Source: an uncultured bacterium
GTDB taxonomy: Bacteria; Chloroflexota; UBA5177; JANWHV01
Assembly (NCBI GenBank): GCA_963827235.1
Contig: CAWHAE010000012.1
Location: forward strand, 1,024,001-1,088,000
DNA length: 64,000 bases
Reading direction: 5' to 3'
The stretch's first letter is position 1; each line of letters begins with the position of its first letter. The notes under the pieces were generated by a model. The model saw nothing but the letters and a program-made list of their open reading frames with translations. It made no database searches and was not told where the DNA came from. Positions 1 through 64,000 of this stretch are shown here, one piece after another. Position numbers and translations under genes: made by a program.

Positions 1-2
1 GG

Positions 3-272
3 CAGCGCGGCCAGGACAAGGCAAACGCACAGATCGCCGGGTTACGCGGCCGGGCCGAGCGGGCCGAGGCCGAGAGCGAACGCGCTGCCGAGTTGCTCGA
101 CGAGCGCCAGCACAGTCACGAGGAAGCCATGGCGGAGCTGCGGGATGAGGCGCGACAGGCAACCGCCGAGGTCCAGCGGCTGGCATCGCTTGCCGAGGAG
201 CGGCGGGTGCGCCTGGAGCAGCTGGCCGCGGACATCCACCGCGCCCGCCGAGGGTGGTGGCGGCTCAGGTAG
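3..272 (+). CDS. 3' end of a coiled-coil protein (partial, runs in from the left edge)
   Basis: My translation of frame 3 is open to TAG at 270-272: QRGQDKANAQIAGLRGRAERAEAESERAAELLDERQ...LEQLAADIHRARRGWWRLR. It is E/R/A-rich, coiled-coil-like and absent from the ORF track. Confidence 0.65.
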   Translation, partial: QRGQDKANAQIAGLRGRAERAEAESERAAELLDERQHSHEEAMAELRDEARQATAEVQRLASLAEERRVRLEQLAADIHRARRGWWRLR

Positions 273-1930
273 TCGCGGCAGAGGCGATGACCGCAATGGC
301 GCCGGCCCGCAGGAGGTCGGCCACCTGATCCGCACCCGGCAGCCCGGTCGTGCGGACCCCGTGATCGACGTTGAGCAGCTCGATGCCGCGCGGCTGGCGG
401 TCCGGTCCGAAGTCAACCCGGCGGCCGTCGTCGAGGTCCTGGCCGCCGGCACACGGAACGTCGCGCAGGGTAATATACGCGGCGCCGGCTTCCGCGTCGT
501 GCTTGAGTGTCATGTTGCCGGCCTCCGCACCCAAATCCCACCCAGTGTCGGCGGCACGTGCCGTTTCCTGTGCCTGGCTGGTAACGGTGATGATCCGAGC
601 CGGGTTGGATCCTCCGGCGACCACGACCCTGATCCGTCGCCGCCCAATCATACGCACATAGCAGGGGTTACCGTACTGATCCGGGTAGGTGACGCCCCGA
701 TCCGCGAGGACCTGCATTACCTCGGCCTGGCTCACTCCGCGGAGGGTCATCTGGTCTCGCGCGTGCTGCGTGAATTGCAACTCCAGCGCTATCCGTGGCT
801 CTCGGCGTCCGGTGAGGCGCAAGCCGAAGGTACCGAGGAGGAGGAGAACCACGACCGTTGCCGCCACGCCAAGCCACGCCAGGGTTGCGGTCTGCCGCGT
901 GGTGCCGTGCGCCGGAGTAGCCGGCACGGCTGCTGCCGGCTGGCCGTGTGGTTGCAGCACGATTGTCGGAACGGGCGTGCCGCTCTGATTCGTCGTTACG
1001 GCACTGGTCAGAGGCACGACTCCTTTCCAGCCGATGGCGCCGCCGCCAAGCATGGCCATGACGCGCACCGCGACGTCATAGGAACCCGGCTGCAGAGCCA
1101 CGGATACCATGGGCACGACCACCGATGCATCGGCTCCCGGCAGCAGCGTGCCGACGGTGAATGGTGTGCTCGTGCTCTGCCTGCCGTTGCCCACCTGCAG
1201 CGTTCCAGAATCCCTTCCACAGCATATTGCCCGTGCTCTGCACCGCGATGGTCGCTTCGCTTCCGTTGCCCAGCGGGTGCAGCGTCACACCGGTGATCTT
1301 CGCGGCAAAAGCCTGCCTACCGGGCACGGTGACGACGAGTGCCACGAGCTGGCGATAGTGAACGTCGATCCCTATCGACTTGCCCATATGCTGGTGCTGC
1401 ACGCTCTGGTCCTCGAAGGCCACGGCACCCACATACTGGCCGGCTGCCACGCCGACGGGCACGTGGACCGTCGCAGTGACCACGCGCGTCTCGCCAGGCG
1501 CCAACGTGACCTGACCGGGACTGACGTTCATCCAGGTACCCACGAGCTTCGCCGGCGATTGCCGGGATCCGTAGCCTATGCCGCCGGCCGACATCTCCAC
1601 TCCGTCAGTCGCATAGGCGAACAAGGCCAGCGCCGCCGTGCCGAGGTTCTTCACGGTAATAGGCGCGTTGCGTTGCTGCCCGGCCTGCATGGTGACGGTG
1701 AAGTAGCCCAGCCCAATCTCGCTTGCCGGCTGGCCCGATTCGGGCTGGATGGCAAATGATGGCTTGCCCGCGGCAGCGCACGCCGGTGATATGGTGACCA
1801 GCCCGAGCAGAGCGGGACAGAGGGCCGCCAACACAAGCGCGACCGCGGTCGCTTGAGTCCAGACCGCGGTTGGGGGGCGCCACACGCTCCGGCGCTCTCG
1901 AGACCCCGGTGCCATTCGGTCTGCCATCAC
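265..1930 (-). CDS. WxL-interacting (DUF916/DUF3324-like) surface protein with C-terminal TM helix, fused to DUF4258-like and DUF2283-like domains; one frameshift at ~1210
   Basis: ORF 1076-1930 has a signal peptide and DUF916-like motifs (GYFTVTMQAGQ, VKNLG, YATDG, GQYVGAVAF). ORF 265-1194 continues it: removing one base gives NMLWKG-SGTLQV, matching paralog VLWNGTGTLRI. Then follow TM WLGVAATVVVLLLLGTFGL, FTQHARDQMTLRGVSQAEV...IITV and KHDAEAGAAYITL...VDFGPDRQPRGIELL. Confidence 0.75.
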
Positions 1931-2967
1931 TATGGCCGCGCCCTCGTGGCGGACGGCGAGGCGGGCGGGTAAGCAGGCGACAGGACGTGTACCGAAACGG
2001 GCGTAGCGCTCGGGGAGCGCGGAGCAGGCACGCGCAGATCGCCCTTCCAGTCGGCGCGCGCTCCGCCGGAATTGCCACGCACCGATACCTGCAGATGATA
2101 TGTGCCCGCCCGGAGCGCCTTGAGCGGCACCGGCACGGGTACCTGCGCGCTCGCTCCGGGAAGAATCGTTTCAATGACGAACCGCACCGGCTCATACTTC
2201 GACCCCGGACCCTGTATGCGCAGCGTTCCAGTGCCGTTCCAGAGCACGGTGCCAGTGTTGCGGACCGCGACGATAGCCGTGCCGCCCCACGACGTCACCG
2301 CCACCGTGGCGCCGCCCACGCGCACCGCCGGCCGCTGTCTGCCCGGTACGGTGATCACGACGGCGATCACATGGCGATAGTGCACGTCAAAACTGAAAGT
2401 GGACCCTCGAGCGGCATGCGCCTTCTGGCCGTTCTTCGCGCCGCGCATAGGATCGCCGGTCTGCACGAGCCGATTCTCGAAGGCGAGGCCACCGACATAC
2501 TGGCCGGGCGCCAGGCCCTTTGGCACATGGATGGTGGCGGACACGAGGCGAGCCTTTCCGCGCGCCACGACGAGCGACGCCGGCTTCACGACTATCCAGG
2601 TACCGACCAGAAAGCGCCGTTCGTCTGCTGTCCGGAACCCGACACCGCCCATTGTAATGGGCGCGGCATCGACTGCATAGTCAGCCAATTGTAATGTCGT
2701 CGTTCCCGTGTTGCCGACCACGACGCGGACTTCCCAGGTCTCACCTGGCAGCAGTGTGAGCGTGAAATAGCCACGCCGGATCTGGTCCGCGGGCTGGCCA
2801 TGCTGCAGCCGAACCGCGTAAGCAGACTGCTGGGCGGCGATCAACCCGGTCCCTGCTGCCTGCGAAGTGGTCTCCGCCGCTACAGGGCTCCCACGGGGAA
2901 TCGGCGACAGTACGCTGAAGCCCAGGCCCCATGCTACCACGAGCATCGAAGCACTATGAATGCGCAT
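1930..2967 (-). CDS. WxL-interacting DUF916-family secreted protein, no C-terminal TM
   Basis: Paralog of the downstream gene (GYFTLTLLPGE, VGNTG, YAVDA, GQYVGGLAF). Likely start MRIHSASM at 2967 with signal peptide. Its stop overlaps the next start. Confidence 0.75.
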   Translation of the reverse strand: MRIHSASMLVVAWGLGFSVLSPIPRGSPVAAETTSQAAGTGLIAAQQSAYAVRLQHGQPADQIRRGYFTLTLLPGETWEVRVVVGNTGTTTLQLADYAVDAAPITMGGVGFRTADERRFLVGTWIVVKPASLVVARGKARLVSATIHVPKGLAPGQYVGGLAFENRLVQTGDPMRGAKNGQKAHAARGSTFSFDVHYRHVIAVVITVPGRQRPAVRVGGATVAVTSWGGTAIVAVRNTGTVLWNGTGTLRIQGPGSKYEPVRFVIETILPGASAQVPVPVPLKALRAGTYHLQVSVRGNSGGARADWKGDLRVPAPRSPSATPVSVHVLSPAYPPASPSATRARP

Positions 2968-3072
2968 ATCCCAGCTCACCTTGGCATAGTTGCTATGGCT
3001 TCCCGGCATGTGACCGCGGTCGCAGGGCAGGAACGTGCGGCTGCGGTCACGCGCAGCGTGATCGGTCATGCG

Positions 3073-3095
3073 GACAGACTGCCAAGCCGTCTGTC
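3073..3095 (-). terminator. Stem-loop downstream of the WxL gene (partial terminator or mRNA stabiliser)
   Basis: GACAGAC-N9-GTCTGTC inverted repeat between the WxL and DUF916 genes. Confidence 0.35.
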
Positions 3096-3129
3096 AAAGC
3101 GGCGGCTCCGGCACGGACAGGTGCCTCGA

Positions 3130-3786
3130 TTACGGCCCGGTGCTGATCGATACCGTGGCCGAGGAGGCGTAGGTCCCGGCGAAAGCGTTGGCAGGAATGG
3201 TCAGAGTCGTCGCCATGGTCGAGAAATCGAACTCGCCCATGCCGCAGCCGCCGCTGGCAGGGGCGCAGGCCACGTCGTGGAAGTCGTCGGCATATGCCAG
3301 CGTCACCGGCGAGCCCGAGCCCATGTCAAGCGGCGTACCCGCGGACACCACGACGATCGTGGCGGGACTGCTGCAGGTGCTTGGGCTACCGCAGAACGCG
3401 CTATCCGCCAGGACTGTCGGCGCCGTCTTCACCACGATGGACGACGTGGGAATCGTGTGGCCGCCCGACGTGGTGGTGAGCTGCGTGAGCTCGAGGGTGA
3501 GTCTCCAGCCGGTGTCCGCACCGCTCGCGTCCGTGACGTTCCCAATCGAGATGCTGTGGTCGACCGTCTGTCGCCCGGCCGAGAGCAACGCCGTGCCGAA
3601 ATCGCTGCCGGTGAAGGTGATGTCCCCTCCCGTCACCGGGTCCCCAGTCAACTGAAAGCCCGGGCCGGTGCCGGTCACGCTGCCGTCGGCTCGTACCGGC
3701 AACGACGGGGCGACTGCCGTGAGGCTTGCCACGAGAGCCACACAGGCCACGACGCACTGTGCCAACCTGAAGTAGCGTCCGTTCAT
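3130..3786 (-). CDS. WxL domain cell-surface protein
   Basis: Signal peptide ending VRA, VTDASGADTGWRLTL (WxL motif) and C-terminal LTIPANAFAGTYASSATVSISTGP. Start MNGRY at 3786 follows GGGGAA. Confidence 0.8.
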   Translation of the reverse strand: MNGRYFRLAQCVVACVALVASLTAVAPSLPVRADGSVTGTGPGFQLTGDPVTGGDITFTGSDFGTALLSAGRQTVDHSISIGNVTDASGADTGWRLTLELTQLTTTSGGHTIPTSSIVVKTAPTVLADSAFCGSPSTCSSPATIVVVSAGTPLDMGSGSPVTLAYADDFHDVACAPASGGCGMGEFDFSTMATTLTIPANAFAGTYASSATVSISTGP

Positions 3787-4516
3787 GTCTTGTTTCCCCC
3801 ATGGTCCACGTGAAGTGTGTGGACACGCATTCCCGGCAGCCGCGCTCACGCGTCGAGCGCTTTGCCGGCAGCGCTTCCGGCAGAGCCTGCTTCTCCGGAC
3901 TCCCCCTCCATCTTGAGTACCAAGCAGTGTGAACTACTACCAGTAGTGGCTCATGCCGGCTAGATGTTTCCTTCGATATACAGCAGGGCTCGGGGCCTGC
4001 CTATCACCCAAATGGTTACAGGCACCCATTTGCGATGCGGCGGGCGTCGCACGCTCTGTCCGCGTGTTCTTCGGAATGGGCCGGCTCGCCAACAGCGCAG
4101 CGCATGTCTCGGCCCGCCCGAGCGGAGCCGATGCTCCGTTTGCTATGTCCCATGCGGTTCGAGCAAGGCGCTCCAAACGCTACCGCCAGATGGGAACGAT
4201 GAGGACGCCCACCAGCAGATAGCCCGCCGTGTGCAGGACACATGACCCACCGGCGCCCACCGGCCCGGCGAAGGGACCCGTAGCGCCGGCTCCACCGCCG
4301 GCAGGATCACGCGGCCTGGCCGGCACCCGGCACCCGGCACCCGGAGCACGCTAATAACAGCTATCCTTTGGATGGCGCTGGCCGGGGGGAAGGTACGAAG
4401 AAGAGCCGGTGCTCGTGGCGCGGTGGCCGCCTGGAGGCGGTATGTACGACAGTCTCTGGACGCGCGGTGCCCAAGCGCAGCACAACCGAGGCCACCGCCG
4501 GTGAAAGGATGCCTGG

Positions 4517-5089
4517 ATGGACATCGTGCTGCGTGCCGTCGAATTCGCCGCCAGATATCACGATGGCCAGAAGCGCAAAGGCACACGGGACCCCTACATC
4601 GGCCATCCGTTTTCCGTCGGCATGATCCTCGCGCGGCACGGTTACGACGGCGAGGTTGTCGCGGCCGGGATCTTGCACGATACCCTGGAGGACACGAAGG
4701 CAACCGCCGATGACTTGCGCCGCGAGTTCGGCGATCGCGTGGCCGCGCTCGTCGAAGGAGCGAGCGAGCCCGCCAAGTGGCGACCGTGGCTGCAGCGGAA
4801 GCGCCACACGATCGAGTTCCTGCAAACAGCGCCTCTGGATATGCGCGTCGTGTCGGCGGCCGACAAACTGCACAATCTTCTGACCATGGAGCGCGATCTG
4901 GCAGCGGTCGGCGAGGTGTTCTGGCGGCGATTCCAGCGCGGCAGATCCGAGCAGGAATGGTATTACCGGCAGGTCGCCGCCGCCATCACGCGCAACGGGC
5001 CCGAGGAGTCTCCGCTGTTCGGGGAGATGCTGGCAGCGCTCGAGAAGGTGTTCGGCTGTTTCCTTGAGGTCGAGGATGTGAAAGGCTAG
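4517..5089 (+). CDS. HD-domain small alarmone hydrolase (Mesh1/SpoT hydrolase-like)
   Basis: Motifs HDGQKRK, PYIGHP, AAGILHDTLEDT and ADKLHNL; upstream GAAAGGA. Confidence 0.85.
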   Translation: MDIVLRAVEFAARYHDGQKRKGTRDPYIGHPFSVGMILARHGYDGEVVAAGILHDTLEDTKATADDLRREFGDRVAALVEGASEPAKWRPWLQRKRHTIEFLQTAPLDMRVVSAADKLHNLLTMERDLAAVGEVFWRRFQRGRSEQEWYYRQVAAAITRNGPEESPLFGEMLAALEKVFGCFLEVEDVKG

Positions 5090-5129
5090 TGCAATCGAGT
5101 AAGCGTTATATAGAAAGGTCTGGATTTCC

Positions 5130-6266
5130 ATGCATCCTCGCCGGCCCGCCGCTCTGATGCTCGCCGCGGTCCTCTGCCTCGTGTGCTCGTCCGGCGCGAC
5201 GCGCACCTCCGCCTCTGCCGCGCTGCCGGTGGCCGCCGGACCGGACTGGATGGGTGCCCTGGCCTCCCAGATCGGTCCGCTTCCCCTGAACGAGATCGTG
5301 TTGCCGGGCACGCACGATTCCGCTACCTTTTCGATCCCGGCTGCCGGCCGCACGTCACAGGCACCGGCCGGTGCCGTATCCCCCGACGCGGTCGATCCAA
5401 GCGACCCCCTCACCGCCCTCACCGCACTGTTGCCGCGCGCCGTCACGGAACGGATAAGCGCTCCCTGGTCCCGCGCGCAGGACCTGGATATCGCAGAGCA
5501 GCTCGCCGCGGGCGTCCGCTACCTGGACCTCCGCGTGTGCGCCGGCCCTGCAGCGCATCCCGGACTCTACGCCTGCCACGGGCTGTACGGCGCCCCCCTG
5601 CGCTCGGCGGTGCTCAATCCGGCGGCCTCCTTTCTTGCCGCCCATCCGCGAGAGATCTTGATTCTCGACTTCCACCACTTTGCCGGCTCCGCGGTCCGGG
5701 GCATCATGCCGGCCGCCCTGCACCAGGAGCTCGCCGGCGAGATCCATGCCGCGTTCCGCGGTTTGCTGCTTCCGCCCGGTCCGCTCGGCGCCGCCATCAC
5801 GCTCAACGCCGTCTGGCAGACGCCGGGCCGCGTGATCGTGCTCTACAACGACGGCCCCACCGTGCGCGCCAACCCCGACTTCTGGCCCTACGCGGACACG
5901 ATCATTGCCTGGCCGAGTACCGACAGCCTGCCGGTACTCGAGCAACGCGTGGCCGCCAATCTGCTGTGCCGGTGCGACGCACTGCATGGCGTTCGTGCCG
6001 CCGGCGACGCGTTTTTCGATCTGCAGATGCAGCGGACGCCGAGCCGAGCCGTCTATATCGCCGGCACGTTCGGCACGGGCCGCGTCCGCTCGCTGCGCGA
6101 CCTGGCAGCCTCCAACGCGCCGGTGCTCGCCTATCTCAGCGCACTGATGGGCAGCTCGGCGGGAGCGGCCCGCGCCCACCTCAACGTGCTGACCACGGAC
6201 TTCGTCGAGTCGCCCGCCCTGCTCCCTATCGCGGAGGCGCTCGACACGGCTCGCGCCACCGGCTAG
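5130..6266 (+). CDS. Secreted phosphatidylinositol-specific phospholipase C (PI-PLC X domain) family protein
   Basis: Signal peptide plus LPGTHDSAT, QL.AGVRYLDLRV, CHG and HPREILILDF. Confidence 0.85.
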   Translation: MHPRRPAALMLAAVLCLVCSSGATRTSASAALPVAAGPDWMGALASQIGPLPLNEIVLPGTHDSATFSIPAAGRTSQAPAGAVSPDAVDPSDPLTALTALLPRAVTERISAPWSRAQDLDIAEQLAAGVRYLDLRVCAGPAAHPGLYACHGLYGAPLRSAVLNPAASFLAAHPREILILDFHHFAGSAVRGIMPAALHQELAGEIHAAFRGLLLPPGPLGAAITLNAVWQTPGRVIVLYNDGPTVRANPDFWPYADTIIAWPSTDSLPVLEQRVAANLLCRCDALHGVRAAGDAFFDLQMQRTPSRAVYIAGTFGTGRVRSLRDLAASNAPVLAYLSALMGSSAGAARAHLNVLTTDFVESPALLPIAEALDTARATG

Positions 6267-6532
6267 AGAAGCGCGGAGAGCACCGGAGGCAGCACGCCGC
6301 CATCCTGCAGGACACTGGCTGCCGGCAACCGGAGCTCGGGCTGTGGCCGTCCGGCAACGCACCGGGACGCAGGCCCTCTCGGACGTCGTGACGTCAAGCT
6401 TGTTGTCTCGCGACGGTGCCCGCCATGCCAAGCACGTCTGGAGGCGGCCGAGGCCTTGGATCGTGCGATGCAGGTCCGCTCTCAACGGTGGAGGAAGACG
6501 GTGCTATCGAGATCGCTTGCCGCGCGCTGCCG

Positions 6533-6766
6533 TCAGTGCGTCGATACCTGTCTGACGTCGTTCGTAATCGAGCCGTCCGGCAGCAGCCAGTGATTGGCCT
6601 GACCGCGTTCCCGTCTCGGACAGGGAGAGCTGGGCGGAGATGCCAGCCTGGTTCGGAGGCCGCAAAACGTACATTCCAGGAAGCTATCGTCAGGATCGTC
6701 AGTGAACCGGTCGACGTGCCACCAGTGCTCTCGCCCGGCCCTCCAGTTCCGGCCAAATGTCCACAT
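6533..6766 (-). CDS. Small hypothetical Cys/His-rich protein, possible zinc binder
   Basis: 77 aa with GGAGA RBS; HWWH, CTFC, CP and NHW motifs; divergent from TetR. Confidence 0.4.
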   Translation of the reverse strand: MWTFGRNWRAGREHWWHVDRFTDDPDDSFLECTFCGLRTRLASPPSSPCPRRERGQANHWLLPDGSITNDVRQVSTH

Positions 6767-6941
6767 AGTCGTTCTCCGTATGGATACTTCTGCCGGTCAG
6801 GCAGACCGCTGTAGCTCCAGCGTGACACACACTAGAGGTAAATGCAAGTTCACTTTCAGTGCTAATAGTACCGGTTTGCGCGCGCACCTGTGCACTCCCC
6901 AAGAGCTACCCTCCACCAGCACACCACCAGGCAGATTCAAG

Positions 6942-6973
6942 AAGTGGAATACGCCCTCCACTTGTGCTACACT
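6942..6973 (+). promoter_or_regulatory. TetR operator overlapping the promoter of a leaderless tetR
   Basis: AAGTGGA-N8-TCCACTT (6942-6963), then extended -10 TGcTACACT ending 6 nt before ATG 6980. Confidence 0.65.
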
Positions 6974-6979
6974 CAAGCA

Positions 6980-7699
6980 ATGAACGACGCAGCAGATCTG
7001 CCCACGACCCCGGAACCGGAGCGTGCGGGTGATCGGTGTACGCTGCGGGCCGACGCGGAACGCAACCGCCGGCTGATCGTGGAGGCAGCACGCGCGGTAT
7101 TCGCAGAGCGCGGCCTCGACGTGCCGTTGGAGGCGATCGCCCAGCGGGCGGGCGTAGGGATCGCGACCCTCTATCGCCGCTTCCCGACACGCGAGGATCT
7201 GATCGCGGCCAGCTTCGCGGACAAGATGGCCGAGTACGCGAAGGCAGCAGCGGAGGCGCTGCAGGAGCCGGATGCCTGGTCCGGCTTCTGCGACTACATG
7301 AAGCGTGTGTGCGCGATGCAGGCGAACGACCGCGGTCTGCGCGAAGTGCTGACGCTGGCCTTTTCCAGGAACGCGGCCCTGGAGGCTCAGCGAGCCCAGG
7401 CGTACGCGTCCTTCGTCGAGCTCGTGTGCCGGGCCCAGGCCGGCGGCATGCTGCGTGGCGATTTCGTGCCGGAGGACCTGGTCTTGCTGCTGATGGCCAA
7501 CGCCGGGGTGGTGCAGGGCATGCGCGAAGCCGCGCCTGCGGCCTGGCAGCGTCTCGTCGGCCTGATGATCGACGCCTGTCGCGCCGACCACGCAAGCGCC
7601 CTGCCGCCGCCGCCCACGCCCGCCCAGGTGTACCGCGCCATGCGCCGGCTATCGCGCGCGCCAAAGGAGGCTGGGAGCCGGGCCCTGAGCTGCGGATGA
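6980..7699 (+). CDS. TetR/AcrR family transcriptional regulator
   Basis: LRADAERNRRLIVEAARAVFAERGLDVPLEAIAQRAGVGIATLYRRFPTR HTH. Confidence 0.95.
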   Translation: MNDAADLPTTPEPERAGDRCTLRADAERNRRLIVEAARAVFAERGLDVPLEAIAQRAGVGIATLYRRFPTREDLIAASFADKMAEYAKAAAEALQEPDAWSGFCDYMKRVCAMQANDRGLREVLTLAFSRNAALEAQRAQAYASFVELVCRAQAGGMLRGDFVPEDLVLLLMANAGVVQGMREAAPAAWQRLVGLMIDACRADHASALPPPPTPAQVYRAMRRLSRAPKEAGSRALSCG

Positions 7700-7879
7700 T
7701 ATCCCAAGCACTCACAGTGAGTGCCGGCCCGGGTTTCCAGAGGAGCGGATGAGCAGAGGCGGACGACCGCCGTTCTTGGTGCACGCCGCATCATCGCACG
7801 ATCGCAGCAGGTGGGTGCTGAGGCCGGACCTGGAGCCGCCGGGCGATCGAGAGAATCCCGCGGCGGCAGGCAAGCAGCA

Positions 7880-7933
7880 GCAAAGACATGGGTGGGAGCC
7901 ACCTGCTGAGGTGGCTCCCACCCATGTCTTTGC
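7880..7933. terminator. Perfect 25-bp hairpin between convergent genes, probable bidirectional terminator
   Basis: GCAAAGACATGGGTGGGAGCCACCT-gctg-AGGTGGCTCCCACCCATGTCTTTGC. Confidence 0.75.
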
Positions 7934-7951
7934 AACGGCAACCGGGAACGT

Positions 7952-8524
7952 CTACCGGCGACCGAGCAGCCTCGCGAAGAGTGGAGTGCCGGACAGCCCG
8001 GGAGCAAGAAACAGCTCGTAGAGCAGGGCCAGGAACACGACAATCGTGGCGAGGGTCATGCCGATAGCCGCGTAGAGCGCGTAGCTGCCGACCGTCCACC
8101 AGCCCCAGGCATTGAGCAGCAGGCCACGCAGGGTCTCGCCGCGGAACAGGGTCTGCACTTCCCCGGCCAGGGCCTGGTTCTTGGGAGCAGCCATGGAGAG
8201 TGCGCTCACCTCGGAGTAGGTCTTGCCGCCGCCGATCTCGCGAAGGTGAACGGCCATGTAGTGATTTGCCCAGGTCTTAGCCTGGTCTCCGTTATCCAGC
8301 GCCTCTCCGGCGTACTGCCGCATGGCCGCGGCATCGGCGGGGGGCAGGGCGGACAGCGAGGGATTATTGGCGGCGGGGAACGTGATATGCTGCGAAACCA
8401 GTTCGTCGTGCACGTACGAATGCGTGAAGTTGGCAGCCCAGTAGAGGAAGCCCGAAACGAAAGCAAGGACGACGACGAGCACAATCTGGAGAGTGATCAC
8501 ACGCCAGCGAAGATCGGAAGACAT
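7952..8524 (-). CDS. Two-TM membrane protein with an extracytoplasmic helical domain (family often loosely labelled LigA-like)
   Basis: N- and C-terminal TM helices around QYAGE.LDNGDQAK.WANHYMAVHL...TLFRGETLRGLLLNAW. Start is 8524 or 8533. Confidence 0.75.
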   Translation of the reverse strand: MSSDLRWRVITLQIVLVVVLAFVSGFLYWAANFTHSYVHDELVSQHITFPAANNPSLSALPPADAAAMRQYAGEALDNGDQAKTWANHYMAVHLREIGGGKTYSEVSALSMAAPKNQALAGEVQTLFRGETLRGLLLNAWGWWTVGSYALYAAIGMTLATIVVFLALLYELFLAPGLSGTPLFARLLGRR

Positions 8525-8740
8525 CGTAACCATCACTTTCTGCGCTGCCGTTTGCACGGGCATGCGCAAGCAAGAAAAGCCCTCCACGTGCGCACCACGC
8601 GCGTTGTATGCTGGTACATGAGAATCGCCGCCCATATGCCGCGGCGACGCATGTCCCTCGAGCAACTGGAACCGCGGCACACACACTCGCGCGATGTGAG
8701 CGACCGCCGTGCTTGCATCCAGGGGACAACATGATCTAAG

Positions 8741-8760
8741 ATTTGTTTGTGCAAGCAAAT
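8741..8760. promoter_or_regulatory. Putative MarR operator, copy 1
   Basis: Near-palindrome ATTTGTTTGTGCAAGCAAAT directly upstream of marR, repeated at 9423-9442. Confidence 0.65.
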
Positions 8761-8778
8761 TAGCATAAGATGGATGCC

Positions 8779-9300
8779 ATGTCAAGCAACAAGATGGATG
8801 GGAGAGTGTTTTCGGACGAGGAGACTGCCGTGTGGCGAGGACTGCTCTACGTCCACATGAGAGTGCTGCGGGAGCTCGATCAGGAGCTGACCCGTCGACA
8901 CGGTCTGCCCGTGCGGGAGTTTGACGTGCTCATGACCCTGTTCCGGGCGCCGGATTGGCGCCTGCGTATGTCGGAGCTGGCGGAGCGCGTGCTGCTCTCT
9001 CCCAGCGGCCTGACCCGCATGATAGAACGTCTCGAGCGCGAGGGCTGGGTTCAGCGGCGGATCGATCCGGGGGACGCGCGCAGCTACCACGCGACCCTCA
9101 CCGAGCGCGGCGCGCAGCGCCTGGCGGAAGCCAGGGTCACGCACAACGCTATTATTCGCGCACAGTTCATCGATCGCCTGAGCGCCGACGAGTTGCACGA
9201 CCTGGCGACGATCTGGAAGAAGGTGCTGCGAGAGCAGGCGCCGGTGCTCGCCGACGTCGACAGACCGCGCGCCGGTACTCTCCACGGCGCTGCCGGCTGA
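8779..9300 (+). CDS. MarR family transcriptional regulator
   Basis: LRMSELAERVLLSPSGLTRMIERLEREGWVQRRIDPGDAR...LTERG winged helix. Confidence 0.95.
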   Translation: MSSNKMDGRVFSDEETAVWRGLLYVHMRVLRELDQELTRRHGLPVREFDVLMTLFRAPDWRLRMSELAERVLLSPSGLTRMIERLEREGWVQRRIDPGDARSYHATLTERGAQRLAEARVTHNAIIRAQFIDRLSADELHDLATIWKKVLREQAPVLADVDRPRAGTLHGAAG

Positions 9301-9397
9301 GCCGGCCCGTCCCTGCCACCCGACGGTAGCTGGAGGCTCGTCGGCCGGTCCTATCGCAGCTTGAGGCCCCGTCGCCGGACCAGGCGCGCGGCTGTGC

Positions 9398-9442
9398 TTG
9401 ACGAGCGGAGCGTCTCGTGATAGTTTGCATGTGCAAGCAAAT
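9398..9442 (+). promoter_or_regulatory. Sigma70-type promoter overlapped by MarR operator copy 2
   Basis: TTGACG-17 bp-TAGTTT with extended TG. GTTTGCATGTGCAAGCAAAT (9423-9442) is 17/20 identical to 8741-8760. Confidence 0.7.
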
Positions 9443-9586
9443 GGTGGCCACTTGGCTTCGCGGCCAGGGCGTACGGCGCTGCCACTGCTGCAGCGGCTTG
9501 TGCCAGTGGGCGGCTCCAGACGAGATCGGGTGGGCCACGGGCACGGCGCTAGGGTTCGTGCATCGATGCTCGCGAGGAGGTAATCG

Positions 9587-9751
9587 ATGACCCCAAGCTT
9601 CATGAACGCGCCGGCATACGTCTTCCACTGGCAGATCTTCTCGGTCGACATCTATATCTCGGCGGCAAACCTGATCGTGATCGTCGTGATGCTGCTCACG
9701 TTTGCCCTTGCCCTTACGCTTCCCCATCCAGCAGGAAGGAAGTCCCGATGA
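9587..9751 (+). CDS. 54-aa single-TM protein, first gene of the cytochrome b operon
   Basis: GAGGAGGT RBS; MTPSFMNAPAYVFHWQIFSVDIYISAANLIVIVVMLLTFALALTLPHPAGRKSR; ATGA overlap with cyt b. Not in the ORF track. Confidence 0.75.
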   Translation: MTPSFMNAPAYVFHWQIFSVDIYISAANLIVIVVMLLTFALALTLPHPAGRKSR

Positions 9752-10353
9752 GCATGACGCGCAAGCTGCAGCAGGGGCTGTCCGAGAACCTCCCCTACGA
9801 GGAGCTGCTGCCGTACGAGCAGCCTGCCTACGTCCAGAGCTATGTCTACCTGTTTGGCGTCGCCACGATCGCCAGCTTCATCCTGCTGATCGCCTCCGGC
9901 ATCGTGCTGGCCGCATTCGGCCCGCAGTGGTGGCATTCATCCGGTGCCGGCCACTTCTTCAACAGCGTACACTTCTGGTCGGTGCAGGCATTCTTCTTCT
10001 TCATGGTGCTGCACCTCTGGACCACTTTCTTCCAGGCGGCTTGGCGTGATGGGCGCGGACTGACCTGGGCGGCCGGCATGGTCACTTTCCTCATCTCGAT
10101 CGTCACCGCGTTCACCGGCTACCTGTCGCAGCAGAACTTCGATGCGCAGTGGATCGCCATCCAGGGCAAAGACGCCATGAACTCCATAGGGGTCGGCGCA
10201 TTCTTCAACCTGTTGAACTTCGGCCAGATGTACGGCTTCCACATCTTCATCCTCCCCTGGGTCGTGGCCGGCCTGATCGGCGTGCACCTGCTGCTCGTGC
10301 GCATCAAGGGCGTCGTCAAGCCGTATGCCGACGGAGAGGAGGTGCGATCGTGA
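9748..10353 (+). CDS. Cytochrome b/b6 N-terminal domain protein
   Basis: Heme ligands H-x13-H (VHFWSVQAFFFFMVLH) and H-x14-H (FHIFILPWVVAGLIGVH), plus TW.AG and AFTGYL. Confidence 0.9.
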   Translation: MSMTRKLQQGLSENLPYEELLPYEQPAYVQSYVYLFGVATIASFILLIASGIVLAAFGPQWWHSSGAGHFFNSVHFWSVQAFFFFMVLHLWTTFFQAAWRDGRGLTWAAGMVTFLISIVTAFTGYLSQQNFDAQWIAIQGKDAMNSIGVGAFFNLLNFGQMYGFHIFILPWVVAGLIGVHLLLVRIKGVVKPYADGEEVRS

Positions 10354-11342
10354 TCGCGCGCAAGAAGATCTACTACCAGGGCATTCGCATGGCGCCCTAC
10401 GATCTCGTTAAGGAGCTCTGTCTGACCCTTGGAGTGGTGACGCTGCTGGTCGTGATCCTGTCCGCCATATTCTCCTCGCCCGACGAGCCGCCGCTTACCC
10501 TGCAGAGCGTCGCGCGCACCACACCGCAGACCTACGTACAAACGGCGCTGGACGAGCTCGACGGCAACAGCCCGATCGCGGGCTATGGTCCACCATACAA
10601 CAATAGCACCGGCTCGGTGCAGTACATCGGGCCGCTCTCCGTGCAGAAGTTGTTCGGCGTCCATATCCCGATCGACACCGCGCAGGACTTCGTGCTGGGC
10701 CCGCTCTCGCAAGTGGCGCCTACCAATCCCTCGTGGAAGGCAGCCCTGGCCCGGTTCAATGCCGCGTCGCCGAAGCAGCAGGCCGACTGGGAGAGCGCCT
10801 ACGACACGGCCCTAGGGAAGGCCACGCAGTCGGGCCTCAGTCTCTCGGTGCCGAGCTGCGCCTGCGGCCCGGTTGCCACGATGCTATCCGCCATGCTCGA
10901 GCTAGGGCAGCAGGGAGCGATGGATGGCCTCCTGTTGACAAACGGCCACTTTTATCAAACCGACTACACCCGGCCACTGCTCTTCATGCAGAACGATGCC
11001 GTGACCAATCGTGCCGGCCAGCTCCACCTGCAGGGCTCGCAGTGGGGCGTGATGAACGAGACCGGCAACTACCCCGGGCAGGCATGGCTCTGGCTCTACA
11101 CGCTCTTCTACCAGATACCGCCCTACACGACGGCCTGGGCAGCCAACACCGATCTCCTGGCAGTGCTCAGCGTGACCATTCTGTCTCTGCTCTTGCTGTT
11201 TCTGCCCTGGATTCCAGGCCTGAACCGTCTGCCGCGTGCCCTCAAGGTCTACCGGCTGATCTGGAAGGATCATTATCGGGAACAGGCCACGCCGCCACCT
11301 GCCGCGCCTGCGAGCCCACCCGTGGCAGGAACGAGCCACTGA
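10350..11342 (+). CDS. Cytochrome b partner (subunit IV-like) membrane protein with a large extracytoplasmic insertion
   Basis: GTGA overlap and GAGGAGGT RBS; PYDLVKE-TM, about 200-aa loop, YPGQAWLWLY, then TM LLLFLPWIPG. Confidence 0.75.
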   Translation: MIARKKIYYQGIRMAPYDLVKELCLTLGVVTLLVVILSAIFSSPDEPPLTLQSVARTTPQTYVQTALDELDGNSPIAGYGPPYNNSTGSVQYIGPLSVQKLFGVHIPIDTAQDFVLGPLSQVAPTNPSWKAALARFNAASPKQQADWESAYDTALGKATQSGLSLSVPSCACGPVATMLSAMLELGQQGAMDGLLLTNGHFYQTDYTRPLLFMQNDAVTNRAGQLHLQGSQWGVMNETGNYPGQAWLWLYTLFYQIPPYTTAWAANTDLLAVLSVTILSLLLLFLPWIPGLNRLPRALKVYRLIWKDHYREQATPPPAAPASPPVAGTSH

Positions 11343-11587
11343 TGGACCGGCACGCGCTGCAGTCGCACGTTCTCGTTCTACTGGCCGCGCTCTGCGGCGT
11401 CGTCGGCATGGCGGTCGTGTATTCGGCCGCCGCCGACGGCAAGCCGGGGGACTTGACGCTGGGCCTGCCGCTGCTCCTCATCGGACTTTGGTGGTCCGGC
11501 ATCCAGCTCGGGCGCAGCCAGGCAGCCGTCCGTGCCCGTCGAACGGCCCGGACGCAAGCCCGACCCCCGAACAAGATCGGCAGGTGA
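11342..11587 (+). CDS. Small two-TM membrane protein
   Basis: TGATG overlap with the previous gene; MDRHALQSHVLVLLAALCGVVG...LGLPLLLIGLWW. Confidence 0.65.
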   Translation: MDRHALQSHVLVLLAALCGVVGMAVVYSAAADGKPGDLTLGLPLLLIGLWWSGIQLGRSQAAVRARRTARTQARPPNKIGR

Positions 11588-11668
11588 GGGTAGCCGGGGG
11601 CTCCACGCGCGCGATGGCGCACGGTATGGACTCGACATGCATCAGTGCGCCCGGCGATGCGGTGCTCG

Positions 11669-12199
11669 CTATTGCAGCGACTTGAGCAGGCCCGCAGCCA
11701 GTTCCTGTCGCTCGGCACTGGTCAGTGCTGCCTTGGGATGCATGAGCGTGTAGTAGCTGGGCGGCATGTCGCCCCTGCTCACCGCGTCCGCTGCCCTGCT
11801 CGCCTGCCGGGCAGGCGATCTGCCGCCGTAGCCAGCGCCGGTTTGCCACTCGGAGAAGTTGAGCCGATTTCGCCCTCTGACCACGTCGTATGTGACCAGC
11901 CACGACACCGGCGCCACGTGGCTGTACCAGGGCCAGGTCGTCGCATTGCTGTGGCAGTCGTAGCAGGCGTCGCGCACCAGCGTCGCGGTGCGGGCGCTGT
12001 CCCAGGTGGGCTGGCCGGTCACCCGCGGATTCGTCTGCAGCAGCCACACCGGCACGAGCTGCGCGAGGACGAACAATCCAATCAAGATCAGCACGAGCCT
12101 CTTGGGGCGCAGCCATGGTCCGTACCACGGTGTCGCACTTCGTTCAGGCAGGCCTCCGCCCGGCATTGTCCTATCAGACGGCCCGCCACGAGACTCCAT
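11669..12199 (-). CDS. Membrane-anchored c-type cytochrome (Haem_bd family)
   Basis: TM, ACYDCHSNATTWPWYSHVAPVSW, LNFSEW, MPP..Y...HP; GAAGGAG RBS. Confidence 0.9.
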   Translation of the reverse strand: MESRGGPSDRTMPGGGLPERSATPWYGPWLRPKRLVLILIGLFVLAQLVPVWLLQTNPRVTGQPTWDSARTATLVRDACYDCHSNATTWPWYSHVAPVSWLVTYDVVRGRNRLNFSEWQTGAGYGGRSPARQASRAADAVSRGDMPPSYYTLMHPKAALTSAERQELAAGLLKSLQ

Positions 12200-12383
12200 G
12201 GTGTGCTCCTTCTTGCTCACAACTCGTACGCCAACAGCCTAGCGTACGCCGAGATGTCCAGTCTATAGGCTGTTGCCGACCAGTCGGCCGTAGCGAGTTC
12301 GCCGGCTCGTCTGGCCCAGCGGCGAGTTCGGCCACCGGTGTGACTACGTCTCCACCGGCAGCCGCACCCAGGGCACAGGGCGC

Positions 12384-12842
12384 CTACATCAGGTGCGCCT
12401 GCTTGAGCGCCGCCAGCAGCGACTGGTAGAATGCCTCGCTGGTCATCGTGGCACCGGAGATGGCATAGATGTTCTTGATGTTGGCCGCGGTCTTGGCCTG
12501 CAGCACTTCCTGGCGCAACATGGGGATGGCCTGGTTGTTGATGAATGCCGAGCGAGCGCGCTCGGTCGGCGCCGTGGCCGAGAGATCGGTGACTGTCTTG
12601 CCCGTCACCACGATGGTCACCTGCACCGGACCCCACTGCATGTTCGCGCTGGGTCCGACATATTTGTGCGCCGATGCCGGTTTCGCCTTCGCCTTGGCGA
12701 CGGGCGTGCGCGTCGCAGTAACCGCGGGCTTGGACGCCTGCGCCACGGAACCATGGGCGGGTCCATACCAGGCCACGGCTGCGGCTACCGGGAGCGCGGC
12801 GATCGTGGTGGCGTATAGGGTGGTACGAAGCTGGTTCTGCAT
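12384..12842 (-). CDS. Secreted FMN-binding (flavinylation target) protein
   Basis: Signal peptide, WGPVQVTIVV and flavinylation motif AISGATMTS. Confidence 0.9.
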   Translation of the reverse strand: MQNQLRTTLYATTIAALPVAAAVAWYGPAHGSVAQASKPAVTATRTPVAKAKAKPASAHKYVGPSANMQWGPVQVTIVVTGKTVTDLSATAPTERARSAFINNQAIPMLRQEVLQAKTAANIKNIYAISGATMTSEAFYQSLLAALKQAHLM

Positions 12843-12885
12843 GGTCTTCTTCTCCATGTGGATCATGCTGTTGGTCGCGCGATAG

Positions 12886-14271
12886 CTAGAGCGCGAAGCG
12901 TTCGGAATGGATGTGCTTGCGCGGCACGTTGGCGCGCCGCAGGTCGCGGTCCACCGCGCGCATCATAGGCGGCGGTCCGCAGAGATAGACGTCGCGGTCG
13001 ACGATGTCGGGCACGAGCTGCCGAAGGTGATCAGGGGAAAGCAGATCGCGGAATTCCGGGCGTGCGTGGTCCCCGAGCACGAAGTGCAACGTGAAGCCGC
13101 GCTCCTGTGCCAGCCGCTCGAGCTCCTCCCGGAAGACGAGATCCGTAGCCGAGATGGCCCGGTAGATGAGGGTGAGATCGCCCGGCATCGCCTCCGCCAT
13201 GGCGCGAATCGGCGTGATACCGATGCCGCCTGCGATGAAGAGCACGCGCTCGCAGCGCCGCGCCACGTCGGTGAAGACGCCGAACGGCCCTTCGGCAAGC
13301 ACGCGCGTGCCGGGCACAATCTCGCCCACGCGGCCGGTGAAGTCTCCGGAGGCCTTCACGGTGATGCGCAGCGACCGCTGCCCGGAAGCCTCGGAGAGCG
13401 AGAAGGGGTGGCACTCCCACCAGCGGCCCCGGCTGAGAAAGCGCCACAGAAAGAACTGACCCGGACGCACGCGGAGCCGCTCGAGGCCGCGGCCCGTGAT
13501 GCGCAGGGATACGACGCCGGGACTTTCGACAACCACAGACTCCACGCGCATGCGGTAACGCAGCGCCTGGCCGACCGGCATCAGGATCCGGAACCACACG
13601 AGCACCGCGGCCGTGGCGACGTAGAGCGACGTCCAATAGGTCGCCGCGGCCGGGTTCGCGGTCAGCTCGTTGCCGGTTGGGATCTGGTGAAACCAGGCAA
13701 GGGCGATGCCCAGGTACACCAGAAGATGGACCGCATACCAGGCCTCGTAGCGGAAGTGCCGGCGCACGATGACCAGTGAGGTGACCACCGTGCCAATCAT
13801 CACCACGGTGCCGATCGTGGCCGCGATCATGCCCGGGTAGTCCAGAACCAGGCGCGAAATCTCGGTGGGGACCACGACCTGATCCATCGACGCGTAGCCG
13901 ACGGTGATGAACACCACGTGTGCGAGCACCAGACAAAGGCAGAGTTTGCCATTGAGCCGGTGCCAGACCGTGAGCCGGTCGAAACCAAGTGCACGCTCAA
14001 GCCAGGGCAAACGAGCGAGCAGCAGTACCTGGATCAGGGCCAGGTAAGCGCTGAGCAGCCCGGTCAGCCGCCCGATACTGGTCCACAGGTCTCCCCAGCC
14101 GTGCACTGCAGAGATGTTCTTGCCGGATACCCAGAGCCACACAATCGCCAGCGCGTTGGCCGTCACGATCGCTGCGAGCGCCCAGGCAGGCGCGGTCCGG
14201 GAGTCCGGGCCTCGGCGGCGCGCCGTGACGAGCCGGCTATCCCGCCAGTTCTGTGCGAGTCCCATGCTCAT
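12886..14271 (-). CDS. Ferric reductase-like TM domain plus FAD/NAD-binding oxidoreductase
   Basis: Six TMs with His ligands (WHRLNG, LAHVV, VHLLVY, WFHQ), plus PGQF, HPFSLS, IAGGIGITP, YLCGP and ERFAL. Confidence 0.92.
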   Translation of the reverse strand: MSMGLAQNWRDSRLVTARRRGPDSRTAPAWALAAIVTANALAIVWLWVSGKNISAVHGWGDLWTSIGRLTGLLSAYLALIQVLLLARLPWLERALGFDRLTVWHRLNGKLCLCLVLAHVVFITVGYASMDQVVVPTEISRLVLDYPGMIAATIGTVVMIGTVVTSLVIVRRHFRYEAWYAVHLLVYLGIALAWFHQIPTGNELTANPAAATYWTSLYVATAAVLVWFRILMPVGQALRYRMRVESVVVESPGVVSLRITGRGLERLRVRPGQFFLWRFLSRGRWWECHPFSLSEASGQRSLRITVKASGDFTGRVGEIVPGTRVLAEGPFGVFTDVARRCERVLFIAGGIGITPIRAMAEAMPGDLTLIYRAISATDLVFREELERLAQERGFTLHFVLGDHARPEFRDLLSPDHLRQLVPDIVDRDVYLCGPPPMMRAVDRDLRRANVPRKHIHSERFAL

Positions 14272-14277
14272 CGCGGC

Positions 14278-14364
14278 TCACCCCACCCAGCTTGGGTTGG
14301 ACATTAGGAAGCGTCGTAGCGACCTCGCACGTGACTGCATGCCACGTTTCATGGTGCTGTTCAT
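14278..14364 (-). CDS. 28-aa upstream ORF or leader peptide
   Basis: GGAGGT RBS; MNSTMKRGMQSRARSLRRFLMSNPSWVG; its TGA is in frame with ATG 14271. Confidence 0.35.
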   Translation of the reverse strand: MNSTMKRGMQSRARSLRRFLMSNPSWVG

Positions 14365-14713
14365 GGCACCTCCATCGTTGATAGTGGTGAAAGATGCGCC
14401 GTTGCAAGATGTGAGGATCTTGCTCCGAGGCCCACAGACTCAGGCATGGTGCGGAACGCCGCGTTGCTGGCCGGCAAAGCGACGCCGTCCCGGCCCACCA
14501 CGCGGCGCAGTTAGCACGACGAGATCTGCATGCCGGCGCGCCGGCGACGTCATAGTCGCAGCTCGCAGTGCACGCGGGTCGACGTGATCTGTTCCGGCGC
14601 GGTGCCGGGCGGGCGATGGGGCCGCCCGTATTTCAACAGTACAGTCCGGCCATGAAGAATCGATGACGGTGGCCATGACAATTCGATGACACACGCCGTC
14701 GAGCTTCCCGGTG

Positions 14714-15250
14714 CTACAGGTGGGCGGCTGCCAGAGCCGCCTGAAGCGATCCGAGGTACGACTCGCTCGTGTACGTGGCGCCGGAGACGGCATTGATGTT
14801 CGCGCTTTGCGCCTGCAACGTCTCGCTGCGCAGGATCGGTACGGCCTGCGAATTAATGTAGGCGGAGCGCGGATTATCTTGCGGCGCTGTGATGATCGCG
14901 TCGGTGATCTTGTTCCCGGTAACGACCAGGGTGACTTGCACGGTTCCGAACCGGTTCTGTTCGGCAGTCCCCGTGTAGGTCCGCGCTGCGCCTGACGTCG
15001 AGGTGGCGGCGCCGGAGGCTGTCGCTCCTCCCGCACCGGACGAGCCGCCCGAGGCGGCGCTGCCCGCCGTGGGCGTGGCCGCGGAGAGAGCCGTCGTTTG
15101 CCCGGGCGACTGCCGGGGCGCCAGAGCCACAAGCTGCGTCGATGGCGATGCATGTGCCAATATCTCCGCCGCGGTGACCACCGGTATTGCCGTAGCGGCC
15201 ACCACCATCGCGGCCGGAATCAGTCGAGACGCCTTGCTTCGTGATTTCAT
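14714..15250 (-). CDS. Secreted FMN-binding protein, second paralog
   Basis: Signal peptide, S/G/A/T linker, FGTVQVTLVV and AVSGATYTS. Confidence 0.9.
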   Translation of the reverse strand: MKSRSKASRLIPAAMVVAATAIPVVTAAEILAHASPSTQLVALAPRQSPGQTTALSAATPTAGSAASGGSSGAGGATASGAATSTSGAARTYTGTAEQNRFGTVQVTLVVTGNKITDAIITAPQDNPRSAYINSQAVPILRSETLQAQSANINAVSGATYTSESYLGSLQAALAAAHL

Positions 15251-15265
15251 ATCCAGGTCTTCTTA

Positions 15266-16732
15266 CTAAAACGCGAACTCGTCGACATGGATCAGGGCTT
15301 TGGGCACGCCCAGCCTGAGCAGGGCACGCTTGAGAGACCGAATCATGCCGGTCGGGCCACAGAGGTAGACGTCGCGCGTCGCGATATCGGGTACCAGGCT
15401 GCGCAGATGCTCGCGGGACAGCAGATGGGCATTACCCGGGATGCGACGGTCGCCCAGAACGTACCGGATTCGCGCGCCGCGCTCGCGGGCAAGGCTCTCC
15501 AGCTCGTCCCGAAACACGATCTCTCCGGCGTGGCTGGCGCGGTAGATGAGCACCACGTCGCCCTGCATATCTTCCAACAGCGCGCGGATGGGCGTGATCC
15601 CCACACCGCCGGCGATCAGGGCCACGCGACCCTGCGTCCGCGCTTCCTTCGTGAAGGAGCCAAACGGGCCTTCTGCCATCACGAACGTGCCGGGCTTCAC
15701 GCGGACCATGTCCCTGCTGAAGTCGCCAAGGGCCTTGATTGTAATGCGGAACGACCTGCCGTCTGGGGCGGCCGAAAGCGAGTACGGGTGAGATTCAAGC
15801 CAGCGTTCGCGGTCGAGGAATCGCCAGAGGAACCACTGGCCGGGCCGCGCGTTGAGCCAGTCGAGATGGTGCCCGCTGATGCGCAGCGACACTACGCCGG
15901 GTCCCTCGCGCGTGACCTCGGTCACGCGCATTCGATGCCAGAGGAAGCCAACCAGCGGTTGGAGCACGCGGAACAGTACTACGAGCTGGAGGGTGGCTAC
16001 GTAGAGCGCGGTCCAGAAGGCCGTGGCCAGAGGGTTGCCAAGAAGATCGGCGCCGGTCGGCACCTGGTGAAACCAGGCAAGGAATATGCCCAGGTAGGCC
16101 ATGAGATGAACAAGGAACCATGTTTCGTACCGCATCCGCCGACGGACGATCACAATCGACGTGACCGCCACCAGAACCAGGAGCACCGTGCCGATAAGGG
16201 CCTGCATCATGCCCGGATAGGCGCTCAGGAATGAGCCGGCCTGTGCCACGATGGAGATACGGCTCTGTTGAGCGTAGCCGGCTGTGATGGTGCCAACGTG
16301 TGCAACGATCAGCCCCAGGCTGACCTTGCCGTTCAGCCGATGGCGCTTCATCAACCTGTCGAAGCCCACCGTCCACTCCAGGAAGGGCAGTCGAGCCAGC
16401 AGGAGAATCTGCAGCAGGAGCAGGTAGGAACCGAACAGACCGGTAAAGCGGCCGATGCTGATCAGGAGAGTGGCGGTATCGTGCACGCCGGAAATGCCGC
16501 CGTCCTTGAGCCAGAGCCCGGCGATGATCGCGGCGATGCCATAGAACACCAGCCGCAGACTCCAGGTCACGGTGTCCTTCAGCTCAGCGGTGTCGCGGTG
16601 CTGCGACCGCACCACGGCATTGCCGGGGCGAGACGCCATCCGCGCCACGGGTCGCGTGGGTTCGGCGCGGCGGCTCGCTCCGGCCAGTTGCCGTGATGGG
16701 CGGGCCAGTCCCACGGCAAGGTCGTTTTGCAT
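15266..16732 (-). CDS. Ferric reductase-like TM plus FAD/NAD-binding oxidoreductase, second paralog
   Basis: RHRLNG, VAHV, VHLMAY, WFHQ, PGQW, HPYSLS, IAGGVGITP, YLCGP and DEFAF. Confidence 0.92.
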   Translation of the reverse strand: MQNDLAVGLARPSRQLAGASRRAEPTRPVARMASRPGNAVVRSQHRDTAELKDTVTWSLRLVFYGIAAIIAGLWLKDGGISGVHDTATLLISIGRFTGLFGSYLLLLQILLLARLPFLEWTVGFDRLMKRHRLNGKVSLGLIVAHVGTITAGYAQQSRISIVAQAGSFLSAYPGMMQALIGTVLLVLVAVTSIVIVRRRMRYETWFLVHLMAYLGIFLAWFHQVPTGADLLGNPLATAFWTALYVATLQLVVLFRVLQPLVGFLWHRMRVTEVTREGPGVVSLRISGHHLDWLNARPGQWFLWRFLDRERWLESHPYSLSAAPDGRSFRITIKALGDFSRDMVRVKPGTFVMAEGPFGSFTKEARTQGRVALIAGGVGITPIRALLEDMQGDVVLIYRASHAGEIVFRDELESLARERGARIRYVLGDRRIPGNAHLLSREHLRSLVPDIATRDVYLCGPTGMIRSLKRALLRLGVPKALIHVDEFAF

Positions 16733-16815
16733 CAGTCTATTTCCCTTCAGTGCAAGCAGCGCGCTCAAGTCCGGCGCAGCAGCGCGCAGTCAAACATCGT
16801 AGTGGTCGTGTCTTG

Positions 16816-16859
16816 AGGATAAAGAACGCGGGTGATGAACTCGTGATGGATTTATGACA
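16816..16859 (-). promoter_or_regulatory. Direct-repeat (OmpR/PhoB-like) box plus -10 for the reductase operon
   Basis: Minus strand TGTCAT-N5-CATCAC-N5-CATCAC-N10-TATCCT. Confidence 0.65.
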
Positions 16860-16935
16860 CGAAGATTACAGGCCAGACTGGCGCTGTTGCCTAGCCCGGC
16901 GGCAATTCATCGTACCCGCCGGCCCACCAAATTCC

Positions 16936-16968
16936 CATCATAAATCGTTCATCATCGGCTCCTACGAT
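16936..16968 (+). promoter_or_regulatory. Direct-repeat box plus -10 for the Rieske/cupredoxin operon
   Basis: CATCAT-N5-GTTCAT-N10-TACGAT. Confidence 0.6.
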
Positions 16969-17011
16969 GTGAATCATCACAGAGTTGCTGACGTGAAAGG
17001 AGATTCGTACG

Positions 17012-17953
17012 ATGCGGCAACACAGCTTAAGCCAACTATCCGCCGAGGGCTCGACCGGCGCCGAGCAGGTTTGCCGATCACCTCTGCAGCCCAGAGATCA
17101 GACGGCTAGCCGATGCCCAGGTTGCACGGCTCACGCCGGCGGACCATCGCGATGCGCGCATTCGACTCCCGCGGCGCCCACGGTCAGACGGTCCACCTTC
17201 ATGCGTGCGCTTGGCGCCGCGGCCGGTCTATTCGCCGCGAGCGGCGATTTGGGCTCGATCGCGCGGGCCGCGACGAAGCAAGCACCGGCTGGTTCCAGCG
17301 CGGCCGCTGCCGGGCCGGGCCGGTACCTTGGCAGCGTCAAGTCGCTGGCCGCCAAGCAGGCCGCTATCTACACCGACCCTGCGAGCGGCGATCCGGCCAT
17401 GCTCATCCACCTGGCCAACGGCAAGTACGTGGCCTACGACGCGGTCTGCACGCATGCAGGCTGCACCGTGCAGTTCGATCCTAAGCGCCAGCTGATGGTC
17501 TGCCCGTGTCACGGCGCGACCTACGACCCCGCACAAGGTGCCAAGGTGCTCGGCGGGCCGACCAGCACTCCCCTGGCAGCCCTGGCAGTGCGCGTCGATG
17601 CCGGCCAGAACGTATACGCCCTCGACGCCAAGTCCAACGGCTCGCAGGCAAGCCAGCTCAAGCAGCCGGCGCCCTACACAGGTCAGACGGGCGACGATGG
17701 CGGCTCAAGCACTGGGCGAGGCGCAGGGGATGATGGCGGCACGGGCGGTGGCGGCGACGGCGGCAGCCGCGCACTGCGCACGAGCAGAACCAGGTTGAGC
17801 GCCAGCCAGACCCGGCTCAGTGTGAGCAGCTCGCCGCGCCGCGCAACCACCGGAGCGAGAAGGCCGCGCAACCGCCGGCGGCCCGCCGGCGGCGTGCCAC
17901 GACTCACTGACGACTCGATCGCACTCCGCTCCCTGCAACACGAATCAGTATGA
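17012..17953 (+). CDS. Tat-exported Rieske [2Fe-2S] protein
   Basis: AAGGAG RBS, RRSTFMRALG Tat-like motif, CTHAGC and CPCHGA; low-complexity C-terminal tail of uncertain frame. Confidence 0.85.
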   Translation: MRQHSLSQLSAEGSTGAEQVCRSPLQPRDQTASRCPGCTAHAGGPSRCAHSTPAAPTVRRSTFMRALGAAAGLFAASGDLGSIARAATKQAPAGSSAAAAGPGRYLGSVKSLAAKQAAIYTDPASGDPAMLIHLANGKYVAYDAVCTHAGCTVQFDPKRQLMVCPCHGATYDPAQGAKVLGGPTSTPLAALAVRVDAGQNVYALDAKSNGSQASQLKQPAPYTGQTGDDGGSSTGRGAGDDGGTGGGGDGGSRALRTSRTRLSASQTRLSVSSSPRRATTGARRPRNRRRPAGGVPRLTDDSIALRSLQHESV

Positions 17954-17979
17954 CCAATTATCCGACGAGGAGAAGGCAG

Positions 17980-18528
17980 ATGAAAAGCTCCCTCAGAACG
18001 GTCAGCGCGGTGCTGGCAGGCGCCATTCTCGTCTCCGGCGCGCTCGTAGGCTATGCCGGGCTGGGCAGCGGCCGGGCTGCCACGATCGCCCGCGCCCCGG
18101 CCTGGGCCGCATACACGGCTGCCACGAAGACCGCCCACTTGACGCTCATATCGTCGTACGGCACGGATACGTACAACTTCAACGGCGGCAAAGCCGGTCA
18201 CTTCACCTTCACCGTTCCGCTGGGGGCCAAGGTGGTCGTGACCTACTCGAACCAGTCGGCCATGATGCTCCACGGCGCCGAGGTAGTGGCATGGACGGGC
18301 GCGCTTCCCACCGCCGTCGTGCCCCCACCGCCGGCGTTCGCCGGGGCGTTTTCGCCAAACTACCGCCACGGCACGCCAAAGGGCGTCACCCAGACCTTCA
18401 CGTTCACGGCCAATAAGGCGGGCAAGTACCTGCTGATCTGCCCAGTGCACAATCACGTGAAGTTCGGGCATTGGGGCTGGTTCGTCGTCTCCAAGACGGC
18501 AACCACGGCGACGGGTGTCCTGAACTGA
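17980..18528 (+). CDS. Secreted cupredoxin (sulfocyanin/rusticyanin-like)
   Basis: Signal peptide, YNFNG, VP.GAKV.VTYSN...H, FTANKAGKYLLICPVHNHVKFGH. Confidence 0.8.
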   Translation: MKSSLRTVSAVLAGAILVSGALVGYAGLGSGRAATIARAPAWAAYTAATKTAHLTLISSYGTDTYNFNGGKAGHFTFTVPLGAKVVVTYSNQSAMMLHGAEVVAWTGALPTAVVPPPPAFAGAFSPNYRHGTPKGVTQTFTFTANKAGKYLLICPVHNHVKFGHWGWFVVSKTATTATGVLN

Positions 18529-18766
18529 GTGGCATGAGCGAACGGCGGACACTGCACTCCCCGCCGCCCGCTCGCCGGAGCACTTGCGGCATTTCCGCAT
18601 ACGATGACAGCCTCGATCTAGTGGCGCAGTCCGGGCTGCTGCCGGCGGCATCGGCATCCCACACTGGGACGCCGATGCCGCCGACGAGCACATCCGCGCC
18701 GGCCGTCCAGCCAGCACCGTAGCGGCACCCAATCAGCGAGGGCTGGGATTGCGGGTCTGAAGCAAC

Positions 18767-20113
18767 ATGCGATTTCGATTGGATTCAGTGCGGTGGTCTC
18801 GGCATGGCGCCGTGGACGCCGACCACCGCATCGTGAGCGCCGTGGCGCGCCGCCTCGCACTCATCACCACGGCATCGCTCGTGGGTCTGGTGGTCGCCAT
18901 CCTGGCCGTGGTATTCGTGACCACCCGATCCGCGATGGAGCGGTCCCTGAGGGACACCCTTCGCTCTCGCGCCGGCGCCGACGTCAGGCTCCTGGTCGAC
19001 TCCGAGCAGCCGGGGAGGGTTGGCAACGATGGCGGCGATGCCGGTGAGGCCCTGCAGAACACGGCCGAGTCCGAACTGACCTCCGGCGGGGTGTTTCTGG
19101 TAGTCGCCAACTCGAAGCTCAGCGTGCAGGGTGGGAGCCTCAGCGTCTTCAAGGGACGGATTCCCGATCCGAGTACGGCGAAGATGGTCCTGGAGGACCG
19201 CGCGCAGACGTTTTCCACCATCGCTCCTCCGCAAAGCGATCGGTATCTCATCTATACAATCCCTCTTCAGGAAGGCACCAGGACCCTGGGCGTCGCCCAG
19301 CTGGGCGTGTCTCTCCGCCAGTACGACGCGAGCGTGAGCACCATCCTGCGCGATGTCTTGATCGCCAGCGCCGCGGGCGTGGCCGCCGCCGTGGTGATCA
19401 CGCTGATTGTCGTGCAGCGCGCAATGCTGCCTATCCGGCGCTCGCTCCGGCGGCAGCGGGACTTCGTGGCCGACGCCGCGCACGAGCTGCGCACGCCGGT
19501 GGCTATCATGCGTACTGCCGCCGAGCTTGGGCTCGAAAGTGATGATATGGCCGAGCTACAGTCGGCCCTGGAACAGGCCCTCGCCGAGAGCGTCCATCTC
19601 GCGCGCCTGGTCGACGACCTGTCCCTGCTTGCCCATGCAGACAGCGGCGTGCTCAGCCTCGAGCGCGAGCAGATGGATCTGGCCTCGATGGTCCGCGATG
19701 CCGTCTCAGGTGTAGAGCTGCTGGCGGCCTCGCGCGAGGTGCATCTGACCACCGAGGCGCCTCAGAGCGTGTCCGTACGCGGCGATCGGGTCCGGCTGCG
19801 CCAGCTCGTCCTCATTCTTCTCGACAACGCGCTGAAGCACACGCCGGATGGCGGCACGATCAGCGTGCGCGTGCGCACCCAGGGCAGCCGTGCGGTCCTA
19901 GAGATCCAGGACTCGGGTCCTGGCATCGATCCCAAGGACCTGCCCCACCTATTCGACCGTTTCTACCGCGGAGCCCGCGAGCGCGGAATCTCCGGGGGCG
20001 GACTGGGACTGGCCATTGGGCGTTGGGTCGCCGAGGCACATGGTGGGCAAATCGCGGCGGCAAATGCCAGCCCCCGGGGTGCCAGGTTCACGGTTGCCCT
20101 GCCGCGCGCATGA
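18767..20113 (+). CDS. Membrane sensor histidine kinase (OmpR-partner type), no adjacent response regulator
   Basis: Two TMs; H box FVADAAHELRTP; N box ILLDNALKH; DSGPGI; FDRFYR; GLGLAI. Confidence 0.95.
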   Translation: MRFRLDSVRWSRHGAVDADHRIVSAVARRLALITTASLVGLVVAILAVVFVTTRSAMERSLRDTLRSRAGADVRLLVDSEQPGRVGNDGGDAGEALQNTAESELTSGGVFLVVANSKLSVQGGSLSVFKGRIPDPSTAKMVLEDRAQTFSTIAPPQSDRYLIYTIPLQEGTRTLGVAQLGVSLRQYDASVSTILRDVLIASAAGVAAAVVITLIVVQRAMLPIRRSLRRQRDFVADAAHELRTPVAIMRTAAELGLESDDMAELQSALEQALAESVHLARLVDDLSLLAHADSGVLSLEREQMDLASMVRDAVSGVELLAASREVHLTTEAPQSVSVRGDRVRLRQLVLILLDNALKHTPDGGTISVRVRTQGSRAVLEIQDSGPGIDPKDLPHLFDRFYRGARERGISGGGLGLAIGRWVAEAHGGQIAAANASPRGARFTVALPRA

Positions 20114-20277
20114 TTCACCCGACCGCACTCCCGGCATGCTGGAGCTGATACATCCACGGCAGTACTTTTGTGTTCTTTGCGCGCACGCGTGCCGTTGATA
20201 GATTAGGCATGAGCTCGCTAGGCAAGGTTGAGCATCGGCTCATTCGGCGCCCGTCGTGCTGGAGGATTCCGGTGGTC

Positions 20278-20868
20278 ATGCTGCCCGATCAGAACAGGAA
20301 GTATGGCGCGTCGATGAGGTTGGTCGCCGCGCTGCCACTCGTCGTCGTACTGGCTGCAGGCATTACGCTCCTGATTCACTTCGCAGCACCCAGCCAGTCG
20401 AGCTCGGGATCGTCCGCGACCTCAGCTGTCTCGACGGTGACGGATAGCCCGTCGGGCCAAGCGCCGGAGGCGAGCGTCACCTACCCGGGTGCCGCGGACA
20501 TCACGATCCACGCGGGCACGGTTGCCAGCATGACCGCTTCGGATCCGCTCAGCGCGGGAATGGCGAGCCAGGTTTCCGCGGCTGCCAAACAGTATGCGTC
20601 GGCGCCGGTGACGAGCATCCGCTTCGGTACCACGGACGATCCATCCACCGTCCTCAGCTGGTACAACGGCTGGCTGGGTGGGCGGGGTTGGTGCGCGCCG
20701 TCGATCGCCAACACGAATCCCGACCTGCACGTCTACGTTCGCGCGCAGCGCGACGCCTACGCCCTGATCATCCTGTCTGTGCCGTCGCTCACCGGCGGCA
20801 GCGACGGATCCAGCGTCATCGCCTCATACCTTCAGCTGCCGGCGGCCGGCGCGTTCCCGGCGTGCTGA
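20278..20868 (+). CDS. Hypothetical membrane-anchored or secreted protein
   Basis: Hydrophobic N-terminus, Ser-rich linker, YPGA and TTDDPSTVLSWY; start uncertain (20278 or 20314). Confidence 0.6.
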   Translation: MLPDQNRKYGASMRLVAALPLVVVLAAGITLLIHFAAPSQSSSGSSATSAVSTVTDSPSGQAPEASVTYPGAADITIHAGTVASMTASDPLSAGMASQVSAAAKQYASAPVTSIRFGTTDDPSTVLSWYNGWLGGRGWCAPSIANTNPDLHVYVRAQRDAYALIILSVPSLTGGSDGSSVIASYLQLPAAGAFPAC

Positions 20869-21378
20869 CGTCGTTTTCTGCCTGTCTTGTGTGCCGTGCT
20901 AACGTCATTCTCCACGTCCCATCTGTGCACGCCCTGGATCCAGGAGGGCTATGCCTGGAGAGCGCTCGTGAAGCCGCCGAGCCTTAGGTCAGGCTATCTC
21001 CGTTGGCCCGCGCACCAGTCGCCGTGCTGCGAATGCCGCAGGATTGACTCGACCGGAACTCATGACGACCCGATGAGCCGCCCGCGTTCATTGCAGCGAT
21101 AGATCCATTCACCTTTTCCGCAGGCGCGGGGCTCCGCCCTGAAACCATCGCGGGCGCGGCAGCCGTCCCTTACCATCCTCATATATTGCGGTTGGAGATA
21201 TGCGCCACACCCGGCCGCAGCCGGCCCGTTCCTGCCATCCTGCGGCAGCTGGGGGCCCCGTGCCACCGGTCCCGTTCCCGTTCCCGGGAAGGCAATCCCC
21301 CAACCGCTGCCATCCGGCCTCAGTCGAAGGCCTCGTCCTCGCCGCGACGGGCGGCCAGGCCACCTGCCGGGCGCGCCG

Positions 21379-22464
21379 TCAGATCGCGTAGGCGTTGCCC
21401 TTCGAGTCCACCTTGACGCTCAGCGTGGCGAGCGGCTGTTGCGCGGGACCGTTGATCACAGCGGCGGCGCGGGTTGGATCGTAGGCGGCGCCATGACAGG
21501 GGCAGATGATCTGCTGCTGCGTGGGATCGTACTCCACCGTGCACCCGGCGTGCGTGCAGACGGCATCGTAGGCCACGAACTTGCCGCTGGCAAGGTGAAT
21601 GAGCAACGCCGGATCGCCGGACTGCGGATCGGTGTAGGATGCCGCGCTGTTCACCGCCAGTGACTTGACGCTGCCCAGCAACGTCTGGCCGGCTTGCGCG
21701 CTGCCTGTGCTCGCTGCGCTGGATGCCGAGGTGGCGGGAAGTGCGGCCGACGTGGCGGCAAGTGTGCTGCTGGGACTGAGGAGCTTGGCGATGGCGCCCA
21801 CCAGAGCCCCGCCCACCATGAGCCCGGCAGCGGCACCCAGTCCACGTATGGCGGCCTTCCGTGGCACCAAATCGATGGTCGACGGCGCGGGGATGAGCGA
21901 TCTGCGCCGTCCGCGTTGCTGCATCCGAGCCCGCTCACTCGCCTGCATGCGCGCCGCGTTGAAGAAGTAGTTATCGAGCGTCAGGGCGTCCGGGCCGGCG
22001 AGCGCCAACGTCAGCCAGCCAAAGGCGTACGGCAGGTCGGCGCCCAGGAAGTACGGATGGGTCGACCAGGTGGCCGTGAGGTAGAACGTGAGGCTGGTGG
22101 CAAGCCCGCCGAGAGCGCCGGCGCGGGTGAGCAGGCCGAAGAGCGCAGACAGTCCGACCCACACCTCGCAGAGGGCGATCAGGGCGCCGAATTCCTTGGC
22201 GTGAGGAATGGCGACGGCGGTGATCAGACCAGAGAGCGGCGAGCCCGCGCGTACGAAGCCACCCATCTGGTGCCCGATAAAGCCGGGGGCAGTGGCGCTG
22301 AAGAACTGCGGATCGGTGAGCTTCTGCAGACCGGCGTAGAGAAAGGTGGCGCCAATAAAGAGCCGCAACGGAAGTAACACCGCCGAAGGCAGCCTGCGTG
22401 GATCGCTTCTCACTCCGAGAAGGTCCGGCAACCGCTCGAAGACTTTGTCCGTATCAACCATCAT
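21379..22464 (-). CDS. DoxX/DoxD (TQO small subunit-like) membrane protein fused to a Rieske [2Fe-2S] domain
   Basis: LPLRLFIGATFLYAGLQKL and E..VGL..L.GLLTR DoxX motifs; C-terminal CTHAGC/CPCHGA. Confidence 0.9.
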   Translation of the reverse strand: MMVDTDKVFERLPDLLGVRSDPRRLPSAVLLPLRLFIGATFLYAGLQKLTDPQFFSATAPGFIGHQMGGFVRAGSPLSGLITAVAIPHAKEFGALIALCEVWVGLSALFGLLTRAGALGGLATSLTFYLTATWSTHPYFLGADLPYAFGWLTLALAGPDALTLDNYFFNAARMQASERARMQQRGRRRSLIPAPSTIDLVPRKAAIRGLGAAAGLMVGGALVGAIAKLLSPSSTLAATSAALPATSASSAASTGSAQAGQTLLGSVKSLAVNSAASYTDPQSGDPALLIHLASGKFVAYDAVCTHAGCTVEYDPTQQQIICPCHGAAYDPTRAAAVINGPAQQPLATLSVKVDSKGNAYAI

Positions 22465-22529
22465 CGTCCGTGCTTTCGTCACTTTCGGCCGCGCGCCAGG
22501 CATCAGCGGCCACCGTCATTCTGGTTCCC

Positions 22530-22562
22530 AGCTTAATCGACGGACATGATGAGGGAATGATG
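22530..22562 (-). promoter_or_regulatory. Direct-repeat box plus -10 for doxX-Rieske
   Basis: Minus strand CATCAT-N5-CATCAT-N10-TAAGCT. Confidence 0.65.
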
Positions 22563-22874
22563 AAACGCGGTGCCTGCATGCTGTTGGCTGCCGGTTGGTC
22601 GTGGCGGAGACGATGGCGGTGCTGCACCGCGCCTATGTCCCGTCTCAGGGCGTGCCGCTGCCCATGTCGAGCGCACCGGCACGCACAGTCAGGGGTGTGA
22701 CGAGCTGGCCGGCACCTCGCCAAACAGAGGAGGCACGGCCTCCGGCGCCCGTCGCTCCGTGAGCGCGAGGATGCATAGAGATAGAGGGAGTCGCCGCCGT
22801 ACCGTCGACGACAAAGAGGTGCGTAGGGCAGTTGTTGGGCACCGGTGCCGAACAATAGAGATCCGGTCGATCAA

Positions 22875-24269
22875 CTACTGCCGGTCGGTATCAGCCCCCG
22901 CGCCGCGCGTGCAAACCACCACTGTGGTCGTGTCACCTCGACCGGAGTGGCAGCGCGTATGCTGGGCATGGGCCTGCGCCGTGTGCGGCAGCAGAACCGT
23001 CATGCCCAGGAGCAGCGTGCCGAGCGCGGCAATCCTCGCCGAGCGCGCTTTCATGCTTCCGCCTGACGTTCGCAACCAGCGCAGCGCGTCACCAGCCAGC
23101 CGATACACGCCGGCGGACCATGCAGCCGGCCGCAGTGGCGCTGCGCTCCGCACTGCGGCAACTGCCACCCGCGAGCGTGCACTGGCGCGCCGGCATTGTA
23201 ACGCAAGGTCGAGTCCCCTGACCTGGCTCATGGCCAGAAATGCGCGAGCCTCGGGCCCCGAGAACCGGCGGTTCAGGCCGGCAAACCCACCGGCCAGCAC
23301 CCGTCCGCCTCCGATCGCCAATATGCCCAACAAGCTCAGCTTGGTCAACGGATCGAGCGCCCGCACGGTGAGGGCCGCGGCAAGACTCGTGGTCACCGGC
23401 ACGCCGGTGGCGTGTGACAGTAGCACGGCAACCGCACTCTCGCTGACGCCGATACCTTCGGGCACGAAGAATGCCAGCGAGCCCAGCCCCGAAGCCAGGG
23501 CGGCAGAGCCGATCACTGTGCCCAGGCCGACCGCCACGCCCGGGCTCATGCTGGAGAGCGCCACGTAGAGCGCACCCACGCCCATCACCCACGACGCGGC
23601 ACTCCATGGCACGATCGCGAGCAGGTGCCGGGCCGACAGCCTAGGCCCATCGCAATCCCGGCCGGGAACGCTGCCCAGCAACGCACGCGCCAGTCGGCTG
23701 CGCGACGCAGACGCCGAGGTGAGGGCTCTGAGCACGAACAGCATGACCGCCGCCAGGCCGAGCAATACCAGGGACACAGCCAGCGGCCCCTGCCCCCCTA
23801 TCACCGGCAGCGAATGGTCCACGCCCGTGCGGGCCAGGACGGGCAGTCCCAGCGGCGTCCAGACCAGGATGCCGCAAAAACCGAGCGCGTTGGCCATCAA
23901 CGTGAGCAGCGCCGCCCTGCCCGGCGAGACGCCGTGCTTTCGCAGGCTTGCCGCGGATCCGAGCGCGGGTCCAACCGAGTTCAGCACGTAGCCGCCAAGA
24001 CCGGCGCTGAGATAGGCCGCCAGCGCCGCGCGGAACGGCAGCGGATGCCCGAGGCGATGCAGCATCCGCCACCACTCCACGCCGCTCAGAATAGCCGCGG
24101 TGCTGCCCAACGCCACCACGGCGAGCAGGGTGGCGAGCCCTATGTGCGTCAGCGCTGCGAGCATGCTCGCCGCCTGCGTCTGCACGCCGCCGCGCGTCGC
24201 GACGGCCAGGACCGCTGCGGCCAGAACGATCCCCACCGCGAATGGCCACCTGCCCAGCTTGTCGTGCAT
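22875..24269 (-). CDS. Lysylphosphatidylglycerol synthase TM / flippase-like (UPF0104) membrane protein
   Basis: Multiple TMs, EWWRML and FFVPEGIGVSE (P.G.G..E motif); C-terminal extension uncertain. Confidence 0.75.
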   Translation of the reverse strand: MHDKLGRWPFAVGIVLAAAVLAVATRGGVQTQAASMLAALTHIGLATLLAVVALGSTAAILSGVEWWRMLHRLGHPLPFRAALAAYLSAGLGGYVLNSVGPALGSAASLRKHGVSPGRAALLTLMANALGFCGILVWTPLGLPVLARTGVDHSLPVIGGQGPLAVSLVLLGLAAVMLFVLRALTSASASRSRLARALLGSVPGRDCDGPRLSARHLLAIVPWSAASWVMGVGALYVALSSMSPGVAVGLGTVIGSAALASGLGSLAFFVPEGIGVSESAVAVLLSHATGVPVTTSLAAALTVRALDPLTKLSLLGILAIGGGRVLAGGFAGLNRRFSGPEARAFLAMSQVRGLDLALQCRRASARSRVAVAAVRSAAPLRPAAWSAGVYRLAGDALRWLRTSGGSMKARSARIAALGTLLLGMTVLLPHTAQAHAQHTRCHSGRGDTTTVVVCTRGAGADTDRQ

Positions 24270-24341
24270 CTCATCTCCCGGCAGCCCGATCCGCCCGCGG
24301 ATTGGCCCGCGAGGCGGTCACGCGTTCACCCTCACAGGAGC

Positions 24342-24386
24342 ATCGTGCACCGGCATGATGATCGACCGATGATGGGACGAATGATC
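24342..24386 (-). promoter_or_regulatory. Direct-repeat box plus weak -10 for the flippase-like gene
   Basis: Minus strand GATCAT-N6-CATCAT-N5-GATCAT-N10-CACGAT. Confidence 0.5.
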
Positions 24387-24693
24387 GTTGCGTGATCGTT
24401 CCCGGATGCCATCTCTCGCCCGACCGGGTTAACCGGGGCTGCACAAGCGTTGTGCACGACCTGAAGACCGTGCCTTGAGGCGGTCGCCTCCGGGAAAGCA
24501 AGGTCGATACGCCGAGACGCACGACCTGCCTGGTAGGCGAACGCCGGCCGGTGGCTCGGTCGGCGCCGGCGCCCTGGCCGGGCGCCAGAGCGAAACCCTG
24601 CCACGCACGGCAAGAGCTCGTCGTACACGGTAAAGTAGATGCAGCCGGAACACCGGCATCGGTAGAAGAGCTCTTCGAGAGGGTGAGCGGTAG

Positions 24694-25162
24694 ATGAATG
24701 TCCCGACGCTTCGCGCCGCCACGTGCCGCGATTGGCCGTGCATAGCGGCGTTGCTGGTGGAGTCGTCCTTGCCGCTCGCCGGTGCCGAAGAACACGCGGG
24801 CGACTTCACCGTGGTGGAAGAGAGCGGCGCGATCACTGCCTGCGCGGCTCTCGAGCGCTACGGCGATTCCGCGCTGCTGCGATTCTGTAGCCGTGGCTCC
24901 GCTCCAACGCGGCCGCGGGCTCGGCGCTCGCCTGGTGCGCGAGATGCTCGATCGAGCGGCGGCCGCCGGTTGCCGCCAGGTGGTATTACTTACCACCACC
25001 GCGGCCGCGTATTTCACACGGTTCGGCTTTCGCGTCATTGAGCGAGGCGATACGCCTGGGCCCGTGCAGGCATCCGTCGAGTTCTCCAGCGCCTGCCCCG
25101 TTTCCGCGGTCGTGATGTCCTGGAATGGGCGAGAGGCATCCGACCCCGGCATCGGAGGCTGA
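24694..25162 (+). CDS. GNAT N-acetyltransferase, ArsN2-like; frameshift at ~24883
   Basis: ALERYGDSALLR joins SVAVAPLQRGRGLG...LLTTTAAAYF.RFGF...SVEFSSACPVSA after removing one T. Confidence 0.8.
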
Positions 25163-25556
25163 CGCCCCGAGCACTGCCGCGGCAGCGCGTGCCATCACTG
25201 TCGGCCACGTCGCCAGGAAACCCAGCTCCGCTCCGACGGCTATTGCCGGCCCTGATCGTGGTCCTGCCGCACATGCGACCTCGTTCACCCCGGTCCCCGG
25301 CAATCGGCAACCCCTGCCCGCGCCATTACTAGCACCTCCGCATGGCGCTGCTCCTTCCTCCCGCGCTGGTCCTGGGCCCATACTTCGCCCGGTAGGGTGG
25401 GTGTGGGACGGGGCCGGGCCATGGGGACAAGGATAGTCTGGCCGGTTTCGGACCTTTGTCGCGGTCCCTGCCCCGAAGCGCTGACGGTGGCCGCACCGGC
25501 CCCGACTTCGCGTGCTATCATATCGCCGCCAAGATGAGCCTTACAGGAGGATTGAC

Positions 25557-27014
25557 ATGGTCGTATTGCATTCTCTCGCACGCGCGACAGCCGAAAGTCA
25601 AGGCATTCCATCGCGGGCCATTCAAGACTTCGTAGACGCAGTGGAGCAGGAGGAGCTGGGATTGCACAGCCTCATGCTGCTGCGGCATGGCCGTGTCGTC
25701 GCCGAAGGGTGGTGGGAGCCCTACGAGCAGCGATCGCCTCACATGCTGTTTTCGCTGAGCAAGAGCTTCACGTCGACCGCCGTCGGCCTGCTCGTGGCGG
25801 AGGGCAAGCTCACCGTCGATGACCTCGTGTTGCCGTTCTTTCCCGACGAGGCCCCGGCCCATCCGAGTGCGAATCTGCGCGCCATGCGCGTGCGGCATTT
25901 GCTGAGCATGAGCACCGGTCACGACACGGAGCCGGAGCGCGACCTGGGCCCGGGTAGTGCACCGGAGCAAGCGCCACCGGCAAGCTGGACGAGCAGGTTT
26001 CTGGCGCACCCGGTCGTCTACGGGCCAGGCACCCACTTCCTCTACAACACCGCCGCCACCCACGTGCTCTCCGCCGTCGTGCAGCGGATTACCGGCCAGC
26101 GCCTGCTGCACTACCTGCAGCCGCGCCTGTTCGGGCCGCTCGACATCGAGAATCCTACCTGGGAAGTGCTGCCGCCGGGCGTCGACGCAGGCGGTTTCGG
26201 ACTGAGCGTCACCACCGAGGACATCGCCCGCTTCGGCCAGCTCTACCTGCAGAAAGGCCTGTGGGAAGGCACGCGGGTCGTGCTCGAGGCCTGGGTGGAG
26301 GAAGCCACCAAGTCGCAGGTTCCGAACGCGCGCCCCGACACTCCGATCGATTGGTGCCAGGGATACGGCTACCAGTTCTGGCGGTGCCGGCACGGAGCCT
26401 ACCGCGGTGATGGCGCGTTCGGACAGTACTGCCTGGTCATGCCTGCGCAGGATGCCGTGCTGGCGATCACGGCGGGCACGCCTGACATGCAGCTAGTGCT
26501 CGACCGTGTGTGGCAGCACCTGTTGCCTGCCATGGAGCCGGCAAGCCTGCCGGAGGATAGGGCGGCGCGGGATGCGCTCGCCGAACGACTCTCGGGCCTG
26601 CGCTTACCGGCACAGGCGGGCCAGCGCACCGCGGAGATCGCGGCGTCGATCTCAGGCAAGCTGTTTGCTCTACAGGAGAACGAAGCCCGCTTGGAAACCG
26701 TTTCACTCGAGCTCAGCGGCGACGGAGCGGTGCTCGTGGCACGCAACCAATCCGGCGAGCAGCGCATTCCCTGTGGCTACGGCACGTGGGTGCGAGGAGT
26801 ATCCTGCTTGTTTGGCCCCGAACCCGAGAAGACGGCGGCGACTGGAGCGTGGACGGACGGGCGCACCTTCACGGTCCAGACGTACCTGAGCGAGACGCCG
26901 TTTCTGCACACCATCACATTCCGATTCGAAGACGGGCAACTGCAGGTGCGGCAACACGTGAACGTGTCGTTCGGGGTGAAGGAATCACTGGATCTCACCG
27001 GTCACAGCAGCTAG
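25557..27014 (+). CDS. Serine hydrolase, beta-lactamase/AmpC-like family
   Basis: SLSK (SxxK), FLYN, YGYQFW and GDGAFGQ; AGGAGG RBS. Confidence 0.9.
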   Translation: MVVLHSLARATAESQGIPSRAIQDFVDAVEQEELGLHSLMLLRHGRVVAEGWWEPYEQRSPHMLFSLSKSFTSTAVGLLVAEGKLTVDDLVLPFFPDEAPAHPSANLRAMRVRHLLSMSTGHDTEPERDLGPGSAPEQAPPASWTSRFLAHPVVYGPGTHFLYNTAATHVLSAVVQRITGQRLLHYLQPRLFGPLDIENPTWEVLPPGVDAGGFGLSVTTEDIARFGQLYLQKGLWEGTRVVLEAWVEEATKSQVPNARPDTPIDWCQGYGYQFWRCRHGAYRGDGAFGQYCLVMPAQDAVLAITAGTPDMQLVLDRVWQHLLPAMEPASLPEDRAARDALAERLSGLRLPAQAGQRTAEIAASISGKLFALQENEARLETVSLELSGDGAVLVARNQSGEQRIPCGYGTWVRGVSCLFGPEPEKTAATGAWTDGRTFTVQTYLSETPFLHTITFRFEDGQLQVRQHVNVSFGVKESLDLTGHSS

Positions 27015-27243
27015 TCGACATAACTCGGATAGCGGGATCCCCGGCTGGCGAATCCTGTCCCACGGGCTGAGTGTCACGAGGCTATGCAATCGGGCCATGC
27101 CAAGGCGCGGGCGGAGTAGCCTCGTCTTTGTACCAGCTGAGCGAAATCGCTCACGCCCAAGCTCTCTGTTGTCTGAAGTGACCATATGTCACATAATTGT
27201 TGGGGCTGCTCTCGTGCGCGTTCGCGGTTTTCGAGGTCGGTGC

Positions 27244-30200
27244 ATGGCAACATCGTGTCTGCCTTCCGAGCCACACGTCACGTACCGCCAGCAGTATCGC
27301 CGGTGCGGCAAGGCTGCCTGCCTCAGATGCAGATCGGGTGACCTCGGTCACGGGCCGTACTGGTATGCGTTCTGGCGAGAAGGTGGGCGCCTGCGGTCGC
27401 GGTATGTCGGCAAGCATTTGCCGGCGGGCATGGAGGCCGGGGTCGAGTCTCCGCGCGTGCCTCAATCTCCGACTGTCGCTGCCCTACCGCTTCGGGTGCG
27501 TAGCCTGGGCGCCTTCGAGGTGCGGCGAGGCGACACAGTGATTACCGCCGGGGCCTGGCACCGGCGCGGACCTCTGGCGCTTTTCACCTGCCTGCTCAGC
27601 GCGCCGCGCCATAGCCTGCATCGGGAGCGAATCGCCGAGCTGCTGTGGCCGGAGGTGGACGCGGAGCGCAGCGCGCGGAACACGAGCCTCGCGGTGCATC
27701 GCCTGCGCAGAATCCTCCAGGAGAGCCCCTCCGGCGAGGGCTATGTTCGCATCGAGGGCGACATGCTCATCCTCTCGCCGGTGGAGAACGGTGACGCCCC
27801 GGCGGACTGGCTGGACGCCGAGGCATTCGAGAGATCCGCGGATACTGCCCTGGCCCAGCGATCTCTGGAAGCCTGCCGCTCGGCGCTGCAGCTATACAAC
27901 GGGGAGTACCTGCCAGGCGATCTGTACGACGAGTGGACGGCCGGGAGGAGAGACGCCTCCGCGTGCGTTACCTTGCGCTTCTTCTGCACCTGGCCGATCT
28001 TGCCGGCGTCGATGGCGACTTCGCGGCGGCGGAGACCGCACTGCGCTCTGCATTGGCCGGCGATCCCTGCCACGAGGATGCGGCCGCCCGCTTGATGGGT
28101 CTGCTGGCGGCGACCGGGCGACGTACGGAGGCTCTGCGGGTCTTCGACACCCTGGCCCAAGCGCTTCGCGATGAGCTGGGAGTACCTCCGTCCACCGATG
28201 TGCAGGCTTTGCGCAGGCGCCTGCTCGCCCAACAGACTCCCGCTGCTTCTCAGGTCCGACCCCCTGCGGCGCTTCCGCTCAATACCAATCTGCCCGCCGC
28301 GCCCACGAGCTTTGTTGGGCGCGAGCGCGACATGGCGGAAGTGCGTGGCCGCCTCGAGCCCGGCCGAATGCTCACGCTCACCGGCATAGGCGGATGCGGC
28401 AAGACGCGCCTGGCTCTGGAAGTCGCCAGACAGGCCCTCGACGCGTACCGTGATGGAGCGTGGCTTGTCGAGCTGGCGGCCATCGGCGCAGGGCCCGCGT
28501 CCTTCCCGGCGGTTGAGCGCGCACTGGCTACTGCCCTCGGACTGCACGAAGAAGCAGGCCGCACGCTCGACGAGACGATTGCGTCCTATCTGACCGGCCT
28601 CTGCGTGCTTGTCGTCCTGGACAACTGCGAGCACGTGCTCGAGGCGGCCGCCGTGCTCTCCGCCCGGCTGCTGCAGGCATCCCCGGCCCTTGCCGTGCTG
28701 GCGACCAGCCGGGAACGTCTCAACGTGCCGGGCGAGCGCCTCTACGCCGTTGCTCCGCTGCTCACGCCGCCACTCGACGTCGAAGCCGGCCGGCTTTCGC
28801 AGTATGAAGCCGCGGCCCTCTTCCTGACCCGTGCCTCCGACGTCTCTCGCGAGGACTTGCTCACGACCGCGAACACGGCGGCGGTGGCGCGGATCTCGCG
28901 ATCGCCTGGCAGGCATCCCCCTGGCCCTGGAGCTGGCCGCTGCTCGCGCCGCCAGCCTGCCCGTGACGACTATTGCCTCCCACCTCGACGACTGTTTTCG
29001 TCTGCTGGTCGGCGGGCCACGCACGGCTCTTCCCCGGCAACGCACGCTGCGTGCCGCATTGGACTGGAGCTATGCCCTTCTCACCGTACCGGAACGCGTG
29101 TTGCTGCGGCGCCTGACGGTCTTCGTCGGCGGCTGGACGCTGGAAGCGGTCGAGCTGGTGTGCTCCGATCCGCTGCCGGACCAGCTCGAATCCTCCCCGG
29201 ACCAGGTGTTCTCGTACGAGATGATCGACGTGCTGGCGAGCCTGGCCGCGAAGTCTCTGATACAACAGGAGGCCGGTGAGGATGGGGTACGCTTCCACAT
29301 GCTGGAGCCCGTACGCCAGTACGCAGCCGAGATGTTGGGCAACGCAGGAGAGGCAGTGGCGCTTCACGATCGCCATCTGCACTGGGCGCTCACGCTCAGC
29401 GGCGAGGCGGAATCGAGTCTCTCGCACGGCCCGGGGCAAGCACCGTGGATTGCCCGTCTGCGACGCGAGCACGACAACCTCCAGGCCGCGCTCACCTGGG
29501 CGATCGACCAGCACCAGGTCGAGCCGGGCCTCGTGCTCGCCGGCCGCCTGCATCGGTACTGGACGGAGCGCGGGCACCTGCGCGAGGGGTACTCCTTCCT
29601 CCGGGCGTTGCTGGCCACGCCAAATGTGGCGGAAGTGGTACCTGTCCCATTGCGCGCCAGAGCGCTGTACGAGGCCGCGTTCATGGCCAGGCGACTCGAG
29701 GACTGCGAGCAGGCCAGGCAGCTCGGCGAGGAGTCTCTTGCCCTGCACCGGCAGTGCGACGAGCTGCGGGCCAGCGCCGTGATCTGCATCAACATCCTTG
29801 GCCTGGTTGCGATGGCACAGGACGACCTCACGACGGCGGCGGAGCGATTCAACCAGTGCCTGGCCCTGGAGGCCGAGCAGGGCAACAAGCCAGCGCACGT
29901 CGGTACTTTGCTGGCCAACCTGGGCGTGGTCAGCCTGCTGCAGGAAGACTATCCTCGAGCACTGTCGTACGGACAAGAGGCGGCGCTGCTCTTACGAGGC
30001 GCGGGTGACATGGTCAATCTGTCGCTGGCGCTCCTGCTGATGGGCCTGGCACACGTAGACATGTGCGACGCGGAGTCCGCGGCTCCCTACATGGAGGAGA
30101 GCCTGCTCGTCGCCCAGGATCTCGATCTCGCGCTGAGGAAAGGCTTGGCTCAGCTCGGCCTGGCGATCGTCCTGTGCTGCAGGGAGCAGGACGCTGCCGC

Positions 30201-30525
30201 CGCGCAGCTGATGCATGAGGGCCTGTCCGTGTTGCGCCGGAGCGGCGAGCGGGCCATGGGTGTGGTGATCCTTTCCAGCTTGCCGCCGTCGCTCGCCGCC
30301 CGCCATCACCCCGAGACAGCCACACTGCTGTACGGGGCGCTGGCTGCCGACCACCAGCGACACCGGTGCAGTGAGGCCGTTCCATACATGGCCAGGCTGC
30401 ATCGCCGGATGCGGCCGGTAGCCGACGTGCTGTCCGAGCGTGCGTTCAGCGACCTCCTGGCGCGCGGACAAACGATGGTCCTCGACGAGGCAATAGACGC
30501 GGTCCTGCCGTGCGCGCAGGACTAG
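27244..30525 (+). CDS. DUF6788-wHTH/BTAD-ATPase-TPR regulator (AfsR/SARP-like); frameshifts at ~27953 and ~28897
   Basis: YRRCGKAACLRC..GHGPYWY; LY.GEYLPGDLYDEW; DP.HEDAAARLM; Walker A GIGGCGKT; VLDNCEH; LAGIPLALELAAAR; DWSY; TPR-like helices. Spread over three consecutive ORFs. Confidence 0.85.
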
Positions 30526-30886
30526 CCGGTCACGGCCCTCTCAGTTCCCCAATCGCGCGAGGTCCTTCAACCGGTCGCAGCCGGCGACCTGACTCCATCG
30601 TGCTACAGCCGGCAGCCCGGCTCACGCTGCCGCGCCGGAGACGCGGCCCCGGTGCAAGAACAGCGGTGTGCCCGCTTGCGCCCCGGCTCGCGATCTGCGC
30701 GGTAAAGGCCCGGCGCCTGGGCAGCGCCTGGTGAGCTCAGGCGGCCGCCCGGCCGGATCGTGACTTCAGGCCGGAAAGCGCGCGAATCGGCGTCCGTTGA
30801 GCCCCCCAAAAGGGGACTTACTGAGCCGCGCGCGCTGTGGCAGACTTGAGAGGTAGCGCGACAACCGGGATGGAAAGGGAAGGGCC

Positions 30887-32137
30887 ATGCCCGCTGTTCA
30901 GGCGTCCGGATCGAGCAACGCGCCGCTTGGTCAGGGTGCCGGCCGGACCGAACCCGGGTTTGCGCCGGCATTCCGGCATGTATCGCAGTGGGGCGCGGCG
31001 TTTCTCCTCCCGCTGTTCGTCGTGGTCTGCGTCGGCGTCGCGAACTACCGCGCCGGCCCCGACGCGCGGGCCGTGGCCGACGTTGCCGGGCTCGGCGTGA
31101 TCGCCATCCTCGGCTTTCACCAGCTTCTTGCGCGCGGCACCACGGCCAGGCAATCGGGCGAACTGCGGCGACTCAACCAGGAGATCCACGCCTTGCGTGT
31201 CGACAACGACGCCCTCGGCCGCGCGAACAGAGAGCTGGAGCGAAGGACCACGGCCGGCGGTCTTGCCGCGCCGGCAGCCATCGGACTGGGACCGGCGGGA
31301 TGCACGGCCCACGATGCGCCGCGCGACCGTCACGGTGCAGTGCCGCCTGCCGTAGCCACCCGCCTGGACAGGGCGATTGCCGGCGACGAGCTCATCTTGC
31401 ACTACCAGCCGCAAATCGACCTGCGCACGAGCGAGGTCTATGGCGTAGAAGCCCTCGTACGCTGGAATCATCCAGTGGAAGGGCTGATACCGCCCGATCG
31501 CTTCATCTCGACGGCCGAGCAGACCGGCGCCATTGTACCGCTCACGGCATGGGTACTGGAGAAAGCACTGTCCCAAAGCCGCGCCTGGCGCGAGGCCGGC
31601 ATCGACCTGATCATGTCAGTCAACATCTCGCGGCAGAACCTGCGCGATCCCGAGCTCTGCCGCACGGTCTCCTCGGCGCTCACGCGCCATGAGGTGCCAA
31701 GCGATCGCCTGTGCCTCGAGCTGACCGAGAGCATCGTGATGGCCGACGTCGAGGAGGCCCTGAGAGTGCTGCGCAGTCTGTCGTCGCTCGGGGTGCACCT
31801 GAGTATCGACGATTTCGGCACGGGTTACTCAAGCCTATCCTACCTCTCCCGCCTGCCGGTGGAAGAGCTCAAGATCGACCGCTCGTTCGTGCAACGCATG
31901 GCAACTGATCCCAACGACGCCACGATCGTGGCCTCTACGATTGGACTCGGTCGCTCGCTGGGACTGCGCGTGGTCACAGAAGGCGTGGAAAACGCCGACA
32001 CGCTGGCTCTGCTCGGCACTCTCGACTGTGACGCCGCTCAGGGTTTCCACTTTGCCCGGCCCTTGCCGCCTCAAGACTTCGACCGGTGGCTGCTCGCCCC
32101 CGACGCGCCTGCCATTGGGCCAGGACCGAGAGACTGA
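30887..32137 (+). CDS. Membrane-anchored EAL domain c-di-GMP phosphodiesterase
   Basis: Two TMs and a coiled coil; EALVRW, SVNIS, LELTE, DDFGTGYSSL, KID, EGVE and QG all intact. Confidence 0.92.
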   Translation: MPAVQASGSSNAPLGQGAGRTEPGFAPAFRHVSQWGAAFLLPLFVVVCVGVANYRAGPDARAVADVAGLGVIAILGFHQLLARGTTARQSGELRRLNQEIHALRVDNDALGRANRELERRTTAGGLAAPAAIGLGPAGCTAHDAPRDRHGAVPPAVATRLDRAIAGDELILHYQPQIDLRTSEVYGVEALVRWNHPVEGLIPPDRFISTAEQTGAIVPLTAWVLEKALSQSRAWREAGIDLIMSVNISRQNLRDPELCRTVSSALTRHEVPSDRLCLELTESIVMADVEEALRVLRSLSSLGVHLSIDDFGTGYSSLSYLSRLPVEELKIDRSFVQRMATDPNDATIVASTIGLGRSLGLRVVTEGVENADTLALLGTLDCDAAQGFHFARPLPPQDFDRWLLAPDAPAIGPGPRD

Positions 32138-32296
32138 CCGTCCCTTCGCACGAGTCCGGTCCGGCGCCCGTGCGTGGTAGATGGATGCAGGAAACCACAA
32201 CATGTCGTACCAACCAGAATGGCTATGTCCTCTCCCTTGCGGAGTACATGGGACTGTGCCATCATCTAAGTAGTGCATCGAGAAGGAAGTACGACC

Positions 32297-32674
32297 ATGA
32301 TCACAATGAAGCGTCAGCCCGGCGGTCTGCTGACCGGCACCCTTATGCTTATGGCTCTGGCGGTGGTTATCGCCGTGCTGTCGGGCGACCTGTTGCTCCT
32401 GCTGGCAGTTGGTTGCGCTGTTGCAGGCGTCATGGTGCTGAGCAGGCCTTCTCGCAGGCCGGCGCCGGTTCACGTGAGTGCCGGCCGGCACGAGATGGTC
32501 GAGAGCCGCCGGGCGGTTCTCCCTGAGCGCGTGGTGGTCCATCCCGCCGGCTGGTCAACGGCCAAGAGCCGCGGAGCTGTACGGCTACGCACGGGCCGCG
32601 CTGCCGGTTGGCAGCGCCGACCGTACATCGCCGCTGCGGATACCGGGTTCCCCGTGATACAGGTGCTCCGCTAA
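32297..32674 (+). CDS. Small hypothetical two-TM protein
   Basis: AGAAGGAA RBS; hydrophobic hairpin followed by a basic tail. Confidence 0.55.
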   Translation: MITMKRQPGGLLTGTLMLMALAVVIAVLSGDLLLLLAVGCAVAGVMVLSRPSRRPAPVHVSAGRHEMVESRRAVLPERVVVHPAGWSTAKSRGAVRLRTGRAAGWQRRPYIAAADTGFPVIQVLR

Positions 32675-33144
32675 GCACGATGCCGTACGGGCGGTAGCAC
32701 TTTTTGCCGGCCTGAGTTGCGAGATGCATCGTACGTGTGCCCGCGCTCGCGAGCGCGCGGAGCGTGGCTCTCTGAGTTGGCGCACGGTCGGGGCGGCGAA
32801 CGATCGGGCATCGTCTGCAGATCCAGGGCGGCCCGCCTGGACATCGTGACCAAGTGGCTCGTTGTCCTACCACGATCAGGGCCGTGGCGGGCATGTCAGG
32901 AGGCGGTCGAGACGGCCGCGGTCCCGGGATCGCCGAGCCCAAGCCTGGATCACACGGTGCAGGTCCGTCCCTCGCAGGAAGACTCAGGGGCGCTAGGTGA
33001 CACGCGCCGGTACAATCCTGTCATGGAAGTGTGCGTGCGCTCCACCGCCGGGGATCGGTTCAGCGTAGTGCCGCGGTGCCGGGGCAGGTCGCCGGCGCGA
33101 AGGCACGCCGCTGATCGTCCTATCCCGTTCCCTGTTCCCATGCG

Positions 33145-34264
33145 GTGATCGGCATGGAGAATCCGGGCCCGAGCGCCGGTACGCTGAGCGTGCAGGTTCG
33201 CAAACAGATAGGCGGCATCGTGCTCGACGCGGATCTTTCGTTCGAGCCCGGCGTCACCACCGTGGTCGGTCCGAGCGGCGCCGGCAAGACAACCCTGCTC
33301 CGGCTGATATCCGGTCTCGCGCTGCCAGATCGAGGCGCCATTCGACTGGGAGATACGGTGCTCGACGACGCCGCGACGGGCTTCCATCTCGAACCCGGTA
33401 AGCGGCGCATCGGCCTGGTCTTTCAAGAGTACGCCCTCTTCCCGCATCTCTCCGTCTATCACAACGTCGCCTACGGCCTGGTGGCACGGGGCGTGCGGCG
33501 CTCCACCAGACGCGTGCAGGTAGGCGCGATGCTCGAACGCCTGGGCATCGCCGGACTGGCCGGAGAACACCCATCCAGACTGTCGGGCGGCCAGCGGCAA
33601 CGGGTGGCACTGGCGCGCGCGCTCGTGCTCGAACCCAGCGTGCTGCTCCTGGACGAGCCGCTGGCAGCGCTGGACGTGCAGACTCGCTCGTCCGTGCGGC
33701 ATCAGCTCCAGGGCGTGCTCGGGGATCTGCAGGTGCCCTGCCTGCTCGTCACGCACGACTATGCCGACGTCCTGGCGTTCCAGCACCGGGTCGTCATCCT
33801 GGCCGACGGCAAGGTCGTCCAGGATGGTCCCCACTCAGACCTGCTGGCGCACCCGCGCGACGAAGTTCGTGGCCGATTTTACCGGTGTCAACTTCTATAC
33901 CGCAACCCTCGGGGAGCACGACGTGCTCCACCTGGCAACGGCCGACGTGGCGCCGGACGTGCGCATGTACGTGTTGGCCGAGGATGTGCCGAGCGGCGCG
34001 GTCACCATCGGGCTCAAGCCCTGGGACATCACGCTGTCGGTCCACATGCCCGAGGGCTCCGCCAGGAACGTGCTAGCCGGCGCCGTGCAGGAGGTCCAGC
34101 CGGCCGGCGGCCGCGTGCGAGTGCTTCTCAAGGTCGGACAGTCACGCGAGGTGCCGTTGGTCGCCGAGATCAGCCACGAAGCGATGGCCTCGCTCGGCTG
34201 CACCCCCGGTCAGGCGCTCTTTGCCGCCTTCAAGGCCACCGCGCTGAGCGTCGGACCGGCGTAG
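33145..34264 (+). CDS. ABC ATPase, ModC/CysA-like with TOBE domains; frameshift at ~33860
   Basis: GPSGAGKT, LSGGQRQR, LLLDEP and VTHD; the second frame has SARNVL.G.V and AAFKAT TOBE motifs. Confidence 0.85.
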
Positions 34265-34274
34265 TCCGCTCGCC

Positions 34275-34876
34275 TCAGTCCTCTCGCACGCCGGCCAGGG
34301 GAAACGTGGCGATTGGCGTGTAGCGCGGTCCGCCCGGACCGAGATCGCTGCGCATCAGGTGCACGTCACGCACCTCGAATGGAGACAGCGAGCGGCACGC
34401 CAGCGCGCTCCAGAGCCGGCCGATCTCCGCCCGGTCCTGCGCGTGATCGTGTCGTCTCGCACGCGCCCCACCGTGAGATGGGCGCTGAACGACTCATTCG
34501 GCAGCGAGACGCCGCCGTTGCGGAGCGCGCCGCAGAGACCCTCTCGCAAGCCGGCAAGCACCTCCACGCCAGAGCCGGCGCCGACCCAGAGCACGCGAGG
34601 ACGCGCCGCGCCCGGGGAAGCAGCCAGTACCCTCCACGGCCAGCCGAAAAGCGCGCACACCACGGCACAGCTCGGCCGCGAGCACGCTCGACGGTGCTCA
34701 CCTCGTCCGGGCGGGCGCTCGCCCAGGAAAATGAGCGTGAAGTGCCAGAGATCGGCGCGCACCCAGCGGACCCGCGGAAAGCGGTCACGCAGCGGACCGG
34801 CAGCGGCGTCGATCGCCGCCCGGACCGCGTCCGGCACGGGCACGGCCAGAAACACCCGCAATGCCAGATCTTTCAT
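34275..34876 (-). CDS. thpR: RNA 2',3'-cyclic phosphodiesterase (2H family); several frameshifts
   Basis: RVFLAV, WHFTLIFLG, PRVLWVG, AHLTVGR and LMRSDLGPGGPRY across frames; -10 TACACT lies 6 nt before the ATG. Confidence 0.75.
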
Positions 34877-34912
34877 GCTGGCAGTGTAGCGCAGCGACTC
34901 GCACCGCTGTGG

Positions 34913-35519
34913 CTAGCCGGCCGCCGCCTCCATGTGCTCGGTGCTGTTCCACGAGTCTGATCACCGGCTGATCGTGCTCGTATCCGAGCACAGAAATCGA
35001 CGCCGCGCACAGCTCGAACAGACGCCCCGCCACCGCCGGCAGTGCCAGCCAGCGTGCCGCCAGCACTCGCAAGGCGTGACCATGCCCGAACAGCAGGGAG
35101 CGCCCATCCGCCGCCCGCAGGTCGGCGATGATTCGATCGCATCGATCGCCGACCGACTCGACGGTCTCACCGCCGGGCAGAGGCATGCTCCATACCGACC
35201 AGTCCGGAATGCCGCGCGCGCATATCCGCTGTGGTCAGCCCGTCCACGCTCGCCGTAATCCCGCTCGGCCAGCTCCTCGCGAACCACCATCCGGGCGCCG
35301 AACCCAGCCAGCGCGCAGGTGTCACGTGCGCGAGAGAGGGGACTGGCATACACGCGATCGAACGACTGGCCGGACAGCGCCCGGCCCACGCGCTCCGCCT
35401 GCCTCCGCCCTTCGTCGGTGAGTGGGATGTCGCGTCCGTCCCGTGTGCCGGCCGCTCATGCTCCAGGACGTCTCACCATGCCTCACCAGCACGACCTCGC
35501 GGTCGCGCAGCCTCACCAC
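34913..35519 (-). CDS. Histidine phosphatase family protein; several frameshifts
   Basis: LVRHGET.WS.SGRHTG, SPLSRARDT, PGGE and FGHGHALR split over three or four frames; start overlaps the zwf stop. Confidence 0.75.
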
Positions 35520-37054
35520 GGCGCATGCCACTTCCGGTTGTCACGCGCCAGGAGGTCGGCCGCGGCGCGTGGTCCCCACGTGCCGGCGGCGTAGGGCGGG
35601 ATCTCCTCGTCGTCGGTGGCCCACCGGGCCAGGAGGTCGTCGACGAACGCCCAGGAGAGCTCGACCTCGTCCGATCGCGTGAACAGCGTCCGTTCGCCCA
35701 GCGCGCAGTCGAGTATCAGCCGTTCGTAGGCGTCGGGTGAGGCGGTCGAGAACGACGCCTCGTATTTGAATTCCATGTCGACCGATCGGAGGAGCATGGC
35801 CGGCCCCGGCTGCTTGGCACCGAACCGCAGAATGATCCCTTCGTCCGGCTGCAGGCGCAGCACCAGAAGGTCGGGCTCGAGAGCCTTCGAGCCCGCGGCG
35901 CTGAAGGGCAGGTGCGGAACGCCCTTGAATTGCACGACGATCTCGGAGACGCGTCTCGGCAGCCGCTTGCCATGACGCAGATAGAACGGTGTTCCGGCCC
36001 AGCGCCAGTTGTCGATGCCGACCCTGAGGGCCACGAACGTCTCGGTGCGGGATCGCGGATTGACACCGGGCTCCTGGGTGTAGCCCGATACGAGAACACT
36101 GTCGATCGTGCCCGGACTGTACTGGCCGCGAACAGCGTCGCGTTCCAGATGGCTGGAATGGAATGGGTGCAGGGCCTTCAGCACTTTGACCTTCTCATCG
36201 CGCACGGCTTCCGCCTCCAGCGTCACCGGCGGCTCCATGGCCATCAACGCCAGCACCTGCAGCAGGTGATTCTGCACGACGTCGCGTAGTGCGCCGGCGC
36301 TCTCATAGTAGCTGGCCCGGCCTTCGATGCCGATCTCCTCGGCCACCGTGATCTGCACGTGGTCGATGTGCTGCGAGCTCCAGACAGGCTCCCAGAGCCT
36401 GTTGGCGAACCGGAAGGCCAGGATGTTCTGCACCGTCTCCTTGCCGAGGTAGTGGTCGATACGATAGACCTCGTCCTCCTCGAATACACTGCGCACCAGC
36501 TGGTTCAGCTCCTTGCCGGACGCCAGATCGTGCCCGAACGGCTTCTCGACGATGATGCGCGACCAGCCGCTCTCTCCATTGCGGTGGCCCAAGCCAACCC
36601 GGCCCAGGTTCTCCACGATGGCGGGAAACACATTCGGGGGCGTGGAGAAGTAGAAGAGATAGTTGCCGCGCGTGCCGAACGCGCGGTCGACTTCCTGCAG
36701 CCGTTCCAGGAGGCCGGTGTACGCAGCCGGATCGTCGTAGCTTCCCTGCATGTATCTGATGGCAGGGCAGAGCGTTTCCCACACGTCCGCGCGAATAGGC
36801 CTGCTGCGCGAGAAGCGCTCGAGCCCGGATCGCATGTTGGCGCGAAACTCATCGTCGGTGAGCGTATGACGGCCGAAGCCGAGGATAGCGGTATTCGAGG
36901 CAAGAATGCCGCTCAAGGCGAGGTTGTAGAGTGCCGGGAGCAGCTTGCGCGTGGTCAGGTCGCCGGAAGCGCCGAAAATGACTATCACGCAGGGCGGCGC
37001 GGCGCGCTCCAGCGGCACGGGCACGGGCACGGCATCCGGAGTCTTCGTCAGCAT
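35513..37054 (-). CDS. zwf: Glucose-6-phosphate 1-dehydrogenase
   Basis: IFGASGDLT, EKPFG, RIDHYLGKETVQN and RWAGTPFYLR. Confidence 0.98.
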   Translation of the reverse strand: MLTKTPDAVPVPVPLERAAPPCVIVIFGASGDLTTRKLLPALYNLALSGILASNTAILGFGRHTLTDDEFRANMRSGLERFSRSRPIRADVWETLCPAIRYMQGSYDDPAAYTGLLERLQEVDRAFGTRGNYLFYFSTPPNVFPAIVENLGRVGLGHRNGESGWSRIIVEKPFGHDLASGKELNQLVRSVFEEDEVYRIDHYLGKETVQNILAFRFANRLWEPVWSSQHIDHVQITVAEEIGIEGRASYYESAGALRDVVQNHLLQVLALMAMEPPVTLEAEAVRDEKVKVLKALHPFHSSHLERDAVRGQYSPGTIDSVLVSGYTQEPGVNPRSRTETFVALRVGIDNWRWAGTPFYLRHGKRLPRRVSEIVVQFKGVPHLPFSAAGSKALEPDLLVLRLQPDEGIILRFGAKQPGPAMLLRSVDMEFKYEASFSTASPDAYERLILDCALGERTLFTRSDEVELSWAFVDDLLARWATDDEEIPPYAAGTWGPRAAADLLARDNRKWHAPW

Positions 37055-37346
37055 CAGGTGATCGTTCCTTTCCTGTAGCGGAACGGGCCTGCTCGGAGGC
37101 GCGTCGCGCAAGGCATTGGTTGCGCGACGCGTCACTTCTGACGATCGCCGGTGAGGAGGCCCTACTCTCTATATAGCGGAACCAGCACTATAGTCTCCGG
37201 CGCCGATGCGGAACACACGCTGTGCGCCGGAGGCAAGGACCGGAGCCGGGAGTTGCTCCTACTCTGCGCCAGGGCTACCTTACATCCTGTTGGTCGCGGT
37301 GCGTTGCACGGATCGCTCCGTGCATTCAGATTTGGAGGCAAAACCG

Positions 37347-39305
37347 GTGCACGAACAGCATGTTCCCCTGCTTCCGCGCCGCCTGTTCTTCGGCAACCCG
37401 GACAGGGCGGCAGTGCAGCTCAGTCCCGATGGAGAGTATCTCAGCTTTCTGGCGCCTCTTGACGGTGTGCTCAACGTGTGGACGGGATCCGCGGAGAACC
37501 CGGATCTCGCCCAGCCGTTGACGCATGATACCGGCCGGGGTATACGGCGCTATGTGTGGGCCTACGACAGCCGTCACGTCCTGTACATCCAGGACAAAGA
37601 AGGCGACGAGAACTGGCGGCTATACGGCGTGGACGTGCAATCGGGTGTGACGCGAGATTTCACGCCCGTCGACGGCGTGCAGGCCCGCATCCAGCACATG
37701 AGCCGGCACAATCCCGGCCAGATCTTGATCGGACTGAACGCCCGCCGGAAGGAGTTCCACGACATCTACCGGCTGGACCTCGCGTCGGGCGAGCGCACGC
37801 TCGTCCAGGAGAACGACGACTTTGCCGGCTTCATAACCGACGACCGGTACAACGTGCGGTTTGGCGAGCGAATGACGCCGGAAGGCGGAGCCGATCTGAT
37901 GAGTCCGATTGCCGGCGGCGGATGGCAGGAGTACCTGTCCATCCCCATGGAAGACCTGCTCACCACGCATCCGTTCACGTTCGATGCGAGCGGGGAGACG
38001 CTGTACATGGCGCACAGCCTCGGGCGGAATACTGCCGCCCTGGTTGCGTTGGAGATCGCATCCGGCCGGGCGAGCGTGCTGTGCGAGGACGTGCGCGCCG
38101 ACGTCGCGGACGTCCTCGTACATCCGACCGAAAGGACCGTCCAGGCGGCTGCCTTCAACTATGCCCGGAAAGAGTGGCAGGTGCTCGATCCGGCGATCGC
38201 CGGCGATCTGGAGGTGCTCCGCGCCGTAGCCGGAGGGGATCTGGAGATCATCAGCCGCACGCTCGACGATCGATACTGGATCGCCGCCTACCTGATGGAC
38301 GATGGCCCGGTACGCTACTATCGCTACGATAGGTCGACACGAACCGCCGGCTTTCTCTTCACCAATCGCCGGAGCCTCGAGGGTGTGCCGCTGGCCGGGA
38401 TGCGGCCCGTGATCATACCCGCTCGCGACGGGCTCAACCTGGTCGGCTATCTCACTTTGCCGGTCGACAGCGAGCCGAACCGGGAAGGTAAGCCGGCTCA
38501 AGCGCGGCCGCTGGTCCTGCTCGTGCACGGCGGACCGTGGGCGCGAGATTCCTGGGGCTTTCACCCAATACACCAATGGTTGGCCAATCGGGGCTATGCC
38601 GTGCTGAGCGTCAACTACCGCGCTTCCGTGGGCTTCGGCAAAGCGTTCGTGAACGCAGGCAACCTCGAATGGGCGGGGCGCATGCACGACGACCTGGTGG
38701 ATGCCGTTGCATGGGCAATCGAACAGGGCATTGCCGATCGGGAATGCGTGGCGATCATGGGCGGCAGCTACGGCGGCTTCGCCACGCTGGTCGGCCTCAC
38801 CTTCACGCCCGAGCTCTTCACCTGCGGCGTGGACATCGTCGGCCCCTCGAGTCTCGTCACGTTGCTGGAGTCGATTCCACCCTACTGGAAACCCCAGGTC
38901 GAGCTTTTCGCGACGCGTGTCGGCGACCATCGCACGGAGGAGGGCAGGGCCTTCCTGACCGAGCGCTCGCCACTCAATCGGGTGGACCGCATCTGCCGTC
39001 CTCTGCTGATCGGCCAGGGAGCCAACGATCCGCGCGTCAAGCAGGCCGAGTCGGACCAGATCGTGGCGGCGATGCGCGAGCATTCGGTGCCGGTGACCTA
39101 CGTGCTCTACCCGGATGAGGGGCACGGCTTCGGGCGGCCGGAGAACAATCTCTCCTTCTACGCGATCGCCGAATCGTTTCTTGGACAGTGCCTCGGCGGC
39201 CGCGTGGAGCCGATTGGCGAGGACTTTGCCGGATCCAGCGTGACCGTGGTAGCAGGGGCCGAGGGTATACCGGGCCTGAGCAAGAAGCAGTGGAAGACAG
39301 GGTAA
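37347..39305 (+). CDS. S9 family peptidase (dipeptidyl aminopeptidase/acylaminoacyl peptidase)
   Basis: [19 protein letters not shown] and DEGHGF catalytic triad; GGAGG RBS before GTG. Confidence 0.95.
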
Positions 39306-39381
39306 GAAGTCGAGCCCAGCCGTAGGGCGAGCGGCGATTGATCGGGCAGCCGGGATGCCCGGCTGTGAAGTGAGGAGAAGC

Positions 39382-39837
39382 ATGATGGATGTACCGTATC
39401 GGGAGCGAAACGCAGCCGGACTGAAGAAGCTCCGCGGCTTGGTCGAGCGCCTGAGCGACCAGGACCTTACCGTGGAGGTCGGTGGTGGCTGGACCGTCGC
39501 CGTGGCGCTTGCCCACGTGGCATTCTGGGATCGCTACCTGGCTGCACGGTGGAAGCACGCGGTGCGCGAGGGCCTCGCGGCTCCGGAGGGCTTGCCGGAC
39601 TTCGTGTCGGATTTCATCAACCAGGCGGCCGTCGACGACTGGCGGGTCTGTCCTCCGCGTGAGGCGGCGAGGCAGGCTCTCACGGCTGCCGAGGCCATCG
39701 AGCGCCAGATCGCTGCGCTCGACCCCGCCAAGCCCGCCGCCGCGCTGGCCAGCGCCCGGCCAAGCCTGGTCGACCGCACGCTGCACTGGCAGGAACACAT
39801 CGATCAGATCGAGCGCGCGCTCGGCGCAGCGCGATAG
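39382..39837 (+). CDS. DinB/mycothiol-dependent isomerase-like metal-binding protein
   Basis: GWTVAVALAHVAFWD and C-terminal HWQEHIDQI. Confidence 0.85.
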   Translation: MMDVPYRERNAAGLKKLRGLVERLSDQDLTVEVGGGWTVAVALAHVAFWDRYLAARWKHAVREGLAAPEGLPDFVSDFINQAAVDDWRVCPPREAARQALTAAEAIERQIAALDPAKPAAALASARPSLVDRTLHWQEHIDQIERALGAAR

Positions 39838-40230
39838 CTCGAGCCTGCCCAAGATCTTTCGCAGGGCGCCGGCTCGGGCGGCTCCGAGCCGGGCCATGAT
39901 CGTTCGCGGCCGGCATCATGGGCCATCGTCGCGCTGGTGAGACCACTTTTGTCTGTCTAAATAGTTGCAATCTACAATATTTTATATGTACGTTACAACC
40001 ATCCGAGGTGGGTCTCAGTAGGGAAGGATCACGAGGCATACACTACGAGGCAGCGCCTGGCCTGCAGGGGCCGAGCCGGGTCGAAAGGCGGCTTCGAGCG
40101 TCGCTCGCCGATAGGGTCCTGCACGACGGCGCCGCAACCGTGCTCCTCGTGCGCTCGCGGGCGTCCAGCCGCACGGATAGCTCAGATCGAGAAGAGGCTC
40201 CCGCCGGTTAGGAGGCGCATGGCTGCCCGG

Positions 40231-42135
40231 CTACGCCTCGACCGGCTGGGCGTAGGCTTGGGACGCCCGCCGGGCAAGCTTCACACGCTCGCTGTTTTCC
40301 AGTGTCCGCTTCCGCAGGCGGAACGTCTTCGGCGTGACCTCCACCAGCTCGTCGGCGCCGATGAAGTCCAGGGCCTGCTCGAGGCTCAGGCGCATGGGTG
40401 TCACCAGCTTGACCGCGATCTCCGCCGTACTGTTGCGCATGTTCGTCTGCTGCTTCTCGCGGCACACGTTCACCGCGATGTCGTTGTCGCGAGCGTTCAG
40501 CCCCACGATCATGCCCTCGTAGACGGGCACGCCGGGCTCGATGAACATCACGCCGCGCTCCTGCGCCTTCGAGATGCCGAACGCCACCGCGGTTCCGCCC
40601 TCCGAGGCCACGAGCACGCCGTTGCGATCGCCCTCCATGGCACCGTACCAGGGCTCGTAGCCGAGCAGGATGCTGCTGAGCGTGCCGTTGCCGCGCGTCG
40701 CCGTGAGGAAGGCGGAGCGGAAGCCAATCAGGCCGCGCGTGGGAATGGCGAACTCCAGGCGCACGTTGCCGCTGCCGTCGTTGTGCATGTTGACCATCTG
40801 GCCGAGGCGGCGGCTGAGCGACTCCGTGCAATAGCCCACGTGCTCGTCGCGCGTGTCGATCACCAGGTGCTCCACTGGCTCCTGCACCTGGCCCTCGACC
40901 TGCCTTGTGATCACCTCCGGGCGAGAGACCTGAAACTCGTAGCCCTCCCGTCGCATGGTCTCGATCAGTATTGCCAGGTGAAGCTCACCGCGGCCGGACA
41001 CGGTGAACACGTCCGCGCTCTGCGTGTCCTCGACGCGCAGCGCCACGTCACGCTCGATCTCGCGGTAAAGCCGCTCGCGAATATGGCGCGAGGTCACCCA
41101 CTGGCCGTCACGTCCCGCGAACGGCGAGGTGCTGACGCCGAAGCTCATGCGCACCGTGGGCTCCTCGATGTCGATGGTGGGCAGGGCCTCCGGCTCGTCG
41201 ATGCAGGCCACCGTGTCGCCAATCGTCAGATCGGGCAGGCCGACCAGCGACACGATGTCGCCCGCGGCAACGGCTTCCGCGGGAATGCGGTCCAGTCCCT
41301 GGAAGGTAAACAGCCCACCTACCTTGGTACGCGTGAGCGTGCCGTCACGGCTGATGATGGCGACCTGATCTCCCTGGCGCAGGGTGCCGCGCATCACCCG
41401 GCCCACGGCGGTCTTCCCTTGGTAGTTGTCATAACCTAGGGACGTGATCAGCACCTGCAGGGGCCCATCCGGGTCGACCAATGGCGGGGGAACGTAGCGG
41501 AGAATGGCGTCGAACAACGGGGCGAGCCCGCGGCTATCGTCTTGCCCGCGGTCGGACGGCCTGTCGCTGCCCTGAACTGCAGCCACATAGTCGTCGGCGT
41601 TGTCGACCGCGATCCCCTGCTTGGCCACGGCATAGAGCACGGGAAACTCGAGCTGCTCCTCGTGTGTAGCCAGCTCGAGAAACAGATCCTGGGTCATGTG
41701 CAGCACGTCGTTCGGCCGCGCGTTGGCGCGGTCGATCTTGTTGATTACCACGATCGGCTTGAGACCGAAGCTGAGGGCTTTTCGCAGCACGAAGGTGGTC
41801 TGGGGCATCGGTCCATCGACCGCGTCGACCAGCAGCAGGCAGCCGTCGGCCATGGTGAGCACACGCTCCACCTCACCGCTGAAGTCCGCGTGGCCGGGCG
41901 TATCGATGATGTTGATCTTCACGCCGCGGTAGGTGACGGCGGTATTCTTGGCCAGAATGGTAATACCCTTCTCACGCTCCAGGTCATTGGAGTCCATGAT
42001 CAGGGTGCCGACGTGCTGATGCGCGGCAAACACCTTGCTCTGCTTGAGCAAACCGTCAACGAGAGTGGTCTTGCCATGATCGACGTGGGCGATGATGGCG
42101 ATATTGCGAATGTCGTCGCGCTGGATGTGCTGCAT
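40231..42135 (-). CDS. typA: Translational GTPase TypA/BipA
   Basis: AHVDHGKTT, EREKGITILAKN, DTPGHADF, NKID, SGRGELHL and ELVEVTP. Confidence 0.98.
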   Translation of the reverse strand: MQHIQRDDIRNIAIIAHVDHGKTTLVDGLLKQSKVFAAHQHVGTLIMDSNDLEREKGITILAKNTAVTYRGVKINIIDTPGHADFSGEVERVLTMADGCLLLVDAVDGPMPQTTFVLRKALSFGLKPIVVINKIDRANARPNDVLHMTQDLFLELATHEEQLEFPVLYAVAKQGIAVDNADDYVAAVQGSDRPSDRGQDDSRGLAPLFDAILRYVPPPLVDPDGPLQVLITSLGYDNYQGKTAVGRVMRGTLRQGDQVAIISRDGTLTRTKVGGLFTFQGLDRIPAEAVAAGDIVSLVGLPDLTIGDTVACIDEPEALPTIDIEEPTVRMSFGVSTSPFAGRDGQWVTSRHIRERLYREIERDVALRVEDTQSADVFTVSGRGELHLAILIETMRREGYEFQVSRPEVITRQVEGQVQEPVEHLVIDTRDEHVGYCTESLSRRLGQMVNMHNDGSGNVRLEFAIPTRGLIGFRSAFLTATRGNGTLSSILLGYEPWYGAMEGDRNGVLVASEGGTAVAFGISKAQERGVMFIEPGVPVYEGMIVGLNARDNDIAVNVCREKQQTNMRNSTAEIAVKLVTPMRLSLEQALDFIGADELVEVTPKTFRLRKRTLENSERVKLARRASQAYAQPVEA

Positions 42136-42482
42136 GAATACCCTCGAGAAGCTGGCAGAATGTGGCGTGCGTCCCCGCTGCTACCGGGTGCATTCGCCGC
42201 CAAGGGGCTGTGCGAGGTCCCGCAACGGGGCGCTAATCCGGTGCCCGGCGGCGCGCACATTCCCGCAAAGGTCCGATGCTCTGCGATCGGCCCTGATGCC
42301 GGACGTCCATGCTTAGTATACTGGTTAGCGCCACGCTCGTAAGCGCCGCCCTCATCCTGCCTGTCCGGCGCATCATGCCCGGCGCCGGTGATATGCTGAA
42401 GCTCATTGCCGGCGAGGCCCTGTTCCCCGGCTCACGAGGCGGCATCGTGTCTATCGTCCGCGTCTAGTCGAAGGCTGTCGTC

Positions 42483-43355
42483 ATGATCCCTCAGGCACTG
42501 GCGCTTGCTCTCGGAGCCGCCGCGCTGCATGCGACATGGAACGTTCGGCTCAAGACGACCGGGGATCCGTTCCGCGCCTCCACGCGTGCGACGATAGCGT
42601 CGGCTGTCTCGCTGCTACCCGCCGGCTGCCTTGCATGGCTCCTGACCGGGCGCCCGGGCATCCCTGCCGGTATCTGGGTGCTTATCATCCTCTCCGCGCT
42701 GGCGGAGCTCGTCTACCTCATTTTGCTTTCCGCCGCCTACAAGCGGGGCGATCTCTCGCACACCTACGCGGTGGCACGCGGCACCGCGCCGGTGCTCGCC
42801 GTCCTGGCCGGACTGGCACTGGGAGAGCGACTATCGTGGCATGGATATGCCGGCGTCGTGCTGGTCCTGTGCGGCCTGCTCGCCGCCCGGCCGCCGCGCT
42901 CCGCCGGCGGCGCCACGCGATTGGCACTTCTGACCGGCGTCTGCATCGCCTGCTACTCCACCATAGACAGCGTCGGCGTCAGGCACGCGCAGCCGTGGCT
43001 GTACGGTTGGGCAATGTGGTCAGTAACCGCCGTCCTCGCCGCCGTCTGGATACGGGCCGCGGGCCGGCGACAAGCGAAGCGCGGCGGAGCCGCGATAGCC
43101 GCGCTGGGCGCCGGTGTGCAGCCAGCCGGCTGGATGCCGGCACTGATCATGGGCACGATGATGGCGGTCCCGTACCTGATGGTGCTAGTTGCCCTGAGCT
43201 GGGCGCCGTTGCTGATCGTGGCGCCCGTACGCGAGTCGGCGATCGTGCTGGTCACCGTGTGGAGCGTGCTGCGCCTGGGCGAGCGCGAGAGGGCCCCCTG
43301 GCGCGTGGTCGGCGCAGTGGTGGTGCTGGCCGGCATCGTGCTGTTGGCAACGTAG
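42483..43355 (+). CDS. EamA/DMT family transporter
   Basis: Ten TMs; LHATWN, AY..GDLS..Y..ARG, YSTID, RE and LGE. Confidence 0.9.
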   Translation: MIPQALALALGAAALHATWNVRLKTTGDPFRASTRATIASAVSLLPAGCLAWLLTGRPGIPAGIWVLIILSALAELVYLILLSAAYKRGDLSHTYAVARGTAPVLAVLAGLALGERLSWHGYAGVVLVLCGLLAARPPRSAGGATRLALLTGVCIACYSTIDSVGVRHAQPWLYGWAMWSVTAVLAAVWIRAAGRRQAKRGGAAIAALGAGVQPAGWMPALIMGTMMAVPYLMVLVALSWAPLLIVAPVRESAIVLVTVWSVLRLGERERAPWRVVGAVVVLAGIVLLAT

Positions 43356-43475
43356 GTGAGCAGGATCCTGCGAGATCGCCCGACGGTCGCGACCACGTGC
43401 GGCGCGCTGCGCGGTCGTGCGCTCCCGGCAAGCGCGCTCCGCCGGCCGGAGACCGGCGACGGGCCGCGCGGCATC

Positions 43476-44468
43476 TCACACGCTGCCGATCTCGATCGCC
43501 AGGGCGCCTCGCACGTCGCCGGATCGCAGGCGATCGAAGGCCGTGTTGAGCCGTGCGAGCGGCATGGAGTCGACCTCGCTGCGCACCGGCACACGCGGGG
43601 CCAGGGCCAGGAACTCCTCGCCATCCTGCCGGGTCAGGTTGGCGACCGAGCGCAACACCCGCTCCTCCCAGAGGAGGTCGTACGAGAACGCCGGGATCTC
43701 GCTCATGTGAATGCCTGCGCAGACGACCGTACCGCCGCGGTCGACTGCCCGCAGGGCGGCGGGCACAAGTCCCCCGGCCGGTGCGAAGAGAATGGCAGCG
43801 TCCAGCGGCTCAGGCGACGGTCCCAGCGCGTCGCCTGCCCACTCCGCTCCCAACTCACGCGCGAAGGCCTGCGAGGCCGTGTCATCGCGGCGCGTGAAGG
43901 CGAACACGCGGCGGCCCTGGTGCAACGCGACCTGCGCTACGATGTGAGCCGCCGCACCGAAGCCATAGAGTCCCAGTCGCAGGCCGTCCCCGGCCATGCG
44001 CAGCGCCCGATAGCCGATCAGGCCGGCACAGAGCAGCGGTGCCGCCTGCAGGTCGGGATAGCCGGCCGGGATGCGAAAGCAGTAACGCGAGTCGGCAACG
44101 CAATACTCGGCATAACCGCCGTCGATCGTGTAGCCGGTAAAGCGCGCCGCCCGGCAAAGGTTCTCGCGGCCGGCAAGACAGTAGCGGCAAACGCCGCAGG
44201 TGAAACCGAGCCACGGCACGCCGACCCGGTCGCCCGGCGCGAAGCCGTCGACGCCGGCGCCCAGCTCCTCGACTATGCCCACGATCTGATGGCCGAGCAC
44301 TAGCGGCAGCTTCGGCTCGGACAATTCGCCGTCCAGCACGTGCAGGTCGGTCCGGCAGACGCCGCACACGTGCACGCCGAGCAAGACCTGGCCGGGTCCC
44401 GGCGACGGTCGTTCGATCTCGGCTTCCTGCACGGGCTGCCGGGGCTGGGTCAGGACCATCGCACGCAT
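43476..44468 (-). CDS. Zinc-dependent alcohol dehydrogenase
   Basis: CGVCRTDLH, GHQ, CGVCRYC...ENLC and GLYGFGAAA. Confidence 0.95.
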   Translation of the reverse strand: MRAMVLTQPRQPVQEAEIERPSPGPGQVLLGVHVCGVCRTDLHVLDGELSEPKLPLVLGHQIVGIVEELGAGVDGFAPGDRVGVPWLGFTCGVCRYCLAGRENLCRAARFTGYTIDGGYAEYCVADSRYCFRIPAGYPDLQAAPLLCAGLIGYRALRMAGDGLRLGLYGFGAAAHIVAQVALHQGRRVFAFTRRDDTASQAFARELGAEWAGDALGPSPEPLDAAILFAPAGGLVPAALRAVDRGGTVVCAGIHMSEIPAFSYDLLWEERVLRSVANLTRQDGEEFLALAPRVPVRSEVDSMPLARLNTAFDRLRSGDVRGALAIEIGSV

Positions 44469-44829
44469 CGCCGCCCCTCAACGCTGGTCGAGTCCACGCC
44501 GTGCCTTTCGACGGCCGGCGCCATCCCTGTGCTCATGGTACAGCCGCCTCGGCGATGCGGGGTTGATGCCCGGCGCCGAAGGATGCGGCCACCGGCGGCG
44601 TCCTGGCTCAGGCTTTCACTCGGCGGACAGCTTGCCGGCGAGATACCCGTCGTATTCGGTCGCCACGACTCGGCCGAGCCCCTGCCGACCAAGCGCGAGG
44701 GTCGAGTTCGGTGCTACCCTGGTCTCGGGAACCGTGAACCAATATGCCGGACAAGGCCCCGGCGAAGACCGCGACAGAGCGGCCGTGCCCAGCGCCGGAA
44801 GAATGCACGCCATGAGCGGGGAAGATCGA

Positions 44830-45378
44830 GTGAATCCGAACGCCACGTTGCTGGACCGCGCGAGTTGCGCGCTGATGGTGATCGACGCACAGGAGCGGCT
44901 GCTCCCGGCCCTGAGCGGTGCCGAGAAGGCCGTGGCCAACATCGTCAGGCTGGTGAGATTCGCCAAGATCGTCGGGCTGCCCGTGCTCGTCACGGAGCAG
45001 CAGAAGCTGGGACCCACTGCGCCGGAGATCCGGGCGGAGCTGGCCGGCGTGGAGCCGCTGCTCAAGATGGAGTTCGACGGCCTGCTCAACCCCGCCGTGC
45101 GCGATCGGGTGCAGAGCCTGCAGAGGAGCACGCTCATCCTGGCCGGCTTCGAGGCCCACGTCTGCGTGACGCTGACCGCGATCCACGCGGCCGAGACGCA
45201 TCTCGTGCACGTGGTGAGCGACGCCGTCGCCTCGCGCGATCCCGAGAACAAGGCCGTCGCTCTGGGGCGTCTCCGTCGCGCGGACGTGGTGGTCACCTCC
45301 ACGGAGACGGCGATCTACGAGATACTGCAGCGAGCGGGAACGGATGAGTTCCGGTCCGTTCTGGCCGTCGTCAAGTAG
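44830..45378 (+). CDS. Isochorismatase family hydrolase
   Basis: VIDAQERL, TEQ...LGPT, K.EF, GFEAHVCV and DAVASR; start 44812 or 44830. Confidence 0.9.
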   Translation: MNPNATLLDRASCALMVIDAQERLLPALSGAEKAVANIVRLVRFAKIVGLPVLVTEQQKLGPTAPEIRAELAGVEPLLKMEFDGLLNPAVRDRVQSLQRSTLILAGFEAHVCVTLTAIHAAETHLVHVVSDAVASRDPENKAVALGRLRRADVVVTSTETAIYEILQRAGTDEFRSVLAVVK

Positions 45379-46057
45379 AATCCGGCATGACCTCCGCATT
45401 ACGGTTTGCCGGCTGCTTGGTCAGACGGTCGGCCAGGCGCGCGGGCTCCGGCAGCCGATAGCCGCGCAGGCAGCGCATCACGATGTCGACTGCCGTCTCC
45501 AGGCCGACTTTGTGACCGCTGCTGATGAACAGCGGCCGCGTGCGAGCCTTCGTGCGTACAACCCGGCCGATCGTTTCGCCATGCCGATCGAACAGCGGCG
45601 AGCAGTCGCCGGCTATCGGACCTGGCTCCACGTACGTGCCGGTGAGCCGGGACTTGGCGCACCCGATTGACGGTATGCCGGTAACCACGCCCAGATGGCT
45701 GGCGATGCCGATGCGCCGCGGATGCGCGATGCCGTGCCCATCCACGAGCAACAGCTCCGGCCGGGTGCGCAGCTTGGCGAGCGCGTCCAGGAGCGCGGGG
45801 ATCTCGCGGAACGAGAGCAGGCCGGGAATATAGGGAAACGTCGTTTCTCTGGTCGCTGCCGCCTCTTCGATCACCCGGAGGTCGGGAAAGGAGAGCACGA
45901 CGACAACGGCCCTGCTCACGTCCCGGTACGAAGCGTCCACTCCGGCGATCGTCGTCAGCTTCTCGGGCTCGAAACCGTCCCGCGCCTCGACCTGCAGCGC
46001 CAGCTCACGCTGCAGTGCGATTGCCTGCTCGACGCTCGCATCCCACCATTGCTCCAC
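45371..46057 (-). CDS. nfi: Endonuclease V
   Basis: AGVDASY, FPYIPGLLSFRE, VDGHGIAHPRR.GIASH and RLPEP. Confidence 0.95.
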   Translation of the reverse strand: MEQWWDASVEQAIALQRELALQVEARDGFEPEKLTTIAGVDASYRDVSRAVVVVLSFPDLRVIEEAAATRETTFPYIPGLLSFREIPALLDALAKLRTRPELLLVDGHGIAHPRRIGIASHLGVVTGIPSIGCAKSRLTGTYVEPGPIAGDCSPLFDRHGETIGRVVRTKARTRPLFISSGHKVGLETAVDIVMRCLRGYRLPEPARLADRLTKQPANRNAEVMPDST

Positions 46058-46239
46058 GGCCGTGTTCTCTCCTCGTGGCAGCATACCAGCCGGACGATCA
46101 GCGCGGCGCGCTCGCCTCTAGCTAGTACGATCGGTTCTCTTGCCTGCCGGTCTGATGCAGCGTACTCCGGGCGCGTATGACGGCAGTCACGGAGCGCGTC
46201 TCGCTGGATCCTGCCGGCCGGGTCGAGTCCAGGGGCTGG

Positions 46240-49200
46240 CTACCGGCGGTGGCCGGCCGGCTGCAGGAACAGCCGCAGCGTGCGGATCTCGAATGGGCCG
46301 AGCTCCAGCTCGACACTGCCGTCATCCGCCGCGACGTCACGGTCGTGCTGTTCTATCAGGTCGACTTCGCAGACCCGGGCCAAGGGGAATGCGCTGTACA
46401 GCCTGGTGCGAATCGACTTCCCATGCGATTCGTAGAGCCGCACTATGACGCCTTCGCCCAGCTCAGCCTGTTTCACGGTCTCGACTACGACATTCGAGGC
46501 ATCGACCTGGAAGAACCACGCCGTCGCCGGCGCAGTGCCTGCGTGCGGCGGGACCAGGCACGGCGTGAGCGGGACGTTCAGCTCGTAGCCGGCGCGTTCC
46601 ACCCGGCCTGCCGAGGGTCCACCTGCATGAGGATAGAGCGCATAAGTGAACGCGTGCGTAGCCCGATCGGCAACCGGATCCGGGTAGTCGGGACTGCGCA
46701 GCAAGTTGAGGCTGATCACATTGCGCTCGACGCCGTAGCCATACTTGCAGTCGTTGAGTAGCGCCACGCCGTAGTCGACCTGCGAGAGGTCGGCCCATTT
46801 CTGCCCACACACCTCAAATCTCGCCAGATCCCAGCTCGTGTTGCTGTGCGTCGGGCGCCTGATGGAGCCAAACTGGATATCGAACGTGGCCTCCGTCGCG
46901 CGAACCGCCAGCGGGAAGCGGGCGCGCAACATCTTGCCCCGCTCGCGCCAGTCGACGGTGGTGACGAAGTCGAGGCGCCTGCTCCCCGCGGTCAGCACGA
47001 CCTGCTGCTCGAGGCGGGAGCCGCCCACGGCGAAGATCTGGCGTACGACGGCCCGGGGTCCGTCGACCAGCGCATCGCTCGACTGCAGCACTGCCCGCTC
47101 CGGCGGCCTCGACGCGTAGTCCATCGGGATGTCCCAGGCGTCGCCGCGGTCTTGATACAGCAGCAGGGCGTTGCCCGGCTCTTGCGCGGAGACGACTTCG
47201 CGATCGTGCTCTTTGTCGAACAGCGAGCTGATCGTGCCGTCGGGCGCGAGGCGCACCCGCAACTTGTCGTTCTCCAGCAGGCCGGCGCTCGCCACGAGAT
47301 TCCCGGGCATGGGCTGGGACTCCGCCCAGTCCACGGTGGTGTAGCCGAGTGCCGGCACGGTGACGCGGCGCCAGCGACCGTCGAGCTGGATCCACTGATC
47401 CCGCTCCCAGGACAGGGAGTTCATGATGACGGCGGGCTGGGTCAGGGCATGCGTGTCGACGTCCGCCAGGAGCGCGGCCCTTGATGCGCCGATCAGCGTC
47501 TCGGTCTCCTCGAGCAACGCGGCGTAGCGAGCGAGCGACTCCTCGTAGACACGGGTGATCGACGAGCCGGGCAGAATGTCGTGGAACTGATACAGGAGCA
47601 TCTCTTTCCAGATGCGCTCCAGCTGCGCTGCGGGGTAGCCATAGCCCGACACCCTGCAGGCGAGCCATGACGAATCAGCTCCAGCTCGCGCAGGGAGAGC
47701 TCCAGCTTGCGGTTGGCCCGCTTGTTTCTGGCCTGGGTCGTGTAGGTACCCTGGTGCCGCTCGAAATACAGCTCGCCAACCCACGTCGCATAGTCATCCG
47801 TCTCCTTCGCGATGCGGTCGAAGAACTGCTCGGCAGGCTCCTGCGATACCGGCGACAGGCCGGCAAGATCTCGCTCGCGCGCCAGTCGCTCCAGGTGCTC
47901 TTCGCCCGGCCCGCCGCCGCCGTCGCCTATACCGAACAGCAGCAGCGCATGCTCCGAGAGCTGTTTATCCGCGAAGCCGCGCTCAGTCGCCATCAGGGCC
48001 CGAGGTGCGGCCGAGCTGTTGTACGTGCCTTCCGGCGGCATGTGACAGAGCACCTTGCTGCCGTCGATGCCTTCCCAGTAGAACGTGTGGTGCGGGAAGG
48101 CGTTGACGACGTTCCAGGAGATCTTGATCGTCATGAAGTAGTCCACACCGGAACGCTTCAGGATCTGCGGCAGGGCGCCGGAGTAACCGAACACGTCGGG
48201 CAGCCAGCAGGTGCGCGGCACGCGGCCGAACTCCTCGAGGAAGAAGCGGCGACCGTAAAGCAGCTGCCGCACCAGTGCCTCGCCGCCGGAGATGTTGGTA
48301 TCGGGCTCTACCCACATCGCTCCCTGCACTTCCCAGCGGCCGGAAGCGATCTGCTCGCCGACCCTGGCGTACAGCGACGGATAGTAGTCTTTCACCCACT
48401 GGTAGAGCTGCGGCTGGCTGGCGCCGAACACGTATTCGGGATACCGCTCCAGCAGGGCCAGGGCGGTGGCAAAGGTTCGACCCCCTTTGCGGATCGTCTC
48501 GCGGAGCGGCCAGAGCCAGGCCAGGTCGATGTGCGCGTGACCGGTAGCGCTGACGGTGAGCGACGGGGTGCCGCCGCGCTTGGCCAGCTCAGGGGCCAGG
48601 TGGCCTCGCGCCACGGCAGCCTCCTGCTCCGAGTAGCTGCAGAGCTCGCGCTCCGCCCGGGCGAGGGCAGCCAGGATGCGTTGATGACGGGCGCTCTCCC
48701 GGGGCAACAGAGTCATCAGCTCGTGCAGCACCGAAAAGTCGTACGAAAGCGCTCGCATCTCCTCGTTGCAGACGGCGATGTGCGCCTCCTTGAGCGTGCC
48801 GCTGTCCGGGTACTTGCCGAACAGGTCGTTGCAGCCGGCCTCCACCCAGAGGTCTACAGGCTCGCCTCCCTGAGCCGCGTCCAGGAACGGGACCACGCGC
48901 TTGCCGGGACGGCCCAGCGAGTAGTCGAAGTCGGACGATACGGTGGTGAGGCCGAGCACGGGCGAGCCCAGGCCGTCGACCACGCATCCTTCGCCGCTCA
49001 GGTCAATCAGCAGCACCACCCGGTGGCCTGCTGCGGCCTCGGGCACCGCGCCCATGAAGCGAAACCAGGCGCAGTCCCAGAGCGCGCCCCAGCTCTGGCC
49101 GATTGCCACGGACGTCTCGCGTCCGGCGTTGCGCTCGGCAAAGGGTACCGGCTCCGGTGTGATCCACGCCTTTGCCTCCAGGGTCGCCACGGGCGTGTAC

Positions 49201-49268
49201 ACCGCGCGCTCTATTCCGTCGAGCGCCGTTTTCAGCTGCTCGAGCGTTTGCTCATCAAAACGAGCCAC
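46240..49268 (-). CDS. GH38 alpha-mannosidase; frameshift at ~47674
   Basis: GHAHIDLAWLW, WLPDVFGY, GDGGGG and GELYFE.H.G in the first ORF; QFHDILPGSS, ALLNDCKYG and IVRLYE in the second. Confidence 0.92.
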
Positions 49269-49339
49269 ACTTGACCTCCGGCGAGCCGTCGCACCGAGTG
49301 CAATTCATCCTGTACCTCACCATAGCACGGCGCGTGTGA

Positions 49340-50263
49340 TTATCCCTTGATACCGACCGAAGCAAAGCCCTGGACCAGGTAACGCTGGAAGAGGAAGAAG
49401 ATCACGATGGTCGGGAGCATGGCCAGCATGGCAGCCGCGAACAGCAGCGGGTAGTTGGGAATCTGTTGCGCGATCTCCAGGCTGGTTGCGTACGAGGTCA
49501 CGCCTGTGGAGATGGGCGTGATGTCGACGTTGGTGGCTCCCGAGGTAAAGATGAGCGGAGTGAGATAGTCGTTCCAGACGGCGATCACGCTTGGAGTCGC
49601 CGTACTCAGCACCGCTACCGTGATCATCACCGGCTTCATCATCGGCAGGTAGATGGAGAAAATCACCCGCAGCACGCCCGAACCGTCGATGCGCGCGGAC
49701 TCATCATAGTCGATCGGCACCGACTGGATCGTCTGCCGCACAAAGAAGATGGAGAAGGCATTGACAAGGCCCAGGCTGAGCAGCGCCCACCACGAGTCAT
49801 ACATCCCGGTGCCGCCGGCGCCCAAGATGTTGTTGCCGCCCAGCAGCGGGCAGCGCGAGATCATCACGAAGATTGGGGCCAGGGTCACCGTGCCGGGCAC
49901 CATCAGCGAGGCCAGCAGCAGCATGAAGCAAATGCCGCGCCCAGGAAATCGCAGGCGGGCGAACGCATAGCCCGAGGTCAGCGACAACAAGGAGGGGATG
50001 ACCGCGAACCAGGTGCACCGGATGGCGCTATTGCGAAGCCACATCCAGAGATCCGGGTTTTTCAGCATCGTGTTCACGTTGTCCAGTGTGAAGTGGACGG
50101 GCACCGGCAGGACGACTGCCTGCTCATAATCCGGGATGGTGCAGAAGCTGGCCAGCACGCCAAATACAAACGGATACGCCATAATCGCGCCGCCGATAAG
50201 CAGCAGGGCGTGAATGCTTGCGGAGCCGGCGTGGCGGCGCGCGAACGTCGCAAGTGCGGTCAC
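49340..50263 (-). CDS. Carbohydrate ABC transporter permease (MalG-like)
   Basis: GYAFARLRFPGR, ESARIDG, WNDYL and FQRYLVQG. Confidence 0.95.
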   Translation of the reverse strand: MTALATFARRHAGSASIHALLLIGGAIMAYPFVFGVLASFCTIPDYEQAVVLPVPVHFTLDNVNTMLKNPDLWMWLRNSAIRCTWFAVIPSLLSLTSGYAFARLRFPGRGICFMLLLASLMVPGTVTLAPIFVMISRCPLLGGNNILGAGGTGMYDSWWALLSLGLVNAFSIFFVRQTIQSVPIDYDESARIDGSGVLRVIFSIYLPMMKPVMITVAVLSTATPSVIAVWNDYLTPLIFTSGATNVDITPISTGVTSYATSLEIAQQIPNYPLLFAAAMLAMLPTIVIFFLFQRYLVQGFASVGIKG

Positions 50264-50287
50264 ACTCTATTCCTCATTTCTTGCCGC

Positions 50288-51205
50288 CTACTCGACTGCG
50301 CTGCGCCCCACGGTGCGCAGGCTGATCACGGTAAGAACCATGCAGATCAGCGCTAATACCACCGACGTGGCGCAGGCGTTGCCGAAGCGGCTGTTCAAGA
50401 AAGCATCCTTGTAGATAGACCACACCACCACGTTCGTCGCACCCAGCGGACCGCCCTGGGTCAGAAGCTGTACCGGGATCAGGATCTGCAAATCCCAGAC
50501 CGCCGAGGTAATAAGGACAAAGGTAGTGACCGGTCTGAGCAGGGGCAGCGTCATGCGATAGAAGATAGTCAGATTGCCGGCGCCGTCGATGCGCGCCGCC
50601 TCGTAAAGCGAGACGTCGATGCCCTGAAGCCCGGCCAGGAAGAGGATCATGGAGTTACCCACGCCCTGCCAGGTGGTCATCACGACGATCCAGAAGGTCA
50701 TCCAGAAACCGCTCAGGCTCCAGTAAATGGGCGAGTGCCCCGCGGAGGTCACGATGCGGTCGAAAATGCCGTTCGTGGGATCGAGGAAGGAGGAAAACAT
50801 CTGCACCACGATCGCCTGCGACACGACCACGGGCAGGTAGAACAGGGTACGGTAGACGCCGCGGCCCCGCACCTTCGTATTTAGGAGCAGGGCGAGCACG
50901 AAGGCCAGGGGGATCCCCAGAGCCATCAGCAGCGCGGCGATCACAAAGGTGGTGGTAAAAACGGACTGCTGGTAATTCCAGATATACCGGTAGTTCTTGA
51001 GGCCGACCCACACCGGCGAGCCCTGGATGCCGTTCCACTTCGTGAAGGAAATCGCCACTACGGCGCCGATCGGCACCAGACCCATGATGCCGTAGTACAG
51101 CATCATCGGCCCCACGAGGAGCCAGCCGGTCAGGCCCTCCCGCCTGCCGCGCGTCCAGAACCCACGCCGCGGGCGCGGCGTGTCCATGGCAACTGAGCTA
51201 TTCAT
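50288..51205 (-). CDS. Carbohydrate ABC transporter permease (MalF-like)
   Basis: WVGLKNY, LAGLQGI...LYEAARIDGA and TQGGP. Confidence 0.95.
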   Translation of the reverse strand: MNSSVAMDTPRPRRGFWTRGRREGLTGWLLVGPMMLYYGIMGLVPIGAVVAISFTKWNGIQGSPVWVGLKNYRYIWNYQQSVFTTTFVIAALLMALGIPLAFVLALLLNTKVRGRGVYRTLFYLPVVVSQAIVVQMFSSFLDPTNGIFDRIVTSAGHSPIYWSLSGFWMTFWIVVMTTWQGVGNSMILFLAGLQGIDVSLYEAARIDGAGNLTIFYRMTLPLLRPVTTFVLITSAVWDLQILIPVQLLTQGGPLGATNVVVWSIYKDAFLNSRFGNACATSVVLALICMVLTVISLRTVGRSAVE

Positions 51206-51239
51206 CCTGCCGAAGACTCCCCTGATCGTATGCCCGGGC

Positions 51240-51270
51240 CCCCGCCGTCCCACCTCTAGGGACGGCGGGG
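51240..51270 (-). terminator. GC-rich stem-loop after the SBP gene (stabiliser or partial terminator)
   Basis: CCCCGCCGTCCC-N7-GGGACGGCGGGG. Confidence 0.6.
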
Positions 51271-51316
51271 ATGCCGCGCTAGGCCGCGGTGGAGATCAAG
51301 CCCGGGTACGCCGCAC

Positions 51317-52639
51317 CTATTGCGCCAACTGGGCTTCGATGTCCGACTGAGCCTTCTTGATCAGGCTTGCGACCGGCTGCTGGGTGGTGAACAGACCGCT
51401 CTGCAGGTCGTAGATCGAGGAGTAGCAGTTGGCGTTGTTCTCGGGGAAGACCGGCAGCCCGGAGATCTGTCCCTGCTGCAGGCCCTTGAGGAAGGGCAGC
51501 TGCATCGCGCTGGTGGTGGGATCGGCGATCACTTTGGCGAGCTCTACCGTATTGGCCGGCAGCTCACCGTTGTACTGCCAATTCAGGGCCGACGCCTCGG
51601 CGGAAGCAATATAGTTCACGAATGCGAGGGCCAGATCCTTGTGCTGAGCCAGCTTGGGCACGCCAAACATCATATTGCCCACGACCACGTTGCCGGCGTG
51701 TCCACCGGTCGGGATGGGAAGGAACGTGACGCCGCAGTCCAGGTGGTAAGTCTTGCAGCTAGGCAGATCCCAGCCGCCGTTGACCGTGAATCCGGCCTTG
51801 CCGGCATACCAGCCATCGGTATAGAACTTGCCTTCGTCGGTGGTTGCAGCCAGTGCCGGGGACTGGGTCGCCGCGAGCTGGCGCAGGAAGGTCAGGGCCT
51901 TGAGGTTTGCCGGGGTATCGATGGTCGGCGTGACGCCGTCCTTCGCGGTGAAGTCACCGCCGAGCTGGCGCAGGAAGGGCGCCAGGCGGAAAGTGGCACC
52001 CAGACCCGTGGTGGATTGCACCGCGGTGCCGGAGACGCCGTTGCCCAGGGCGTGGATCTTCTGCGAATCGGTCAGCCACTCGTCCCAGGTAGTCGGCGGC
52101 TTATTGGGATCCAGGCCCGCCTTCGTGAAGAGCGCTTTATTGTAGTACAGCTCGAAGATGCCGGTCTGCACGGGAACCGCGTAGGCAACTCCGTTGTACA
52201 TGCCGACTGAAAGCGCACCGGCCACCATCTGGCTCTGCAGCGAGCCCAGGTTCACCGGCAGGAGAATGCCGTCGCGTGCATATTCGGGGAAATCCGTCTC
52301 ACCGGTGATCACGTCCGGCGCGTTGCCGGCGGCCACGTTGAGCAAGAACTTCTGGCGCAGAGTATCACTCCAGCCCCAGTTGAGGAATTTGATCGTGACG
52401 CCGGGATGCGCCTGCTCAAAGGCCTTGACTATAGCGTTGGTGTACTTCAAAGCAGATTGACTGGACTGCGTCTTCAGCGTCGGGTCAGTAAACGGGTACG
52501 AATAGGTGACAGTCAGGGTTACCTGGGAGGCGGCGGCGGCGTGCCGCGTGTAGGCGAGTGGGCTGATCGAGCCGGCAAGCACGCTTGCCAACGTGATAGC
52601 GCCGATCGTCAGCGTCCGGAACGCATGTCTCATGACCAT
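51317..52639 (-). CDS. Sugar ABC transporter substrate-binding protein
   Basis: Signal peptide, FEQAHPGV.I, APDV and LYYNKALFTKAGLDPNKPPTTWDE. Confidence 0.93.
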   Translation of the reverse strand: MVMRHAFRTLTIGAITLASVLAGSISPLAYTRHAAAASQVTLTVTYSYPFTDPTLKTQSSQSALKYTNAIVKAFEQAHPGVTIKFLNWGWSDTLRQKFLLNVAAGNAPDVITGETDFPEYARDGILLPVNLGSLQSQMVAGALSVGMYNGVAYAVPVQTGIFELYYNKALFTKAGLDPNKPPTTWDEWLTDSQKIHALGNGVSGTAVQSTTGLGATFRLAPFLRQLGGDFTAKDGVTPTIDTPANLKALTFLRQLAATQSPALAATTDEGKFYTDGWYAGKAGFTVNGGWDLPSCKTYHLDCGVTFLPIPTGGHAGNVVVGNMMFGVPKLAQHKDLALAFVNYIASAEASALNWQYNGELPANTVELAKVIADPTTSAMQLPFLKGLQQGQISGLPVFPENNANCYSSIYDLQSGLFTTQQPVASLIKKAQSDIEAQLAQ

Positions 52640-52846
52640 GTTCCTCTCAACCACAACAGGAATCGTGTTCTGTTACCCTGAAAGAAGATGCGAAGCTCCG
52701 CTTGTCGCGCGTGTTTCCATCCGGCGGTGTGCGCGCTCAGGATACGAGCATTGGCGTGTCTATCCTAAGCGCGTACGCCGTCTTTTCTTTGTACGATGTG
52801 CTCTCGCGGATCCCGGGAGGCTAACGCCATCCGGAATGGGAACCGC

Positions 52847-54010
52847 TCAGCTCTTGAGGACTGCCGGCCGCGCAGGCACGGCGCAGGTGGCCCCCGGCCG
52901 GAGCACCGCAGGCACCTGGATTGCTTCTGTCGTCGTCGTATCGTCCATAAGTTGGCAGACCAGCCGTGCAGCTTCGTATCCGATCGTGTACTCTGACTGG
53001 TCCAGCCAAGCTACCGGATCGCCGTCACCCCCTTTCCCAAAGAGTCGTTCGAATCCGTGGATAGGACCCCCCAGATCGAAACCGATCAGCGACAGGTCCC
53101 CGGGTATACGTACGTTGAGCCGGGCGGCGGCATCGCTCACCCGCTGCGCGTCGAATATGGAGATAGCAATCACGGCAGTAACGTCTGGGTGCGCACGCAG
53201 CTTGGCGCACAGGAAATCGACCGCCGCATCGTGTTCCGGGCCGGGACCGGCCTCCTGAATCCAAAGCAGGTCGTCGTCTGCCGGCAAGCCGGCGGACTTG
53301 ATACTCTCGGAATAGCCGCGCACGCGCTCGAGTATGCTTTTCGTGGACTTGGGATATGCCGAGTCCACCGAGGCCAAGGCGATGCGCCTATGCCCCAGCC
53401 TTTGCAGATAGCCAACGGCCTGGGCCGTGCCGCCTGCATGGTCGCCCACGACCCGCGAGACGTCGATGCCCGGTAACCAGCGGTCGACCAGCACCAGCGG
53501 GAATCGCTCCAGCGAGAGCCGCACGATCTGCTCGTTGTACAGCTCTCCTTCCACCGGGAACACGATGAGGCCCTGGACGCCGGCCCGCACAAAGCTGTTG
53601 ACGAACTCACCTTCCTTACTGCGATCGTTCAGGGAAGCCCCGAACAGCAGATGTATGTGACGCTCCGCGAGACCGGCAGCAATCCCGGCAAACATGCGAG
53701 AAGCAAACGCGTCGGCCACGGTCGGCACGATGACGCCGACGGTTGCAGGCTGGGCCACGGGAGCCGCCGCCTCCTTCGCCACCGGCGCCGCGGCCGCGTC
53801 GTCTGCCTGGACCTTGACGAAGGTGCCTTTGCCCGGAATGCGTACGATGAGCCCGTCCGCCACCAGGAGGGACAACGCCTTCTTGATCGTAGGTGTGCTT
53901 ACCTCGAATTGCTCGGCGAGACGCGGCTCGGTCGGTAACTGCGTGCCGTAGGTCTGATCGTGGATGCCTCGGCGCAGCGTATCGGCAATTCTGAGGTAGT
54001 CCGGCTCCAT
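52847..54010 (-). CDS. GntR-HTH plus LacI-type ligand-binding regulator (AraR-like)
   Basis: LPTEPRLAEQFEVS..TIKKAL..L...G.I.R..GKGTFV, plus PLVLVDR, GHRRIA and IPGDLSLIGFD. Confidence 0.93.
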   Translation of the reverse strand: MEPDYLRIADTLRRGIHDQTYGTQLPTEPRLAEQFEVSTPTIKKALSLLVADGLIVRIPGKGTFVKVQADDAAAAPVAKEAAAPVAQPATVGVIVPTVADAFASRMFAGIAAGLAERHIHLLFGASLNDRSKEGEFVNSFVRAGVQGLIVFPVEGELYNEQIVRLSLERFPLVLVDRWLPGIDVSRVVGDHAGGTAQAVGYLQRLGHRRIALASVDSAYPKSTKSILERVRGYSESIKSAGLPADDDLLWIQEAGPGPEHDAAVDFLCAKLRAHPDVTAVIAISIFDAQRVSDAAARLNVRIPGDLSLIGFDLGGPIHGFERLFGKGGDGDPVAWLDQSEYTIGYEAARLVCQLMDDTTTTEAIQVPAVLRPGATCAVPARPAVLKS

Positions 54011-54029
54011 CTAGCACCCTACTATTCAC

Positions 54030-54057
54030 TATCAATAACATACGTATGTTATTGATA
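54030..54057. promoter_or_regulatory. Perfect 28-bp palindromic operator upstream of the GntR/LacI regulator
   Basis: TATCAATAACATAC|GTATGTTATTGATA, with a TACGTA core as in AraR-type boxes. Confidence 0.75.
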
Positions 54058-54101
54058 CGTAATGTCACCGGGCCACAGACTAGCACACTAGGAAACGTCT
54101 G

Positions 54102-56285
54102 TCAATACGTGGCGGTCAGGATGCGGTCGACGATCTGCTGGCGATACTCCTTTGACAGGCAGCGGAAGTAAGTACTGTACCCGGTCACCCGGACCACCAG
54201 GTCTGGATAGCGATCCGGATCCTCGTGCGCCTCCAGGATCTGCTCCTTGGACACCACGTTGATGTTGACCAGGGTGCCGCCCTGGGCGTTGTGACTCAAC
54301 AGGAGAGCCTCCACCGCCTCGATGCCACCGACCGCCTGAGCCACCTGGCGATCCAGGTCGATTTGCAGAGGCGCCGAGTTTCCATAACCCGGCTGCACGG
54401 CCGCCACGGCGTTGGACTTCGCGGAGGGTGCCGTGCCGCCGCCGGGAAGGAAGCCCGGATCTGGATCGGCGCTGTGGGATATTGCGGTGTATGCGTGGCG
54501 GCCGTTTGGCGTGGCGGGCAGCGTCTCGCCCAGCCAGTTGACCACGCCGTGCGAGAACAAGCCCGGAATGACGTTGAAGCCGTGCGCGGTGCGCGTGTCC
54601 TTCACGAGGTGTGTGAAGAGCTCCGAGATGCGCTTGGCCCAGCAGTCCGCCGGACTGCCTCCAGTGCCGAAGCGCGCGATGCTCTTCAGCGCCAGCCGGA
54701 TGTCCTCCGCGCCGGCGAAATCCGCGGCGAGCACCGCCGCCAGCTCCTCCCAGGTCAGCAGCTTCTCCTGGACGACTCGCTGCTCGACGGCGGCGAACGA
54801 GTCGGCGACGGTGGCCAATCCGACGCCATCGCAGGTCAGGTTTACCTGATCGGCGCCGCCGCCGGCAACGTCCAGGCCCCGCTCGACGGCGCCGTGGAAG
54901 AACAGGTTGTAAATGATCTCCGGCGAGTTCTTCGATTGGCGATCCATGTGCCAATCGAAGCCGATCTTGATCAGGTTCACCGATTCGGCAAGGTGGTGGG
55001 AGAAGCGATTCCAGAGCTCGTCCATAGTCCGGGGCGCGGCACCGTCGGCCAGTAGCTCGTCGAAGGCAAGCAGAAACGGCTTCACCAGGCAGAGGCGGGT
55101 GACGTCCTGCAGGCAGTACTCCAGGCCGGGCAGGGCCGTCCAGTTGCAGCCCACTTTGGCGCGCATGCGGGCGATGCCGAGCGGCACGCCGTTCTTCATG
55201 AATCCCTCGACGATTCCCTTGTCACACGAGTAGCCCGGCGCCGTGCCGTCCTCGAAGAGGTACTCGACCGACTTTCGCAGCAGGCTGCGATCCAGGCCGT
55301 CGTGCAGCCGGATGGCCAGGTTGGACGGAATCATCAGTCGGTGGACAGCCTCCAGAATGAGATACGAGACCGGACTGGTGAGGTCGCGCCCATCCGCTGG
55401 GGATGGACCGCCGATCTGGTAGTAGTGGGTGTCGTTGAAGAACAGACTGACCAGCGCCCAGACCACCGCCTCGTCGTCGCCGATGCTGGCTTCACGGTCC
55501 GCTTCATAGAACGGGCGCAGCAGCTCGTCGAGCTGACCTCCCGCGCCGCCGGTAAAGTACATGCGGTCGACCGACTGGAACCAGGCCAGGAACTGGCACG
55601 CTTCGCGCAGCGTTCGCGGCGCCCCTTCCACCAGCCACTCGTTCATGTCGGCGATCTCGGCCAGGTTGGCGCGCACGACGAGATCCGTCTCCTTGGCGGC
55701 CATCTCGCGCCCCAGTACGACGTGCCGGCGTATCCAGTCCTGGATGCCGAGCACGACCGCCTCCTCACCGTCGTAGAAGGCAGGGTCCACGGGCCGGTTG
55801 AGTGCGCGATAATGCCGGAGCTTGGCCAGTATGCCTCCCCAGCCGAGATCGAGGCCTATACGGAGGTCGCCGCCCACGTGGTTCATCGCTCCGATGCCCG
55901 GCATCAGAATGTGGTACTTCTCGTGCAGCGGTTTGAGGTGAAGCGGCCAGTCCTGCTTCGGCCAGCGGCCGACCCCATGGATCGAGTCAACCCAGGCTCC
56001 GGCCAGGGCGCTTTGCGGCAGTATGAAGGCGGGGTGCGCTTCCAGCCAGCGGCGGAAGTTCTCGCCGACGTCCCGAATGCCGAATACCTCGCCCGAAGGA
56101 CGGCTGCTCACGGGCGTGAAGTCCACCGGTGTCTCCCAGGGAATCCAGCCGTGATCGTCGTTGTCGTACGTGCCCTTCATGGCGATCTTGCGCGTCGTGA
56201 AGTCCCTCTTCGTCTGCCGAATCGTCAGAATCCACTCTCCATAGGGAATCTTCCTCTCGTCCACGTCGATACCTTTCCTGTTCAC
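54102..56285 (-). CDS. Glycyl radical enzyme (PFL superfamily), substrate unknown
   Basis: C-terminal YPDLVVRVTGYS Gly loop, ATPNGR, G.ATVADS..A, P.TLREACQ and Cys loop VGCNW. Confidence 0.9.
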   Translation of the reverse strand: MNRKGIDVDERKIPYGEWILTIRQTKRDFTTRKIAMKGTYDNDDHGWIPWETPVDFTPVSSRPSGEVFGIRDVGENFRRWLEAHPAFILPQSALAGAWVDSIHGVGRWPKQDWPLHLKPLHEKYHILMPGIGAMNHVGGDLRIGLDLGWGGILAKLRHYRALNRPVDPAFYDGEEAVVLGIQDWIRRHVVLGREMAAKETDLVVRANLAEIADMNEWLVEGAPRTLREACQFLAWFQSVDRMYFTGGAGGQLDELLRPFYEADREASIGDDEAVVWALVSLFFNDTHYYQIGGPSPADGRDLTSPVSYLILEAVHRLMIPSNLAIRLHDGLDRSLLRKSVEYLFEDGTAPGYSCDKGIVEGFMKNGVPLGIARMRAKVGCNWTALPGLEYCLQDVTRLCLVKPFLLAFDELLADGAAPRTMDELWNRFSHHLAESVNLIKIGFDWHMDRQSKNSPEIIYNLFFHGAVERGLDVAGGGADQVNLTCDGVGLATVADSFAAVEQRVVQEKLLTWEELAAVLAADFAGAEDIRLALKSIARFGTGGSPADCWAKRISELFTHLVKDTRTAHGFNVIPGLFSHGVVNWLGETLPATPNGRHAYTAISHSADPDPGFLPGGGTAPSAKSNAVAAVQPGYGNSAPLQIDLDRQVAQAVGGIEAVEALLLSHNAQGGTLVNINVVSKEQILEAHEDPDRYPDLVVRVTGYSTYFRCLSKEYRQQIVDRILTATY

Positions 56286-57178
56286 CGAACAGCCACGGCG
56301 CCGGCCGCCGCCGCCTGGCGCAGTTCCTGCATCTGCTCGCTGCCGGGAGCGGCCAACCCGTTCGCCAGCGTTTGTCTGCCCAGTCTTTCGGACTTATCCG
56401 CACCCAGGCGATGAAACGGCAGCAGCTCCCAATAGAGCACTCCCGGCATGTTCGCCACGAAGCCGGCTATGGCCTCGACGTCCTGCACGGTATCGTTGAC
56501 CCCGGGAACGATTGGCGTGCGCACGATGATCGGCACTGCCGACTCGCTCACGAAGCGGGCGTTCGCCAAGATTTTCGCGTTGCCGGCACCGGTCGCCTGG
56601 CGATGCTTCTCGGCATCCATGAGCTTGACGTCCATCATGACCAGATCGATCAGCGGCAGCAGCCTCTCCAGCGAGCTGCGCGGAACGTGCAGCGCGGTCT
56701 CCACTGCCGTGTGAATGCCCTCGGCCTTGCACTGCGTCAGCAGCTCCAGCACGAACTCCACTTGCAGCAGCGGCTCTCCGCCGGAGAGCGTCAGGCCGCC
56801 GCCCGAATGCTCGTACTCGGATCGGTCCTTGCGGATTTCCGTCATCGCCTCCTCGACGGACATGCGTCTGCCGACGTAGACGAGAGACTGAGCGAAACAG
56901 GTCCTGGCACAGCCACCGCACTCTCGGCAGCGATCGCGATGGAAGACTTTCGCCCCGTCGATGATCTCGTGCGCGCCGTGCGGGCACGCGTCGACGCAGC
57001 GCCCGCAGCCAATGCACAGGTCTGGAAACACCTCGAGCTCGGCGCTCGTGCGCCACGACTCCGGATTATGGCACCAGAAACAGTGCAGGCTGCAGCCTTT
57101 CAGGAACAAACAGGTCCGTATTCCCGGGCCGTCGTGAATGGAAAAACGCTGAATGTTGAATACTACACCCTCGTTCAC
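56282..57178 (-). CDS. Glycyl-radical enzyme activase (radical SAM with ferredoxin insert)
   Basis: HDGPGIRT, CSLHCFWCHNPE, two CxxCxxCxxxC motifs and SGGEPL; GTGA overlap with the GRE. Confidence 0.95.
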   Translation of the reverse strand: MNEGVVFNIQRFSIHDGPGIRTCLFLKGCSLHCFWCHNPESWRTSAELEVFPDLCIGCGRCVDACPHGAHEIIDGAKVFHRDRCRECGGCARTCFAQSLVYVGRRMSVEEAMTEIRKDRSEYEHSGGGLTLSGGEPLLQVEFVLELLTQCKAEGIHTAVETALHVPRSSLERLLPLIDLVMMDVKLMDAEKHRQATGAGNAKILANARFVSESAVPIIVRTPIVPGVNDTVQDVEAIAGFVANMPGVLYWELLPFHRLGADKSERLGRQTLANGLAAPGSEQMQELRQAAAAGAVAVR

Positions 57179-57262
57179 CAGGAGGCTCCTTGCCTGATCC
57201 GACTATTCCAGCCAGACTGTAGCAGGAGAGTGTAGCCCGGACAACGCCGTCTTTTGGAGGAA

Positions 57263-58171
57263 ATGCGACGGATTCCTACCATGCACTTCCTGCAATGTCC
57301 CTTTGACCCGCCACCAAGACTCTTGACCGCCGGCATGACGGTTGCCTCGCCTGGATGGCTCCATCCGAGGCGACGCCTGGACTCGTACGAGCTCCTCCTG
57401 GGTAAGAGGGGCTTGGTCTACGTCGACGAGGAGAGCGATGTCCTGGAGCTCCGTCCCGGCCGCCTGCTGATGCTGACCGCGGGACGGTTTCATGGCGGCA
57501 GCGTCCCGATCGAGGTCCTCTCCTCATTCTACTGGCTGCACTTCGCCAGCAGCGCGCCGCAGCAACTCCTCTCCGAGACCAAAGCGATGGCAATTCTGGC
57601 GAACCGCGAGGTATTCTCCCAGCGGCTGATCGCCTCGGCGCTGCTGCCGCAGGTATTGGACCTCAAGGACCCCGCGGCGGTGGAAGTGCTCTTCCGCGGC
57701 CTACTGCACGAGCAGCAAGAGCCCTGCTACACGCCGTACAAGCTGCAGCTTCTGCTGCACCTGATGCTGGTCGACATCACCACGATCGCGCTGAACCACT
57801 ATCAGGAGACCACTCGTGCCTCGACGACCAGCGGACTCGCCCATTCGGCAGTCGCCGACATCGCCAATCGCCTTACGGACCCGGATCTATCGGTCAAGTC
57901 CATAGCGAGCCGCCTGGAGCGCAACCCGGATTATCTGGGACGCGAGTTCAAGTCGTTGACCGGCGTCTCGGTGGGCGAGTATATCGTCCGCCAGCGGATC
58001 ATCCTGGCAGAGGATCTGCTCCGCAACGGCTCAGGTCACATTCCCGAGCTGGCCGAGCAATGCGGATTCAGCACCATCCGGCATTTCCAGCGGCAGTTTC
58101 ACCGTCTGACCGGCATGTCGCCGAGCGAATACCGCGCCCGGCAGCAGTCGATCTACATCACCACGCGGTAG
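57263..58171 (+). CDS. AraC family transcriptional regulator
   Basis: Cupin N-terminus (HPRR, YWLHF) and C-terminal AEQCGFS..RHFQRQF...TGMSPSEYR; divergent from the activase. Confidence 0.93.
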   Translation: MRRIPTMHFLQCPFDPPPRLLTAGMTVASPGWLHPRRRLDSYELLLGKRGLVYVDEESDVLELRPGRLLMLTAGRFHGGSVPIEVLSSFYWLHFASSAPQQLLSETKAMAILANREVFSQRLIASALLPQVLDLKDPAAVEVLFRGLLHEQQEPCYTPYKLQLLLHLMLVDITTIALNHYQETTRASTTSGLAHSAVADIANRLTDPDLSVKSIASRLERNPDYLGREFKSLTGVSVGEYIVRQRIILAEDLLRNGSGHIPELAEQCGFSTIRHFQRQFHRLTGMSPSEYRARQQSIYITTR

Positions 58172-58190
58172 CGGCGAGCCGCGCTACCGC
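58165..58190. terminator. Hairpin between convergent araC and PLD genes
   Basis: GCGGTAGCG-N8-CGCTACCGC. Confidence 0.5.
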
Positions 58191-59717
58191 TCAGCCATCC
58201 AGCAGCCGCGACTCTATCTCGCCCAGGCTGAGGTCACCGGGCATCGACCCGGTCTGATAGGGGACCACGGCGGCATGAAAAGCGCCGCCGCGGCCGTCGA
58301 CGATCGCGCGAGCATAGGCCGCCAGCGGCGTCCACAGACGGTCGATCGCCTGTGCCGGGCTGAGCGCGGCGACGGCGGCCACGGGCAGGCCCAGATGCTC
58401 ACACCAGAGCCTGAGCCGCAGGTCGCGCGCCAGGCCGGCGTCCACGATCTGGGCGTTGATCTCGCTGTCGCCCTCCATGCCGCGCCCGTTGAGGTTCGCC
58501 GAGCCCACGGTGCACCAGGCGTCGTCTACGATCGCCGTCTTGGCATGCACGTAGATCGGCTTGTACACCCAGCCCTTGCGCCTGTCTGGGCCGGCCGCGT
58601 AGAGCGAAAACACGCGCACGCGACCACGACCGCGATCCGCGGCCATGAGCGTGGTCACGTGCGTATCCGTATCGCCCTTGCCGATATTCGGGCGCGCGGG
58701 CAGCACCAGGACGATGCGGAAGTCGGGATCGGTCACCCGCTCCAGGGCCGCGATCAGCTCGGCTACTACGGCGGGCGCCCAAAGGTACTGGTTCTCGATG
58801 TAGATGAAGGAGCGTGCGTCGCGGAAGGCCTGCCGATAGGCCCAGGCGATTCCGAACTCGCCCCGCGGTGCGAAGTTGTAGTTGCCCACGGGAATGGTGC
58901 GTACGATCTGCACCGGCGCCTCGTCGGACTGGTCCGGCACGGCCGGTGCTTCCGGCTGGTCGATGTTCTGCCCGGTCACCGCCTGCCACCTCTGGACGAA
59001 GTTGCGCCCGACGTCCGCCGCCGCCTCGCCTTCCAGTCGCAGGCAGAGGTCATGCCAGTTGAGCCCGGTGCGCAGCGCGTGCTCCGTGGTGTCCCAACGG
59101 TCCACGTCGAAATCCGCCATGTCCAGTCCGCCGACAAAGGCGATCCGGCCGTCGACGATGATGGTCTTCTGGTGATGGCAGTGGGCAAAGCGGACATGAG
59201 AGTCAGTGATCCCGTTGACGCGCGGATTGGCCCGGCGCAGGCGATGGAGCCCACGGCGCGCAACCTGGGCGTGAGGGCGGAAGATCCGTGAGCCACTCCA
59301 GAGCAGCACGCGAACGTCCAGGTGCGTCGCCGCGGCGGTGAGCAGGTCGAAGACCCTGTAGCCCTGACCCTCGGCGCCCGAGGCGGGCGGCACCTTTTCC
59401 GTGTCGGCCCCCCGCACCAACGGCATATCGACCGACATGGCCCAGTCCACGAGCCATACCGAGTGCCTGGCCTGCTGGATGGCGGTCCAGGCACTGAAGA
59501 AGGTGTCCTGGCCGTCGATCAGAATGTCGACCTGCGTCCGTGGCCGTGGGGGAGTACCCTGGGGAAACCAGTGAGCGTCCGCGGTCCACCACTGCGAATC
59601 GGGCCGTGGACGCTCGGGCTCCGGGCCCCAGGTCTCGTAGTCTCGCCGTCCGGCCGATCCCGCACGATCCCGCACCATGCCCGCCACGCGCAGTGGACTC
59701 AACCGCCAGTCTGCCAC
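58191..59717 (-). CDS. Phospholipase D family protein
   Basis: Two HKD motifs (HHQKTIIVDG, HAKTAIVDD...GSANLN), WHD and IYIENQY. Confidence 0.92.
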   Translation of the reverse strand: MADWRLSPLRVAGMVRDRAGSAGRRDYETWGPEPERPRPDSQWWTADAHWFPQGTPPRPRTQVDILIDGQDTFFSAWTAIQQARHSVWLVDWAMSVDMPLVRGADTEKVPPASGAEGQGYRVFDLLTAAATHLDVRVLLWSGSRIFRPHAQVARRGLHRLRRANPRVNGITDSHVRFAHCHHQKTIIVDGRIAFVGGLDMADFDVDRWDTTEHALRTGLNWHDLCLRLEGEAAADVGRNFVQRWQAVTGQNIDQPEAPAVPDQSDEAPVQIVRTIPVGNYNFAPRGEFGIAWAYRQAFRDARSFIYIENQYLWAPAVVAELIAALERVTDPDFRIVLVLPARPNIGKGDTDTHVTTLMAADRGRGRVRVFSLYAAGPDRRKGWVYKPIYVHAKTAIVDDAWCTVGSANLNGRGMEGDSEINAQIVDAGLARDLRLRLWCEHLGLPVAAVAALSPAQAIDRLWTPLAAYARAIVDGRGGAFHAAVVPYQTGSMPGDLSLGEIESRLLDG

Positions 59718-60355
59718 GATCCCTCCCGAACAAGCATACGGGCGCCGCCCGTGCGGCACTCAACCCCACCGATCAGCATGGTACCCGGCCGTCGACAAGC
59801 GATCCGTGCCCGATCCCGGTCCCTGGTGGGAAGCTCTAGGAACTCGCGCAGCAGATCCTGCAGGCTGCTCGTCGCGCAAAGGTCAGAATAACCGACTTGC
59901 TTCTTCGAGCGTGGCCTTCTGCTCGACGGCGAGATCTCGGGCTCCGGCAGCGGCTAGACCAGACGCAGCACGGTTCGGCGACGGCCGAACCGGCGAGCAG
60001 CGCCGGCAGCCTGACCGCGGAGCCGTGATCAATGGCGAGCGCGCGGCACTCGATGGCTCTCGAGCATGGGCGCCAGCGCTGGGAGATAGGATGAGCGACA
60101 ACATCGCTCGAATCCTTCCGGATCGAATGTGTCTGGACTTCGCTGCAGAGTGCCGAGAGAGGGCAGTACAATGCCCATAGCGGGGCGGCGCGCCATGGCC
60201 ACGAAGTTGCGAACGCTTTCGCCGAGAGTCTTGCATCCGGCCGGCAATCGTGGTGACCGCGCGGACTGAGGCGCAGTCCAGGATCTGTCTGTCGGCGGGT
60301 TTGGGGTGATCCGCGCACTCGCGGCCGGCTCTCGTGCCGGGATGGGAGAAGCCCG

Positions 60356-60916
60356 ATGGCCAACCACCGCTGTCCCTGGTGGGCCGGCACCCTGCTGGCG
60401 AACCCGGTGCGCCGCCTGTTGCAGGACCCCGCCAGGATTCTCAGGCCTTACGTGCGGCCGGGCATGACGGTCCTCGAGCCGGGCCCGGGCATGGGATTCT
60501 TCACGCTGGAGCTGGCCCGGCTGGCCGGGCCGTCCGGTCGCGTGGTCGCCATCGACGTGCAGCCTCAGATGCTCGAAGGACTCAAGCGCAGGGCCGCGAA
60601 GGCCGGGCTGGCGGAACGGGTCGAGGCGCGCCGGGCCCAGCCGCAATCCCTCGGCGTCGGCGATCTCGCCGGGCAGGTGGATTTCGTGCTGGTGTTTGCC
60701 ATGCTGCACGAGATGCCAAGCGCTGCCGCGTTCTTTGCCGAGGCCGGACAGGCGATGAAGCCGGGGGCGATCCTCCTGCTCGCCGAGCCAAGCGGTCACG
60801 TCAATGCCGAGCGTTTTGCGGCAGAGCTCGCGGAAGCCGGAAAAGCCGGATTCAGCGCGGTCGAGCGTCCGGGTGTCCGCTGGAGCCACGCCGCGGTGCT
60901 GCGGAAGCAGGCATAG
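60356..60916 (+). CDS. Class I SAM-dependent methyltransferase
   Basis: VLEPGPGMGFF, VVAIDVQPQML and LHE. Confidence 0.9.
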   Translation: MANHRCPWWAGTLLANPVRRLLQDPARILRPYVRPGMTVLEPGPGMGFFTLELARLAGPSGRVVAIDVQPQMLEGLKRRAAKAGLAERVEARRAQPQSLGVGDLAGQVDFVLVFAMLHEMPSAAAFFAEAGQAMKPGAILLLAEPSGHVNAERFAAELAEAGKAGFSAVERPGVRWSHAAVLRKQA

Positions 60917-61069
60917 ACCGTCGCCTGCGACCTTCGGCGCGATCGGAACCGACCTTCCGCGCTGCCGCGGCGGGAAGTCACAGCTATGGCGGCAGGCTGC
61001 GGAGGCACGCCGGGGAAGCCATGCTTAGGGGGCTGCCTCGGGGCTGCGTTTCACGGGTCGATGCATCGG

Positions 61070-61264
61070 CTATCTGTCCGACCGGTCAGATGGCGGTGGC
61101 GTGCGCGCCCGGCTGGTCATCCGCAGAGCGCCGATGTCGGCAGGGTCGCCTATCAGAATGAGCGCCGGACGGTCCAGGACCGCCTCCGCCATGGTCAGCG
61201 CATCGATGGTTGCATCCCCGACGTTCGCGGCGGCAAGCAGCCGACCTGCTTCGCGTGCAACTGC
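61070..61264 (-). pseudogene. C-terminal fragment of a PIN-domain (VapC-like) toxin
   Basis: AVAREAGRLLAAANVGDATIDALTMAEAVLDRPALILIGDPADIGAL fits the PIN C-half. No N-terminal half or antitoxin is visible. Confidence 0.6.
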
Positions 61265-61406
61265 GTAGCACGACTTGCGCGGTTGAGGGTCTGTGCCCAC
61301 ATTCTTCTCGGGTGTGCGCTTGGCCGGATACCTTGAGATGGGGCGCAGATGGGGGACAAATCCAACAAACTGCGCAAGCCGTCGTGATGTGATACCGGCT
61401 CGGTGA

Positions 61407-61435
61407 TTGCGGACGCGCCGAGCCTGCAGTATGAT
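61407..61435 (+). promoter_or_regulatory. Sigma70-type promoter
   Basis: TTGCGG-17 bp-TATGAT upstream of ATG 61538. Confidence 0.6.
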
Positions 61436-61537
61436 CGCACGGCTGGTGGCGCCGGGCGTGCAGAGCACTGCGCGGCGACACGGCGCATCGGCGAGCAGGC
61501 TGATGGCCGCACCGGCGGCCGGAACGGCAGGTGCGGC

Positions 61538-64000
61538 ATGGCAGGGGAGTACCTTACCGCCAGTCAGGCGGCCAAGTTCCTCGGGGTGTCGAGAGGCACC
61601 GTGCTCAACGCCGTGGACGCCGGTGAGCTCAAGGCGGTCTACCGCATGCCGGGTGGCGCTTACCGCTTCGTGCTGCCCGACGTGGAGCGCTACGCGCAGT
61701 GGCGCGCGGTCAAGCACGAAGTCGAAGCGCAGGCCCGCGCGGCGGTTCGCCTGCAGGCCCGGCAGGCGGTGTCCGGCAGAGGAGCGCCGATTGATGCACT
61801 GCTCGAACGGCTCGCGGACCTGCCAAGGGAAGGTAAGGGCGACGCCGGCGCGGAGATTGCCGATATTCTCGCCCTGCTGGCAGACAGCCTGCAGGTGGGA
61901 GCCACCCTCGTCGCGTGCTGCGAAGACGGTCACTGGCCGATTGTCTATGTCCATGACCGCGTGGGCATGGCGGTGCGCGCGGGCACGTCGCTGCCCTGGG
62001 ACGAGGTCTTCACCCTCGCGTTCGACGGCGGCCCTCCCACTTCGCTGATCGTGGAAGACGTGCGCACGGATGCGCGGCTCTCCCAACCGGCCGACCTGCC
62101 GCCCTGGCGGGCGGGCACCTTGACCGCGGTGTCCCTGCACCGTGCCGGCGGGCTGCTCTACGGAGCGCTCTGCACGCTGCATCCGTCGACCCGGCCCGTG
62201 CCCACTGGCGAGCCGGCGCTGCTGCGCCTGGCCGGTCGCATGGTCGTGCAGGCGGTGGAAACGGCGACCTTGCGCGAGAGGGAGCGCCGGGAGGCGCAGC
62301 GGGCCGGGCGGCTGGCCGCCATCGTGGAGCAGTCCGGCGATGCCATCTTCCGCATATCGGCCTCCGGCCTGATCGAGACCTGGAACGCAGGCGCGACCCG
62401 GCTGTACGGCTACAGCGCCGAGGAGGCGGTTGACCGGAGTATCAGCATGCTGGCACCCGTCGATCGCGCCGGCGAGCAACCCGGCATGCTGCACCGGCTG
62501 ATGCACGGCGCGGACGTCCTCGACTTCGAGACGGTGCGGCTGCGCAAGGACGGCAGCACCGTGGACGTCTTGCTGACCATTTCGGGGATACGCGACGACG
62601 CCGGCAGGCTGATCGCCGCCTCGGCGATTACCCGGGACATCGGCGACCGGCTGCGCGTCCGCCGTGCGGAGCGGGAGGAGGCGGAGGAGGCGCAGGCCGT
62701 GGCAGCGCTGGGCGCCGCCCTGGCCGGCTCGCTGGATCTGCCTGAGCTGTACCAGGCTATCCTGGACCAAGCGGCACGGCTGCTCCCGTATGACCTTGCC
62801 AGTATCGTGCAGTACGAGGACCGATGGGCGGTGGTCGTCGCCAGCGCCGGCCCGCGCAAGGTCGCAGCGGGCAGCCGCTTCTACCGGCGGCCGGAGAGCG
62901 ACCCGTTCTGGACGGTGGCACCCGGCTGCGCCACGTACGTGCCTGACACCGCTCAGGAGCCTGCCTGGCAGGGCGTCGATCCCGGGGCAGGCGGGCTTGG
63001 GCTGCGCAGCATCGTGCACGTGCCGCTCGTCCTGCGCAGCGGCACAGTCGGGTGCCTGGGCATCGCCAGCCTCCGGCCGGTATGCTACTCCGAGCGCCAG
63101 ATCCGCCTGGCAGTCAGCCTTGGCGGCTTCGCGGCGCAGGCCCTGGGCAATGCGCAGCTCTATGCCGCGGAGCAGGCACGAGCGCGAGTGGCTGAGCAGC
63201 TCGCGGGGCTGCAACGGGAGCAAGCGCAGGAAGCCCAGGTCATGGCCGCCCTCAGCGCGGCGCTGGCCGGAACGCTCGACAGCGCGGAAGTGTACCGCGT
63301 GATCCTGGAGGAAGCCGCTCGTCTGCTACCCTTCCACGTGGCGGACATCTTCCTCTACGACGAGGGGTGGGCAGTGGTTGCGGCCAGTGCCGGCGACCAG
63401 CCGCTGGCCGGCGGCGCGCATCATATGCAGCTGGATGGAGGCGATCCCTGCTGGCTCCCGCCGTCCGGCGACGTCAGCTACCTGCCGGACACCGACGAGG
63501 AGCCGCTCTGGCGCCATATCGCGCCGCGCGTGGGCGACTATCGCATCCGCAGTCACGTCTCGATGCCGCTCGTGCTCGAGGGCGTGCAGGTCGGCTGCTT
63601 TGCCGTCGGCAGCTACAGTCCGCACGCCTATACAGACGATCACCTGCGCCTGGCCCGTGTCTTCGGCGAGCGGGCGGCACAGGCGCTGCGCAACGCCCGG
63701 CTGCACGAGAGCGAGCGGGAGCGGGCGCGGCTGGCCGAGGAGCGGGCACGGTTGCAGGCCGCCGAGGTCGCGAAGGCCGGGCAATTGGCGGCGCTGCAGG
63801 AGGTCACGGCAGGGCTGGCCGTGGTGCGTACCCCCGAAGAGATCGCCGGCCGGGTGATGAGCGTGGCGGCGCGGCTGCTTGGCGCCGTCGCCGGCACCGT
63901 CCGCCTGCTGAGTGGCGACGGGGCCTGGCTGGAGCGCGTGCACGGCGACGACGAGTCGTATCTCGTCCGCCCCGTTGTCGAGCGTATGGCCATGGACAAC
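61538..64000 (+). CDS. Excisionase-type HTH plus GAF-PAS-GAF-GAF multi-sensor protein (partial, runs off the right edge)
   Basis: My translation: MAGEYLTASQAAKFLGVSRGTVLNAVDAGEL...PGGAYRF; a GAF (IVEDVRTDAR, YGALCTL); a PAS (IVEQSGDAI...WNAGATRLYGYSAEEAV...RLRKDGS); repeated GAFs. No stop before 64000, so it is missing from the ORF track. Confidence 0.88.
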   Translation, partial: MAGEYLTASQAAKFLGVSRGTVLNAVDAGELKAVYRMPGGAYRFVLPDVERYAQWRAVKHEVEAQARAAVRLQARQAVSGRGAPIDALLERLADLPREGKGDAGAEIADILALLADSLQVGATLVACCEDGHWPIVYVHDRVGMAVRAGTSLPWDEVFTLAFDGGPPTSLIVEDVRTDARLSQPADLPPWRAGTLTAVSLHRAGGLLYGALCTLHPSTRPVPTGEPALLRLAGRMVVQAVETATLRERERREAQRAGRLAAIVEQSGDAIFRISASGLIETWNAGATRLYGYSAEEAVDRSISMLAPVDRAGEQPGMLHRLMHGADVLDFETVRLRKDGSTVDVLLTISGIRDDAGRLIAASAITRDIGDRLRVRRAEREEAEEAQAVAALGAALAGSLDLPELYQAILDQAARLLPYDLASIVQYEDRWAVVVASAGPRKVAAGSRFYRRPESDPFWTVAPGCATYVPDTAQEPAWQGVDPGAGGLGLRSIVHVPLVLRSGTVGCLGIASLRPVCYSERQIRLAVSLGGFAAQALGNAQLYAAEQARARVAEQLAGLQREQAQEAQVMAALSAALAGTLDSAEVYRVILEEAARLLPFHVADIFLYDEGWAVVAASAGDQPLAGGAHHMQLDGGDPCWLPPSGDVSYLPDTDEEPLWRHIAPRVGDYRIRSHVSMPLVLEGVQVGCFAVGSYSPHAYTDDHLRLARVFGERAAQALRNARLHESERERARLAEERARLQAAEVAKAGQLAALQEVTAGLAVVRTPEEIAGRVMSVAARLLGAVAGTVRLLSGDGAWLERVHGDDESYLVRPVVERMAMDN

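Follow-up and report, generated by a model that had tools for sequence, protein, structure and literature searches.

The E. coli MsrPQ system is regulated by HprSR, and in the MprAB and CssRS envelope regulons HtrA lies beside the regulator pair. The MsrQ-like systems and the bacterial NOX homologues are widespread, and iron uptake is the default guess on their purpose. In MsrQ-like flavinylation systems an apbE gene in the cluster is typical though not universal. Reduction by the bacterial NOX homologue SpNOX is slow with Fe3+ and fast with cytochrome c, and its authors suggest that a protein is the acceptor (PMC11564096, in the passages used here).

The redox gene set described here lies at 11669..22464 of the window, which is the whole stretch of 64,000 nucleotides analysed. 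It differs from the MsrQ-like systems of Méheust et al. 2021 (PMC8238504), in whose main text the words 'Rieske' and 'Chloroflexi' are absent, in having two tandem pairs that come from different clades, an ApbE encoded in trans, an OmpR-type box in common, and Rieske, cupredoxin and cytochrome c neighbours. Its flavocytochromes share four heme His and the NADPH motif, and FRE1 strictly the FAD motif too, with SpNOX as characterized in the passages used of PMC5676040 and PMC11564096, but here candidate acceptors are encoded alongside. The titles and abstract openings of the papers found do not describe this combination of parts.

Results

The set consists of four transcription units on both strands. 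The Pfam profile search and the residue check confirmed every part that an earlier note on this DNA had placed within 11 kb. The genes, with one neighbor just outside the redox set at the end, are these:

11669..12199, minus strand: membrane-anchored monoheme Haem_bd cytochrome c (PF14376, E 3e-34; CYDCH; one membrane anchor)
12384..12842, minus strand: FMN-binding protein 1 (FMN1), secreted or anchored (PF04205, E 3e-8; SGAT at 129)
12886..14271, minus strand: FRE1, MsrQ-like/NOX-like flavocytochrome b (PF01794, PF08022 and PF00175)
14714..15250, minus strand: FMN-binding protein 2 (FMN2; PF04205, E 7e-7; SGAT at 156)
15266..~16732, minus strand: FRE2, second flavocytochrome b (PF01794, FAD and NAD domains; start 16639 or 16732)
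17012..17953, plus strand: stand-alone Rieske [2Fe-2S] protein (PF00355; CTHAGC...CPCHG; low-complexity tail)
17980..18528, plus strand: SoxE-type, sulfocyanin-like cupredoxin (PF06525; rusticyanin fold in the model, pLDDT 93)
18767/18812..20113, plus strand: OmpR-class sensor kinase with no adjoining regulator (HisKA/HATPase)
21379..22464, minus strand: DoxX/DoxD membrane domain with a C-terminal Rieske domain (PF04173, PF07681, PF00355; alignment)
22875..24269, minus strand: lysylphosphatidylglycerol-synthase TM-family gene (PF03706)

The window has neither an ApbE gene nor a response regulator, and both sit elsewhere in the genome. Rfam gave no match within the window. The note had taken the genes for an electron-transfer island, but the relatives do not support their co-conservation as a single unit. 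Among 21 genomes of the class, many of them fragmentary, the full 11-kb set is complete in the source genome (G000) only. A flavocytochrome accompanies 1 of 80 DoxX-Rieske loci, and a cupredoxin, cytochrome c or cytochrome b none.

The copy in G001 is decaying, with an FRE fragment of 71 aa and an FMN2 remnant. What recurs is pairs of modules, in varied orders and in three families; in G004 a single box on one strand is followed by a row of Rieske, FMN protein, regulator, kinase and FRE. The redox genes are real, yet they are separate modules and not one conserved island, and seen as an 'island' they make a modest finding, since such an arrangement is peculiar to this lineage.

The flavinylation motif is [S/T]GA[S/T]. 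Both FMN proteins carry SGAT and both pairs put a PF01794 protein beside an FMN-binding gene. FRE1 has the heme His H104/H118/H182/H195, HPFSL and GIGITP, and its best PDB match is SpNOX (E 4e-18). FRE2 likewise has four heme His, and its FAD domain scores 21.2 bits (cut-off 22). Two His-x12/14-His motifs, the NADPH motif and at least three TM helices, by which Hajjar 2017 defines a bacterial NOX, are present. The NOX FAD motif H[PSA]F[TS][LIMV] is matched by HPFSL of FRE1 but not strictly by HPYSL of FRE2, which in this departs from SpNOX.

Judged by these motifs, the flavocytochrome-FMN pairs belong to the known MsrQ-like/NOX-like systems, and covalently bound FMN and electron transfer driven by NAD(P)H are predicted for them. 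FRE1 and FRE2 are 55% identical and fall into different, strongly supported clades of the tree, and a recent tandem duplication is therefore rejected. The genome has two apbE genes on other contigs, and both their promoters are boxed (ranks 13 and 30). The Haem_bd gene has no box of its own (promoter rank 3781) and is probably transcribed by read-through from FRE1-FMN1; in G001 and in G004, too, it lies behind or flanking a gene of the FRE1 type. A generic sigma-70 scan recovered none of the boxed promoters, and in the same scan no terminator appeared between FMN1 and Haem_bd or between the cupredoxin and the kinase.

The Tat consensus is the twin-arginine S/T-R-R-x-F-L. Where the note had a 'Tat Rieske', the Rieske part holds, with both Rieske boxes including the disulfide cysteines, but the Tat signal is a degenerate one, and most aligned relatives read R-[S/A]-x-F there; TatC is encoded. 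The domain is 67% identical to the Rieske domain of the DoxX fusion. The gene is not in an operon with cytochromes b and c, the nearby cytochrome b operon being a separate unit.

The predicted copper ligands of the cupredoxin are H98, C154, H159 and axial H164, where Met is usual. The fold and the His/Cys/His ligands are like those of sulfocyanin, rusticyanin and auracyanin, but the axial position differs. In the alignment it is His in all 37 close relatives having an intact loop, whereas in a more distant set of 145 representatives Met alone occurs in 117 and His in 3. An ESM Atlas search returned only sulfocyanin-like clusters. The Rieske and cupredoxin genes adjoin in 6 of 8 loci and are fused in one, and in the fusion the axial position is Glu. 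Complex prediction of the two proteins gave no answer (score 0.02). The pairing of a Rieske protein with a sulfocyanin-like cupredoxin having His for the axial Met is new.

The DoxX-Rieske protein resembles KSE_30950, the five-TMD Sec/Tat Rieske protein of Tooke et al. 2017 (PMC5449189), in being polytopic, in its C-terminal Rieske domain and in a Tat-like motif that precedes the last helix. In the text of that paper on KSE_30950, the words 'DoxX' and 'DoxD' are absent.

The promoters share a box of the OmpR type, TCAT-N7-TCAT-N10-TAnnnT. We ranked 5,370 promoters of the source genome with a matrix built from 7 promoters of another family (f3), used instead of a first matrix that took in same-genus promoters. 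The boxes at the locus are these:

14636..14692, minus strand: four TCAT half-sites (spacing 11/12/11) and a -10 element, upstream of FRE1 (rank 4 of 5,370; exact pattern)
16816..16871, minus strand: weaker box upstream of FRE2 (rank 49 of 5,370; position 16849 scored by the first matrix too)
16938..16968, plus strand: box and -10 element upstream of the Rieske-cupredoxin(-kinase) unit (rank 8; exact pattern)
22530..22563, minus strand: box and -10 element upstream of DoxX-Rieske (rank 17; exact pattern)
24342-24375: box of the lysylphosphatidylglycerol-synthase TM-family gene (rank 20)

Five of the top 50 promoters lie within 12 kb, a concentration attained by 0 of 2,000 random draws. The seed pattern was picked by eye from promoters including the window's own, which leaves the window ranks not fully independent, and related genomes do not count as independent either. 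The FRE1 box is conserved in both G001 copies. Among FRE promoters of relatives outside the training set, 18 of 39 score at least 14, against 0.68 (maximum 3) when shuffled and 17 of 1,499 background promoters. The exact pattern occurs 43 times in five relatives and 3 times in the reversed control, and 13 times versus 1 in three genomes outside any training. The prediction of co-regulation, on which the note had rested its idea, passed this computational test.

In the class, 7 of 17 DoxX-Rieske promoters score, one being a training site. Beyond the class the box all but disappears from such promoters, with 6 of 72 scoring and 3 of 72 on the control strand.

The other top ranks are largely envelope genes: MacAB (3 and 21), HtrA (5 and 18), SecG (10), NlpC/P60 (14), the PF24878 YkcB-like loci (19 and 23) and a flotillin operon (35). 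Among the 7 HtrA-like genes only 2 are boxed, as are only 2 of the 5 YkcB-like loci; a ykcB-like target is boxed in G001 too, as are GT-C glycosyltransferases in G001, G007 and G013. The top 30 also has apparent noise (HicB 6, TetR 15) and the metal-related CDGSH (24) and OFeT (29). The third FRE ranks 703. The Pho regulon was rejected, as pstS ranks 1186 and has TTAAC repeats instead of the box.

The kinase subfamily is present in 18 of the 21 class genomes. The box precedes its regulator-kinase pairs in G000, G001, G007 (twice), G011 and G013. The likely cognate regulator in the source genome is frameshifted in the assembly; frameshifts affect both the regulator and the kinase on C9. L186 and L185 have intact regulator orthologues.

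Discussion

On balance, we favor that the box marks an envelope-stress regulon exporting reducing power, and that the region gathers its separate modules. An OmpR-family two-component system, of the subfamily to which the window kinase belongs and with its regulator in trans, would under cell-envelope stress activate promoters in which TCAT-N7-TCAT stands ten bases ahead of the -10 element. Electrons would pass from NAD(P)H via FAD and two b hemes across the membrane to covalent FMN on the secreted partner, attached by the boxed ApbE encoded elsewhere. The likely next acceptors would be anchored one-electron carriers, namely the monoheme cytochrome c and the Rieske protein with the His-axial cupredoxin, while DoxX-Rieske may be a parallel entry, probably quinol-fed. 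These transfer steps and the final acceptor we infer. Of the note's extended NAD(P)H chain, the flavocytochrome-FMN pairs fit an MsrQ-like system. A single continuous chain stays hypothetical, and the lone cytochrome c is monoheme.

The purpose would be upkeep of envelope proteins and cofactors, beside HtrA proteases, YkcB-like glycosyltransferases, MacAB and lipid modification. Among the three uses that the note had offered, envelope maintenance fits best. HtrA adjoins the regulator pair as in the MprAB and CssRS regulons. As in E. coli MsrPQ, an MsrQ-type heme protein would be controlled by a CusR/HprR-like regulator, but the three MsrP-like genes of the source genome are neither adjacent nor boxed (ranks 205, 255 and 3085). 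The B. subtilis YclJK regulon similarly puts YkcB-like glycosyltransferases under OmpR-family control, but a redox arm of the present kind is absent from its description in the part of PMC7961091 used. The common box joining the flavocytochrome systems, apbE, DoxX-Rieske and Rieske-cupredoxin with HtrA and envelope glycosyltransferases offers a testable answer that differs from the default guess.

A metal-handling reading would keep the same box and modules, but the FRE-FMN pairs would serve uptake by reducing Fe3+ or Cu2+, and metal would be bound or oxidized by the His-axial cupredoxin. MsrQ-like systems have been proposed as iron reductases and 153 clusters come with VIT1 (PMC8238504, main text). 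VIT1 is near DoxX-Rieske at three loci (L161, L050, L032), OFeT is behind FRE-FMN-ApbE in G035 as well as in the top 30 here, the G001 island has CopC (box 17.1) and a CDF transporter, and the profile that the regulators match best is that of the heavy-metal subfamily, TIGR01387, with a score below its cut-off. However, the VIT1 genes of the source genome rank 2300 and 4921 and its CopC 467, the annotated boxed genes are mostly envelope genes, and the outer domain of the window kinase has no His or Cys. Also, the ferric reduction by SpNOX was judged possibly non-physiological (PMC11564096, passages used). We consider metal handling unlikely.

Quite unlikely is a low-oxygen adaptation, close to the view of the note, in which a branch for alternative respiration or extracellular electron transfer takes in the neighboring cytochrome b operon. 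YclJK, which controls ykcBC in B. subtilis, is upregulated when oxygen is low (PMC7961091, part used), and in G007, G010, G011 and G016 the distance between the operon and an FRE, FMN or DoxX-Rieske gene is about 20 kb or less. But the promoter of the operon has no box (rank 3164 of 5,370) and only 1 of 13 in relatives scores, at a site inside coding sequence, so counting this module as part of the set is not supported. In G001 the operon is on a separate contig, and in 8 of 14 loci of relatives a GAF/HisKA_3 kinase and a NarL-type regulator of its own come after it. The canonical Rieske/cytochrome b/cytochrome c set on another contig (C5) is also unboxed (rank 287), and the region has no multiheme cytochrome or terminal reductase.

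Chance gathering of functionally unrelated modules, with the box a generic promoter feature, is very unlikely: the complete set in a single genome and the decaying G001 copy suit it, but the box enrichment, the recurrence of pairs and the Rieske-cupredoxin fusion do not. A thiosulfate:quinone oxidoreductase feeding sulfocyanin, as in acidophile sulfur oxidation, we reject as highly improbable, for although DoxD (PF04173) passes its Pfam cut-off, SoxE (PF06525) matches and databases name such fusions 'thiosulfate dehydrogenase large subunit', the NCBIfam DoxD score is 28.5 bits (cut-off 300) and that of sulfocyanin (TIGR03094) 47.8 (cut-off 168.4), the commonest DoxX-Rieske neighbors are regulators, kinases and HtrA, and a DoxA subunit or domain occurs in 0 of 21 class genomes.

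Within the envelope-stress regulon, a narrower reading is tentative. The cupredoxin, with a copper site that is naturally Cys/His/His/His, may make up with the Rieske protein a previously undescribed redox pair outside the cytoplasm, fed by the NOX-like flavocytochromes via the flavinylated partners under one envelope-stress regulator. If true, it names physiological protein acceptors for bacterial NOX homologues. Azurin Met121His is the engineered counterpart of such a site, by a title cited in PMC4059628. As the cupredoxin is small and soluble, its predicted natural axial His is accessible to spectroscopy.

Gene content and conservation

The ~11-kb redox set at 11669..22464 holds every gene that the earlier note had listed, each found by profile searches with its cofactor motifs intact. 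It comprises four units: FRE2-FMN2 (minus strand), FRE1-FMN1-Haem (minus), Rieske-cupredoxin-kinase (plus) and DoxX-Rieske (minus), where FRE denotes ferric-reductase-like flavocytochromes, FMN their SGAT FMN-binding partners and Haem the Haem_bd cytochrome c. Haem and the kinase are probably transcribed by read-through from their upstream genes. FRE1 and FRE2 share 55% identity; in a tree of 45 rows, built without frameshifted copies, they belong to different clades, both with strong support.

No response regulator lies within the window. The window is C12:1024001-1088000 of its genome (G000; 8.0 Mb, 95.9% complete, 9% contamination), whose proteins have Chloroflexota-labelled sequences as closest named relatives, so that the host probably belongs to this phylum. 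In G000, the ApbE genes sit outside the window on contigs C9 and C16, a third FRE-FMN pair on C9 and a canonical Rieske/cyt b/cyt c set on C5; the genome also encodes TatC and a cytochrome c assembly protein. Other features in the window are as follows.

7952-8569 (-), unannotated membrane protein family; also divergent, just 5′ of the cyt b operon, at L028, L150, L151 and L154
9587-11587 (+), neighbouring cyt b operon
14278-14364 (-), 28-codon ORF with a ribosome-binding site within the ~365-nt FRE1 leader; both copies in the same-genus relative G001 retain the start and roughly the length but differ in sequence
20278-20868 (+), 196-aa secreted protein without Pfam match, G000 paralogue or promoter box
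24694-25162, ArsN2 acetyltransferase, split across frames
27097-30525, AfsR/SARP regulator, split across frames

The latter two splits, and that in a regulator-kinase pair at 741-743 kb of C9, may be assembly indels rather than true pseudogenes.

Class-wide, most parts of the set are common. Among 20 relatives, 18 have a match to FRE, 14 to DoxX-Rieske (partial matches counted) and 14 to the second cyt b gene. With G000 counted, ApbE and the kinase subfamily were each matched in 18/21 genomes, and Haem_bd and close cupredoxin orthologues (>50%) each in 4/21. FRE-FMN-ApbE are adjacent in 10/20 relatives. The complete set occurs in G000 only among the 21 class genomes, many of them fragmentary.

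In G001 (20 contigs), the Rieske-cupredoxin-kinase stretch matches that of G000 at 75% DNA identity across 3.2 kb. The locus keeps DoxX-Rieske and FMN1 with a 71-aa FRE1 fragment and an FMN2 remnant, and inserted there are CopC, a CDF transporter and what is left of a regulator. An intact FRE1-FMN1-Haem unit lies ~95 kb from this locus and the cyt b operon on a different contig. In other genomes, these parts recur rearranged. The order is RR-HK-FRE-FMN-c7-DoxX-Rieske-RR-HK in G007 (RR, response regulator; HK, sensor kinase), with ApbE nearby, and Rieske-FMN-RR-HK-FRE in G004. DoxX-Rieske is divergent to Rieske-cupredoxin in G006.

Among the best 80 of 516 confirmed GTDB DoxX-Rieske loci (flanks of at most 10 kb and often less; tblastn E≤1e-5), a full FRE occurred in one, a locus of the window's class, and an FMN protein in one, while the cupredoxin, Haem and cyt b were each found in none. 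By contrast, 24 of these loci have regulators, 21 have kinases, 12 have HtrA and 5 have ApbE. As a single island, the set of the earlier note is not co-conserved. In the actinobacterial loci L076, L082, L084, L086-L088, L090, L100, L106 and L107, htrA is directly 3′ of DoxX-Rieske, and the fusion is present in Bathyarchaeia too (L081, L085, L108).

Promoter box and predicted co-regulation

A recurrent upstream pattern was TCAT-N7-TCAT with a TAnnnT element after ten bases. Activator sites of the OmpR family typically have an 11-base period beside the -10 element. The seed was picked by eye from a set containing the window's own promoters, and the scoring matrix, built from seven promoters of the relative family f3 only, was applied to 5,370 G000 upstream regions.

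Promoter ranks among 5,370 G000 upstream regions (f3-only matrix)
Promoter: rank
FRE1: 4
Rieske unit: 8
DoxX-Rieske: 17
LPG-synthase gene adjoining the set: 20
FRE2: 49
cyt b operon: 3164
DUF5666: 2
MacAB-type transporters: 3, 21
HtrA: 5, 18
HicB, TetR (likely noise): 6, 15
Peptidase-amidase operon: 9
SecG: 10
apbE, both genes: 13, 30
NlpC/P60: 14
YkcB-like glycosyltransferases: 19, 23
GH76: 22
CDGSH: 24
OFeT: 29
Flotillin operon: 35
Second LPG-synthase gene: 60

Five of the top-50 sites are inside 12 kb, which 0/2,000 random draws reached. Outside the training set, 18/39 class FRE promoters score at least 14; dinucleotide-shuffled versions gave 0.68 (at most 3 in 100 shuffles) and random G000 genes 17/1,499. 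DoxX-Rieske promoters score in 7/17 cases, one being a training site. In five relatives, the exact pattern was counted 43 times (reversed control, 3), in G005, G011 and G013 together 13 times (control, 1) and in G000 21 times, 3 of them inside the set. By matrix score, the box is nearly absent outside the class (6/72 DoxX-Rieske promoters versus 3/72 on the control strand). The FRE1 box has four repeats, kept in both G001 copies. Of the cyt b operon promoters in relatives, only 1/13 scores.

Regulator-kinase pairs from the same subfamily as the window's kinase have the box in front of them in G001, G007, G011 and G013; therefore, we infer autoregulation by this two-component subfamily. A G000 pair on C9 is boxed and divergent from htrA, and is frameshifted in the present assembly. 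The regulators' best profile matches are CusR, RppA and HprR, all under the cut-off. A Pho box was rejected because pstS carries no box.

Two other sites were noted. The third FRE-FMN pair (G000:C9:143083, L004) has an MprA-like TCTCAG-N5-TCTCAG repeat, and a genome scan gave no second site of this kind ahead of a nearby gene. A TATA.CCA.nGTGGATATA-type palindrome lies near DoxX-Rieske or c7 genes at L027, L028, L030, L032, L142 and L250, in three loci with a divergent PadR-family gene, and may mark a second regulator of DoxX-Rieske in part of family f3.

The 40 proteins that we annotated are mostly encoded directly at, or downstream of, high-ranking G000 sites, and the table entries from DUF5666 onward belong to the boxed set. 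Relatives, too, have boxes at GT-C glycosyltransferase and MacA-like genes. Against an envelope regulon, the boxed share in G000 is 2/7 for HtrA-like genes and 2/5 for YkcB-like loci. By genome-wide promoter scoring, the G000 MsrP-like, VIT1 and CopC genes have no box. The ykcBC genes of B. subtilis are under the control of YclJ, which low oxygen induces (available part of PMC7961091). In G011, NAD(P) transhydrogenase genes lie, together with a small gene, behind a box (L208:386-3929) and may supply the flavocytochromes with NADPH.

Cupredoxin and its Rieske partner

The cupredoxin model has a rusticyanin-like fold (pLDDT 93). Its ligand loop, Cys154-x4-His159-x4-His164, places His at the usual Met position when aligned with auracyanin and rusticyanin, and His164 is a predicted copper ligand. 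Of 39 close relatives retrieved, 37 have an intact loop, and His is axial in every one of these. The residue is Gln or Met in 11/13 outgroup proteins and Met in two aligned paralogues, and among 145 more distant representatives the counts are 117 for Met alone, 9 for Gln, 4 for Leu and 3 each for His and Glu. The three distant His proteins (P0112, P0140, P0197) have a different loop context.

In the available part of PMC4059628, the axial residue is usually Met and sometimes Gln or Leu, and the azurin Met121His mutant gives a type-1.5 site. No natural axial-His case was found in a literature search covering few subscription journals.

The Rieske gene is directly 5′ of the cupredoxin in 6/8 informative loci (G000, G001, G006, L157, L159, L161) and not at G014 and L160; L158 is a duplicate of the G006 locus, L162 a truncated locus and L163 a spurious match. 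The G004 Rieske has no adjoining cupredoxin. As an indirect linkage measure, 15/39 cupredoxin rows versus 0/13 outgroup rows are on a contig equal in size to that of a stand-alone-Rieske row. P0054, a single sequence on one contig, fuses both domains (56% and 57% identical) and has an axial Glu.

Ser after CPCHG raises the Rieske redox potential. Since Ala replaces it in 29/38 Rieske domains, a lower potential is suggested.

Proposed mechanism and neighbouring genes

The core of the region is a known kind of system, as far as described in the available parts of PMC8238504 and PMC11334425. The earlier interpretation is partly supported, for co-regulation by computation but not for a co-conserved island. 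Neither the predicted regulon nor a His-axial cupredoxin paired with a Rieske protein turned up in the literature searched, which took in PMC8238504 without its big supplementary table of clusters.

Both flavocytochromes, FRE1 and FRE2, are built like NOX/MsrQ proteins, with SpNOX as the best structural relative. In the available part of PMC11564096, SpNOX reduces cytochrome c much more rapidly than Fe3+ and is proposed to have a protein as its acceptor. In the simplest model, electrons would pass from NAD(P)H through FAD, two hemes and covalent FMN to anchored carriers, and this export chain would be switched on jointly with envelope-maintenance genes.

DoxX-Rieske would be a parallel, quinol-fed entry. 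It has a Tat-like motif ahead of its last helix, for which KSE_30950 is the comparison case (available part of PMC5449189). Its assignment as TQO was rejected because DoxA is absent from all 21 genomes searched.

The cyt b operon is a separate conserved four-gene unit of a 54-aa peptide, a cyt b6-like protein (four His), a 330-aa protein without Pfam match and an 81-aa peptide. A GAF/HisKA_3 kinase and a NarL-type regulator are 3′ of it in 8/14 relatives' loci, not in G000.

The c7 protein, without G000 match by tblastn, is an unannotated ~200-aa membrane protein with three conserved His (L024:8425-9021, L025, L027, L034, L142, L139); it may itself be a b-type cytochrome partner. In G007, it is boxed and upstream of DoxX-Rieske.
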